Positions 1-64,000 of a DNA stretch of 64,000 nt are shown here, piece after piece; within the stretch, counting starts at the first letter, position 1, and each line of letters begins with the position of its first letter. Source of the DNA: Heterodontus francisci (taxonomy: Eukaryota); contig NC_090404.1 of NCBI RefSeq assembly GCF_036365525.1, forward strand, positions 1,984,001 through 2,048,000, read 5' to 3'. Position numbers and translations under genes: made by a program. The notes under the pieces are model-generated. The model was not told the DNA's origin. It searched no databases and saw nothing but the letters and a program-made list of their open reading frames with translations.

Positions 1-3000
1 CTGCAGAAACTGTCTCCGGTTGCAGAAGCTTGAGATTCGGGTTTCAGAGCTCGAGCGGCAGCTGGAGTACTGAGGCGCATCCGCGAGGTGGAGGACTACG
101 TGGATGGCACGTTTCAGGAGGTAGTTAAGCTGGTGCCCAGGCAATCACAGTTGGGGGTTGACTGGGTGGCTGCCGGACGGACTAAGAAGTCAGGGCAGGT
201 AGTGCAGGAGTCCCCAGAAGACATCCCACTTTCTAACTGGTACTCAGTTCTGAGTAACGATGAGAGAGAGGTTTCCTCTGGAGAATGCACCGAGGCTCAT
301 GACTGGAATGTCATGGCTGACTCGGCTGTGCTGGGATGGAGAAAAAGGGACAAGAGGGCAATAGTGGTCGGGGATTCTATGGTTAGAGGAACAGATAGGC
401 GTTTCTGTGGTTGCAGACATGATTCCATGTTGCCTCCCTGGTGCAAGGATCATGGATATCACTGAGCGGGTACAGAGTATTCTGGAGGGTGAGGATGCAC
501 AGCCGGAGGTCGTGGTCCACGTTGGTACCAATGACATAGGTAGAAAGAGGGATGAAGTCCTGCAAAAAGAATTTACAGAGCTAGGCAGCAGATTAAAAAG
601 TAGGAGCTCAAATGTTGTAATCTCTGGGTTTTGTCCAGTGTCACGGCCCAGTGAGCATATGAATAGGAGGTTGGAGCCGATGAATGCATGGTTGGGCAGA
701 TGGTGCAGGAGGGAGGGCTTTAGATTCTTGGATCACTGTGCCTGTCTCTGGCGGAGGTGGGATCTTTATAAGATGCACGGGTTGCACCTGAACCAGAACG
801 GGACCAGCATCCTTGCTGGGAGGTTTGCGAGTGCTGTTGGTGGGGGCTGTTTAAACTAATTTGGCAAGGCGATGGGATACAGAGTGGAAGCACTGTCGGG
901 GGTGTTGTACCATCAAATATAAATGTGAAGTTAAGTCAGTCCGGAGGACAGAGTAAATGTAGACCTGTTAAGGCTCAGGCAAAGAATGCAAGGCTGGATT
1001 GTATCTATTTTAATGCAAGGAGTCTGACTAGTAAGGCAGAGAAATTGAGGGCGTTGATTAACACATGGGAATATGATATTATTGCTATCACTGAGACGTG
1101 GTTGAGGGAAGGGCAGGACTGGCAGCTTAATATCCCAAGGTATAGAATCTTCAGACGTGATAGGGGAGGGGGTAAAAGAGGAGGTGGCATTGCACTATTG
1201 ATTAAGGAGTCAATTCCTGCAGTAAGGAGGGATGATATCCTGGAAGGTTCGTCGAATTAGGCCATATGGGTAGAACTTCAAAACAAAAAGGGGGCAATCA
1301 CTTGGCTGGGAGTGTACTACAGGTCTCCAAACAGTCAGGCAGTAGTAGAGGAGCAGATATGTAGGCAAATCTCAGAGAGGTGAAAAAATAATAGGGTAAT
1401 AATAGTAGGCTATTCAACTACCCCTATATTAGAGGGGGTGGTATTAGTGCAAAAAGCTTAAAGGGGGCAGAATTCTTCCAAGTGCATTCAGGAGAGCCCT
1501 TTTGAGCCAGCATGTCGAGAGTCCTACAAGAGGAGGGGCAGTACTGGACCTAATCCTAGGGAATGAAGCCAGACAAGTGGTAGAAGTGTCAGAGGGGGAG
1601 CATTTCAGGGATAGTGACCATAACTCTGTAAGATTTAAGGTTGTTATGGAAAAGGACATAGAGGGACCAGAAATAAGAGTACTGAATTGGGGGAAGACAG
1701 ATTTCAATATGCTAAAACAGGATCTGGCCAAAGTGAACTGGGAGCAGCTTCTTATAGGAAAGTCTACATCAGACCAGTGGGAGTCATTTAGAAGGGAAAT
1801 GGTGAGGGTTCAGGTGCAGCATGTTCCTGTAAAGGTGAAGGGTCGGACCAATAGATCAAGGGAACCCTGGATGTCAAGGGATATAGAGGATTGGAGAAGG
1901 TAAAAAAAGGAGGCGCATGGCAGATTCAAAGTGCTGAAAACAGCGGAGTCCCTAGAGGAGTATAGAAAGTGCAGGGGAGTACTTTAAAAAGTAATTAGGA
2001 GAGCAAAGAGGGGGCATGAAAATTCACTGGCAGACAATATAAAGGGAAATCCCAAGGCATTTTATAAGTGTGTTCGGGGCAAGAGGATAACCAGGGAAAA
2101 AGTGGGGCCCATTAGGGATCATAGAGGCAATCTGTGTGTGTAGCCGGAGGACATAGGGAGGTTTTGAACGATTACTTTTCATCTGTGTTCACTATGGAGA
2201 GGGACAATGTAGGTGTAGTGATCAGGGAGGGGGATTATGATATACTTGATCAAATTAGCATTGTAAAGGAGGAAATATTGGCTGTATTCGCAGGCTTAAG
2301 GATGGATAAATCCCCAGGCCCAGACGAAATGTATCCCAGGCTGCTATGTGAGCAAGGGAGGAGATAGCGGGGCCTCTGACACAAATTTTCAGATCCTTTC
2401 TGGCCACAGGAGAGGTACCAGAGGACTGGAGGACAGCAAATGTGGTACCATTATTCAAGAAGGGTAGCAGGGATAAACCAGGTAATTACAGGCTGGTGAG
2501 TCCAACATCAGTGGTAGGGAAATTATTGGAAAAATTCTGAGAGACAGGATTACTCTCCACTTGGAGAGGCAGGAATTAATCAGGGATAGTCAGCATGGCT
2601 TTGTCAGGGGGAGATCATGTCTAACAAACTTGATTGAATTTTTCGAGGAGGTGAGTAGATGTGTAAATGAGGGCAACGCAGTTGATGTAGTCTATATGGA
2701 CTTCATGGGCTTTTGGGCTTTTGATAAGGTCCCACATGGGAAATTGCTGAAGAAAGTAAAAGCCCATGGGATCCAGGATAATTTGGCAAATTGGATTCAA
2801 AATTGTCTCAGTGGAGGGAAACAGAGGGTGATGGTAGAGGAAACAAAAACAAGAAATGCTGGAATCACTCAGCAGGTCTAGCAGCATCTGTGGAAAGAGA
2901 AGGTAGAGGGTTGTTTTGGTGAATGGAGGCCTGTGACTAGTGGTGTACCGCAGGGATCGGTGCTGGGACCCTTACTGTTTGTAGTGTACATTAATGATTT

Positions 3001-3920
3001 AGACGTGAATATAGGAGGTTTGATCAGTAAGTTCGCAGATGACAAGAAAATTGGTGGTGTCGTAAATAGTGAGGAGGAAAGCCTTAGACTGTAGGACGAT
3101 CTAGATGGGCTGGTAAGATGGGCAGAGCAGTGGCAAATGGAGTTTAATCCTGAGAAGTGTGAGGTGATGCACTTTGGGAGGACGAACAAGGCAATGGATG
3201 GCAGGACCCTAGGGAGTACATTGGGTCAGAGGGACCTTGGGGTGTTTGTCCATAGATCACTGAAGGCAGCAGCACAGGTAGATAAGGTGGTTAGGAAGGC
3301 ATACGGGATACTTGCCTTTGTTAGCCGAGGCATAGAATATAAAAGCAGGGAGGTTATGATGGAGCTGTATAAAACGCTGGTTAGGCTACAGCTGGAGTAC
3401 TGTGTACAGTTCTGGTCACCACACTATAGGATGTGATTGCACTGGAGAGGGTGCAGAGGAGATTCACCAGGATGTTGCCTGGGCTGGAGCATTTCAGTTA
3501 TGAAGACAGACTGTATCGGCTAGGGTTGTTTTCCTTGGAGCGGAGAAGACTGAGGGGGGACCTGATTGAGGTATACAAAATGAGGGAAGGATAGATAGGA
3601 AGAACCTTTTTCCCTTCGCGGAGAGGTCAATAACTAGGGGGCATAGATTTAAGGTAAGGTGCAGGAGGTTTGGAGGGGAGTTGAGGAGAAATTTTTTCAC
3701 CCAGAGGGTGGTTGGAACCTGGAACACACTGCCTTGAGGTGGTAGAGGCAGGAACACTCATGATATTCAAGAAGTATTTAGATGAAATGCCATAACATAC
3801 AAGGCTATGGGCCTAGTGCGGGGAAATGGGATTAGTTAGGACGGGTGCTTGATGGTCGGCGCAGGCGCGTTGGACCGAAGGGCCTGTTTCTGTGCTGTAA
3901 AACTCTTAAACTCTATGACT
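1..3920 (+). mobile_element. Degenerate near-full-length CR1-clade LINE (ORF1 SGNH esterase; ORF2 APE endonuclease + reverse transcriptase, broken by stops and frameshifts)
   Basis: ORF1 motifs AIVVGDSMVRG, VHVGTNDI, GLHLN. ORF2 fragments [69 protein letters not shown]1-type 3' UTR ending in gggcctgtttctgtgctgta plus a short tail. Confidence 0.92.
2841..2901. mobile_element. 61-bp repeat fragment inserted in the CR1 RT with an 8-bp target-site duplication
   Basis: ggtagagg at 2833-2840 and 2902-2909 flanks aaacaaaaacaagaaatgctgga...gcagcatctgtgga. A related sequence occurs at about 43670-43790. Confidence 0.65.
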
Positions 3921-4970
3921 AGGATAGTGTCCTAGGCCCAACCACCTTCAGCTGCTTCATCAATGACCTTCCTTCAAACATAAGATCAGAAGTGAGGATG
4001 TTCGCTGATGATTGCACCATGTTCAGCACCATTCATGACTCCTCAGAAACTGAAGAAGCCCATGTCCATATGCAGCAAGAACTGGACAATATCCAGGCTT
4101 GGCTTGATAAGTGGCAAGTTACAGTCGCGTCACACAAGTGCCAGGCAATGACCATCTCCAACAAGAGAATCCAACCATTTCCCCTTGACATTCAATGGCA
4201 TTACCATCACTTGAGTCCCCTACTATCAACATTCTGGCCGTTACCATTGATCAGAAACAGAACTGGAGTAGCCATATAAGTACTGTGGTCAGAAGGGCAG
4301 GTCAAAAACTGCCAATTCTGTGGCAAGTAATTCATCTCATGACTCCCCAAAGCCTGTCCAGCATCTACAAGCCCCAAGTCAGGAGTGTGATGGAATAATC
4401 TCCACTTGCCTGGATGGGTGCAGCTCCAACAACACTCAAGAAGCTCGACACCATCCAGGACAAAGCAACCTGCTTGAATGGCACAACATCCACCACCTTT
4501 GATATTCACTCCCTCTACCATCGACGGACAGTGGTAGCAGTGTGTACCATCTACAAGATGCACTGCAACAACTCACCAAGGCTCCTTCGACAGCACCTCC
4601 CAAAACCGTGAACTCTACCACCTAGAAGGACAAGGGTAGCACATGCATGGGGACACCACCACCTGCAAGTTACCCTCCAAGTCACACACCATCCTGACTT
4701 GGAACTATATTGCTGTTCCTTCACTGTCACTGCGTCAAAATCCTGGAACACTCTTCCTAACAGCACTGTGGGTGTACCCACACCACATGGACTGCAGCGT
4801 TCAAGAAAGCAGCTGATCACCACCTTATCAAGGGCAATTAGGGATGTGCAATAAATGTTGGCCTAGCCAGCAATACCTACATCCCATGAAAGAATTAAAA
4901 AAAAATTAGGGATAGGCAATAAATGCTGGACTTGCCAGCGATGTTCACATCCCCTGAAAGAATAAAAAGA
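3921..4970 (+). mobile_element. 5'-truncated CR1/L2-group LINE (RT C-terminus and 3' UTR)
   Basis: SVLGP, FINDLP, MFADDCTMFS, QVRSVMEY-type segments. The 3' end gggcaattagggatg...aataaatgctggc recurs across the window. Confidence 0.85.
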
Positions 4971-4999
4971 AACTATTTTGTGGGTGGTGGGGGCAATTC

Positions 5000-7550
5000 C
5001 CTTATCTGTGTTGTTGGCGTCTCCTCCAACATCTTTGCACTCGAATATGGATTACCTCGAATATGCAACTGGAAATCTCTCCTCATGTCTGCTCCTGGGT
5101 GTGTATTTCACTAATATCTGGCACTGGTGTGTATTTCTTTAATGACGGTACAGGTTGGATTCCCTCATACATGGGACTGGTAATATCCAACTAATAAATG
5201 ATATTGTGTGCCTTCCTCACTCCTTCCACTGGAGGATATTCCGCCATACATGAAACTCGGTAACCGCACCCACCCCCCACCCATGCCAGTCTCTGGGGTT
5301 TATTCCCCAATGAATGTACTTTGGATGAAATTCGGACAGGGTAATTGGACCCATTCCCAATATTTGTTCCTGAACTGATTTCCCCGATATCAGTTCCTGG
5401 GTTTAATACTCATGTAACTATATAGCTGGGGTATTCCTGCAATTTCTGTGACTAGGATTGTCCCCCAATATCAGGTCCTAGGGGTTACTTCTCCATTGAC
5501 TGTACTGGGGGGAATACCCTCAATCCTATTACTGATGTTCTCCCCCCGTATCTGCTCCTCGGATATATTGAACCAAGGTCTGTACTGGGTGGATTCTCTC
5601 CTACTTGGGGCTCTTAATCCATCACCCCCATCCTCATCCCAATGTCTGATCCTGAGGTATTTTGGCCCAATGAATGTGCTTGGGGAAGATTCATGGGGGG
5701 CACTGGGAAACTTCCAATATCCGGTCCTGGGTGTATTCCACCACTGGCTGTTCTAGTTAACCCTCTTCAATGGGACTGGTATCACCCCCAGTATCTGGCT
5801 CTGGGCTTTATTTTCTGAATGACTCCACTGACGGGAATCCCTCATACATGGGAATCTCCTCAAATAGCAGATTCTGTGGCATATTCCCCCAATATTTGGT
5901 GCTGGGTTGTACTCGCCAAAGGACGCATCTGGGGTCTCCCACATCTGGAGTACTGTGTACAGTATTGGTCTCCTTATTTAAGGAAGGATGTAAATGTGTT
6001 GCAAGCAGTTCAGAGACGGTTTACTGGACTGATACCTGGATTGGGAGGGTTGTCTTTCATGGAAAGGTTGGATAGGCTAGGCTTGCATCTATCTGCTGGA
6101 GTTCACAACAGGAAGAGGCGACTTAATTGAAATATATAAGATCCTGAGGGGTCTTGACAGGGTGGATGTGGAAAGGATGTTTCTCCTTGTGGGAGAATCT
6201 AGAACAAGGGGTCACTGTTTAAAAATAAGGGGTCACCCATTTAAGATAGAGATGAGGAGAATTTTTTTCTCTTTGAGAGTCGTGAGTCTTTTGAACTCTC
6301 TTCCTCAAAAGACGGTGGAAGAAGAGTCTTTGAATATTTTTAAAGCAGAGCTAGATAGATTCTTGATAAACAAGGGGGTGAAAGGTTATCAGAGGTAGGC
6401 GGGAATGTCGAGTCGAGGTTACAAACAGATCAGTCGTGATCTGATTAAATGGTGGAGCAGTCTCCAGGGGCTGAGTGTCCTATTCCTGCTCCTAATTCAT
6501 ATGTTCGTTTGGTCACATACATGGGCCTGGTTTCACCTCTAGTATCTGGTCCTGGGGTGCATTTCCTGTGGAACAATCCCTCATGCATGTTACTGGGAAT
6601 CTCCACCGGTATATTATCCTCAGTGGCATTCCTGAACTCTGTATGGGATGATTTCTAAATACATGTTACTGAAAATCTCTCGCAATTTCTGGTCCCATGG
6701 TGTATTCCCCAAAGACTGTACATGATGGGGACATTTCCCTCATACATTAGATTGGGACTTTCCCCAATATATGCCCCTGGTGTCCATACCCTCACTATTT
6801 GTACTCAGGTGTGGATTCTCTCGTACATGCGACTAGGAATCTTTTATGGTTCACAGACGCATTCCCTTACTCTTTGTACTTGGTCGATGGGACTGTGATT
6901 TCACCCCACATCTGTTCATGGGGTCTTCTCCCCCCAGTTAATGTGCTTGGGGGGCAATTGTTTCATGCCTGGGACTGGAAATCACTCCAATATCTGTTCC
7001 TAGGAAACATTCCCCCAATATCAGATCCTGGGCTGAAACACTCCTGTGAATATACAGCTGTGTATTCCCTCAAATTTTGTTACTAAGATTCTCTCCCAAT
7101 GTCAGGTCCTGGGTCTATTTCCCTGTTGACTCCAGCAAAATCCTCAAACCTGTTACCTGTACTTCAGGAGATTCACTTATACATAGGTCTGGGAATCTCC
7201 TCCAATATCTGCTCCTGGTATGCATTCCCCAATAACTACTTGGGGGAATTCACTCACACATGGGACTGTAAATCTCCTCCAATATCTGCTCCTGGGGTAT
7301 ATTCCCCAATAACTACTTGGGGGAATTCACTCACACATGGGACTGTAAATCTCCTCCAATATCTGCTCCTGTGGTGCATTCCCCAATAACTACTTGGGGG
7401 AATTCATTCATACATGGGACTGTGAATCTCCTCCAATATCTGCTCCTGAGGTTTATTCCCCAATAACTGCACTTGGGGGAATTCACTCACACATGGGACT
7501 GTAAATCTCCTTCAATATCTGATCCTTGGGTATATTTGCCCAATGACTGT
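5000..7550. repeat. Degenerate ~77-bp minisatellite, interrupted by a CR1 3' fragment
   Basis: The unit tccaatatctgctcctgg..ttccccaataactacttgggggaattcactcacacatgggactgtaaatctcc repeats at a 77-bp period from 7201 to about 7520 and decays leftwards. Confidence 0.75.
5940..6510 (+). mobile_element. CR1 LINE 3' fragment
   Basis: PHLEYCVQYWSPYLRKD...VQRRFT and GESRTRGHCLKIRG, followed by a CR1 3' UTR. Confidence 0.85.
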
Positions 7551-7619
7551 ACTCAGTCTCCCTTAGTTTCATCCCCCTCCCCATTTACACCACAGCATAT
7601 TTCATTTCACATTTTGGTT

Positions 7620-7625
7620 TTTATT
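7620..7625 (-). terminator. Putative polyadenylation signal of the membrane-form IgW mRNA
   Basis: AATAAA about 340 nt downstream of the TM2 stop, followed by GT-rich sequence on the minus strand. Confidence 0.5.
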
Positions 7626-7964
7626 GATTTAGTTTCAAACAAAAACTTTTACATCAGTGAAAAACTTGTTAAAAGAAAGCTGCAGGCAGTAATCCCCTCC
7701 CATTCCCTTCCCCTGTTCCCATGCTCCTCCCCTCCCCCATTTCCCTCCCCACTCCTCACTCCCTACCCTCTCCCCTCCACCCCTTTCTCTCTTAATCTCC
7801 GCCAGTCCATCTGAAGTTTCATCTGCCAGAATATGCTGTTGCAGTGCAGTCGCTGAACATTTCCCAGTGCGCAATGGAAAGGTCCCATTCCCAAATATCA
7901 CGGGGACACTTCTGGACAATTCACATCTTGACAGGTCTGAATGTGAGGAGCGTGCATCAGCTGG

Positions 7965-7976
7965 TCATTGCTGAAC
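7965..7976 (-). CDS. IgW: IgW TM2 exon, coding part (V-Q-Q-stop)
   Basis: Pyrimidine tract ...CTCTGCTGTCTGTATTACAG|GTT CAG CAA TGA. Phase 0 matches the TM1 donor and gives a cytoplasmic tail KVQQ. Confidence 0.6.
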   Translation of the reverse strand, partial: VQQ

Positions 7977-8039
7977 CTGTAATACAGACAGCAGAGTAAG
8001 ATGCTTGTGTGTGCCACAGTAGAACAGGTAGTGTAACCG

Positions 8040-11000
8040 TAAAGGACAAGCGACGTGACCCTATTCTTGGAGAGGGACCCGAAAGAACAGGCAGTCTGAC
8101 CCAATTCTAGGAGAGGGACCCTAAAGGTAAGGCAATCTGACCCTATTCTTGGAGATGGACCCTAAAGGACAGGCAGTCTGACCCTATACGGCCGATGGAC
8201 CCTAAAGGACAGGCAGTCTGACCCTATTCTGGGAGATGGACGCTAAAGGATAGGCAGTCTGACCCTATTCTGGGAGATGGACCCGAAAGGACAGGCAGTT
8301 TAACCCTATTCTTGGAGAGGGACCCCAAAGGACAGGCAGTCTGACCCTATTCTTGGAGAGGGACCCTAAAGGTAAGGCAGTCTGACCCGATTCTTGGGGA
8401 TGGACCCGAAAGGACAGGCAGTCTGACCCCATTCTTTGAGAGGGACCCCAAAGGACAGGCAGTCTGACCCTATTCTTGGAGAGGGACCCTAAAGGTAAGG
8501 CAGTCTGACCCTATTCTTGGAGAGGGACCCGAAAGGTAAGGCAGTCTGACCCTATTCTTGGGGATGGACCCTAAAGGACAGGCAGTCTGACCCTATATGG
8601 CCGATGGACCCTAAAGGACAGGCTGTCTGACCCTATTCTGGGAGATGGACCCTAAAGGACAGGCAGTCTGACCCTATTCTGGGATAGGGACCATAAAGGA
8701 CAGGCAGTCTGACCCTATATGGCCGATGGACCCTAAAGGACAGGCTGTCTGACCCTATTCTGGGAGATGGACCCTAAAGGACAGGCAGTCTGACCCTATT
8801 CTGGGATAGGGACCCTAAAGGACAGGCATTGTGACCCTATTCTTGGAGAGGGACCCTAAAGGACAGGCAGTCTGGCCCGATTCTTGGAGAGGGATCCTGA
8901 AGGACAGGGAGTCTGACCCTATTCTGGGAGAGGGATCCTAAAGGACAGGCATTCTGACCCTATTCTTGGAGATGGACACTAATGGACAGGCAGTCTGACC
9001 CTATTCTTGGAGAGGGACCCTAAAGAACAGGCAGTCTGACCCTATTCTTGGAGATGGACACTAGTGGACAGGCAGTCTGACCCTATTCTTGGAGAGGGAC
9101 CCTAAAGGACAGGCAGTCTGACCCTATTCTTGGAGATGGACACTAATAGACAGGCAGTCTGACCCTATTCTTGGAGAGGGACCCTAAAGGACAGGCAGTC
9201 TGACCCTATTCTTGGAGAGGGACCCTGAAGGACAGGCAGTCTGACCATTTTGTTGGAGATGGACCCTAAAGGACAGGCAGTCTGACCCTATTCTTGGAGA
9301 TGGACCCTAAAGGACAGGCAGTCTGACCCTATTCTGGGAGATGGACCCTAAAGGACAGGCAGTCTGACCCTATTCTGGGAGATGGACCCGAAAGGACAGG
9401 CAGTCTGACCCTATTCTGGGAGAGGGACCCTAAAGGACAGGCAGTCTGACCCTATTCTTGGAGATGGACCCTAAAGGACAGGCAGTCTGACCCTATTCTG
9501 GGAGAGGGACCCTAAAGGACAGGCAGTCTGACCCTATTCTGGGAGATGGACCCTAAAGGACAGGCAGTCTGAGCCTATTCTGGGAGATGGACCCTGAAGG
9601 ACAGGCAGTCTGACCCTATTCTTGGAGAGGGATCCTAAAGGACAGGCAGACTGACCCTATTCTGGGAGAGGGACCCTAAAGGACAGGCAGTCTGACCCTA
9701 TTCTGGGAGATGGACCCTAAAGGACAGGCAGTCTGAGCCTATTCTGGGAGATGGACCCTGAAGGACAGGCAGTCTGACCCTATTCTTGGAGAGGGATCCT
9801 AAAGGACAGGCATTCTGACCCTATTCTGGGAGATGGACCCTAAAGGTCAGGCAGTCTGACCCTATTCTGGGAGATGGACCTGAAAGGACAGGCAGTCTGA
9901 CCCTATTCTGGGAGATGGACCCGAAAGGACAGGCAGTCTGACCCTATTCTTGGAGAGGGATCCTAAAGGACAGGCATTCTGACCCTATTCTGGGAGATGG
10001 ACCCTAAAGGTCAGGCAGTCTGACCCTATTCTGGGAGATGGACCTGAAAGGTCAGGCAGTCTGACCCTATTCTGGGAGATGGACCTGAAAGGACAGGCAG
10101 TCTGACCCTATTCTGGGAGATGGACCCGAAAGGACAGGCAGTCTGACCCTATTCTTGGAGAGGGATCCTAAAGGACAGGCATTCTGACCCTATTCTGGGA
10201 GATGGACCCTAAAGGTCAGGCAGTCTGACCCTATTCTGGGAGATGGACCTGAAAGGACAGGCAGTCTGACCCTATTCTGGGAGATGGACCCGAAAGGACA
10301 GGCAGTCTGACCCTATTCTGGGAGATGGACCCGAAAGGACAGGCAGTCAGACCCTATTCTTGGAGAGGGACCCGAAAGGACAGGCAGTCTGACCCTATTC
10401 TGGGAGATGGACCCGAAAGGACAGGCAGTCTGACCCTAGTCTTGGAGAGGGACCCTAAAGGACAGGCAGTCTGACCCTATTCTTGGAGAGGGACCCGAAA
10501 GGACAGGCAGTCTGACCCTATTCTGGGAGATGGACCCGAAAGGACAGGCAGTCTGACCCTATTCTGGGAGATGGACCTGAAAGGACAGGCAGTCTGACCC
10601 TATTCTGGGAGATGGACCCGAAAGGACAGGCAGTCAGACCCTATTCTTGGAGAGGGACCCGAAAGGACAGGCAGTCTGACCCTATTCTGGGAGATGGACC
10701 CGAAAGGACAGGCAGTCTGACCCTAGTCTTGGAGAGGGACCCTAAAGGACAGGCAGTCTGACCCTATTCTTGGAGAGGGACCCGAAAGGTCAGGCAGTCT
10801 GACCCTATTCTGGGAGATGGACCTGAAAGGACAGGCAGTCTGACCCTATTCTGGGAGATGGACCCGAAAGGACAGGCAGTCTGACCCTATTCTGGGAGAT
10901 GGACCCGAAAGGACAGGCAGTCAGACCCTATTCTTGGAGAGGGACCCGAAAGGACAGGCAGTCTGACCCTATTCTGGGAGATGGACCCGAAAGGACAGGC

Positions 11001-11940
11001 AGTCTGACCCTAGTCTTGGAGAGGGACCCTAAAGAACAGGCTGTCTGACCCTATTCTGGGAGATGGACCCGAAAGGACAGGCAGTCTGACCCTAGTCTTG
11101 GAGATGGACCCTAAAGGACAGGCAGTCTGACCCTAGTCTTGGAGATGGACCCTAAAGGACAGGCAGTCTGACCCTATTCTGGGAAATGGACCCTAAAGGA
11201 CAGGCAGTCTGACCCTATATGGCCGATGGACCCTAAAGGAAAGGCAGTCTGACCCTTTATGGCCGATGGACCCTAAAGGAAAGGCAGTCTGATCCTATTC
11301 TGGGAGATGGACCCTAAAGGACAGGCAGTCTGACCCTATATGGCTGATGGACCCTAAAGGACAGGCAGTCTGACCCTATTCTGGGAAATGGACCCTAAAG
11401 GACAGGCAGTCTGACCCTATATGGCCGATGGACCCTAAAGGAAAGGCAGTCTGATCCTATTCTGGGAGATGGACCCTAAAGGATAGGCAGTCTGACCCTA
11501 TTCTGGGAGATGGACCCTAAAGGACAGGCAGTCTGACCCTTTATGGCCGATGGACCCTAAAGGAAAGGCAGTCTGACCCTTTATGGCTGATGGACCCTAA
11601 AGGAAAGGCAGTCTGATCCTATTCTGGGAGATGGACCCTAAAGGAAAGGCAGTCTGACCCTATTCTGGGAGATGGACCCTGGAGGAAAGGCAGTCTGACA
11701 CTATTCTGGAGATGGATCCTAAAGGAACGGCAGTCTGACTCTGTTCCGGGAGATGGACCCTAAAAGACATGCCATGTGACCTTATTCAGTGAGATGGGCA
11801 CTGAAGGATAAATGTTCTGTTCTTATTCTTGAAGTTGGGTCTGAAAGGACAAGTATTCTGTCCTTATGCTGGGTGTATAAAGGACAGGTGATCTGACCTT
11901 ATTCTGGGAGATGGACCCTAAAGAGTGGCGGTCTGACCTT
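8040..11940. repeat. 41-bp tandem satellite (~95 copies) filling the TM1-TM2 intron
   Basis: Unit ggaccctaaaggacaggcagtctgaccctattctgggagat. Period 41 (e.g. 9301 and 9342). Degenerate at both edges. Confidence 0.97.
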
Positions 11941-12156
11941 CTGTGGTGCATCCAGGCCCTCGGGACAGGTGAAGAGAAAAGCTTCAAAGTCCCAATGGTT
12001 GTGAAGGGCTCCTCACTGCACTGTTCGTCTGTTCCTAATGTGATAGTTGGAATCTCAGAGTCAGATAATAAGATGTGGTGATAAATTGAAGGTAATCACT
12101 GGCTCTTTTTAGGATGTCTGTGTTGTTGTTCATTTGATAGTTAAAAGTCTGGTTAC

Positions 12157-12290
12157 CTTGACAACAGTAACAAAGGTACTGTAGAGGAAACTTAGAATAA
12201 ACAGAATGGCAAAGGCAGCGACTGTTAGCACGTTGTCGTCTCCATCCCAATCTCCCGCTTCTTCCTTCCCTTCCAGGTCTGAAAGGTTAT
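12157..12290 (-). CDS. IgW: IgW transmembrane exon TM1
   Basis: Acceptor TTTCAG|AT (phase 1). Acidic connecting peptide, then VLTVAAFAILFILSFLYSTFVTVVK with the CART-type F..LF.LS..YS...T motif. Donor AAG|GTAACC. Confidence 0.9.
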
Positions 12291-12429
12291 CTGAAAGAAA
12301 TGAGAAATTGGGGTTGTTAAAGTTCATTGTGGACATTTCCTGAAGGTCAACAACATCTCAATAGTTTGAAGATGATACAGCGAGGGAGGAGGTTATGATG
12401 GAGCAGCACTGGGGGCAGTGAATCATTAG

Positions 12430-12625
12430 ACAGTCTTTATCTCTATCTTGTCTGTCTTTGTCACTTTCTCAGTCTGTCTCTCTCTCTGGTTCTGTCTCCC
12501 TCTTTGTCTCTGTCTTTCTGTCTCTCTCACTTCCTTCCCTCTATCTCACATATTCTGTCCCCCTCTCTCTATTTTACTGTCGCTCTCATAATTTCTCCCT
12601 CTCTTTGTCTCACTCACTGATACTC
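12430..12625. repeat. CT-rich low-complexity/microsatellite tract
   Basis: Runs of tctc/tgtc. Confidence 0.7.
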
Positions 12626-13364
12626 TCAAACTCATGCACAAACATCTGATGGACATTAAATCACTTCCAAAACCTCGGTCCTTCCGTCTCCCCTTGATTC
12701 TTCATTTCCCTGTTGTGTTATCCAACCTATCAACTCAAACACGAGTTGCTGACTCCTTGGCTTCATTAACAGTCAGTGACCGACAAACAAACCCATTGAT
12801 TATGAAGCACTCTCAGATTATCCCTGTAGCCAGGATGAGATGCATTGCAACTTGAAAAATGTTGTTCTTTCTGATTCTCTGCTTCTATATAAAGTTGTCA
12901 TCAACATAAAATTTTCTGAGGCTGCATTAAATGAACTTTTAAATTCAAAGGAGTCAATGGCCTCATCTGCTCAATGACATAAACTCTTCTGAGCGGTGAT
13001 GTGAGTGAGTGAGGGACCAAATGGGATGTGAAAGCCTGCGATTGATGGATCACTGTAATGTAATAACGGGAAGTAATCCAGTGATGGTCAGTGTGCAAAC
13101 ATGAGGGGATCTACCAGCCTCATTGCTACAGAACCCTCTGTCATTGCGATACTATTAACTACAGTTTTCCACAGGATAGCTTATTGGTCAAGTGTTATAA
13201 GTGAGATTTAGTTTGGTATTGACAGACAGACGTTTCACTAAACCATTGGTTTGAAAAGTGACCAGTGTCTAAACACACGACTTCTTTCATTCAACCTCAT
13301 CCATCCACACCTGGTTGAGCAGCACCGAGGTGCCTGAGCACCTCAAACAGGGACATCCCTCACC

Positions 13365-13700
13365 TGACACAGGTGGCTTTGTGGGAAGCATGTTTGCCTC
13401 TGAGTCTGAAGGTTATGGGTTCCACTCCAAAGACTTCAGCCCATAATATAGGTCGACACTCCAGTGGAGGACTGAGGAAGTGCTGAACTGTCAGGTGTTG
13501 TCTTTCAGATGAGACGTTAAATAATGGCCCCTCAGGTGGATGTAAATAATCCCACAGCGTTATTAAAAGAAAAGCAGTGGAATTCTCCAGTGTTCTGAGA
13601 CAACATTTAATCCCTCCACAAACATCTAAAAACAGATGATGTGGTCATTCTCACAGCTCTTATTGTGGGATCTTGCTTTGCACAAACTGAAATTGCTCAA
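13365..13700 (+). mobile_element. tRNA-derived Deu-domain SINE (SacSINE1/AmnSINE-like), degenerate
   Basis: gtgctgaactgtcaggtgttgtctttcagatgagacgttaaa...ctcaggtggatgtaaa core, shared with copies at 16.5, 27.1 and 29.4 kb. Confidence 0.65.
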
Positions 13701-14000
13701 CAATGAATGACCAAAGTCCATCGAGTTTGCCTTCTGCCATCCTGATATTCGTGTGATACAATGATGATGGAGTTGTGAACTAATCATATCAATCAATCTC
13801 TTATTGATTCATCTACAACAGACCCAGACATGCAGTGATAAATCCCAGTGGTGGAGAACTTTGGAAACTGTAGGTCCAAAGTCCCCTGTTCCTCCCAAAC
13901 ATGCTACACCCCCCACACCTCATGTCCCAAGTTTCTCATTTACTGTCTCCCAAAACACAGCAATAATGAACACCCAAAACTAAAACCTTTTCACATCTCG

Positions 14001-14006
14001 TTTATT
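14001..14006 (-). terminator. Putative polyadenylation signal of the secreted-form IgW mRNA
   Basis: AATAAA about 290 nt after the secretory stop, followed by GT-rich ggttttagttttgggtgtt. A second AATAAA lies at 14148-14153. Confidence 0.55.
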
Positions 14007-14295
14007 GAAATTGGATCAGTACATTAACAATTTACTAATACATTTAACCCTTCATGGGGTCCCATACAAGTTTCACACTTGCTCAAACACAGCACAAGAA
14101 GGTTTCAAAAAGAACTCTGGACATTCAGACATTTGGAGAAAAGGATGTTTATTGTCTAATTTGATCAATGGATATTTTTTTTCCTCAGTTACTGCCAGAA
14201 GAAAGATTTCATCGCGATCACAACAATCCTCTGGTTGGGTTAACCATACATTTACAGGGATTAGAGAAATAGGTGATTGATTGAATCAGTAGATG

Positions 14296-14678
14296 TTATG
14301 AACAGGATTTAAAGCTATCAGTTAGAACAAGTGAGACATTGACCAAGGTGGGTTTGTTATGAGATTTATTGATGCTTCTGAACAAACTGGTTGTGACGGA
14401 CTCGTGTCCCACCACACAGGAATAAGTGGTTCCGCTGTTCCACTCCTCTGCAGAGACTGTCAACTGACTGCCTGAGTTCCAGCCACTTCTGCCATCCTCG
14501 GTCACTGGCTGGTTCACAAACCCTGACTTCAGAAGCGTGTCATTGGCCATCCAGGCCAGGTAGATCTCTGCGGGGGAGAATCCGGTGACCAGACAAACCA
14601 GGGTTGCCGTCTGATCCGTCTCCATCTCATGTGATGAAGGGGGGAGGAGGTAGACTTGAGGATGAGTCTGAACATCAA
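14296..14678 (-). CDS. IgW: IgW terminal constant exon (C6) with secretory tailpiece
   Basis: Acceptor TTTCCAG|TT. C1-set domain PQVYLLPPS..ATLVCLVTGFSPAEIYLAW..EEWNSGTTYSCVVGH. Tail KPTLVNVSLVLTDSFKSCS* has an NVS glycosylation sequon and a penultimate Cys. Confidence 0.93.
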
Positions 14679-15807
14679 CTGGAAACAGAGACAACCTGGG
14701 TTAGACTGAGTCTTTCACTCATCCTGTATTTACCTAACATGTTCTATTCTTCTACAAACCTAGGAACTTTTGCATCCCCAAGAACCCCTCCTATATCAGA
14801 AAGTAAAAGCATTTCTCTCTTTGTTCATTGTTGGAGTAGAGGGTGCATGGGATGGAATCTTCAATCATGCTGATTTTATAACCAGTGAGAATAACTTGTT
14901 CAGTTTAAACATTTGGAGCCAGTGAACAACTGGGACTCTGCAGAAAAAGTGTCCGAATGTTTAATGAGGATGGACTGTTCTTTGAATGATCAATTTAATC
15001 AAAATTCTTAAAATCGTGAGGGATTTTAATGGAATAAATAAGGATAAAGTGTTTCCACTGGTACGAGAGTCAGGAAATAGAGGGCAGTCATTTTAGAGAA
15101 TTGGAAAACAACCAGAGGAAAAGAGAGGAGAATCTTCTTTTGCTCAGCGAGTTCTGATGATCTGGAAAGCACTGCCTGAAAGGGGGTGGTGGAAACAGAT
15201 TAATTAGCAACTTTCACAAGGGAATTGTATATCTGGTTGAAAGAGAGAAAACTGCAAGGCTATTGGGGAAGAGTAGATCGGGTGTGAGATTATTGAATAG
15301 CTCTTTCAAAGAGCTGGCCCAGGGGTGATGGACTGAATGGCCTCCTTCTGTGTTATATGATTCTATGAGAAACATCAGAGATCCACTTCCCAGCCCCTGC
15401 TTACTGTTGTTGAGAGTTAGGCTTCAGGGATTATTCTCGTCCTGTGGTGTCTGCTTCATCTCCCCTTCCTCTTAATGGATTTGCTCGGCTTCAACCTACT
15501 CCTCAGACAGACGATCTCCCTCACCATTCCAATGGCTGACTTGACTCGGGATCTTTCTAATGTTGTGAAAGCTGCTAATCCCTCTCTGTTTATTCCATAA
15601 CCGTGAACTGATTCCATGGGAGTCAGTGTGATTTGGAGTGAGGCTGTTGTGGTGATTTGAGGTTTTATTTGATCTATTTCTTGGCAGTGTTTGCACATCT
15701 CTTGGTCTTTAACACAGTCTGACACCCCGGATTAAACAGCTTACTGTTAGATATTAATAAATCACTTAATTTGCTAAGAACAGACTCACAGTTCCATCCA
15801 CACGTAC

Positions 15808-16128
15808 CTTGAGCTTTCCTGATTGACCTCTTCTCCGGCGTTGGCAAACTCTTGTCCTCCACCAAACACAAATACTCAACCCCACTCTCCCACTCTGCAG
15901 CAGGGACCGTCAGTCTGCTGAAGATCACGTCTTTATCTCCAATCCTCTCGGGACCCTGAGTCTTCACTCCATCTTCTCTCTCACTTCCATCCACCTGCCA
16001 GGTTACCCTGACCCCCTCTAAATCACCATGAAGTACCTCACAAAGAATTGTCGCCATCCTGTTCCTCCAGATCTCTTCAAAAAGAGGCTTGCTTAAGATG
16101 ACCGAGATCCCAGTGTCCAAACATTCAT
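15808..16128 (-). CDS. IgW: IgW constant exon C5
   Basis: CCCAG|AT ... AAG|GTACGT, 321 nt, phase 1/1. DECLDTGISVILSKPLFEEIW..ATILC..VTW..EWESGVEYLC. Confidence 0.92.
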
Positions 16129-16499
16129 CTGGGAGAAATATTACAATATTATTTTCTGATTCCATAATGGGATGTCGGCTTCACTTGCAATGCTGGCATT
16201 TCATGCTCATCTCCAGAGATACAACTGAGTGGTTAGCTTGGCTACTTCAGAGGGGAGTTATGTGTCAAGCACAGTGGTATGGGACTAGAACCACCAGGGT
16301 AAAGGCAACAGGTATCCTTTCCCAAAGGAACATTCACAAACCAGTTGGGTTTTTATGACCATCCGACAGCTTCATGGTCACTTTTATTGAAACCAACTTT
16401 CTATTTCCAAATTTTACTTTTCAAACTGAATTCAAATTCTCAAACTGCCTCGGTGGGATTTGAACTCAGTTCTCAGGATTATGAACTGTACCTGTCAAT

Positions 16500-16960
16500 C
16501 TTGGCTCATTGGTAGGGCCCTCTCCTCTATGTCGGAAGGTTGTGTGTTTAAGCTCCACTCCAGACACTTGAGCACATAATCAAGACCGACGTACCCGGAG
16601 CCAGGACTGAGGGAGTGCATCACTGTCAGACCTGCCGTCTTTCAGATGAGATGTTACACCAAGGCCTACTCTGCCTTCTCAGGTGGACCAAAGTGATCCT
16701 ATGGCCATGATTCAAAAGAGGGAAGGGGAGATGTCCTCCGTGGCCTGGTCAAGATTTATCTCAAATTCAACAACACTGAAACAGATTATCTGGTCATCAT
16801 CATATTGCTGTCTGTGGGACCTTGTACACAAATTATTTGACGCGCTCCTTGTATTACAATAGTGACTGCACTTCAAAAAAATACTTTGTTGGCTGTCAAG
16901 TGTTTTGGAATGTCCTGAGGATGTGAAAGATGCAACAAAAATGCTATTATTTCTTTCTTT
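16500..16960 (+). mobile_element. Deu-domain SINE (paralog of the 27110-27560 copy, duplicated with the exon pair)
   Basis: gagggagtgcatcactgtcagacctgccgtctttcagatgagatg core, at the same position relative to the C4-type exon in both duplicates. Confidence 0.7.
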
Positions 16961-17095
16961 GTCCAGTCCTCTGGCTTTCTAGTCCACTTACAGAACCACT
17001 ACATTACTGCACGTTTTGAACTTGTCTGGACCTAATTGAGTTTATAGCCATCGGGACAAATGATATTAATATTGGAGTCAGGCCCAGGATCCTAC

Positions 17096-17413
17096 CTTGG
17101 ACATTGTTCACCTCCTTGCTGGTTTTGTAGTTGGAGGGTGGATGAGACACTGTGCAGTTGAAGATTGAACCCTTCCTCCACTCCTCTGTACTCACAGTTA
17201 GGTAGTGACTGACACTGAACGTTCCCACCTGCTCCAGAGCAGTGAGTCCAGCGCGGGTGTTGGAGGAGAGCGGAGTACCGTCTTTCTCCCAGAAGACGTG
17301 TATGAGGTCTGGGTAGAATCCAGTGATCACACACTCGAGTGTGACTGTGCTCTTTCTTTTGGTCTCTTGGGCTGGTGGAGGCAGCAGTCTGACAATGGGA
17401 CTTTTTGGCTCGA
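17096..17413 (-). CDS. IgW: IgW constant exon C4' (duplicate)
   Basis: ATTCCAG|TC ... AAG|GTAGGA, 318 nt, open frame. PKSPIVRLLPPP..TLECVITGFYPD..VFW..EEWRKGSIFNCTVSH. Confidence 0.92.
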
Positions 17414-17502
17414 CTGGAATATAGAGGCAAACAAAGGAAGTGTTAAACTTTTTCCTTCAAGTTTAACAAAGTTAGGTGTGTAATTTCTGATCTCTTGCCC
17501 AC

Positions 17503-17805
17503 CTTTTTCACTGCTTATCCGTTTTGACACAGTTGAGGATGAGGAAGCATGTTGGGCAGAGCACTCAAACTCGACCCCGCTGTCCCACTCCTCCACGCTG
17601 GTTTGAAGTTGGCTGATGACCATCTGTAGGGTCCCTTCCTCTGTCGGTCGCTGAGTCTTAACCCCATCACTTCTCTTCTTCCTGCTCACCTCCCAGGAGA
17701 TCTGAACATGGCTGGGATCAGAACAGAGCACTGCACACTCCAGGGTAGCAGTCTTGTTGATCCAAACCTCTTCCATCGAAGGATTTTGGATAAAGACAGA
17801 CATTT
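17503..17805 (-). CDS. IgW: IgW constant exon C3' (duplicate)
   Basis: CTCAG|AA ... AAG|GTGGGC, 303 nt. MSVFIQNPSMEEVWINKTATLEC..ISW..EEWDSGVEFEC. Confidence 0.92.
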
Positions 17806-18787
17806 CTGAGAATGGGAAACGGAAAACTTCAGAAGAACTGACATTGTCTGATGTCAGCAGGCTTCAGAATTTTAGACTTTTCTATTGTTCAATTGAACCA
17901 CACACCATCCTGAGTTGGAAATATTTTGCGGTTCCTTCACTGTCGCTGGATCAAAGTCCTTGAACTTGCTCCCTAACAGCCCTGTGGGTGTACCTGCACC
18001 AGATGCTCTGCAGCAGTTCAAGAAGGCAGCTCACCTTCACTTTCTCAGGGGCAATTAGGGATGAGCAGCAAATGCTGGCCTTGCCTGTGATGCCCACATC
18101 CCATGAAATGAATAAAAAAGATGATGTGATGGAAGGTGAAGACAGAATCCTTTATAATAGATAATATCTTGGGCTGATATTGGATCAAGCGATACTGCAG
18201 CTAAATTTGTAGCAAATTGAACATTAGAAAATCCCAGGGTTATTTAAAAGTTATCTTGAATTTCTTAGCTTTTATGTTTTGATTGAGAAAACATAATGAG
18301 AGCATCTGGAACCCACCAGATCTGTTTTGAATCAGTTTGTCACAACTGTGACCAATAGATCCTCACTGGGGACTGCAATTGAATTGTGGGGCTGAGTGAC
18401 ATTTAGATGTGGTGATGTTAATAAAATGCAATGTCCAGTTTGTGAAATGGACTGATAGAGAGAGAGAGAGAGAGAGACAGATGCTCAGCAAAAGAAACAG
18501 CTGAATAAATGCTTGTTTACTTGCAGCCCCCGTGTGGGGCCGTGGATCGATGGCCTCACCTCTCCCTATCTCTGTTACCTTCAACAGCCTGTCTGATCTT
18601 TTCCAGTCTCATTTTCCTCTTCACTTCCCCTCTCAACTTATTTGGCCTGGTTCTCACTTGAAGATTTCACCTGATGTGCATCATCCACCCTTGTTTTTTG
18701 TTTCATCATATTATCTGTCTCCTTCGTCATCCAACGAACCCTAGCTTTTGTTCCCCTGCTTTTCCCACTTGTTAGAATGTACCCAAC

Positions 18788-20340
18788 CTATACCTGAAAT
18801 ATCTCTTCCTTAAAGATCATCCTTTGTTTCGTTACAGTTTTTCCTGTCAAACTTTGGTTCCATTTTACCCTGGCTGGATCCCCTCTCATCCCATTCAAGT
18901 TAGCCCTCTTCCAATTTAGAAGTTTTACTTTCGATTGTTCTTTGCTCTTCTCCATTATTAATCTAAACCTTATGATACGATGATCACTCATCCCCAAGTG
19001 TTCTCCCACAGACACTTTGTCCACTTGGCCCATCTCATTCCTCAGCACTAAATCCAGCCTGGTTGGACAAAAACATACTGGTCAAGGAAATTCTCCTGAA
19101 CACATTTCAGAAATTCCTCCTGCTCCTTTCCCTTTACTCTAACATGATCCCAATCAATATTTGGGTAATCAAAGCCCCCCAGTATCACCACTCTATTGTT
19201 CTTGCACATTTCTGTGATTTTCCTGCAGATTTGCTCCTCTGTCTCTCTCTCACAATTCGGAGGCAAATAGAATCCCCTCCCCAGTAGTGTGATCATACAC
19301 TTTTAGCTTCTCAAATCTAAACAAATGGATTCCGTCCTTGCCCACTCAAGGACATCCTCTCCTTTCAACACTACAATATCTTCCCTAAACAGTGCTGTCA
19401 CACCATCTTCCTTTTTTCCTTCCTTATCTTTTCTGAGCACTTTCTATCCTTGACGATTCAATGTCTAGTCGCAACATTTTTAAGCCACGTTTCTGTTATT
19501 ACCACGACATCATATTCCCACATGGCTATTTGCACGTGTAGTTTATCTTCCCTATTCACCACACTTTGTGCGTTACATACATGTTTTCTAAACCTGTCTT
19601 TGTATTCTTCATCTTCCTTTTTTTTGATCTGCTTCTATCTGATGTCGTACTACTTCCTTCTCGAGCACTATCCAAGACTCCCACTCCTTTATGTACATTA
19701 TTTCTCTTTTCTACTTTGATATGCAGGTGTGCAGGCCCCTTCCAATTTAGTTTAAACCCTTCCCAATGACACCAGTGAACCTCCCTGTGATGACATTGGT
19801 CCAGTCCTCTTTGGATGTAACCCGTCCCTTTTGAACAGATGCCTCCTGCCCGTGAACTGGTCCCAAAGCCCCAAGAATCTGAAGCCCTTCTTCCTGCATT
19901 CTGCCTCAAGCCACACATTGATCTTCCCTCCCTTCATATTTCTACTCTCACTGGCGCATGACTCTGGGCGTAATCCAGCGATTACTACCTTCGAGGTCTT
20001 ACTTTGTAAACTTCCTCTCTAATTCCTGAATGTCTGACCATAGGACCTCAATACCTTCCCTCTCTATGTTGCTGATACCGACATGCAGCACAGCTTCTGC
20101 CTCACTCCCCTCCCACTGCAGACTATTCTGCACTTTCTCTGTGATGTCCTTTACCCTGGCACCAGGGAGGCAACAAACCATGCAGGACTCATGATGAAGG
20201 TTACAGAAATGCCTGTCTGACCCCCTAACTATGGAATCTCCTAAAGCAACTGTATTTCTATGCTTTGCTGTTCTTCCCTGTGCAGTTCCTTGCCCACTGC
20301 TGCCATCGTCTGGACTACACTCATTCAGTCTCCAGTGCTG
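18788..20340 (-). mobile_element. CR1 LINE 5'-half fragment (ORF1 esterase plus endonuclease), degenerate
   Basis: VALGDSIVRG, CCLPGARVKD, DGLHP, VVILGGFDYPNIDW, GEHLGMSDH. Confidence 0.85.
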
Positions 20341-20883
20341 AGTACTAGTCTGAAAGTGGCACATACCACAAAGACTCCTGCACATCTTCCTGTTTCCTTT
20401 TCAAAGCAAATTCAAATTCTCAAACTGCCTTGGTGTGATTTGAACTCAGTTCTCTGGATTATTAAATGGATATGTTAGCCATGGTTATTTGGTAGGAACT
20501 TCTCCTCTATGTCTGAAGGTTTGTGTGTTCAAAATCTACTCCAGAGACCTGAGCACTTGATCCATGCAGACACTCTCGGTGCCAGTATAAGGGAGTGCTG
20601 CAGATCACAACTGTTCCCCCTCCATATAATGATAAGTTAAAAGTTGGGTGCAGCAGGAAGGATGACTATCATTGTATCAGGATCAAATACTTTAATGAGC
20701 TCTGAGAATTACTTCCTCCAGCTGCAGTTTCAGATGATGTTCAATGCACAGTGTCCGACAAGACTGTCTTTTATTAACTTGAGATGTTCTCACTTTCTCT
20801 CCCCCACCTTTGAAGCAGAATGATGAGCAATATCCTTGCAAAAAAGTGACAGATTGAGACTGATCTCACTGTCACTGTCTGAA

Positions 20884-23800
20884 GTCAATGATTTGTAAAC
20901 CTAGGTTTCATATCCACTGTATATTGTCAATGATTTGTAAACCTAGGTTTCATATCCACTGCATATTGTCAATGATTTGTAAACCTAGGTTTCATATACA
21001 CTCTCTATTGTCAATGATTTGTAAACCTAGGTTTCATATCCACTGCATATTGTCAATGATTTGTAAACCTAGGTTTCATATACACTCTCTATTGTCAATG
21101 ATTTGTAAACCTAGGTTTCATATACACTCTCTATTGTCAATGATTTGTAAACCTAGGTTTCATATACACTCTCTATTGTCAATGATTTGTAAACCTAGGT
21201 ATCATATCCACTGTATATTGTCAATGATTTGTAAACCTAGGTTTCATATCCACTCTCTATTGTCAATGATTTGTAAACCTAGGTTTCATATCCACTGTAT
21301 ATTGTCAATGATTTGTAAACCTAGGTTTCATATACACTCTCTATTGTCAATGATTTGTAAACCTAGGTTTCATATCCACTGTCTATTGTCAATGATTTGT
21401 AAACCTAGGTTTCATATACACTCTCTATTGTCAATGATTTGTAAACCTAGGTTTCATATCCACTGTATATTGTCAATGATTTGTAAACCTAGGTTTCATA
21501 TACACTCTCTATTGTCAATGATTTGTCAACCTAGGTTTCATATACACTCTCTATTGTCAATGATTTGTCAACCTAGGTTTCATATCCACTGTATATTGTC
21601 AATGATTTGTAAACCTAGGTTTCATATACACTGTATATTGTCAATGATTTGTAAACCTAGGTTTCATATACACTCTCTATTGTCAATGATTTGTAAACCT
21701 AGGTTTCATATGCACTCTCTATTGTCAATGATTTGTAAACCTAGGTTTCATATACACTCTCTATTGTCAATGATTTGTAAACCGAGGTTTCATATCCACT
21801 GTATATTGTCAATGATTTGTAAACCTAGGTTTCATATCCACTGTATATTGTCAATGATTTGTAAACCTAGGTTTCATATACACTCTCTATTGTCAATGAT
21901 TTGTAAACCTAGGTTTCATATCCACTGTATATTGTCAATGATTTGTAAACCTGGGTTTCATATACACTCTCTATTGTCAATGATTTGTAAACCTAGGTTT
22001 CATATCCACTGTATATTGTCAATGATTTGTAAACCTAGGTTTCATATCCACTGTATATTGTCAATGATTTGTAAACCTAGGTTTCATATCCACTGTATAT
22101 TGTCAATGATTTGTAAACCTAGGTTTCATATACACTGTATATTGTCAATGATTTGTAAACCTAGGTTTCATATACACTCTCTATTGTCAATGATTTGTAA
22201 ACCTAGGTTTCATATCCACTGTATATTGTCAATGATTTGTAAACCTAGGTTTCATATCCACTGTATATTGTCAATGATTTGTAAACCTTGGTTTCATATC
22301 CACTGTATATTGTCAATGATTTGTAAACCTAGGTTTCATATACACTCTCTATTGTCAATGATTTGTAAACCTCGGTTTCATATGCACTCTCTATTGTCAA
22401 TGATTTGTAAACCTAGGTTTCATATCCACTGTATATTGTCAATGATTTGTAAACCTAGGTTTCATATCCACTGCATATTGTCAATGATTTGTAAACCTAG
22501 GTTTCATATCCACTGTATATTGTCAATGATTTGTAAACCTAGGTTTCATATACACTCTCTATTGTCAATGATTTGTAAACCTAGGTTTCATATACACTGT
22601 ATATTGTCAATGATTTGTAAACCTAGGTTTCATATACACTCTCTATTGTCAATGATTTGTAAACCTAGGTTTCATATACACTCTCTATTGTCAATGATTT
22701 GTAAACCTAGGTTTCATATACACTGTATATTGTCAGTGATTTGTAAACCTAGGTTTCATATCCACTGTATATTGTCAATGATTTGTAAACCTAGGTTTCA
22801 TATACACTCTCTATTGTCAATGATTTGTAAACCTAGGTTTCATATCCACTGTATATTGTCAATGATTTGTAAACCTAGGTTTCATATCCACTGTATATTG
22901 TCAATGATTTGTAAACCTAGGTTTCATATACACTCTCTATTGTCAATGATTTGTAAACCTAGGTTTCATATCCACTGTATATTGTCAATGATTTGTAAAC
23001 CTAGGTTTCATATCCACTGTATATTGTCAATGATTTGTAAACCTAGGTTTCATATACACTCTCTATTGTCAATGATTTGTAAACCTTGGTTTCATATCCA
23101 CTGCATATTGTCAATGATTTGTAAACCTAGGTTTCATATACACTCTCTATTGTCAATGATTTGTAAACCTAGGTTTCATATCCACTCTCTATTGTCAATG
23201 ATTTGTAAACCTAGGTTTCATATACACTCTCTATTGTCAATGATTTGTAAACCTAGGTTTCATATCCACTGTATATTGTCAATGATTTGTGAACCTAGGT
23301 TTCATATGCACTCTCTATTGTCAATGATTTGTAAACCTAGGTTTCATATCCACTGTATATTGTCAATGATTTGTAAACCTAGGTTTCATATACACTCTCT
23401 ATTGTCAATGATTTGTAAACCTAGGTTTCATATCCACTGTATATTGTCAATGATTTGTAAACCTAGGTTTCATATCCACTGTATATTGTCAATGATTTGT
23501 AAACCTAGGTTTCATATACACTCTCTATTGTCAATGATTTGTAAACCTAGGTTTCATATCCACTGCATATTGTCAATGATTTGTAAACCTAGGTTTCATA
23601 TACACTCTCTATTGTCAATGATTTGTAAACCTAGGTTTCATATCCACTCTCTATTGTCAATGATTTGTAAACCTAGGTTTCATATACACTCTCTATTGTC
23701 AATGATTTGTAAACCTAGGTTTCATATCCACTGTATATTGTCAATGATTTGTGAACCTAGGTTTCATATGCACTCTCTATTGTCAATGATTTGTAAACCT

Positions 23801-24270
23801 AGGTTTCATATCCACTGTATATTGTCAATGATTTGTAAACCTAGGTTTCATATACACTCTCTATTGTCAATGATTTGTAAACCTAGGTTTCATATCCACT
23901 GTATATTGTCAATGATTTGTAAACCTAGGTTTCATATACACTCTCTATTGTCAATGATTTGTAAACCTATGTTTAATATACATCGGATATAGTCAAGAAT
24001 GGTAAACCTGGATTTAATATACACCATAAGTAGTCACTAATTTGTAAATCTAGGTTTAATATACACTGTGTGTGGTCAATGATTTGTAAACCTTGGTTTA
24101 GTATACACTGTCTATATTCAGTTATCTGTAAACCAAGGTTTAGTATACACAATGTCTAGTCAATGATTTGTAAACCTCGGTTTAATGTACACCATATATG
24201 GTAAATAATTTTAAAAACCTAGGTTTGATATACACTATGTAGGTTTCATATACACTGTGTATAATCAATA
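20884..24270. repeat. 42-bp AT-rich tandem satellite (~74 homogeneous plus ~7 degenerate copies) in the C4-C3' intron
   Basis: Unit gtcaatgatttgtaaacctaggtttcatat(ccactgta/acactctc)tatt. Contains the palindrome AAACCTAGGTTT. Confidence 0.98.
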
Positions 24271-24279
24271 ATTTAGAAT

Positions 24280-24915
24280 CACAGAATAATACAGTACAGA
24301 AGAGGCTCTTCGGCTCATCGAGTCTGCACCGATGCATTAATCCCATTTGCCAGCACTTGGCCCATAGCCTTGAATGTTATGACGTGCCAAGTGCTCATCC
24401 AGGTACTTTTTAAAGGATGTGAGGCAACCTGCCTCTACCACCCTCCCAGGCAGGGCATTCCAGACCGTCACCACCCTCTGGGTAAAAATGTTTTTCCTCA
24501 AATCCCCCTTAAACCTCCTGCCCCTCACCTTAACCTTGTGTCCCCTCGTAACTGACCCTTTAACTAAGGGGAACAGCTGCTCCCTATCCACCCTGTCCAT
24601 GCCCCTCATAATCTTGTACACCTCGATCAGGTCACCCCTCAGTCTTTTCTGCTCCAGCGAAAACAACCCAAGCCTATCCAACCTCTCTTCGTAGCTTAAA
24701 TGTTCCATCCCAGGCAACATCCTGGTGAATCGCATCTGCACCCCCTCCAATGCAATCACATCCTTCCTATAATGTGGCGACAAGAATTGCACACAGTACT
24801 CCAGCTGTGGCCTTACCAAAGTTCTGTACAACTCCAACATGACCTCCCCGCTTTTGTAATCTATGCCTCGATTGATAAAGGCAAAGGCAAGTGTCCCATA
24901 TCCATTTTTCACCAT
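24280..24915 (-). mobile_element. CR1 LINE 3' fragment
   Basis: LYRTLVRPQLEYCVQF..RGDLIEVYKI..TRGHK, followed by the 3' UTR. Confidence 0.88.
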
Positions 24916-24929
24916 TTGTCAGCTTCGGA

Positions 24930-25950
24930 GGGAGTTGAAGGTTTAAGGTAGTCGATGGGGTGCCAATCAAGAGGGCTGCTTTGTCCTGGATGGTTTCGAC
25001 CATCTTGCGTGTTGTTGGAGCTGCACCCAACCAGGCAAGTGGAGAGTATTCCATCACTCTCCTGACTTGTGCCTTGTAGATGGTGGACAGACATTGGGGA
25101 TACAGGAGGTGAGTTACTTGCTGCAGAATTCTCAGCCTCTGCCCTGCTCTTGTAGCCACAGCATTTATGTGGCTGGTCCAGTTCAGTGTTTGGTCAATGG
25201 GGCCCCCAGGATGTTGATAGTGGGGGAATTGAGCAATGGTAATGCCATTGAACGTCAAGGAGAGATGGCTAGATCCACTCTTGTTTGAGATGGTCATTGC
25301 CTGGCACTTGTGTGGCGTGGCGTGAATGTTACTTGCCACTTATTAGTCCAAGCCTGGGTGTTGTCCAGGTCTTGATGCATATGGACACGAGCTGCTTCAG
25401 TATCTGAGGAGTCACGAATGGTGCTGAACATTGTGCAATAATCAGTGAATATCCCCACTTCTGACCTTATGCTGGGGACAAGGTCATTGATGAAAAAGTT
25501 GAAGATGGTGGGGCCTAGGACACTACCCTGAGGAACTCCTGCAGTGATGTCCTGGGAATGAGATGACTGGCCTCCAACAATCACAACCATTTTCCTTTGT
25601 GCTAGGTATGACTCCAACCAACAGAGACTTTCCCCCCTGATTACCATTGTCTCCACTCCTTGATGCTATACTCAGTTAAAAGCTGCCTTGATATCAGGGG
25701 CAATCGCTCTCATCCTCACCTCTGGAGTTCAGCTCTTTTGTCCACGCTTGGATCAAATCTATAATGAGGTCAGCAGCTGAGTGGCTCTGGCAGAACCCAA
25801 ACAGAGCGTCAGTGAGGAGGTTATTCCTGAGCAAGTGCCGTCCGATAGCACCGTCAACGACCCGTTCCATCACTTTGCTGGTGATCGGGAGTAGACTGAT
25901 AGGGTGCTAATTGGCCAGGTTGGATTTGTCCTGCTTTTTGTGCACAGGAC
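24930..25950 (-). mobile_element. CR1/L2-group LINE RT fragment (same family as 3921-4970)
   Basis: [27 protein letters not shown] and QVRRVMEYSPLAW. Confidence 0.85.
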
Positions 25951-27109
25951 GTGGAAGGATTTGAACCCATTTCCCCAGGGCATTAGCCTGGGGCTCTGGT
26001 TTACTAATCTAGTGATATTCTACTACGCTGCCACCACCTCCCCCTGCTGACATCAGTACCTAGGTTTGGGGAGTGAAGGGAACTCTTTCTTTTTCTGCTG
26101 ATCAGAGTTTTTATTTAAAACCTACCAGGTCGTTCATGGCACCAGTTAAATCTTTGTGTCCTGAATCACCAATTTGCCTCAGGACCACCATCATTGAGGG
26201 TTAATCCTCCCTGTTACTGGATCAAGGTGATATTTCTCATCACCCTGCCTCCTCCCTCACCACGTCCCAACCCCCCCACGGCCTCGCTGGGTAACAAAGA
26301 GGCTTCCAATTTTTGTGAACTAGAGTCATTCCTGAGAGGTGATGGTCAAGTGGTGTGGCCGAGACCCTATCCAACCTGATCCACCACAGGTCACAAAAAG
26401 AAAATGACCATTTATACAAGGAGTGGGTTGGGTGAGGAACCCAAGCTCGGGCTGTAACTTCTCACACTGTTTACACTTTCACCCAGACAGACACCATGGG
26501 CTGGATTTAAACCTACCAAATGGTTTGTAATAAAATTCAACGGCCAATTCCATTCACAACCAATCACTTTATTTTGCACGCTTGTTGGTGACAGTTATAT
26601 TGGAGCTGACCTCCATTTTCAAGGGTCACATTAAGGTCAGTCTGGTAAACAAGCTTTGGCATACACCCAGAACAAGAGGAAGGAGGACAAGTGCAGGGAG
26701 TGTTTCCACCTGGAACAGGAAGATTTACATTTCCACCTGGAATTGGAAGAGTTGCAGATTTAAGTGTTATACAATTTCACCTCCCCTCCCCCATGCTAGG
26801 AAATTGGGAGCTCCACACGGCCCTGAACTCTGCTCCATCCTGTATTTTTAGGATCCTCATGTTTCTCGATCATGAGGACCATGACAAGCTGCTTCACCTT
26901 GACCAGAACAGTAGGATCAGAGGACATGACCTGTGCTTGAAGGGAGTAGGATGGCAATTCAAAACTAATGCAGGGAACAAATATTTCAACCTCCGGAGTT
27001 TTCACTTTTACTGATACTAGTTGTTTATTTCCAGTTCTTACTTTAAAACGGAATTCAAATTCTCAAACTGCCTTGGTGAGATCTGATCTTATTTCTCCTG
27101 ATTATTAAC

Positions 27110-27560
27110 TAGAAGGACTCTCTCCACTATGTCAGAAGGCCATGTGTTCAAATCCCACACCAGAGACATGAGCATATAATCCAGGCCACCAATCTTGGTG
27201 TCAGGACTAAGGGAGCACTGCACTGTTGGACGTGCCATCTTTCAGATGTGACAATAAACCGAGGCAACGTCTACCCTCTCAGGTGGAACAAAAAGATCCT
27301 GCAGACAGTATTTCTAAGAAGAGAAGGGGAGATCTTCTCTGTGGCTGTCTAACATTTATCCCTCAACCAGCAACACGAGAACAGATAATCTGGTCAGCAC
27401 CACATTGCTGTTTGTGGGACCTTGCTGTCTGCAAATTAATTGATGTGTTTTTACATTACAACAGTGACTACACTTCAAAACAAAAATACTTTGTTGGCTG
27501 CAAAGCACTTTGGGATGTCCTGAGGTTGTGAAGGGAGCTACATGAATGCAATTGTTTCTT
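27110..27560 (+). mobile_element. Deu-domain SINE
   Basis: gggagcactgcactgttggacgtgccatctttcagatgtg...ctcaggtggaac core. Confidence 0.7.
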
Positions 27561-27702
27561 TCTTTACTTGCCTTGGCCTCTGGATTATTGTCCACATACA
27601 TAACCACTACATTACCATACCTCTGTCATTAGTGTTGAACTTGTCTGACTCTTGTCATGTTTTTAAGTTATGTTAATATTGGATTCAGGCCCAGGATCCT
27701 AC

Positions 27703-28014
27703 CTTCGATGTTCTTCACCTCCTTGCTGGTTTTGTAGCTGGAAGGTGGATGAGACACTGTACAGGTGAAGCTTGAACCTTTCGTCCACTCCTCTGTACTC
27801 ACAGTCAGGTAGTGAGTGACACTGAATGTTCCCTCCTGTTCCAGAGCGGTGAGTCCAGCGCGGGTGTTGGATGTGATCGGAGCACCGTCTTTCTCCCAGG
27901 AGACGTGTATGAGGTCCGGGTAGAATCCAGTGATCACACACTCAAGGGTGGCCGTGCTCTCATTCTTGGTCTCTGGTGGAGGCAGTAATCTGACCATGGG
28001 ACTTTTTGGCTTGG
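27703..28014 (-). CDS. IgW: IgW constant exon C4
   Basis: TTCCAG|CC ... AAG|GTAGGA, 312 nt, phase 1/1. PKSPMVRLLPPP..ATLECVITGFYPD..VSW..EEWTKGSSFTCTVSH. Confidence 0.92.
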
Positions 28015-28103
28015 CTGGAACAGACAGGTAAAGAAAGAAGGTGTTAAACTCCTTCCCTCAAGATTAACAAAGCCAAGCATTTAATTTCTGATCTCTTGCC
28101 CAC

Positions 28104-28406
28104 CTTTTACATTCTTTACCCGTTTTGACACGGGTGAGGACGAGGAAGCACTTTGGGCAGAGCACACAAATTCCACTCCGCTGCCCCACTCCTCCGCACT
28201 GGTTCGGAGTTGGCTGATGATGATGTATTGAGTCCCTTCCTCTGTTGGGCGCTGAGTCGTTACCCCTTCACTTCTCTTCTTCCTATTCACATTCCAGGAG
28301 ATTTGGACCTTGCTCGGATCAGAACAGACCACTGTACACACCAGGGTAGCAGTCTTGTTGATCCAAACCTCTTCAATAGAAGGCTTTTGAATAAAGAGAG
28401 ACATTT
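28104..28406 (-). CDS. IgW: IgW constant exon C3 (first C exon present)
   Basis: TCCTAG|AA ... AAG|GTGGGC, 303 nt. MSLFIQKPSIEEVWINKTATLVC..ISW..EEWGSGVEFVC. Domain numbering is inferred from resemblance to IgW C3/IgNAR C2. Confidence 0.9.
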
Positions 28407-28724
28407 CTAGGAATAGGAAAGGTTACACATCAGAAGAATTGACATTGTCTGGTGTCACCAAGCTTCAGACTTTTACAGGAAACCTTCCTGATCATAAGCG
28501 ATGGAAGGTGAGGACAGAAGTGACTTTAAACTGAACCGATAATATCTTGAGCTGATACTGGATCAAGCCACTTGCCATCTAAATTTGTCACAAATTGAAC
28601 ATTCGAAAATCACAGGGTTATTTAAACAATGTCTTTCAATTCTTGATTTTCAAGTTTTGACCGAGAAAACATAATCAGAGCATCAAGAATCCGACGGATC
28701 TTTTTTGAACCCGTTTGTCCATTT

Positions 28725-29115
28725 TTAAAATTAATTCATGAGATGTGGGCGTCGCTGGCCAGGCCAGCATTTATTGCCCATCCCTAATTGCCCTAACTGA
28801 GTGGCTTGCTAGGCCATTTCAGAGGGCATGTAAGGGTCAACCACATTGCTGTGGGTCTGGAATTACATGTAGGCCAGACCAGGTAAATACAGCAGATTTC
28901 CTTCCCTAAAGGACATTAGTGAACCAGATGGGTTTTTACAACAATCGACAATGGTTTCATGGCCATCATTAGACTGGCTTTTTAATTCCAGATTTATTAA
29001 TTGAATTCAAATTCCACCTTCTGCTGTGGTGGGATTTGAACCCATGTCCCCAGAGCAATACCCTGGGTCTCTGGGTTACTAAGCCAGTGACAATGCCACT
29101 ACGCCACCACCTCCT
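28725..29115 (-). mobile_element. tRNA-headed SINE with LINE-derived tail
   Basis: Minus strand begins ggtggtggcgtagtggcattgtcactgg..gggttcaaatccc (A/B boxes) and ends with the gggcaattagggatgggcaataaatgctggc LINE tail. Absent from the paralogous intron. Confidence 0.7.
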
Positions 29116-29364
29116 GTCCTAAATATGAGCAAAAGGTTCACAGTGAGGACTAGAATGGAGTTGTTGGGCTGAGCAACATTTAGATGTGACAATGTCAATA
29201 AAATGCAATCTTCAGTTTGTGAAATGGAGTGAGAGAGAGATCCAGACTGCTTAACAAAAGAAACAATTCAATAAATGCTTTTTCACTCACAGCCCATGTG
29301 TGGGGCTGTGGATCGATTGATAACTGAATCAATGAGGAGTCCTTTCCTTTTAGACAGGTCAGTT

Positions 29365-30215
29365 GTCATTCAGTTCGTAGCACTTTTACCCCACAGGTCG
29401 AATGTTCTGGGTTCAAGTCCTGCTTGAGCACAAAAATCGAAGCTGACACTCCTGTGTGGTAGTGAGGGAGTGCTGCACTGTCAGAGGTGCTGCCTTTTGG
29501 ATAAGGCATGAAACGAAGGCCACATCCTCCTCCTCATGTGGATATAAAAGGTCTCAGGCACTATTTTGAAGAGCAGGGGAGTTACTCCCGGTGTTCTGGC
29601 CAATATTTATCCCTCATTCAACGTTTCAAAAACAGAATACGTGGTCATTATCACATTGCTTTTTGTTGGGGCTTGCTGTGCATAAACTGTCTCCCACATT
29701 TCCTACCTTACAATAGTGACTACAATTCAAAAGTACTTCATTGGCTGTAAAGATCTTTGGGATGTCCTATGTTTGTGAAAGGTGCTATATAAATGCAAGT
29801 GTTTTCTTCCTTTCTCTATTTGGATTGTCTCAATGTTAAAATTCTTATCCTAATGTTCACATCTCGCCATGGCCTCACCTCTCTCTATTTCTGTAATCTT
29901 CTCCAGCCCAACAACCCTCCGAAAACTCTGCCCAACTCTGGCCTCTTGGACATCCTCTGCTCCCTTTGCTCCAGTATTGGTGGCCATGCCTTCAGCCGTC
30001 CAGTTCCTAATCTCTGGACCTCACTCTCTAAACCTCAGTGACCTGTCACCTCTCTCTCCTCCTTTCGACAGTCCTTAAAATCCCTCGCTTTTGTTCGCAT
30101 GTCCAAATATCTCCTTTTTTGACCCAGTGTCAATTTTTCCCTGGTTTAACTCCTGTGAACCACCATGGGACATTTTACGACATTAAAGGCGCTATATAAA
30201 TGAAAGTTGTTGATG
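29365..30215 (+). mobile_element. Deu-domain SINE followed by an L2-type 3' fragment
   Basis: gagggagtgctgcactgtcagaggtgctgcc core. Tails aaaggtgctatataaatgcaag and aaaggcgctatataaatgaaagttgttg. Confidence 0.7.
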
Positions 30216-30658
30216 ATGATTCCCTGTCAAGGAAGATGGTTAGTTTGCAGTGGCAGAACAACCCTTGAATCAGAAGAAGTAACAGAAGTCCACCTCTTTC
30301 TGCAGGTTAGGGATCGTTTCTACACAACATGTACTTCACCCCTCCCAGTTTCATTTTCATTGGACTGGGAAGATAATGATTTATTGAATTCTTCACATTT
30401 TCTTCTTTGCACTAGTCTCCTAAAGGACCATCGCCACTTGAAATATCCCACAGCTCACTGTGTGTTCTGTATACTATCAACATCTTCATCCCAGAGCTGT
30501 TACTCGGCACTGTTTCCTCTTTTTCAACTAATATCTTCAAAGAAAGTTGTTCACACATCCGGATTATTGAATCAGGATCTGATTTATATCCACTGGACAT
30601 GAGGTAAAAGCCGGTGATATCATCTGAAGAGTCCAGTTCAAATAGCTTTCATGTGGCA

Positions 30659-30697
30659 GGTTTTTGAATGAAGGGAGCCCCCATCTCTCACACTGTG
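30659..30697 (-). promoter_or_regulatory. 23-bp-spacer recombination signal sequence (23-RSS)
   Basis: Perfect heptamer CACAGTG (30697-30691), 23-nt spacer, nonamer TCAAAAACC (8/9 match). Confidence 0.95.
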
Positions 30698-31005
30698 CCA
30701 CCCAGTATATCTCGCACAGTAATACATGGCAGTGTCCTCAACTCTCAGATTATTCAGTTGTAGATAGGCGGTGTTGCCGCTCTTGGAAACTTCGAATCGG
30801 CCTTGAACTCCAGATGCGTAATACTTGCTACCAGAAGAAGCTATAACCGCGACCCACTGCAGCCCTTTCCCGGGGACCTGTTTCGCCCAGTGCATGCCGT
30901 AGCTGCTGAGGCTGAACCCACTCACTCCACAGGACAATTTGTGAGACTCCCCGAGCTTTTTCACAGCTGAATCGGGCTGGGTCAACACGATATTGGACCG
31001 GACAC
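30698..31005 (-). CDS. IgW: IgW VH exon with a D-like 3' extension (probable germline-joined VD)
   Basis: AACAG|[52 protein letters not shown] then YTGW before the heptamer. Both Cys and the Trp are conserved; no stops. Confidence 0.93.
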
Positions 31006-31125
31006 CTGTTAATAAAAGAGAAAAAGAAGAGTTCACTTTAATAAACCCGTTGTATAAACAGAGGGTTAAAGAGTCTGCGAATAAGCAGCCGCACTGTGAG
31101 GGAATAAAGCTGCGGGACCACTCAC

Positions 31126-31171
31126 CGGTTAGACAGGCCAGAAGGACACAGAGATAAGGAGCAATCCCCAT
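31126..31171 (-). CDS. IgW: IgW leader (signal peptide) exon
   Basis: [19 protein letters not shown]|GTGAGT, 46 nt, phase 1, with a 120-bp intron to V. Confidence 0.93.
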
Positions 31172-31254
31172 CGCCCTGTGTATTCACCCAGACTCAGACA
31201 GACCAGAAATCGGCTGCTTCAGGGCGGCTTTGTTTGGATCTGGAGTCAGTGCTG

Positions 31255-31262
31255 TTTAAATA
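31255..31262 (-). promoter_or_regulatory. TATA-like element of the VH promoter
   Basis: TATTTAAA about 85 nt upstream of the leader ATG. No ATGCAAAT octamer nearby, as expected for shark VH promoters. Confidence 0.4.
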
Positions 31263-31898
31263 GGGAAGCGGAGTGAGTGAGTGAGTGAGGGTCCCACAGT
31301 TTAAACAGCAGCTCCACCCACTGAAACCAGAGGCACAGCTTCCTGTCCCCGCCTCCAGCAGAGATTTCAATTCTCTTCAAATTATTGTCACCGTTGGTTC
31401 TTTTGCCTTTCACCTGAAATCGGTGTCATTTGGATCTCGACTCACCAATGGTAACAGTTTCTCCCTCACTGCTGTGTCCAGATCCCGCATGATTTTGAAC
31501 ACTTCGATCAGTAAACCAGATGCCTGGATTAATAACCCAGAGAATGTGAGTTCAAATCGCACCACAGCACTTTGAAAAACTGAATTCAGTTCAAAACTAA
31601 ATCTGGAAATAAAAAACTCAATCAGTAAAAGTGACCGCAAAGCCGTAAAATTATCATTAAAATTCCAACTGGTTCACTAACTCCCTTTGGGGAACCTGCC
31701 GCCCTTCCCCAGTCCAGCCTCCACGTCACTCCAGTCCCAACACCAACCTGGTTGCCTCTGAAGTGAACGAGCAAGCCATTCAGTTTGTATAAAATCACTG
31801 CTAGTGATTCAAGACAAAGGCCCATTACATTCCCGGGACAATTAGGGACAGACAATAAATGCTGGCTTTGCCTGCGGCACCCACATCCCGAGAATGAT

Positions 31899-32258
31899 GG
31901 GCGGCACAGTGGCGCAGTGGTTAGCACCGCAGCCTCACAGCTCCAGGGACCCGGGTTCGATTCCGGGTACTGCCTGTGTGGAGTTTGCAAGTTCTCCCTG
32001 TGTCTGCGTGGGTTTTCTCCGGGTGCTCCGGTTTCCTCCCACAAGCCAAAAGACTTGCAGGTTGATAGGTTAATTGGCCATTATAAATTGTCACTAGTAT
32101 AGGTAGGTGGTAGGGAAATATAGGGACAGGTGGGGATGTTTGGTAGGAATATGGGATTAGTGCAGGATTTAGTATAAATGGGTGGTTGATGTTCGGCACA
32201 GACTCGGTGGGCCGAAGGGCCTGTTTCAGTGCTGTATCTCTAATCTAATCTAATCTAA
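31899..32258 (+). mobile_element. HE1-type V-SINE, young full-length copy
   Basis: tRNA head ggcacagtggcgcagtggttagc..gggttcgattcc, V-domain gtgtggagtttgca..gggtgctccggtttcctccca, CR1-derived tail gggccgaagggcctg, and (taatc)n. Confidence 0.9.
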
Positions 32259-33514
32259 TGAATAAAAACAGAGATATTCAGATGGAAGGTGGATTATATA
32301 CTGATCATGAGTTGTCTCTCCCAGTATCTAGACAATAAGTTTTACATTTGTCTGGATATTGGGTCAGACACCTCTCACCATTGTGTTAGAAACCCCTTTG
32401 ATCTCTGTCAGTCTGTGAGAGGAGCAGGTCTTTTGATGCAGAGCTTTTGGTAACAGAACACAGACACCACGAGGGTCAGTCGGGCTTTTGAAAACCGAAG
32501 GTTCCTCAGTTAGGTGGGCAGCCAAATGCTGCTGGAAACACAATTCTGGACACCACACTTCAGGAAAGGTGTAAAGACCTGAGAAAGAATACAGAGGAGG
32601 TTTACCAGGATGTTACCAGTGATGAGGGACTTCAGTTCTGAGGAGAAGTTGGGAAAGTTAGGCTGTTGACTTTGGAAGGTCTGGAATTCCCTCCTTAAAA
32701 CTCTCTAACTCTCTCCTCTTTTCAGACACTCTTTAAAACTTAAGTCTTTAACCAAACTTTTGGTCATCCCACCTAATATCTCCTGATGTGGCTTGGTGTT
32801 AAATTTCATTACATACCATTCCTGTGAAGCAGCTGGAAGTGTGTTATTACATTAAAGGTGCTATATAAAGACAAGTTGTTGTTGTTGTTGGAACAGAGAA
32901 GGTTAAGAGGTGCCCTAACAGATGGGGAGAGGTTTTGATTGGATAGATAGAGAAAAACTGTTCCCTCTGGTGAGTGGGTCAATAACCAGAGGCCATAGAT
33001 TTAAAATCATTGGCAAAAGATCGAGAGGGGAGATGAGGAGAAATGTTTTCACTTTGAGAGTTGTTGGGATCTGAACTCTTTACCTGATAAGGTGCTGGAA
33101 GCTGATTCCATAAATAATTGGAAAAGGGAATTTGATATCTACTTGAGGAGGAGGAACTTACAGGATTACAGAAAAACAACAGGGATGTGGGACTAAGATC
33201 CAGCACAGACACGACAGGCTGAATGGCCTCCTTCTGTGCTGCATGGTTCTATGATTCTAACTCACAAATCAAAGTTCACCTTCTGAGTTTTTCCAGAAAT
33301 TTCTGTTTTTATTTCACCTCCCTTCATGGTAACCTGCATTCACAGAGTGGCTTTCACAACCTCAGGACATCCCAAACCTCTTCACAGCCAATGAAGTGGG
33401 AACATTATCACCTACAAGTTCCCCTCTATGTCACACACCATCCTGACTTGGAACTATATCGCCGTTCCTTCACTGTCGTTGCATCAAAATCCTGGAGCTC
33501 CCTTCCTAACAGCA

Positions 33515-35982
33515 AGTGAGAGTAACAGGGTAGTTGTTATGGGGGACTTTAACTTTCCAAATATCGACTGAAATACTATAGTTCGAGTACTTTAGATGGG
33601 TCAGTTTTTGTCCAGTGTGTGCAGGAGGGTTTTCTGACACAGTATGTAGACAGGCCAACCAGGGGCGATGCCACATTGGATTTGGTACTGGGAAATGAAC
33701 CCGGCCAGGTGTTAGATTTAGATGTAGGTGAGCACTTTGGTGATAGTGATCACAATTCGGTTAGGTTTACCTTAGCGATGGGCAGGGACAGGTATATACC
33801 GCAGGGCAAGAGTTATAACTGGGGGAAAGGAAATTATGATGCGATTAGGCAAGATTTAGGATGCGTAGGATGGGGAAGGAAACTGCAGGGGATGGGAACA
33901 ATCGAAATGTGGAGATTATTCAAGGAGCAGCTACTGCGTGTCCTTGATAAGTATGTACCTGTGAGGCAGGGAGGAAGTTGTCGTGCGAGGGAGCCGTGGT
34001 TTACTAAAGAAGTTGAAGCGCTTGTCAAGAGGAAGAAGAAGGCTTATGTTAGGATGAGACGTGAAGGCTCAGTTAGGGCGCTTGAGAGCTACAAGCTAGC
34101 CAGGAAGGATCTAAAGGGAGAGCTAAGAAGAGCAAGGAGAGGACACGAGAAGTCATTGGTGGATCGGATCAGGGAAAACCCTAAGGCTTTCTATAGGTAT
34201 ATCAGGAATAAAAGAATGACTAGAGTTAGATTAGGGCCAATCAAGGATAGTAGTGGGAAGTTGTGTGTGGAATCAGAGGAGATAGGGGAAGTGTTAAATG
34301 AATATTTTGCGTCAGTATTTACAGTAGAGAAAGAAAATGTTGTTGAGAATACTGAGATTCAGGCTACGAGGCTAGATGGGATTGAGGTTCACAAGGAGGA
34401 GGTGTTAGCAATTTTGGAAAGTGTGAAAATAGATAAGTCCCCTGGGCCAGATGGGATTTATCCTAGGATTCTCTGGGAAGTTAGGGAGGAGATTGCAGAG
34501 CCTTTGTCCTTGCTCTTTATGTCGTCATTGTCGACAGGAATAGTGCCGGAAGACTGGAGGATTGCAAATGTTGTCCCCTTGTTCAAGAAGGGGAGTAGAG
34601 ACAGCCCTGGTAATTATAGACCTGTGAGCCTTACTTCGGTTGTGGGTAAAATGTTGGAAAAGGTTATAAGAGACAGGATTTATAATCATCTTGAAAAGTA
34701 TAAGTACATTAGAGATAGTCAGCACGGTTTTGTGACGGGTAGGTCGTGCCTCACAAACCTTATTGAGTTTTTCGAGAAGGTGACCAAACAGGTGGATGAG
34801 GGTAAAGCAGTGGATGTGGTGTATATGGATTTCAGTAAGGCGTTTGATAAGGTTCCCCACGGTAGGCTATTGCAGAAAATACAGAAGTATGGGGTTGAAG
34901 GTGATTTAGAGCTTTGGATCAGAAATTGGCTAGCTGAAAGAAGACAGAGGGTGGTGGTTGATGGCAAATGTTCATCCTGGAGTTTAGTTACTAGTGGTGT
35001 ACCGCAAGGATCTGTTTTGGGGCCACTGCTGTTTGTCATTTTTATAAATGACCTGGAAGAGGGTGTAGAAGGGTGGGTTAGTAAATTTGCAGATGACACG
35101 AAGGTCGGTGGAGTTGTGGATAGTGCCGAAGGATGTTGTCGGGTACAGAGAGACATAGATAGGCTGCAGAGCTGGGCTGAGAGATGGCAAATGGAGTTTA
35201 ATGTGGAAAAGTGTGAGGTGATTCACTTTGGAAGGAGTAACAGGAATGCAGAGTACTGGGCTAATGGGAAGATCCTTGGTAGTGTAGATGAACAGAGAGA
35301 TCTTGGTGTCCAGGTGCATAAATCCCTGAAGGTTGCTAACCAGGTTAATAGGGCTGTTAAGAAGGCATATGGTGTGTTAGCTTTTATTAGTAGGGGGGTC
35401 GAGTTTCGGAGCCACGAGGTCATGCTGCAGCTGTACAAAACTCTGGTGAGACCGCACCTGGAGTATTGCGTGCAGTTCTGGTCACCGCATTATAGGAAGG
35501 ATGTGGAAGCTATGGAAAGGGTGCAGAGGAGATTTACTAGGATGTTGCCTGGTATGGAGGGAAGGTCTTACGAGGAAAGGCTGAGGGACTTGAGGTTGTT
35601 TTCGTTGGAGAGAAGGAGGAGGAGAGGTGACTTAATAGAGACATATAAGATAATCAGAGGGTTAGACAGGGTGGATAGTGAGCGTCTATTTCCTCGGATG
35701 GTGATGGCAAACACGAGGGGACATAGCTTTAAGTTGAGGGGTGATAGATATAGGACAGATGTGAGAGGTAGTTTCTTTACTCAGAGAGTAGTAAGGGCGT
35801 GGAACGCCCTGCCTGCAGCAGTAGTAGATTCGCCAACTTTAAGGGCATTTAAGTGGACATTGGATAGACACACGGATGAAAATGGAATAGTGTAGGTCAG
35901 ATGGTTTCACAGGTTGGCGCAACATCGAGGGCCGAAGAGCCTGTACTGCGCTGTAATGTTCTAATTCTAATTCTAATTCTAA
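33515..35982 (+). mobile_element. Young 5'-truncated CR1 LINE with an uninterrupted 758-aa RT ORF, nested in the 3' end of an older LINE
   Basis: ORF 33619-35895: [47 protein letters not shown]. Tail (ttctaa)n. The host sequence ccttcctaacagca|..|tagcactgtggg resumes after it. Confidence 0.95.
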
Positions 35983-36215
35983 TAGCACTGTGGGTGTACC
36001 CACCCTACATGGACTGCAGTGGTTCAAGAAGGCAGCTCAGCACCACCTTCTCATGGGCAGTTAGGGATGGGGAATAAATGCTGGCCTAACCAGTGATGCC
36101 CACATCCGATGAAATGAATTTTTAAAAAGTACTTTTTGAAGTGTAATCACTGTTGCAGTGTGGGAAAGGCAGGTGTCAAATTGCACACAGCAAAGTTCTG
36201 CAAACAGCAATGAGA

Positions 36216-37972
36216 TTTTTTTTTTATTTCCAAAATATACTTCATTCATAAAAATCTGTAAAAATTACATTGCCAAACAGTTTCAAACAGCACCAAAAAA
36301 TACAAACGTTGCAAGGGAGATCAGTTTCCTTCGATACTATCGTGAGTTTCTTCACAACCCTTCCATTTCACAATTTTCCTGCCAATTACAGTTTTACATT
36401 TACAGCAATTGAGAATATTAACGATACAGTTCAAGGGGTTTCCCATGGATCCAGCCCCTCCGTTCAGCTTGGTGGCGGGACCTTACACTGTGGTCTTTCC
36501 CCATTGAGCCTTTGCTGCGGCTGCCCCAAGCTTTAGTGTGTCCCTCAGCACGTAGTCCTGGACCTTGGAATGTGCCAGTCTGCAACATTCAGTGGTGGAC
36601 AACTCTTTGCGCTGGAAGACTAGCAAGTTTCGGGCAGACCAAAGGGCATCTTTCACCGAATTGATAGTCCTCCAGCAGCAGTTGATGTTTGTCTCGGTGT
36701 GCGTCCCTGGGAACAGCCCGTAGAGCACAGACTCCTGTGTTACAGAGCTGCTTGGGATGAACCTCGACAAAAACCACTGCATCTCTTTCCACACCTGCTT
36801 TGCAAAGACACATTCCAGGAGGAGGTGGGCAACCGTCTCTTCCCCACCACAGCCACCGCGGGGGCATTGTGCGGAGAGGGCGAGACTTCGGGTGTGCATG
36901 AAGGATCTGACGGGGAGGGCCCTTCTCACCACCAGCCAAGCTACGTCTTGGTGCTTGTTTGAAAGTTCTGGTGATGAGGCATTCCGCCAAATGACTGTGA
37001 CGGTCTGCTCGGGGAACCATCCGACAGGATCCACCGTCTCCTTTTCCCGTAGGGCCTTGAGGATATTCCGTGCAGACCACTGCCTGATGGACCGGTGGTC
37101 AAAAGTGTTTTCCCGCAGAAACTGCTGCACGAAGGATAGGTGGTACGGCACGGCCCAACTGCATGGAGCGTTCCGCGGCAATGTGACCAGGCCTATCCTT
37201 CGCAACACCGGGGACAGATAGAACCTCAGCACGTAGTGACACTTGGAGTTTGCGTACTGGAGGTCTACACACAGCTTGATGCAGCCGCACACGAAGGTGG
37301 TCATCAGGATGAGGGACACGTTGGGTACATTTTTCCTGTCCTTGTCCAGAGATTTGAACATCGTGTCCCTCCGGACCCGGTCCATTTTAGATCCCCAGAT
37401 GAAGCGGAAAATGGCTCGGGTGACTGCCACAGTGCAGGAGTGGGGTATGGGCCAGACCTGCACCACGTCGAGCAACAACGTGAGCGTCTTGCACCTGATG
37501 ACCAGGTTCTTACCCCAATGGAGAGAGATCGCTGCCCCCACATGCCCAACTTTTGTCGTACCTTGTCTACTCGCTCCTCCAGGTTTTGGTGCATGCCCCG
37601 GCCCTTCCGAACCAGATCCCCAGCACCTTCAGGTAATCTGACCTGACGGTGAAGGGGACAAAGGATCGGTCAGCCCAGTACCCAAAGAACATGGCCTCGC
37701 TCTTGCCGTGGTCAACTTTGGCTCCCGAGGCCAGTTCGAACTGGTCGCAGATGCTCATCAGTCTGCGCACAGACAGCGGATCCGAGCAGAAGACGGCGAC
37801 GTCATCCATGTACAGGGAGGTTTTGACCTGAGTGCCTCCGCTGCCTGGGATTGTCACCCCTCTTATGCTCACATCCTTCCTAATAGACTCAGCAAAGGGT
37901 TCAATACAGCAAACAAACAAGACCGGGGAGAGAGGACAGCCCTGTCTGACTCCAGATTTGATCGGGAAACTT
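36216..37972 (-). mobile_element. 5'-truncated Keno-like Tx1-clade LINE with poly(A), interrupting a Deu-SINE
   Basis: GVRQGCPLSP, LYMDD, C-terminal CPRGGCGGEETVAHLLLEC zinc motif. Near-identical to 56430-57057. Confidence 0.92.
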
Positions 37973-38289
37973 CTGACCAGATAATCTAGTTTTAATGATG
38001 TTGTTTGAGGGATAAATGTTGGCCCAGGACACTGGGAGAACGCCCCAGCTCTTTTACATCCACCTGACTGGACAGACAGGGGCTCACTTTAACATCTGAT
38101 CCCAGAGACAGCACTTACGATGGTGCAATGCTTCCTCAGGACTGCACTGAGAGTTTTAGCCGAGATTATGGGCTCAATTCTGTGGAGTGGGACTTCAACC
38201 ATCTGAGTCAGAGTCAAGAGTGATACCATTGAGCCAAGGCTGAGGTGATACAGGCACGAAGGTCATGAGTGTCGGGTGTGGTTCACAAG

Positions 38290-40165
38290 GGGATATCACT
38301 GTTACAACCTCAGGTCTTCCTATGGTATGAGTAGATCTTAAATCTGAACAAAGCAAACTATGTAGGTATGGGGGTGAGTTGGCTCAGATAGATTGGGAAA
38401 ATAGATTAAAAGATATGATGGTAGATAAGCAATGGCAAACATTTAAAGAGTTAATTCATAATATGCAACAAATATACATTCCAGTAAAGACTAAAAAAAG
38501 GGAAAAGTGGGCATACCATGGTAGACAAGAGAAATTAAAGACGGTATTTGATTAGAAAAGAATAGTAAGCCTGAGGATTGGGTGGATTTTAGAATTCAGG
38601 AAATGATGACCAAGAAAATAATAAAGAAAGAGAAAATAGAATATGAGACTCAACTAGTAAAAGACACAAAACAGATTATAAAAGTTTCTGTAGGTATGTA
38701 AAAAGGAAAAGATTAACGAGAATGAACATAAGTGTCTTAGAGGCAGAGACAGGAGAAATTATAACAGGGAATAAGGAAAAAGCAGACATTAAACAAATAC
38801 TTTGTCTCTGCCTTCATGGTCGAAGACACAAAACAAATTCTGGAAGTAGTGGGAACGAAGGGTCTAATGAGAATGAGGAATTTAGGGATATTAGTATCAG
38901 TAAAAAATTAGTACAGGAGAAATTAACGGGACTTAAAAATCGACAAATCCCTGGATCTGATGACCTGCATCCTCGGGTTTTAAAAGAGGTAGCTGTAGAG
39001 ATGGTGGATGTATTGGTTTTAATGTTCCAGAATTTCCTCGATTCTAGAACGGTTCCCATGGATTGGAAGGCAGTAAAATATAACCTCACTATTCAAGAAA
39101 CAAGGGAGAGAGAAAACCGGGAGCTGTCGACCAAATTGCCTGACATCAGTATTAGGGAAAATGCTAGAATCTATTATCAGGAACGTGATAACAGAGCACT
39201 TAGAAAATCATAATATTTGATTTGGCAGAGTCAACGCGGATTTATAAATGGGAAATTGTGTTTTACAATTCCGCTAGAGTTTTTGAGGGTGTAACTCGCA
39301 GGTTAGATCAGGGGAAACCAGTGAATATAGTGGAGAATAGAAAGAGGGTGCAAAGGGACATGGACAGAATAAGTGATTGGGGAAGATGGAGTAAAATGTG
39401 GGGAAGTGTGAAGTTATCCACTTCAGAAGGAAAAATAGAAAAGCAGAATACCAAGTAATTGGTGAAAAACTGGGAAATGTTGGTATTTAGAGGGACCAAT
39501 TCGGTGAAAGACGCCCTTTGGTCTGCCCGAAACTTGCTGGTCTTCCAGCGCAAAGAGTTGTCCACCACCGAATGTTGCAGACTGGCACATTCCAAGGTCC
39601 AGGACTACGTGCTGAGGGACGCACTAAAGCTTGGGGCAGCCGCAGCAAAGGCTCAATGGGGAAAGACCACAGTGTAAGGTTCCCCCACCAAGCTGGACTG
39701 AGGGGCTGGATTCATGGGAAACCCCTCGAACTGTATCGTTAATATTCTCAATTGCTGTAAATGTAAAACTGTAATTGACATGACAATTGTGAAACGGAAG
39801 GGTTGGGAAGAAACTCATGACATTATTGAAAGAAACTGATCTCTTTTGCAATGTTTGTATTTTTTGGTGCTGTTTGGAAACTGTTTGGCAATGTAATTTT
39901 TACAGATTTTTATGAATAAAGTATATTTTGGAAATAAAAAAAAGTTGGTATTTAGAGGGACCTGGGTGTTATTGTACATGAATCACAGAAAGTTAACATG
40001 CAGGTGCAGCAATCAATTGGGAAAGCAGATAGTAGGTTTGCCTTAATTACAAAGGGATTGGAGTATAAGAGTGAAGAAGTCTTACTACAGTTGTATAGGG
40101 TCTTGGTGAGACCACACCTGAAGTACCGTGTACAGTTTTGGTCTCCTTACCTAAGGAAGGATGTA
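38290..40165 (+). mobile_element. Old degenerate CR1 LINE ORF2 fragment
   Basis: PGSDDLHPRVLKEVA, VPMDWK, and an LVRPHLKY-type segment. Confidence 0.8.
39498..39943 (+). mobile_element. Keno-like Tx1 3' fragment with a 19-bp TSD
   Basis: TSD gttggtatttagagggacc at 39479-39497 and 39944-39962. NSVKDALWSARN..QWGKTTV*, 3' UTR and poly(A) match 36216-36660. Confidence 0.93.
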
Positions 40166-40873
40166 CTTTATTAAACTTAAACTCTAATTCGGTTAACACC
40201 TAAGGATATGTGATGTGCCCAATCTAGCAATATATATGCGATACACACATACAGATAGAGACAGAAAAGAGCAGAAGAAATAAAGTGGAAAAGCTTGAGG
40301 AAATAGCTGAAGATGGTTTTGGTTACTGTTCTTCGAGCTCGCTGTAAAGTCCTTGATTGCAGGTAGGTCTTGCTTTTCATTGGGGCCCAGTATTCTTCTT
40401 AAACCTTGACCTTTCTCTCTTGAAGTTCATGTGTCCTTAGTGGGTCCAGAGGCTTGTGAGAAAGAGATGGGAGCAGACAGGAGAGGTCTGCTCACTCCAG
40501 GAGCAAACAATCTTTCTGACTTCAAATTCTCTGTGGCTAGTTCAAAAAAAAACCCTGGACCTGCCAGTTAGTCATGTAACCAGCTGGTTTAACCAGTCCT
40601 GGCTTCTGTAGATTGTATCACCTTAGCAGTCTCTGGAATGCTGTCCCTTACACCTTCAATGTCTGGTGATCAAAATCCATTGTAGATTAAGTGGACCAGG
40701 CAATAGCCCTTTGTCTCCACAAGCACTGTCTGTTCGTGCGCAAATGTCCTTTCAGCCAAGTGTCTGGTGATTTTTTAACAAGTCCTTTCTTCACTCCCGC
40801 AACAGTTTAAAATCAATGTTCATGTGAGAAAATTAATATGCCTCATTCTTGGCAGGTGGGGGTCTGCATGACA
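40165..40873 (-). mobile_element. Partial solo LTR
   Basis: The minus strand starts TGTCATGCAGACCCCC at 40873, is non-coding and has AATAAA near its far end. It interrupts or replaces part of the CR1 3' region. Confidence 0.5.
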
Positions 40874-41339
40874 GTACGAAGCGGATTAAGGGATATTGGA
40901 AAAGTGCAGAAAGGTAAAAGGTCAGTCATGATCATATTGAATGGTGGAGCAGGCTTGAACGGTCAAATGGCCTCCTCCTGCTCCTATTTCTGATGTTTTA
41001 ATGCTCTAATGTAGATACTCGACAGTGAGAGCCAACTACCTTCATAACAAGATGGTCAGATGGCTCAATGTGATTACTGATATTGAACCTGGGAAGGGAT
41101 CTATGGCAGACCCGGACTGTAACAAAGGATATGTGATAGGTGTACATGATGATAAAATAACAAGTAAAGGTGAGCATCAATCGACTGTTCCCATTGACAG
41201 GAGGACATTTACCATTATAATGTGTGATGACCTGCTTCAGTGACACCATCAGATATCTGAATAACACACCCACACCAGGAACACTGTCTAAAGTATTCGT
41301 ACTATACCTGCAGCAGTAAAAGCACCGGGTGTTTTTTTA

Positions 41340-42020
41340 AATATTCTTTCATGGCTTGTGAGCATTGCTGTCAAGGCCAACATTTACTGCCCATCCCTAA
41401 TTGCCCTTGATAAGGTGGTGGTGAACTGCTTCCTTGAACTGCTGCAGTCCATCTGGTGTACGTGCATCCACAGTGCTGTTAGGAAGGGAGTTACAGGTTT
41501 TTCACTAAGTGACAGTGAAGGAACAGCGATATGGTTCCAAGTCAGGATGGTGGATGATTTGGAAAGAAACTTGCAGGTGGTGGTGTTCCCATGCGTCTGC
41601 TGCCCTTGTCCTTCTAGGTAGTAGAGGTGGCGGGTTTGGAAGGTGTTGTCGAAGGAGCCTTGGTGAGTTGCTGCAGTGGATCTTATAGATGGTATACAGA
41701 CTACTGCCACTGTGCGTCAGTGGTGGAGGGAGTGAACGTTTAATGTGATGAATGGGGTGCCTATCAAGTGGGCTGCTTTGTCCTGGATGGTGTCGAGATC
41801 CTTGAGTGTTGTTGGAGTTGCACCCATCCAGGTAACTATTTCATCACACTCCTGACTTGTGCCTTGCAATTGGTGGACTGGCTTTGGGGAGTCAGGAGGT
41901 GAGTTACTCACAGCAGAATTCCCTGAATGTCAAGGGGAGATGGTTAGATTCTCTCATTGGAGATGGTCATTGCCTGGCACTTGGGTGGCGTGAATGTTAC
42001 TTGCCACTTATCAGCCCGTG
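41340..42020 (-). mobile_element. CR1/L2-group LINE 3' fragment with internal deletion
   Basis: Reverse complement of the 4100-4900 family (WMGATPTTLKDLDTIQDKA) and the same 3' tail. Confidence 0.85.
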
Positions 42021-43217
42021 TATCACACACACACATACCAGTAACACTGTCTAAGGTAATATTCTGTCTATCTACATCTATGTTTCTCTCTCTCTTTCGC
42101 TCATTCTCTCATTATGTATTTATTTATATAAGATGTGCGAGTCTCCAAATAGGTTCATTATTATGTGGAACATTCCCCATTACAATTTCACTGTTGAATT
42201 TCCAGTAGCTGTTACTGATTTGCAGAATTGTGCCGGGGTTCAGAACCAGGAGGAAGAGGTACCTTTTACCGATCACCCACCCAGACACAGGTCAGTGGGT
42301 TGCTCACAGAACCGGTCACTGCTGTCCTCAAGATCAACAGCGGAAACGCCTGTTTAGACAGAGTCCTTATCAGCAACAAGCAGCAACACACAGTCACCCA
42401 GAACTAAACTAAACTCACTCCAGCAGCAATGATTGATAGAAACCGCACTCTAAATGTTTCCCTGACTGGGCTGGAGTTTCTAAGCTGCCTGTGATACCCA
42501 GCCTGGAATGTCCCACCTCCTGTGTTTTCCATCCTGTTTCCGTTTAGGCTGTGTTGTGAAGCCTGGCCCAGGGCTCACTGAGGCTGCCCCAAGTTCGACT
42601 AACCCATTACTGATGGGATTTAAGGAGAGTGGGATCTTTTCCCCAGTATGTTTGACAAGGGTTGATGTAATGGACAGTGTTCCTCACAATGGGGTGCAGT
42701 GCTGCAGTGGTTGTGTTACCGGACCCGGAATCCAGAAGCCTGGATTAATCCAGTAAATTCATAAATCCCACCAGTCTGAGAATTCGAAATTCAGTTTAAA
42801 TTGATAAAAATCATGTTGAGAGGTGGGGTTTTAAATGCTCGGATTTGTGGAATACAACTTGCTTTCAACTGATCCACAGCTTTAGGATATAAACAACCAT
42901 CCACAATCCAGTTATAAACAAATTATTCAACTGGAATGTAAGCACAGAACTGAAGGAAGGAGCTGGGTGAATATTATTATTCCAGTAGTTCAGGGGCAGG
43001 TTCTGATAGAGACAATCAGTACTGCAAGGGACAGAATGGATCCTGTCAGGGGGGAATGATCCAGACACATGCTTGATGGAGATGTGAGGATTGATGATTA
43101 TTCAGGAGATTTCTTTAATTGTATTTGGCAGTCGGGGAGCTTTTCGACAGAGATTTTCCTCAGACGATTAAATACAATGGGTACAGTTGATGACGGGGAG
43201 AGTGTACATAGTATGTG

Positions 43218-43666
43218 AAAGGGGATAAACGGGTGGGTAGTCCCAGGACAGTGTAGATTGTACATGGACTGTGGAAGGTGATTAAATGGGTGGGTAGTCC
43301 CAGGACAGTGTAGATTGTACATGGACTGTGGAAGGTGATTAAATGGGTGGGTAGTCCCAGGACAGTGTAGATTGTACATGGACTGTGGAAGGTGATTAAA
43401 TGGGTGGGTAGTCCCAGGACAGTGTAGATTGTACATGGACTGTGGAAGGTGATTAAATGGGTGGGTAGTCCCAGGACAGTGTAGATTGTACATGGACTGT
43501 GGAAGGTGATTAAATGGGTGGGTAGTCCCAGGACAGAGTGGATTGTACATGGACTGTGGAAGGAGATTAAACAGGTGGGTAGTCCCAGGACAGTGTAGAT
43601 TGTGCATGGACTGTGGAAGGAGATTAAATGGGTGGGTAGTCCCAGGACAGTGTGGATTGTACATGG
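43218..43666. repeat. 57-bp minisatellite, ~8 copies
   Basis: Unit gggtgggtagtcccaggacagtgtagattgtacatggactgtggaaggtgattaaat. Period 57. Confidence 0.95.
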
Positions 43667-44084
43667 AATAAAAAAGAAAGTGCTGGAAATATTCAGCAGG
43701 TCTGGCAGCATCTGTGGAGAGAGAAGCAGAGTTAACATTTCATGTCAGTGACCTTTCATCAGAACTGGCAAAAATTAGAAATGTCATCGGCTCTGAGCAA
43801 GTGAAACTGTTCTTTGGGGTCGTTCACTAAATCAGAACCATATTTCCATATGTAAAACACTGTGCTTATTCTTTTTAGTAACATGGTTCCCTCTGGGAGG
43901 TCCCCTGTTCAGTTTAAACGGTGCTGTGAACTCCTACAGGAAGCTTAAGTAGAAGGAAATAGACCTGAGGTTGTTGCCAAGTTTCGCACATCTGTCAACG
44001 AAGAATGAAAATATCAAACCGCTTTCTGGTAAATCAACAGCTGCACATTGAGAGATTGTGTTCAAATTTGTCCTATACATAGGA

Positions 44085-45750
44085 ATGTCGGAACAGGAGT
44101 CGACCATTCAGCCCCTCGATCCTGTCCACCATTTAATTAGATTATGGCAGCTTTGTATCTGAACTCCATTTACCCACCTTGGTTCCATATCCTTTAATAC
44201 GCGTAAACTAACAAAATTCTGTCAATCTCAATATTGAAATTTTCAATTGACTCTCCCAGCCTCAACAGCTTTTCAGGGGAGAGAGTTCCCCATTTCCACT
44301 CCCCTTTGTGTGAAGAGGTGCTTCCTGACAGCACCCCTGAATGGCCTTGCTCTAATTTTAATGTTATGCCCCTTGTTCTGGACTCCCCCCACCAGAGGAA
44401 ATAGTTTCTCTCTATCTACCCTATCAAATCCTTTAATCATCTTAACCACCTCAATTAGATCACCCTTTAAACTTCTATATTCGAGAGAATACAAGTCTAG
44501 TCTATGGAGTCAGGTGAATCTGCACTGCCTCATCTCCAAGGCCAATACATCCTTCCTGAGGTGCGGTGCCCAGAACTGAACACAGTAACTCCCCTTATGG
44601 AATATTTATTTCAATCAGCTTTGTGATTGATGTAAATGACATCCTCTGTCTCTGTCACCATGGTGCACGATCCCTCCTCATCCTTCTCAACATGTCTGCA
44701 GCCTTTGACACTGTTGACCACACCATCCTGCTCCAATTCTTCTCCTCATTTGTCCAGCAGAGTGGGACTGCCCTCATCTGGTCCCACTCTTACCTATCCA
44801 GTTGTAGCCAAACAATCACCTGCAATGGTTTCTCTTCCTGTCCCCACACCATTACCTCTGGAGTTAACCAAGGATCTATCCTTGGCTTCCCTCCTATTTA
44901 TCATCTACATGCTGCCCCTCGGTGACATCATCCAAAGACATGACGCGATGTTCCACATGTATGTTCACAATACCCAGCTCTACCTCATCAGCACCTCTCT
45001 CACCCATCCACTGCCTTTGTGTTGTTTAACTGCTTGTCAGAAATCCAATCCTCAATGAGCGACAATTTCCTCCAATTAAACGCAGTCACACAGCACAGAA
45101 GGAGGCCATTCGGCCCATTGTGTGTGTGAGATAGAGCTACCCAATTATTCCCATTCCCCTGCTCTTTCTCTAAAGCCCTACAGTGTTTTTTTCTTCAAAT
45201 ATTTATATAATTCACTTGTGAAAGTTACAGTTGAATCTGCTTCTACCACCCTTTCAGGCAGTGTGTTCAAGATCATAACAACTTGCTGTGTTAAAGAAAT
45301 TCACCTCATCTTCCCTCTGGTTTTATTGAAAATTACCCCCAATCTGTGTTCTCTGTTTATCAACCCTCCTGCCAATGGAGTCGGTTTCTCTCGATTTACT
45401 CTATCAAGAACCTTCATAATATTGAAGACTCTCAACTTTCTCTGCTCTAAAGACAACAATCCCAGCTTCTCTAGTCTCTCCACATAACTGAAGTACCTCA
45501 TTCCCTGCTCCCATTTGAATTGGGAAGATCAATGCCATTGTCTTCAGCTTCCACCACAAATTCTGTTCTCCAGCCACTTGTTCCACCTCCCTCCCTGACT
45601 GAACTCGCCTCTTCCTGATCATTGGCATCCTGTTTGATTCTGAGTTGAACTTCCAATCCCATATCCTCTCCATCACAAAGACTGCTTACTTCCTTCTCAG
45701 TAACACTGCATTTCTCCACCTCTTCCTCAATGTATCAGCTACTAAAACCT
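44085..45750. mobile_element. Cluster of old LINE fragments: CR1 3' ends (-) at ~44085-44580 and ~45085-45510, L2 RT (+) at ~44630-45750
   Basis: YSLEYRSLKGDLIEVVK; LLNMSAAFDTVDHTILL..GVNQGSILG (L2-type); SYVERLEKLGLLSLEQR. Confidence 0.75.
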
Positions 45751-45890
45751 TCCTCTCTGCTGTACCTGTCCTGGGAGTGTTTGCTGGGGACAGCGTAGAG
45801 GGAGCTTTACTCTGTATCTAACCCCATTTTTTTTTTTATATTTTTAAAATAACTTTATTAAAACCAGATAAATAAACAAAAAAACTCAAA

Positions 45891-48800
45891 TTAAAATGCC
45901 ATTCTCGGCGTCGACGATGCACTCCAGTCCCTGCGGTGCCCACCGGTCGCGGAAGGCCTCAAGCGTACCGGCGGACACCGCATGCTCCTTTTCCAGGGAC
46001 ACCCGGGCGCGAACGTAACCGCGGAAGAGGGCAGGCAATCGGGGAGGACGGACCCCCCGACGGCCCGCAACCTGGACCTGTGAATTGCCACCTTGGCCAG
46101 GCCCAGGACCAGACCGACGAGGAGATCCTCCTCCCGGCCCAAGCCCCTCCGCACCGGGTGCCCAAAGATCAGGAGCGTGGGACTGAAGTGCAGCCAGAAT
46201 TTGAGGAGCAGCCCCTTCAGATACTCAAATAGGGGCTGCAACCTCGCACACTCCGTATAAATGTGGAACACGGACTCGTCCAGGCCGCAGAAAGTACAGC
46301 TGGTCTGGGAGTCCGTGAACCTACTTAAAAGCCTATTGCACGGGACTGCACTGTGCAGCACCCTCCACCCCAGGTCCCCGATGTAAAGGGGGAAGACTCC
46401 CGCGTAGAGAGACCTCCATCGGGGTTTCCCCTCGCCGCCAGATGGCAACGCGGACCGCCAGGGCGTGTCCGGCCGGCTGATGAGGGCGAGGAAGTGGAGA
46501 GTGTGCAGGAGCAGCCCGTACAGGAAACCCCTCCGCGCCGATTGGAATGGCACGGAGGGCATTTCCGAGAGGCGGCTCGGGTTGTGCGGGACCGGCTCCC
46601 GAGGAGGGTTTCGGGGCCTGGGTCCGATGAGCAGTTCCGGCCGAGTGGGGGTCAGCTCGGCCGGGATCGCTCCGCACTCCCGAGCCCCCTCGCCACCCGC
46701 AGTGAGGGGCGTCCCGGGGGTTTCGGCTACTCCTCCGCCCGCCGGACCGTCCCCGGAGTCGGCCGCCCGGACAGCCGAGGCGCTCTCCTCCGCCGGCGGG
46801 GGAGCGCCCTGACTGGAGGCGACCATGTTCCAGACTCGGAAAAGATCCCGGTAAAAGACAGGCAACTCCCTCAGAGAGGCGCGGCTAACAGACTCCACCG
46901 GGAGCTGCGTGTCCTCTTGAAGGCAGTGACACTGGCGGAAAAAATACGTCGCCAGCGCACACCATCTGGGAGGACGCTCGACGTACAGGTATCTCTGCAG
47001 GGTCCGAAGGCGGAGAGTCGCAGCCTGGGTGCGGACGCACACCAGCGACTGACCGCCCTCCTCGATCGGGAGACTCAGGACCGTGGCAGAGACCCAGTGT
47101 TTCCTCTTGCCCCAGAAGAAATCGACGAGTTTCTTCTGGATCTTGGTGGCAAATACAGGGGGTGGGGCCAAAGTGACCAACCGGTACCACAGCATGGAGG
47201 CCACCAGTTGGTTTATGACCAACGCTCGGCCCCTGTAGGAAAGCACTCGGAGCAGTCCTGTCCAGCGCCCCAGCCGAGCGGTGACTTTCGCCTCCAACTC
47301 CTGCCAGTTTGCCGGCCAGGCTTCCTCAGCGGGGCTAAGGTGGACTCCCAGATAGAGGAGGTGCGTGGTGCTCCACGCAAAAGGTGTCATCTCCTCCGGC
47401 AGGGAGTCCACCCGCCACTGACCAACCAGGAGTCCGGAACATTTCTCCCAATTGATCCTCGCGGAGGACGCGGCAGAAAAGGTCTGCTGGCAGTCGCGCA
47501 TCCTCCGCAAGTCAACGGGAACTGTGATTGCGAGGAGCACGTCGTCGGTGTAAGCCGAGAGGACGACCCGCATGGCCGGCTCGCGCAGAGCCAATCCCGT
47601 CAACCTCCTGCGAAGCAGGCACAGGAAGGGCTCCACGCAGATGGTATACAATTGGCCGGACATGGGGCACCCCTGACGCACTCCTCTCCCAAATCGAAGG
47701 GGCGCCTTCAAGGACCCGTTAACTTTGACTAGCCACTCTGCGGCGGCGTATAAAAGTCGGACCCGGGCCACGAAATGCGGCCCGAGTCCGAAAGTGCGCA
47801 GAGTCCCGAAAAGGTAATCGTGATCCACCCTGTCGAACGCCTTCTCCTGATCGAGGGAGAGAAAGGCGACCGACTGACCAGTCCTCTGGGAAAGATGGAT
47901 CAGGTCCCGGACCAGGTGGATGTTGTCCTGGATGGACCGGCCCGGGACCGTGTAGGACTGGTCGGGGTGGATCATGTGGGCCAGCACGGAGCCCAGGCGG
48001 GTAGACATAGCCCGGGCAAAGATCTTATAATCCGTGCTGAGGAGGGAGACCGGACGCCAGTTTTTAAGCAGGCGGAGATCGCCCCTCTTCGGCAGCAGGA
48101 CAATGACCGCCCTGCGCCACGAGAGGGGCATCTCCCCGATCGCCAGGCTTTCCCCCAGGACCCGCGCGTAATCGTCCCCCAGGACGTCCCAGAACGCCCT
48201 GAGGAACTCCACGGTCAACCCATCCAGCCCTGGGGATTTGCCCCTCGAGAGCTGGTGGAGGGCGCCAGTCAGCTCCGCCAACGTGAACGGAGCCTCCAAT
48301 CCTTCGGCGCCCTCCGGGCTGACCTGCGGCAGGTCCTCCCACAAAACTCTGCGCGCATCCTCGCTGGACGGATCCGGAGAGAACAACGCACTGTAATAAG
48401 TCCGGACCAGGAGGCCCATTCCCTCCGGATCCGTGATGGAGGATCCGTCGTCGGCCAGCAGCTCGACGAGCTGCTTACGGACCCCCCGCCATTTTTCCAG
48501 CGAGTAGAAGAAGGGTGAGGCGCGGTCCAAATCTTCCAGGATCTGGATCCGCGACCTCACGTACGCGCCTCGGGACCCTATGAGCTGCAGGTTCCTCAGC
48601 GCGCCCTTCTTCTCTTTGTACGCCTGCCACAGGGCCGGGTCCACGACGGCATGACCGAGGCGGGACTCCAAGTCGAGCAACTCCCTCTCAAGGCGCCCGA
48701 TCTCGGCTTCCCGCCTCTTGGTCGACCCCCTCGCGTACTCCTGACAGAAGACGCGGATGTGAGTCTTGCCCACATCCCACCATAGCCTCAAGGAGGGGAA

Positions 48801-49622
48801 GCCCCCCTGCTTCCTTCTCCAGTCGGCCCAGAATCGACAGAACGAGTCCCGAAATCGCACGTCCTCCAGCAGCCGGTTGTTAAAGTGCCAGTACGCGGAC
48901 CCCGCCCGCGTGCGGAGCGGAGTGAACTCCGCCCACACCAGGCGGTGGTCCGAGCACGGCACCAGCCGCATGGAGGCCGCCGAAACGCGGGAGACGTACG
49001 CCTGTGAAATGTAGAGGCGGTCGATTCGCGACCCCCCTCCTCCAGACCTCCACGTGAAGGCGCTGGAGTCAGGATGGAGATTCCGCCAGACGTCCACCAA
49101 GTTAAGGGAGCTGATCAGTCCCCTCAACTTCTCCACCGACGCTTGGCCGCGCTGGGGACCGGAGCAATCCCCCACCTCGAGGGTGCAGTTAAAATCCCCC
49201 CCGAGGATGATGCACTCGCCGCTATCGATGGAGCTCAAGAGAGCGGACACTTCTTCAAAGAAGCGCGCTTGCAAAGCGCCGGGCCTGGGCGCGTACACAT
49301 TCACAAAGTGGAGCGGCACGCTACCCAGGCGAATGGCGAGGTGGAGCAAGCGGCCCGGCACTAGCTCCTTAACCCCCAAGATCTCCGGCTGAAAAGTCGG
49401 GGCCAACAAGATAGCCACCCCACTAGAAATAGGGGTGAGGTGACTCATGTAGACCCCACCCTGCCACTCCAGGAGCCAGGTGGCTTCGTCTCCCGGAACG
49501 GTGTGGGTTTCCTGCAGAAAGCTCACCGCGTATCTCCCTTCCCTAAGGACTGAGAGATTATGAAATCTGCGGTGAGCCCCTCTGCTGCCGTTGATGTTGA
49601 GGCTGGCTATGGTTATCTTCAT
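45891..49622 (-). CDS. Tx1-type ORF2: APE endonuclease, reverse transcriptase, C-terminal zinc finger (probable late frameshift)
   Basis: IASLNING, FLQETH, GGDFNC, SRIDR, SDH, KSPGLDG, NWRPVSLL, LDQEKAFDRV, GVRQGCPMS, YTDD, CTFC..ESVFHIYTEC. Confidence 0.93.
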   Translation of the reverse strand: MKITIASLNINGSRGAHRRFHNLSVLREGRYAVSFLQETHTVPGDEATWLLEWQGGVYMSHLTPISSGVAILLAPTFQPEILGVKELVPGRLLHLAIRLGSVPLHFVNVYAPRPGALQARFFEEVSALLSSIDSGECIILGGDFNCTLEVGDCSGPQRGQASVEKLRGLISSLNLVDVWRNLHPDSSAFTWRSGGGGSRIDRLYISQAYVSRVSAASMRLVPCSDHRLVWAEFTPLRTRAGSAYWHFNNRLLEDVRFRDSFCRFWADWRRKQGGFPSLRLWWDVGKTHIRVFCQEYARGSTKRREAEIGRLERELLDLESRLGHAVVDPALWQAYKEKKGALRNLQLIGSRGAYVRSRIQILEDLDRASPFFYSLEKWRGVRKQLVELLADDGSSITDPEGMGLLVRTYYSALFSPDPSSEDARRVLWEDLPQVSPEGAEGLEAPFTLAELTGALHQLSRGKSPGLDGLTVEFLRAFWDVLGDDYARVLGESLAIGEMPLSWRRAVIVLLPKRGDLRLLKNWRPVSLLSTDYKIFARAMSTRLGSVLAHMIHPDQSYTVPGRSIQDNIHLVRDLIHLSQRTGQSVAFLSLDQEKAFDRVDHDYLFGTLRTFGLGPHFVARVRLLYAAAEWLVKVNGSLKAPLRFGRGVRQGCPMSGQLYTICVEPFLCLLRRRLTGLALREPAMRVVLSAYTDDVLLAITVPVDLRRMRDCQQTFSAASSARINWEKCSGLLVGQWRVDSLPEEMTPFAWSTTHLLYLGVHLSPAEEAWPANWQELEAKVTARLGRWTGLLRVLSYRGRALVINQLVASMLWYRLVTLAPPPVFATKIQKKLVDFFWGKRKHWVSATVLSLPIEEGGQSLVCVRTQAATLRLRTLQRYLYVERPPRWCALATYFFRQCHCLQEDTQLPVESVSRASLRELPVFYRDLFRVWNMVASSQGAPPPAEESASAVRAADSGDGPAGGGVAETPGTPLTAGGEGARECGAIPAELTPTRPELLIGPRPRNPPREPVPHNPSRLSEMPSVPFQSARRGFLYGLLLHTLHFLALISRPDTPWRSALPSGGEGKPRWRSLYAGVFPLYIGDLGWRVLHSAVPCNRLLSRFTDSQTSCTFCGLDESVFHIYTECARLQPLFEYLKGLLLKFWLHFSPTLLIFGHPVRRGLGREEDLLVGLVLGLAKVAIHRSRLRAVGGSVLPDCLPSSAVTFAPGCPWKRSMRCPPVRLRPSATGGHRRDWSASSTPRMAF

Positions 49623-49654
49623 GTCAAAGGTACTTAAAACCCGTCACCAACACC

Positions 49655-51672
49655 TCACTGTGAGGAGGGAGTGGAAGTGCACCTGGCCCTCCACTCCCCC
49701 AGCAACCCATTGAGGAACACATTAAAACGGCGCCTCTCAACCAGTTTCACGTCCGCGCGCTTGCCCACTATCTTAAGGGCGGCACGGACAGACTGGATGA
49801 TCAGCGCCAGATTCGACCAACGGTCGAGGGCCAGCTGAACTTTATTGCGGCAACCTCTGCAAGCCGCGAGGAAATCCCGGAGTTCCGCCGTGGGGATGAG
49901 AGGAGATTCGGTGGGAGGCACGAGGGACTCCACCACCTCACTGGCGATGGAATCAAGATCATCCTCCGTGCCCCGCACCGAATCCCCATCCTCCTCCGGG
50001 TCGTCACCGCCAGCGGACGACACATCTACCACACACTGTGTGGCGGACGTCCCGGCCGCGCCAGCTGGTCCCGCCTCCGTCACGATCCCACCCCCAGGAT
50101 CGATGGCGGAGGAGTCCTCTCTGGGTTCTATTGTGAAACAGGACCCCCCTCCACCTCCGTCCCCAGGCCAATGAGTGGTCCAGGGGAGACAGAAGTTCCG
50201 GACTCCGGGAAACCAGCCAGAGCCGAGACTGGAGGTGGCGAGAGGAGGCCATCTCCTGCTCCGCCAGCACCCACAGGCCCAGCAGATGGGGCAGCATTCT
50301 CAGTTATAACTGGGTCGGGGGTCTCCTGGTTGGTGGTGGACTCCGGCTGGGAGGCCCGACCCTCTGGGGCCTCGCCCTCCCCTTCATTCAGGACACCCGA
50401 CCCAGTAGCAGTGGCAGAATGGGCGGCTTCCCCAGGCTCCCCCACCACAAGCAGGGCCCCACTTACTCCTTCAGGAGGGGCCTCATGTACCGGGGCCATC
50501 CCCTCCCCTCTGTCCTGAGGAATAGGGAGCACCTGCCCTGACTTTGCAGCCTTGGTGGTGGCGGTAGGGGAAACCTGGGGACCTGAAACAGGAGACAGCT
50601 CCCCTCCAACAGATGGGCCCTGCGCCTCAGGGCCCCTTGTTACCTCTGTGGAGGGGTGCCTTCTCTTTTTCCCAGTTGTGTGCGGAGGCTCAGAGACCTC
50701 CATATCATCAGAGGCCTCCACCTCCACACTCTCCTTTTTTTAATTCATCCTGGGCCTGAGCCCAGCCCTGGGGCAAGTTGACTTCCCGAGATTGGGCCTT
50801 GGGCTGAGCTCAGGCTCGGGTAGTGTCACGATATCCAGGGGACGCGCCTCTCGATGTTTATTTCTCCTCCGCGCCTTCCTTCCACTTGGACGGTCACCCC
50901 CCTCCCTGCCGGAGGCCGTGAAAACCACAGCCTCCGGTACCGACTGAATGGTATCTGGTGGTGGTGTAGTGGTGGTGGGAGGAGGTGCAGCGTCGCCACC
51001 CTGGGCCGCTGAGTTGGAGTTGGAGTTGGCAGCCGGGAGGTTGGGGCAGTTCTTACGAACATGCCCCACCCCCTTACAGACATGGCACCGCACCCCGTCC
51101 AAGGTCCAGAAGACGCGGTAGGCCGTCCCCTGGAATTCTGCATTGAAGTGGCCCTCTGTCACCTCCTCCCGCGCCAGCTGCATGAATAACTGGCGGCGGA
51201 AGGAGTACACGTGTCGGAGGCTGTTCTCCCGAAGACCGAGCGGGACTGGGGTGAGCCCCGTCTTTACCTCCCCCAGATGGTGCAGGTGGGGAAGGAGGAG
51301 CTCACCAGGGATGAAGGGCGGGACATTGGATAAAAGGAGCCTTTGCGCAGTGGCCTCCAGGGGGTCCACTGGCAGAAAGGTCCCGCCCACGGTGAGCCCC
51401 TTGCTCAGAGCCAGGGACACCGCCTGCTCGGTCTTCAGGAAAAACACTGCCTTCCCGTACATTTTAGAGGCTGCAACAATGGCCGAAGGGCCGACAACCC
51501 CGGCCATTGCTTTCACGCATGCCTCTATAGTCATGTTCGGGTGGACGTAGCTCTTGACCCCATGCTTCGTTGTTAATAAAGCAAACGGTGACGGGGCAAC
51601 AGGTGCAGCTGCAGCAGCCGCAGCAGCATATGAACGGGAAGGCCCCGCCACCGGCGAAGAGGGGCTTGCCAT
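49655..51672 (-). pseudogene. Tx1-type ORF1 (gag-like CCHC zinc knuckle), split by two frameshifts
   Basis: MASPSS..SAIVAASKMYGKAVFFL..LSNVPPFI..CHVCKGVGHVRKNC. Continues in ORFs 50128-50727 and 49655-50083; the first shift falls in an A8 run. Confidence 0.85.
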
Positions 51673-52863
51673 GGGCTCCAAGAGCTACGTCCACTCCCAA
51701 GAAACAAAACAAATTTACACAATTTTAAAAAAAAGCAAACTTTAAACAAGTTGGAGTGGGAGTAGAGGAGGATGGCGTAGGATGGTAAAGGAAAAGGGGA
51801 GGATAGGTGACTGAGGCGACTGAGTGGAGGAAGGGAGAGAAAGGCTGAAAAGGATGTTTGTTCCAACTGCCAGTTGGAGCACCTTTATCACAATTAGTCC
51901 AAACTTGTTTGTTGTCTTCCAGTTGGGGGAGGCTTCTTCGCCCGGGACGGCTGGAGCCGCCCGGTACTCTCCTCTTCTGATTTTAACAAGACAGTCTTCA
52001 CCCGGGCAACTCCAGCTGTCCCGAGCAGGCAGTTGGGGTGGGGAGGGAGCTCCCTGTGTGCAAACACCAATACAAACACAGGGGCCCCTACTGGATTTGG
52101 CTGCCCCACCCCTGAGTCTTCAGGCCTCTTCTCCCTCCCCCAAACAGTTTAAACTTAATAGTCTTTCAGGTGCCCTGACACCCACCTCTCCAGAAAAATT
52201 GCAGCCTTCCTTGATGGTTTCCCTCCACTCTGTATTCACCTTTCTCCAGTCCCTCTCCCCAGTTGGTGCAGTCTCCACTCTGTATTCACCTTTCTCCAGT
52301 CTCTCTCTCCAGTTGCTGCAGTTTCCAGTCTCCACTCTCCTCTCCCCAGTTGCTGCAGTCTCCACTCTCCACTCTGCAATTGCTGCAACACAGGTGCAGC
52401 TGCTCCCCCTGATTGCTGGCAGGAAGTGCTCCAAATTGACCAGCCAATCCCAGTGCTGTACCTGTCCTGGGAGTGTTTGATGGGGACTGTGTGGAGGGAG
52501 CTTTACTCTGTATCTAACCCCATTTTTTTTTTGATGGGGACAGTGTCGAGGGAGATTTACTGTGTATCTAACCCCATTTTTTTCTTTTTTTCCCCTTTTT
52601 TTATTTCCTGTAACCCATTTTTATTTGGGACAATGTAAAAGGAGCTTGACTCTGTGTCTCACCCCATGCTGTACCTGTCTTGGGAGTGTTTGATGGGGAC
52701 AGTGTAGAGGGAACTTTCCTCCTAATCTCACCTATGTTGTTCTTGTCCTGGGAGTGTTTGACAGGACAGGGTAGATTGAGATTTACTGATTTACTGTCTC
52801 TCTTGCCTGTACTGTCACTATCCTGCAGTGTTTGATGGGACAGTGCAGAGGGAGCTTTACTCT

Positions 52864-52913
52864 GCTTCTCGGCCTTTTGGCTAAGATCAAGTGTAGTATC
52901 TGTTCTTATCAGT
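52864..52913 (+). ncRNA. RNU2: U2 snRNA 5' fragment (nt 4-53), non-functional, fused to the 5' end of the Keno-like LINE
   Basis: Exact match to vertebrate U2: GCTTCTCGGCCTTTTGGCTAAGATCAAGTGTAGTATCTGTTCTTATCAGT, including the branch-pairing GTAGTA. No Sm site or 3' half. Confidence 0.95.
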
Positions 52914-55900
52914 GCTTATTTGATTGAGAAGAGACCATGATCATTGCCTTTTGATCCTGGGGAAGCTTTGAGTAAAATGGCTATAACCAATCTTCGAGCT
53001 TCGGGCCAGGGAGTGCGCAACACCGTTCAGGTGGTCATGAAGGACAAGGAAGGAGATGCATCGGTTGATCGCACCTTCTTCATCAAGAAAATTCTCTTTG
53101 ATTGCTGTGGATTTCAAGCTACAGACATCTTCTGCCTGCAGGATTTCCCCAGCAGTGGACACTTCGACGTGACGTTCCAGAACGTGGCGGAATGCATCAA
53201 GTTCCTGAAGGCGTTCAAGGAGAAAGGGGACCGGGCGCCACTGTCGATCCTCACAGCGGAGCCGCTCTTCACGCTTCCGTCACAATGGGACCGGGTGGTG
53301 ACGATTCACCTCTACAACCCCCATGTTCCTGTGGTGGATGTACTCACCTTTCTCACCAGGTACGTCGAGGTGGCCGGCAGCAGCACTGATGTCAAGGACC
53401 CCTTTGGGATTTGGACCAGCAAGCGGCAGGTCAAGGTGACCTTGAAGGTCGATCCCAGTGGAGCCATCATCCACTCTCCCTCCAGCTTTGCTATCGGGGG
53501 AAGTCGAGGCTTCTTGGTCTACGCTGGGCAGCCCAGAGTTTGCCGCACCTGTGGCAAATCTGGTCACGTGGCGGCCAACTGCAGCACGGTTGTTTGCAAG
53601 AACTGCAAGGAGGAAGGCCATCAGACCAAGGAGTGTAAGCAGGCTAAGTGTTGTAACTTGTGCGGTGCGGCAGGCCATCTCTACAAAACCTGCCCCAAAC
53701 GCTGCCTCAGTTATGCTCAGGCGGCAAGGTCCAAGGAAAAGCTGGGAGAAGATACGACGAAGGCGTCCGGTGTTCGAAAGGAGACCAGCAACCTTCACCG
53801 CAGTGAGGAACATCAACCTGAGAAGGAGAAGGAAGGGGAGGCAGCTGAAACCAGCGACCCAGCACCTACCCAGAGCCCGGAAACCCCTCCTCCACAGACA
53901 GAATCAATGGAGGATGAGGCAGCAGATGGACAAACAGGTCAGTGGCAAGTGGTCCAGAGGAAAACCACAAAGAAAAAACATCCAAAAGAGGAACAGGCCA
54001 CCAGCCAAACCAGTGGCAAGAGGAGGCTACCTTCTGAATCAGACTGCAACAACTCCTCTTCACTGGACGGGGGAATGCTGGAACGACAGCCCCTTCAAAA
54101 GAGGTGGCAGAGCTCCAAGGAGATGGAAGATAAAGCATCCCAGCCCCCGGGCACTGGAAGCTGTGATGGGCCCGTCGTGCCCCAAACCCAAAGCGCCACA
54201 TGTAACGACGTGGCCAACGCTTCTCAGCTCCGGGACACCGAGAGCAAAGACATGTCTGGCGCACCTCAGCTCCTGGAGGCCGGGAGCAGTGATGTTTTCG
54301 AGGAGGAACAGATGGAAGCAGCAGAGGATAACCCAACCTTTGCTGCCTACAAGACCCCCCCACGATGTCACCCCAGCGGAAAAACCCCTGCATGAAAAAC
54401 CAGGAGGGGTTTCTGAGCCCAACCAATGTGAAACTGCTCGCGCACACGATGGGTATGCAGGAACATCCCAAAGGACTGGGACTAGCAAGGACAAATGGTA
54501 TGGGAAGCAACAACTAATTTTAAAAAAATGGGTGTAAGAATTGCTTCCATTAATGTGCGTAGCATTAAATCCACTACACGATGTGTTTCAACCTTGGATT
54601 ACCTCGCCAAGGTCAAAGGTGACCTACTGTTTCTGCAGGAGTGTGGAATACCACACCTTAGCACCTACAGGCAGTGGTCACGATGGTGGTCCCACGGACC
54701 ATCGATCTGGTCGGGGGGTAATGATTGCCGTTCCTCCGGCCTGGGTATTCTGCTGCGGGGAGGTAACTTCACCATCTCCGAAGTTAAGGAGGTGGTGGGC
54801 GGTCACCTCCTCGTAGCAGACGTGATGTACAACAACACTCCGCTCCGGTTGATCAACTTGTATGCCCCGGTACAACACAGCGAGCGGCTGACCGTCTTCC
54901 AGCAGCTCCCACTGCTGCTGGCGACGTCCAGGCCGGTCATCCAAGGCGGTGACTTCAACTGCATCATCGATGCGGCTGGACGATCCGGCAGTGACGACAG
55001 CAAACTGGACGCTACATCCAGATTCCTAATAGAAACAGTTAAAGATGCCAAACTGCACGACGTCTGCAGACGGAGCGCAGCGCAGATACACATGGTCAAG
55101 ATCGGACGGGTCTGCCCGTTCCAGGATTGACTTCCTGTTTGTGTCCCGTGCTGTCACGGTCGGATCCACCGACATCAAGCCGGTGTTCTCCGACCACTGC
55201 CTCTTACTGGCCGACTGTCACTTACAGGACGACCAGCGGGTTGGCAGAGGGACATGGAAGCTCAATGCTCCACAGCTGACCCCAGAGAATGTTGAGGAAC
55301 TCAAAAGGGATTACAAAGGTTGGAGGACCGTGCAACCCCTCTTTGAGTCTCCAGTTCACTGGTGGGAAGCGATCAAGGAGAACATCAAGAGGTTCTTCAT
55401 CCACAAAGGTGTTCAGAGGGCGAGAGAGAGACAGAGGGAAATGTCCCGACTCCAGAAAAGTATGCAAAATCTGCTCCGGTTGCAGTCAATGGGGGTCGAG
55501 GTCAAGGAGGACCTCCAAGAGGTGAAGAGCCAGCAGGCCTCGCTCTTTGCCAAGGAGGCCTCCAAGATCATCTTCCGGTCCAGAGTCCGCTCCATCGAGC
55601 AGGATGAGACGTGCTCGCGTTACTTCTTCCAAAAGGTACACAGAGAGAGCTGTTATCAGCAGCCTGAAGGAAGAAGATGGCTCGGTAACGTCTTCGCAGT
55701 CCGACATACTAAGGATCAGCAAATCCTTTTATGCTGGGCTGTATGACGCGAAGCCCAAAGACAGCAGAGCCTCCCAGTCCTTCCTGTCATCTATCACAGA
55801 GGTCTTAGATGACAGCAGGAGGGAGAGACTGGACAAGCCGCTAACTCTGGACGAGCTGACAAAGGCCGTCGAGTCCTTCGAGACGAGTAAAACTCCTGGA

Positions 55901-57057
55901 AGCGACGGCTTACCGGTCGAGTTGTACTCGGCCCTGTGGGACTGGGTCGGCCCGGACCTGCTGGAAGTATAGGAGAGTATGCTCCTGGCCGGCAGCATGT
56001 CAGAATCCATGAGGAAAGGCATCATCACCCTCATTTACAAGTGGAAGGGGGAGAGGGCAGAAATCAGAAATTGGCGGCCCATCTCACTGCTTAATATTGA
56101 CTACAAAATTCTGTCCAAAGTCATAGCCAGTCGAGTCAAGTCTGCTCTGGAGTTGGTGATTCACCCTGACCAGACTTGTACTGTACCCGGCAGGAAGATC
56201 TCTGATAGTCTCGCGCTACTCAGGGATACGATCGCCTACGTACGGGACAGGAGGGTGGACACCTGCCTCATCAGCCTGGACCAGGAGAAGGCTTTTGACA
56301 GGATATCGCACACCTACATGATGGACGTGCTTTCCAAAGTGGGGTTTGGGGAGGGAATCTGCAATTGGATCCAACTGCTCTACACAAACATCAGTAGCGC
56401 AGTCTCAATCAATGGGTGGGAATCGGAAAGTTTCCCGATTCAATCTGGAGTCAGACAGGGCTGTCCTCTCTCCCCAGTCTTGTTTGTTTGATGTATTGAA
56501 CCCTTTGCTGAGTCTATTAGGAAGGATGCGAGCGTAAGAGGGGTGACAATCCCAGGCAGCGGAGGCACTCAGGTTAAAACCTCCCTGTACATGGATGACG
56601 TCGCCGTCTTCTGCTCGGATCCGCTGTCCGTGCGCAGACTGATGAGCATCTGCGACCAGTTCGAACTGGCCTCGGGAGCCAAAGTTAACCACGGCAAGAG
56701 CGAGGCCATGTTCTTTGGGAACTGGGCTGACCGATCCTTTGTCCCCTTCACCGTCAGGTCAGACTACCTGAAGGTGCTGGGGATATGGTTCGGAAGGGCC
56801 GGGGCATGCACCAAAACCTGGGAGGAGCGAGTAGCCAAGGTACGACAAAAGTTGGGCATGTGGGGGCAGCGATCTCTCTCCATTGTGGGTAAGAACCTGG
56901 TCATCAGGTGCGAGGCGCTCACGTTGTTGCTCTACGTGGCGCAGGTCTGGCCCATACCCCCGTCAGATCCTTCATGCATACCCGAAGTCTCGCCCTCTCC
57001 GCACAATGCCCCCGTGGTGGCTGTGGTGGGGAAGAGACGGTCGCCCACCTCCTCCTG
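52914..57057 (+). mobile_element. Keno-like (U2-associated) Tx1-clade LINE, 5'-complete and 3'-deleted
   Basis: ORF1 from ATG 52977 with three CX2CX4HX4C knuckles. ORF2 from ATG 54528 (IASINVR, FLQEC, GGDFNC, SDH, LDQEKAFD, YMDD) with frameshifts and stops. Internal deletion at about 56961. Confidence 0.92.
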
Positions 57058-57345
57058 ACATACCAACCTGACTTGGAACTATATCACCATTCCTTCACTG
57101 TTGCTGTGTCAAAATCCTGGAACTCCCTTCCTAACAGCACTGCAGATGTCCCTGTACCCCATAGAATACAGCAGTTCAAGAAGACGACTCACCACCACCT
57201 TCTTATGGACAATTAGTGATGGGCAACAAATGCAGGTGTTGCCATCAATGCTCACATGCTATGAAAAAAATTGGAACCTGTTGTGTATCTGTCCTGCCAG
57301 ATTTCATTGGGATATTGTAGAGGGAGCTTTGCTCTCTATCTAACC

Positions 57346-57553
57346 TTTTAATCTGAAGGTGGCCTTTATACTACAGGCCCCTGTTATGTATATTTGGTGA
57401 AGGGGCCTTTATTTCTCAGGCCCCCATGATACACAATTTATAAAAATAACTATATTTAAAAGTGGATCAATAAACAAAAACTCAAATTAAAATAGCATTC
57501 TCTGCATCAATGATGCACTCCAGACCCTGCGGTGCCCATCAGTTGCGGAAGGC
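57346..57553 (-). mobile_element. Short 3' fragment of a sister subfamily of the 45827-52452 Tx1 element, with a 10-bp TSD
   Basis: 57470-57555 aligns to 45875-45960 (ctcaaattaaaat..gatgcactccag.ccctgcggtgccca..gcggaaggcct). ctctatctaa at 57334-57343 and 57554-57563. Confidence 0.8.
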
Positions 57554-58184
57554 CTCTATCTAATGTGTGCTATGCCTGCCCTAGGAGTGTTCAAATGGGA
57601 CAGTCTAGTGGGATTACAGAGAAAGTGAACTGTTTACTTTATGTATCATGGAAAACTGGCATTCTGGTGTTCAAATTAATCCTGAATGAATGCTCCAGAA
57701 AGCCCTCGATGAGCAGCCCTCGTTTACTAGAAGCACAGTGTCTATTTGTTATTAATATTTAACAGATGTCCGAAACTCAGCGATAACATCAAGACTAGTT
57801 CCTTCTCATTACACTTCCTCTCAGAGATCACAGTCCAGTTTAATCTGAGCAGGGGGACCTCCCAGAGGAACAATGTTACTAAAAAGAATAAGCACGCTGC
57901 TTTAGATATGGAAATACAATTCTGATTTTGTTCTTTGCACCAACAAACAGGTTTATATTTACCGAAAGGGGACAGACTGGCAGAACTGAAACTAATGGGC
58001 AAAAGATCTCCAACATCAAGATTTCATCCTCACCTCAGAGCTGACTCAAACCCACAGTTAACGTTCAAAATCTCCTGTTAAACATGTACTGAGGAAGGTA
58101 TGGATAACAAATTGGGTTATTGTACAGAGAGATTTATCATCTCAATTTAACGGTGTTGGCCGGTTTTATCACAAAGATGGACTG

Positions 58185-61100
58185 GGGAAACTACATAAAC
58201 ACAGTTACAGTGTGGGACTGTTCACAGTGTGAGGGAACTGTACATAAACACAATTACACTGTTGGACTGTACATGGAGTGTGGGAACTGGACATAAACAC
58301 AGTTACAGTGTGGAACTGTACACAGAGTGAGGGAACTCTCCATAAACACAGTTACAGTGTGGGACTGTACACAAAGTGAGGGAACTCTACAAAAACACAG
58401 TTACAATGTGGAACTGTACACAGAGTGAGGGAACTCTACACAAACACAGTGACAGTGTGGGACTGTACACACAGTCAGGAAACTCTACATAAACACAGTT
58501 AGAGTGTGGGACTGTACACAAAGTGAGAGAATTTTACATAAACACAGTGACATTGTGGGAATGTACACAAAGTGAGGGAACTCTCCATAAACACAGTTAC
58601 ACTGTGCGACTTTACATAGAATGAGGCAACTAGACATAAACACAGTGACAGTGTGGGACTGTACAGAGAGTGAGAGAATTTTACATAAATACAGTGACAG
58701 TGTGAGACACTCCACAGAGTAAGGGAACTGGACAGAAACACAGTTACAGTGTGGGACTGTACACAGAGTGAGGGAACTGTACAGAAACACAGTGACAGTG
58801 TGGGACTGTACACAGAGTGAGGGAACTCTACATAAATACAGTAACAGTGTGAGACACTCCACAGAGTAAGGGAACTGTACATAAACACAGTGACAGTTTG
58901 GGACGGTACACAGAGTGAGGGAACTGTACAGAAACATAGTGACAGTGTGGGACTGTACACAGAGTGAGGGAACTCTACATAAACACAGTGACAGTTTGGG
59001 ACGGTACACAGAGTGAGGGAACTGTCCGGAAACACAGTGACAGTTTGGGACGGTACACAGAGTGAGGGAACTGTACAGAAACACAGTGACAGTTTGGGAC
59101 GGTACACAGAGTGAGGGAACTGTACAGAAACACAGTGACAGTGTGGGACTGTACACAGAGTGAGAGAATTTTACATAAATACAGTGACAGTGTGAGACAC
59201 TGCACAGAGTAAGGGATCTGTACAGAAACACAGTGACAGTGTGGGACTGTACACAGAGTGAGGGAACTCGACATAAACACAGTTACAGTGTGAGACACTC
59301 CACAGAGTAATTGAACTGTACAGAAATACAGTGACAGTGTGGGACTGTACACAGAGTGAGGAAACTCTACATAAACACAGTACAGTGTGGGACTGTACAC
59401 AGAGTAAGGGAACTGTGAAGAAACACAGTTACAGTGTGGGACTGTACACAGAGTGAGGGAACTCTACATAAACACAGTTACAGTGTGGGACTGTACACAG
59501 AGTAAGGGAACTGTACATAAACACAGTTACAGTGTGGGACTGTACACAGAGTGAGGGAACTCTACATAAACACGGTTACAGTGTGGGACTGTACACAGAG
59601 TGAGGGAACTCTACATAAACACAGTGACAGTGTGGGACTGTACACAGAGTGAGAGAATTTTACATAAATACAGTGACAGTGTGAGACACTCCACAGAGTA
59701 ATTGAACTGGACAGAAACACAGTGACAGTGTGGGACTGTGCACAGAGTGAGAGAATTTTACATAAATACAGTGACAGTGTGAGACACTCCACAGAGTAAG
59801 GGAACTGTACAGAAACACAGTGACAGGGTGGGAATGTACACAGAGTGAGGGAACTGTACATAAACACAGTTACAGTGTGGGACTGCACACAGAGTAAGGG
59901 AACTGTGCAGAATCACAGTTACAGTGTTGGACTGAACACTGTGTGAGGGAACTCTACATAAACACGGTTACATTGTGGGACTGTACACAGAGTAAGGGAA
60001 TTGTACAGAAACACAGTGACAGTGTGGGACTGTACACAGAGTGAGGGAATTTTACATAAATACAGTGACAGTGTGAGACACTCCACAGAGTAAGGGAACT
60101 GTACAGAAACACAGTGACAGTGTGGGACTGTGCACAGAGTGAGAGAATTTTACATAAATACAGTGACGGTGTGAGACACTCCACAGAGTAAGGGAACTGT
60201 ACAGAAACACAGTGACAGGGTGGGAATGTACACAGTGTGAGGGAACTGTACAGAAACACAGTTACAGTGTTGGACTGTACACTGAGTGAGGGAACTCTAC
60301 ATAAACACGGTTACAGTGTGGGACTGTACACAGAGTAAGGGAACTGCACAGAAACACAGTTACAGTGTGGGACTGTACACAGAGTGAGGGAACTCTACAT
60401 AAACACAGTGACAGTGTGGGACTGTACACAGAGTGAGAGAATCTTACATAAATACAGTGACAGTGTGAGACACTCCACAGAGTAAGGGAACTGTACAGAA
60501 ACACAGTGACAGTGTGGGAATGTACACAGAGTGAGGGAACTCTACATAAACACAGTTACAGTGTGGGACTGTACGCAGAGTGAGGGAACTCTACATAAAC
60601 ACAGTTACAGTGTGAGACACTCCACAGAGTAAGGGAACTGTACATAAACACAGTGACAGTTTGGGATGGTACACAGAGTGAGGGAACTGTACAGAAACAT
60701 AGTGACAGTGTGGGACTGTACACACAGTGAGGGAACTCTACATAAACACAGTTAGAGTGTGGGACGGTACACAGAGTGAGGGAACTGTCCGGAAACACAG
60801 TGACAGTTTGGGAGGGTACACAGAGTGAGGGAACTGTACAGAAACACAGTGACAGTTTGGGACGGTACACAGAGTGAGGGAACTGTACAGAAACACAGTG
60901 ACAGTGTGCGACTGTACACAGAGTGAGAGAATTTTACATAAATACAGTGACAGTGTGAGACACTGCACAGAGTAAGGGATCTGTACAGAAACACAGTGAC
61001 AGTGTGGGACTGTACACAGAGTGAGGGAGCTCTACATAAACACAGTTACAGTGTGAGACACTCCACAGAGTAATTGAACTGTACAGAAATACAGTGACAG

Positions 61101-64000
61101 TGTGGGACTGTACACAGAGTGAGGAAACTCTACATAAACACAGTACAGTGTGGGACTGTACACAGAGTAAGGGAACTGTGAAGAAACACAGTTACAGTGT
61201 GGGACTGTACACAGAGTGAGGGAACGCTACATAAACACAGTTACAGTGTGGGACTGTACACAGAGTAAGGGAACTGTACATAAACACAGTTACAGTGTGG
61301 GACTGTACACAGAGTGAGGGAACTCTACATAAACACGGTTACAGTGTGGGACTGTACACAGAGTGAGGGAACTCTACAGAAACACAGTGACAGTGTGGGA
61401 CTGTACACAGAGTGAGAGAATTTTACATAAATACAGTGACAGTGTGAGACACTCCACAGAGTAATTGAACTGGACAGAAACACAGTGACAGTGTGGGACT
61501 GTGCACAGAGTGAGAGAATTTTACATAAATACAGTGACAGTGTGAGACACTCCACAGAGTAAGGGAACTGTACAGAAACACAGTGACAGGGTGGGAATGT
61601 ACACAGAGTGAGGGAACTGTACATAAACACAGTTACAGTGTGGGACTGTACACAGAGTAAGGGAACTGTGCAGAATCACAGTTACAGTGTTGGACTGTAC
61701 ACTGTGTGAGGGAACTCTACATAAACACGGTTACATTGTGGGACTGTACACAGAGTAAGGGAATTGTACAGAAACACAGTGACAGTGTGGGACTGTACAC
61801 AGAGTGAGGGAATTTTACATAAATACAGTGACAGTGTGAGACACTCCACAGAGTAAGGGAACTGTACAGAAACACAGTGACAGTGTGGGACTGTGCACAG
61901 AGTGAGAGAATTTTACATAAATACAGTGACGGTGTGAGACACTCCACAGAGTAAGGGAACTGTACAGAAACACAGTGACAGGGTGGGAATGTACACAGTG
62001 TGAGGGAACTGTACAGAAACACAGTGACAGTGTGGGACTGTACACAGAGTAAGGGAACTGTACAGAAACACAGTTACAGTGTTGGACTGTACACTGAGTG
62101 AGGGAACTCTACATAAACACGGTTACAGTGTGGGACTGTACACAGTGTAAGGGAACTGCACAGAAACACAGTTACAGTGTGGGACTGTACACAGAGTGAG
62201 GGAACTCTACATAAACACACTGACAGTGTGGGACTGTACACAGAGTGAGAGAATCTTACATAAATACAGTGACAGTGTGAGACACTTCACAGAGTAAGTA
62301 AACTGTGCAGAAACACAGTGACAGTGTGGGAATGTACACAGAGTGAGGGAACTCTACATAAACACAGTTACAGTGTGGGACTGTACGCAGAGTGAGGGAA
62401 CTGTACATAAACACAGTTACAGTGTGAGACACTCCACAGAGTAAGGGAACTGTACATAAACACAGTGACAGTTTGGGATGGTACACAGAGTGAGGGAACT
62501 GTACAGAAACATAGTGACAGTGTGGGACTGTACACAGAGTGAGGGAACTCTACATAAACACAGTTAGAGTGTGGGACGGTACACAGAGTGAGGGAACTGT
62601 CCGGAAACACAGTGACAGTTTGGGAGGGTACACAGAGTGAGGGAACTGTACAGAAACACAGTGACAGTTTGGGACGGTACACAGAGTGAGGGAACTGTAC
62701 AGAAACACAGTGACAGTGTGGGACTGTACACAGAGTGAGAGAATTTTACATAAATACAGTGACAGTGTGAGACACTGCACAGAGTAAGGGATCTGTACAG
62801 AAACACAGTGACAGTGTGGGACTGTACACAGAGTGAGGGAACTCTACATAAACACAGTTACAGTGTGAGACACTCCACAGAGTAATTGAACTGTACAGAA
62901 ATACAGTGACAGTGTGGGACTGTACACAGAGTGAGGAAACTCTCCATAAACACAGTACAGTGTGGGACTGTACACAGAGTAAGGAAACTGTGAAGAAACA
63001 CAGTTACAGTGTGGGACTGTACACAAAGTGAGGGAACGCTACATAAACACAGTTACAGTGTGGGACTGTACACAGAGTGAGGGAACTGTACATAAACACA
63101 GTTACAGTGTGGGACTGTACACAGAGTAAGGGAACTGTGCAGAATCACAGTTACAGTGTTGGACTGTACACTGTGTGAGGGAACTCTACATAAACACGGT
63201 TACATTGTGGGACTGTACACAGAGTAAGGGAATTGTACAGAAACACAGTGACAGTGTGGGACTGTACACAGAGTGAGGGAATTTTACATAAATACAGTGA
63301 CAGTGTGAGACACTCCACAGAGTAAGGGAACTGTACAGAAACACAGTGACAGTGTGGGACTGTGCACAGAGTGAGAGAATTTTACATAAATACAGTGACG
63401 GTGTGAGACACTCCACAGAGTAAGGGAACTGTACAGAAACACAGTGACAGGGTGGGAATGTACACAGTGTGAGGGAACTGTACAGAAACACAGTGACAGT
63501 GTGGGACTGTACACAGAGTAAGGGAACTGTACAGAAACACAGTTACAGTGTTGGACTGTACACTGAGTGAGGGAACTCTACATAAACACGGTTACAGTGT
63601 GGGACTGTACACAGAGTAAGGGAACTGCACAGAAACACAGTTACAGTGTGGGACTGTACACAGAGTGAGGGAACTCTACATAAACACAGTGACAGTGTGG
63701 GACTGTACACAGAGTGAGAGAATCTTACATAAATACAGTGACAGTGTGAGACACTCCACAGAGTAAGGGAACTGTACAGAAACACAGTGACAGTGTGGGA
63801 ATGTACACAGAGTGAGGGAACTCTACATAAACACAGTTACAGTGTGGGACTGTACGCAGAGTGAGGGAACTCTACATAAACACAGTTACAGTGTGGGACT
63901 GTACACAGAGTAAGGGAACTGTACGGAAACACAGTGAAAGTGTGGGACTGTACACAGACTGAGGGAACTCCAGATAAACACAGTGACAGTGTGGGCCTGT
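58185..64000. repeat. 49-bp tandem satellite (>=118 copies, runs off the window) with higher-order structure
   Basis: Unit acagtgtgggactgtacacagagtgagggaact(g/c)taca(g/t)aaacacagt(g/t). Period 49 (59431 and 59480). Confidence 0.98.

What the first reader, a model, noticed from the sequence alone, without database searches (positions are those of the whole stretch)
58185..64000. Satellite built from 12-RSS-like units near an orphan 23-RSS V gene
Seen: nearly every 49-bp unit reads CACAGAG + exactly 12 nt (TGAGGGAACTGT) + ACA(G/T)AAACA, which is 6/7 heptamer and 7/9 nonamer with the critical CAC and A-tract kept. Some units have the perfect heptamer (58223-58250, 60231-60258) or an 8/9 nonamer (58370-58397). 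A second CACAGTG lies 16 nt upstream, giving a heptamer-16nt-heptamer D-like layout (ACAGTGTGGGACTGTA). Inference: more than 100 tandem cryptic 12-RSSs lie 27 kb from a V whose 23-RSS has no partner. They could be an amplified D/RSS relic, a RAG sink, or a deleting element; the orientation would excise the V and leave a signal joint. Chance resemblance in a CA-rich repeat is possible.
Basis: partly seen in the sequence, partly recalled or inferred. Interest (0 to 1): 0.7.

Follow-up and report, generated by a model that had tools for sequence, protein, structure and literature searches.

The report
Shark satellite with weak accidental RSSs
A 49-base repeat, grown to 45,000 bases beside a broken shark antibody gene, loosely resembles the signal that the antibody-shuffling enzyme cuts, but it is likely an accidental look-alike amplified like its neighbouring repeats, and most of its copies are predicted to be cut only weakly.

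Summary
The array is real and larger than seen: 861 units over 45 kb. The RSS match is overstated: 13 of 118 window units read the quoted motif; 70 reach 13/16 or more. Its main heptamer, CACAGAG, has a purine at position 6 and scored 190-300 times below consensus in a published assay with heterologous RAG; 38 of 861 units have a good heptamer. The second heptamer has no nonamer, so the unit is not a D. The 'orphan V' is a germline-joined V-D1 whose 23-RSS is D1's; a 15.9-kb deletion removed D2-D3-J-CH1-CH2. The repeat exists as 15-25 units at three sister positions, one with a broken nonamer, and expanded only here, as one of six arrays over 20 kb in 814 kb. Best reading: an ordinary locus-specific satellite with fortuitous cryptic 12-RSSs, like mouse gamma-satellite. 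Weak signals for D-origin or RAG contact remain (p about 0.002-0.1, uncorrected). The scan noted similar RSS-like shark minisatellites on other DNA.

The parts
58185..64000 (+). 49-bp satellite, first 5.8 kb of a 45-kb array (G000:C34:2042192-2087504); each unit holds a heptamer-like, 12 nt and nonamer-like stretch
58223..58250 (+). unit with consensus heptamer; the other window units with CACAGTG or CACTGTG start at 59937, 60231, 61700, 61994, 62141, 63169, 63463 (8 of 118)
57557..58190 (+). left flank, shared with three sister positions (92-97% identical) that carry short versions of the repeat
31126..31171 (-). leader exon of the IgH V gene
   Evidence: spliced leader-V joint in contigs of three runs guessed to be RNA
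30711..31005 (-). IgH V exon, 99% identical to the unrearranged sister V at C34:1851419-1851718 region; its own RSS is gone
30698..30710 (-). germline coding joint: one extra base plus D1 lacking its first two bases
   Evidence: one DNA contig of 204 bases with no difference bridges it in each of two DNA runs of the same sample
30659..30697 (-). 23-RSS of D1 (7/7, 8/9), the 'orphan' signal
30480..30482 (.). breakpoint of a 15.9-kb deletion (sister C34:1834875-1850776) that removed D2, D3, J, CH1 and CH2; no RSS at the break
   Evidence: bridged by one contig
14296..28370 (-). six remaining constant exons (3 to 8 of the eight in the sister cluster), IgW-type by exon number
   Evidence: PMC5192425 passages

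Best explanation
This is a locus-specific 49-bp repeat that expanded to 45 kb in one of four sister segments of a shark IgH region, likely by ordinary unequal exchange and block duplication, and its resemblance to a 12-RSS is likely accidental and predicted to give only weak, occasional RAG cutting. Shown: the repeat sits at the same flank in four sister segments and is short (about 15-25 units) in three; the unit holds a 17-nt internal duplicate at 20-nt offset, whose two ACA ends supply the start of the heptamer and of the nonamer; the long array holds exact multi-kb block repeats. Inferred: the short state is ancestral; amplification ignored RSS quality; the 4% of units with a good heptamer could serve as rare off-target 12-RSSs. 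Separately shown: the neighbouring gene is a V-D1 join with a deletion of D2-D3-J-CH1-CH2; inferred: RAG made the join in the germ line, and the gene is a pseudogene whose state owes nothing to the array.
For: Dominant heptamer+2 values in SARP-seq (PMC9723617 dataset S1): CACAGAGTG 0.0039% and CACAGAGTA 0.0060% against 1.144% for consensus, rows 1668 and 1531 of 1883; these make up 650 of 861 units; purine at position 6 is disfavoured more than tenfold. A weight matrix from 11 real 12-RSSs of this genome scores real signals 14-36 bits (left out in turn), array units median 9.4, spacer -0.4. Changes towards consensus are rare: 43, 1 and 0 of 834 units at the three mismatched places; perfect heptamers are 3 of 24 in the short sister arrays and 28 of 861 in the long one. 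All 16 RSS positions are no less variable than the rest (p 0.2-0.3; rank 23 of 49). The fourth sister amplified a 47-bp variant with nonamer 4-5 of 9 at 12 nt. Internal duplicate p = 0.008. Six arrays over 20 kb fill 31% of 814 kb fetched. The pattern CACAGAG-N12-ACAWAAAC has 207 genome matches, 160 in this family, 47 outside against 65 for the reversed control. No real RSS shares the spacer: 9 of 9 matches are family members. Precedent and a background of about 5e-4 cryptic RSS per base: PMC2193808.
Against: The 13/16 match is above local chance (0.04 expected among 25 families). Seven positions that I picked from recalled knowledge as RAG-critical (CAC; nonamer 2, 5, 6, 7) vary less than base-matched positions (p 0.015-0.027, best of 49 slid masks), weakening to p 0.095 (rank 2 of 49) when changes are counted on a tree and to p 0.14-0.66 by allele class. 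The unit aligns to IgM D1 with its RSSs at p 0.002-0.01. SARP-seq used core RAG in HEK293T cells with a perfect nonamer; a real shark IgM V heptamer+2 (CACAGCGAG) scores only 0.0135% there, and mouse J-alpha segments with purine-6 heptamers are cut in vivo, so low values do not mean inert. Summed over 713 of 861 units the array equals about 8 consensus signals before any nonamer penalty.
Confidence: 0.78

Rival explanations
1. The unit is a decayed IgM D1-type segment or 12-RSS that was duplicated head to tail and then amplified (relic, no present function).
For: Local alignment of the unit to the reverse strand of IgM D1 covers both heptamers and the 12-RSS: score 33-34, p 0.004-0.01 against shuffles, 0.002 against 3,999 genomic windows. 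It lies in an IgH region. Unchecked scan notes report RSS-derived repeats elsewhere in this genome.
Against: Best 2 of 10 segments tested, and those two are the same D1 family; no IgW segment aligns (p 0.08-0.5). The match is weaker for the older seed consensus (26-29, p 0.005-0.016), the wrong direction for descent. Spacer identity to 13 real 12-RSSs is 2-7 of 12 against a mean of 7.2 among real ones. No second nonamer. No real RSS with this spacer. The internal duplicate explains the spacing without an RSS.
Confidence: 0.12
2. The array is a selected deleting element or RAG sink: its 12-RSSs pair with the 23-RSS at 30697 to excise the V, or soak up RAG.
For: Orientation allows deletion with a retained signal joint; 38 of 861 units have a heptamer+2 scoring 0.13-0.26% in SARP-seq; the harmless-sink idea is in print for mouse gamma-satellite (PMC2193808).
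Against: The adjacent gene already lacks J, CH1 and CH2; the intact sister has about 15 units; at three diagnostic V sites the RNA-guessed contigs of two runs carry the sister's letters at full depth; shark IgH rearrangement is reported to stay within miniloci with about 400-bp distances (PMC2435157 passages); the array moved away from consensus as it grew.
Confidence: 0.04
3. An accidental RSS-like seed was nicked by RAG in germ cells, and repair of those nicks drove the expansion of this array next to the cluster that also underwent germline V-D joining.
For: RAG-like activity in shark germ cells is reported (PMC2193156 passages); the expanded copy is a germline-joined one; CAC and the A-tract are slightly more stable.
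Against: Five other arrays over 20 kb nearby (four families) expanded with consensus units of 7-11/16; the other germline-joined cluster expanded a different, 57-bp repeat; n = 4 sisters; no joint-like scar found in the array.
Confidence: 0.06

Closest known systems
Cryptic RSSs in mouse 234-bp gamma-satellite (Cowell et al. 2003, PMC2193808; passages seen)
   Same: Tandem satellite whose units hold a fortuitous RSS-like sequence of variable quality; proposed there as off-target substrate or harmless sink.
   Different: There 23-type, genome-wide, and shown to recombine in 2 of 3 tested units; here 12-type, confined to four sister positions of one IgH region, untested, dominant heptamer poor.
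Partially germline-joined IgH clusters of cartilaginous fish (VD-J, VD-DJ; PMC5192425, PMC2193156; passages seen)
   Same: V fused to D1 with a trimmed, one-base-added joint; D's 3' RSS kept; a second cluster nearby is VD-DJ.
   Different: Here IgW-type with three Ds in the intact sister, and followed by a non-RSS deletion of D2-D3-J-CH1-CH2.
Mammalian kappa deleting element / RS (recalled; one search gave a search listing only)
   Same: An isolated RSS outside the coding segments that could inactivate a gene by V(D)J recombination.
   Different: A single strong conserved signal serving a working locus; here hundreds of weak, unconserved copies beside a broken gene.

Membership tests
Physiological 12-RSS | CAC at heptamer 1-3 and 12-nt spacer | tested here: met
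   780 of 861 units begin CAC (sum of classes); spacer 12 nt
Physiological 12-RSS | Efficient heptamer (pyrimidine at position 6) | tested here: not met
   789 of 834 units have A at 6; 190-300 times below consensus in SARP-seq; all 13 real 12-RSSs listed have T or C there
Physiological 12-RSS | Nonamer with A-tract | tested here: met
   7/9 in the consensus, equal to the real IgW D1 nonamer by count; 4.8 bits against 7-12 for real ones
Physiological 12-RSS | Flanks a V, D or J coding segment | tested here: not met
   the flank is the next repeat unit; no V, J or C motif found in the 200 kb fetched beyond 2108001
Physiological 12-RSS | RIC12 above -40 | not testable with these tools
   the RIC script lies in a supplement too large to read; a shark weight matrix was used instead
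Physiological 12-RSS | Cleaved and joined by RAG | not testable with these tools
   no assay; no raw lymphoid reads held
IgH D segment | Complete RSS on both sides | tested here: not met
   second heptamer has 1-3 of 9 nonamer matches on either strand
IgH D segment | Homology to a D of this genome | tested here: inconclusive
   IgM D1 p 0.002-0.016, best of 10 segments, weaker in older units
Satellite with fortuitous cryptic RSS (gamma-satellite type) | Tandem array whose unit carries heptamer-spacer-nonamer likeness without a coding segment | tested here: met
Satellite with fortuitous cryptic RSS (gamma-satellite type) | Some units recombine or are cut by RAG | not testable with these tools
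   predicted for 38 of 861 units from SARP-seq rows
Deleting element (kde/RS type) | Conserved signal beside working loci | tested here: not met
   45 kb beside the broken copy, about 15 units beside the intact one, nonamer broken in the fourth
Germline-joined VD of cartilaginous fish | V and D fused with loss of both inner RSSs in genomic DNA | tested here: met
   DNA contigs at depth 12, like neighbours, same sample as far as listed
IgW | IgH V with six to eight C exons in a cluster | tested here: met
   eight C exons in the sister; V matches antibody heavy chains; criterion from PMC5192425; no direct match to a named IgW was run

The most novel reading that the evidence does not exclude
A D1-derived or accidental 12-RSS seed became a 45-kb array that shark RAG really engages: nicking in germ cells fed its growth beside a germline-joined IgW gene, and in lymphocytes its better units pair with the stranded D1 23-RSS 27 kb away, making it a natural deleting array and the first RSS satellite shaped by RAG.
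Probability: 0.08. Interest if true: 0.7.

Novelty: new member of a known kind. Interest (0 to 1): 0.25.

Why it matters
As most likely read it matters little: it adds a shark example of cryptic RSSs in satellite DNA and a warning that RSS scans of shark Ig regions will hit minisatellites. The by-product is more solid: four sister segments showing an open V-D-D-D-J cluster, a VD join and a VD-DJ join side by side, useful for studying germline RAG joining in IgW. If RAG does act on the array, it would link germline RAG activity to satellite growth and give a directly testable long-range off-target substrate in a locus thought to recombine only over short distances.

Tried and rejected
Homology of the 49-mer to the neighbouring 57-bp minisatellite looked plausible by eye but was not significant (p 0.10). 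A predicted signal joint between D1's RSS and the array has 0 matches in the assembly and none of six joint or RSS fragments occurs in the array; a germline assembly would not be expected to hold a somatic joint, so this says little. Contigs laid on the V-D region showed no loose end with array letters among the 11 listed, but contigs drop rare variants: no evidence. No listed run is on record as RNA; three are guessed RNA. The one other-individual run laid gave 0 reads: no test of whether the join is shared. The DNA search with 106 bases of array listed 150 of 189 matches, all in the family; that search skips common words, so distant relatives may be missed. True RIC could not be computed. 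Paper searches for RSS-bearing minisatellites gave 0, 1 and 2 unrelated listings; the gamma-satellite precedent came through scan notes, so these searches are not exhaustive. No other shark genome was available. No earlier scan note lay near this place.
Full report
Setting. The window is G000:C34:1984001-2048000 of a 6.0-Gb genome. It carries an IgH V gene and constant exons in cluster form, which marks a cartilaginous fish. I fetched 750 kb of neighbouring C34 and five 10-kb stretches around other V hits.

The array. TRF gives a 49-bp repeat at 58192-64000, 118.6 copies, continuing to C34:2087504. It has 861 units, 834 of them followed by the next at exactly 49 bases, 215 distinct, with one 2.6-kb LINE-like insert. 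Exact repeats of 600 bases or more recur at 1.1-11.4 kb spacing, i.e. block duplications. The consensus is CACAGAG, 12 nt, ACA(G/T)AAACA. In the window 13 of 118 units read the quoted motif, 60 have both heptamer and nonamer as quoted, 70 have CAC and at least 13/16. The second heptamer is CACAGTG in 371 of 834 units and has no nonamer on either strand.

How good an RSS. In SARP-seq (PMC9723617; passages and supplement rows seen) a purine at heptamer 6 is disfavoured over tenfold. CACAGAGTG and CACAGAGTA, 404 and 246 of 861 units, score 0.0039% and 0.0060% against 1.144% for consensus, below the 0.024% an average library member would get. The 38 units with CACAGTG or CACTGTG score 0.13-0.26%. 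Weighted over 713 of 861 units the array is worth about 8 consensus signals before nonamer penalties. Caveats: heterologous core RAG, perfect nonamer; a real shark IgM V heptamer+2 scores only 0.0135%; purine-6 J-alpha signals are cut in mouse. A matrix from 11 distinct real 12-RSSs of this genome puts real signals at 14-36 bits and array units at median 9.4, maximum 19.5; 12 of 15,816 background CAC sites reach the array median. So the unit is better than background and worse than real signals. RIC could not be run (PMC12205992 abstract and sections 9 and 25 seen).

Chance. 0.42% of shuffles reach 13/16 at 12 nt, 1.5% at any spacer; 0.015-0.04 families expected among 25 local ones, 1 seen; none of the 25 TRF rows in the next 200 kb exceeds 11/16. 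This is mildly above local chance, but the finding was selected after the fact. A 28-bp satellite nearby gives 12/16 at 22 nt in 173 units and 13/16 in 4. Genome-wide, CACAGAG-N12-ACAWAAAC has 47 matches outside the family against 65 for the reversed control. Cowell et al. estimate about 5e-4 cryptic RSS per base (PMC2193808 passages). The unit has a 17-column internal duplicate (15 identities, one mismatch, one gap) at 20-nt offset, p 0.008; its two ACA ends are the ACA before and in the heptamer start and the nonamer start, which produces the 12-nt spacing without an RSS ancestor (inference).

Distribution and history. An exact 32-mer has 131 genome matches, all in 464 kb of C34; a 20-mer has 348, 336 there and 12 in a fourth, inverted sister. 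The flank occurs four times at 92-100%. Sisters at 1.874 and 1.677 Mb hold 10 + 4.8 units split by an insert; the sister at 1.384 Mb holds 20.5 units of a 47-bp variant with 4-5 of 9 nonamer matches at 12 nt. By parsimony the short state is ancestral. Six arrays over 20 kb (57, 28, 28, 49, 28 and 58 bp units) fill 31% of 814 kb, so large expansion is the local norm.

Selection. Alleles towards consensus: 43, 1 and 0 of 834. Perfect heptamers: 3 of 24 seed units, 28 of 861 in the long array. The 16 RSS positions are not more stable than others. Against this, seven positions chosen from recall as critical are more stable (p 0.015-0.036; 0.095 on tree counts and 0.14-0.66 by allele class); the 17 common alleles fall into 7 linked blocks, so the tests have few independent events. 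I leave this as inconclusive.

Origin from an RSS. Of 10 real segments, only the two IgM D1 copies align above shuffles (p 0.004-0.01; 0.002 against genomic windows). The older seed consensus aligns less well (p 0.005-0.016). No real RSS in the genome has this spacer (9 of 9 matches are family). A relic origin is unlikely but not excluded.

The 'orphan V'. The sister cluster at C34:1852-1817 kb is open: V-23, 12-D1-23, 12-D2-23, 12-D3-12, J, eight C exons, IgW by exon number (PMC5192425 passages). The window's V ends in the full V end, one extra base and D1 less two bases, followed by D1's 23-RSS; this RSS type occurs 4 times in the genome. 230 bases on, a 15.9-kb deletion removed D2, D3, J, CH1 and CH2. 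DNA contigs of two runs of one sample bridge the joint without difference at depth 12, similar to neighbours. The inverted cluster at 1.444 Mb is VD-DJ with different joints. Such partial germline joins are known (PMC5192425, PMC2193156 passages). In contigs of two runs guessed to be RNA, three diagnostic V sites carry the open sister's letters at full depth; contigs cannot give levels. Shark IgH rearrangement is reported to stay within miniloci (PMC2435157 passages), though V-to-TCR-delta trans-rearrangement occurs (PMC12227049 passages). The nearest canonical 12-RSS in deletional orientation that my scan found is the sister's D1, 164 kb away.

Verdict. A real satellite with a weak, probably accidental 12-RSS likeness, of the kind described for mouse gamma-satellite, next to a germline-joined and truncated IgW gene. 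The scan has noted similar RSS-like shark minisatellites on other DNA (unchecked notes). Interest 0.25. Unseen material that may bear on this: the RIC script and model in the supplement of PMC12205992, and subscription papers on shark IgW loci.

Noticed in passing
G000:C34:1444154-1446300 (L051): A second germline-joined IgW-type cluster, VD-DJ, with its own joints; both inner RSSs (23 and 12) are kept 1.7 kb apart; four C exons found by motif. Loose ends in RNA-guessed contigs carry its joint letters.
   Followed up: partly
G000:C34:1849430-1851720 (L020): Open cluster with three Ds, D1 and D2 being near-identical duplicates; the J heptamer has a poor nonamer at 22-23 nt.
   Followed up: partly
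G000:C34:1953185-1974754 and 1777692-1798733: 28-bp satellite, 21 kb twice, whose units read as heptamer + 22 nt + nonamer at 11-13/16 (CACAGTA in 173 units with 6/9 nonamer), on the same strand as the 49-bp array; the period of 28 makes this self-generated.
   Followed up: partly
window 43199-43667; C34:1395970-1430382: The 57-bp minisatellite has 8, 13 and 22 units in three sisters and about 604 in the fourth: each sister expanded a different repeat.
   Followed up: partly
window 20884-24236 (+): 42-bp repeat in an intron of the Ig gene gives a 1042-codon stop-free frame on the opposite strand; probably an accident of the unit.
   Followed up: no
window 33553-35895 (+), 45891-51684 (-), 52941-57058 (+): Non-LTR retrotransposon-like reading frames (label from recalled motifs, no family search) fill the 27 kb between the V and the array; one frame of 1250 codons is open.
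   Followed up: no
G000:C34:2109843-2142432 and 2190780-2287099: Further giant arrays (28 bp x 1164, 58 bp x 1672) beyond the finding; no V or C motif in these 200 kb, so the array lies at the edge of this Ig group.
   Followed up: partly
G000:C34:1657784-1658815 (L039): 84-bp repeat typical of a C2H2 zinc-finger gene where the third sister segment would have its V.
   Followed up: no
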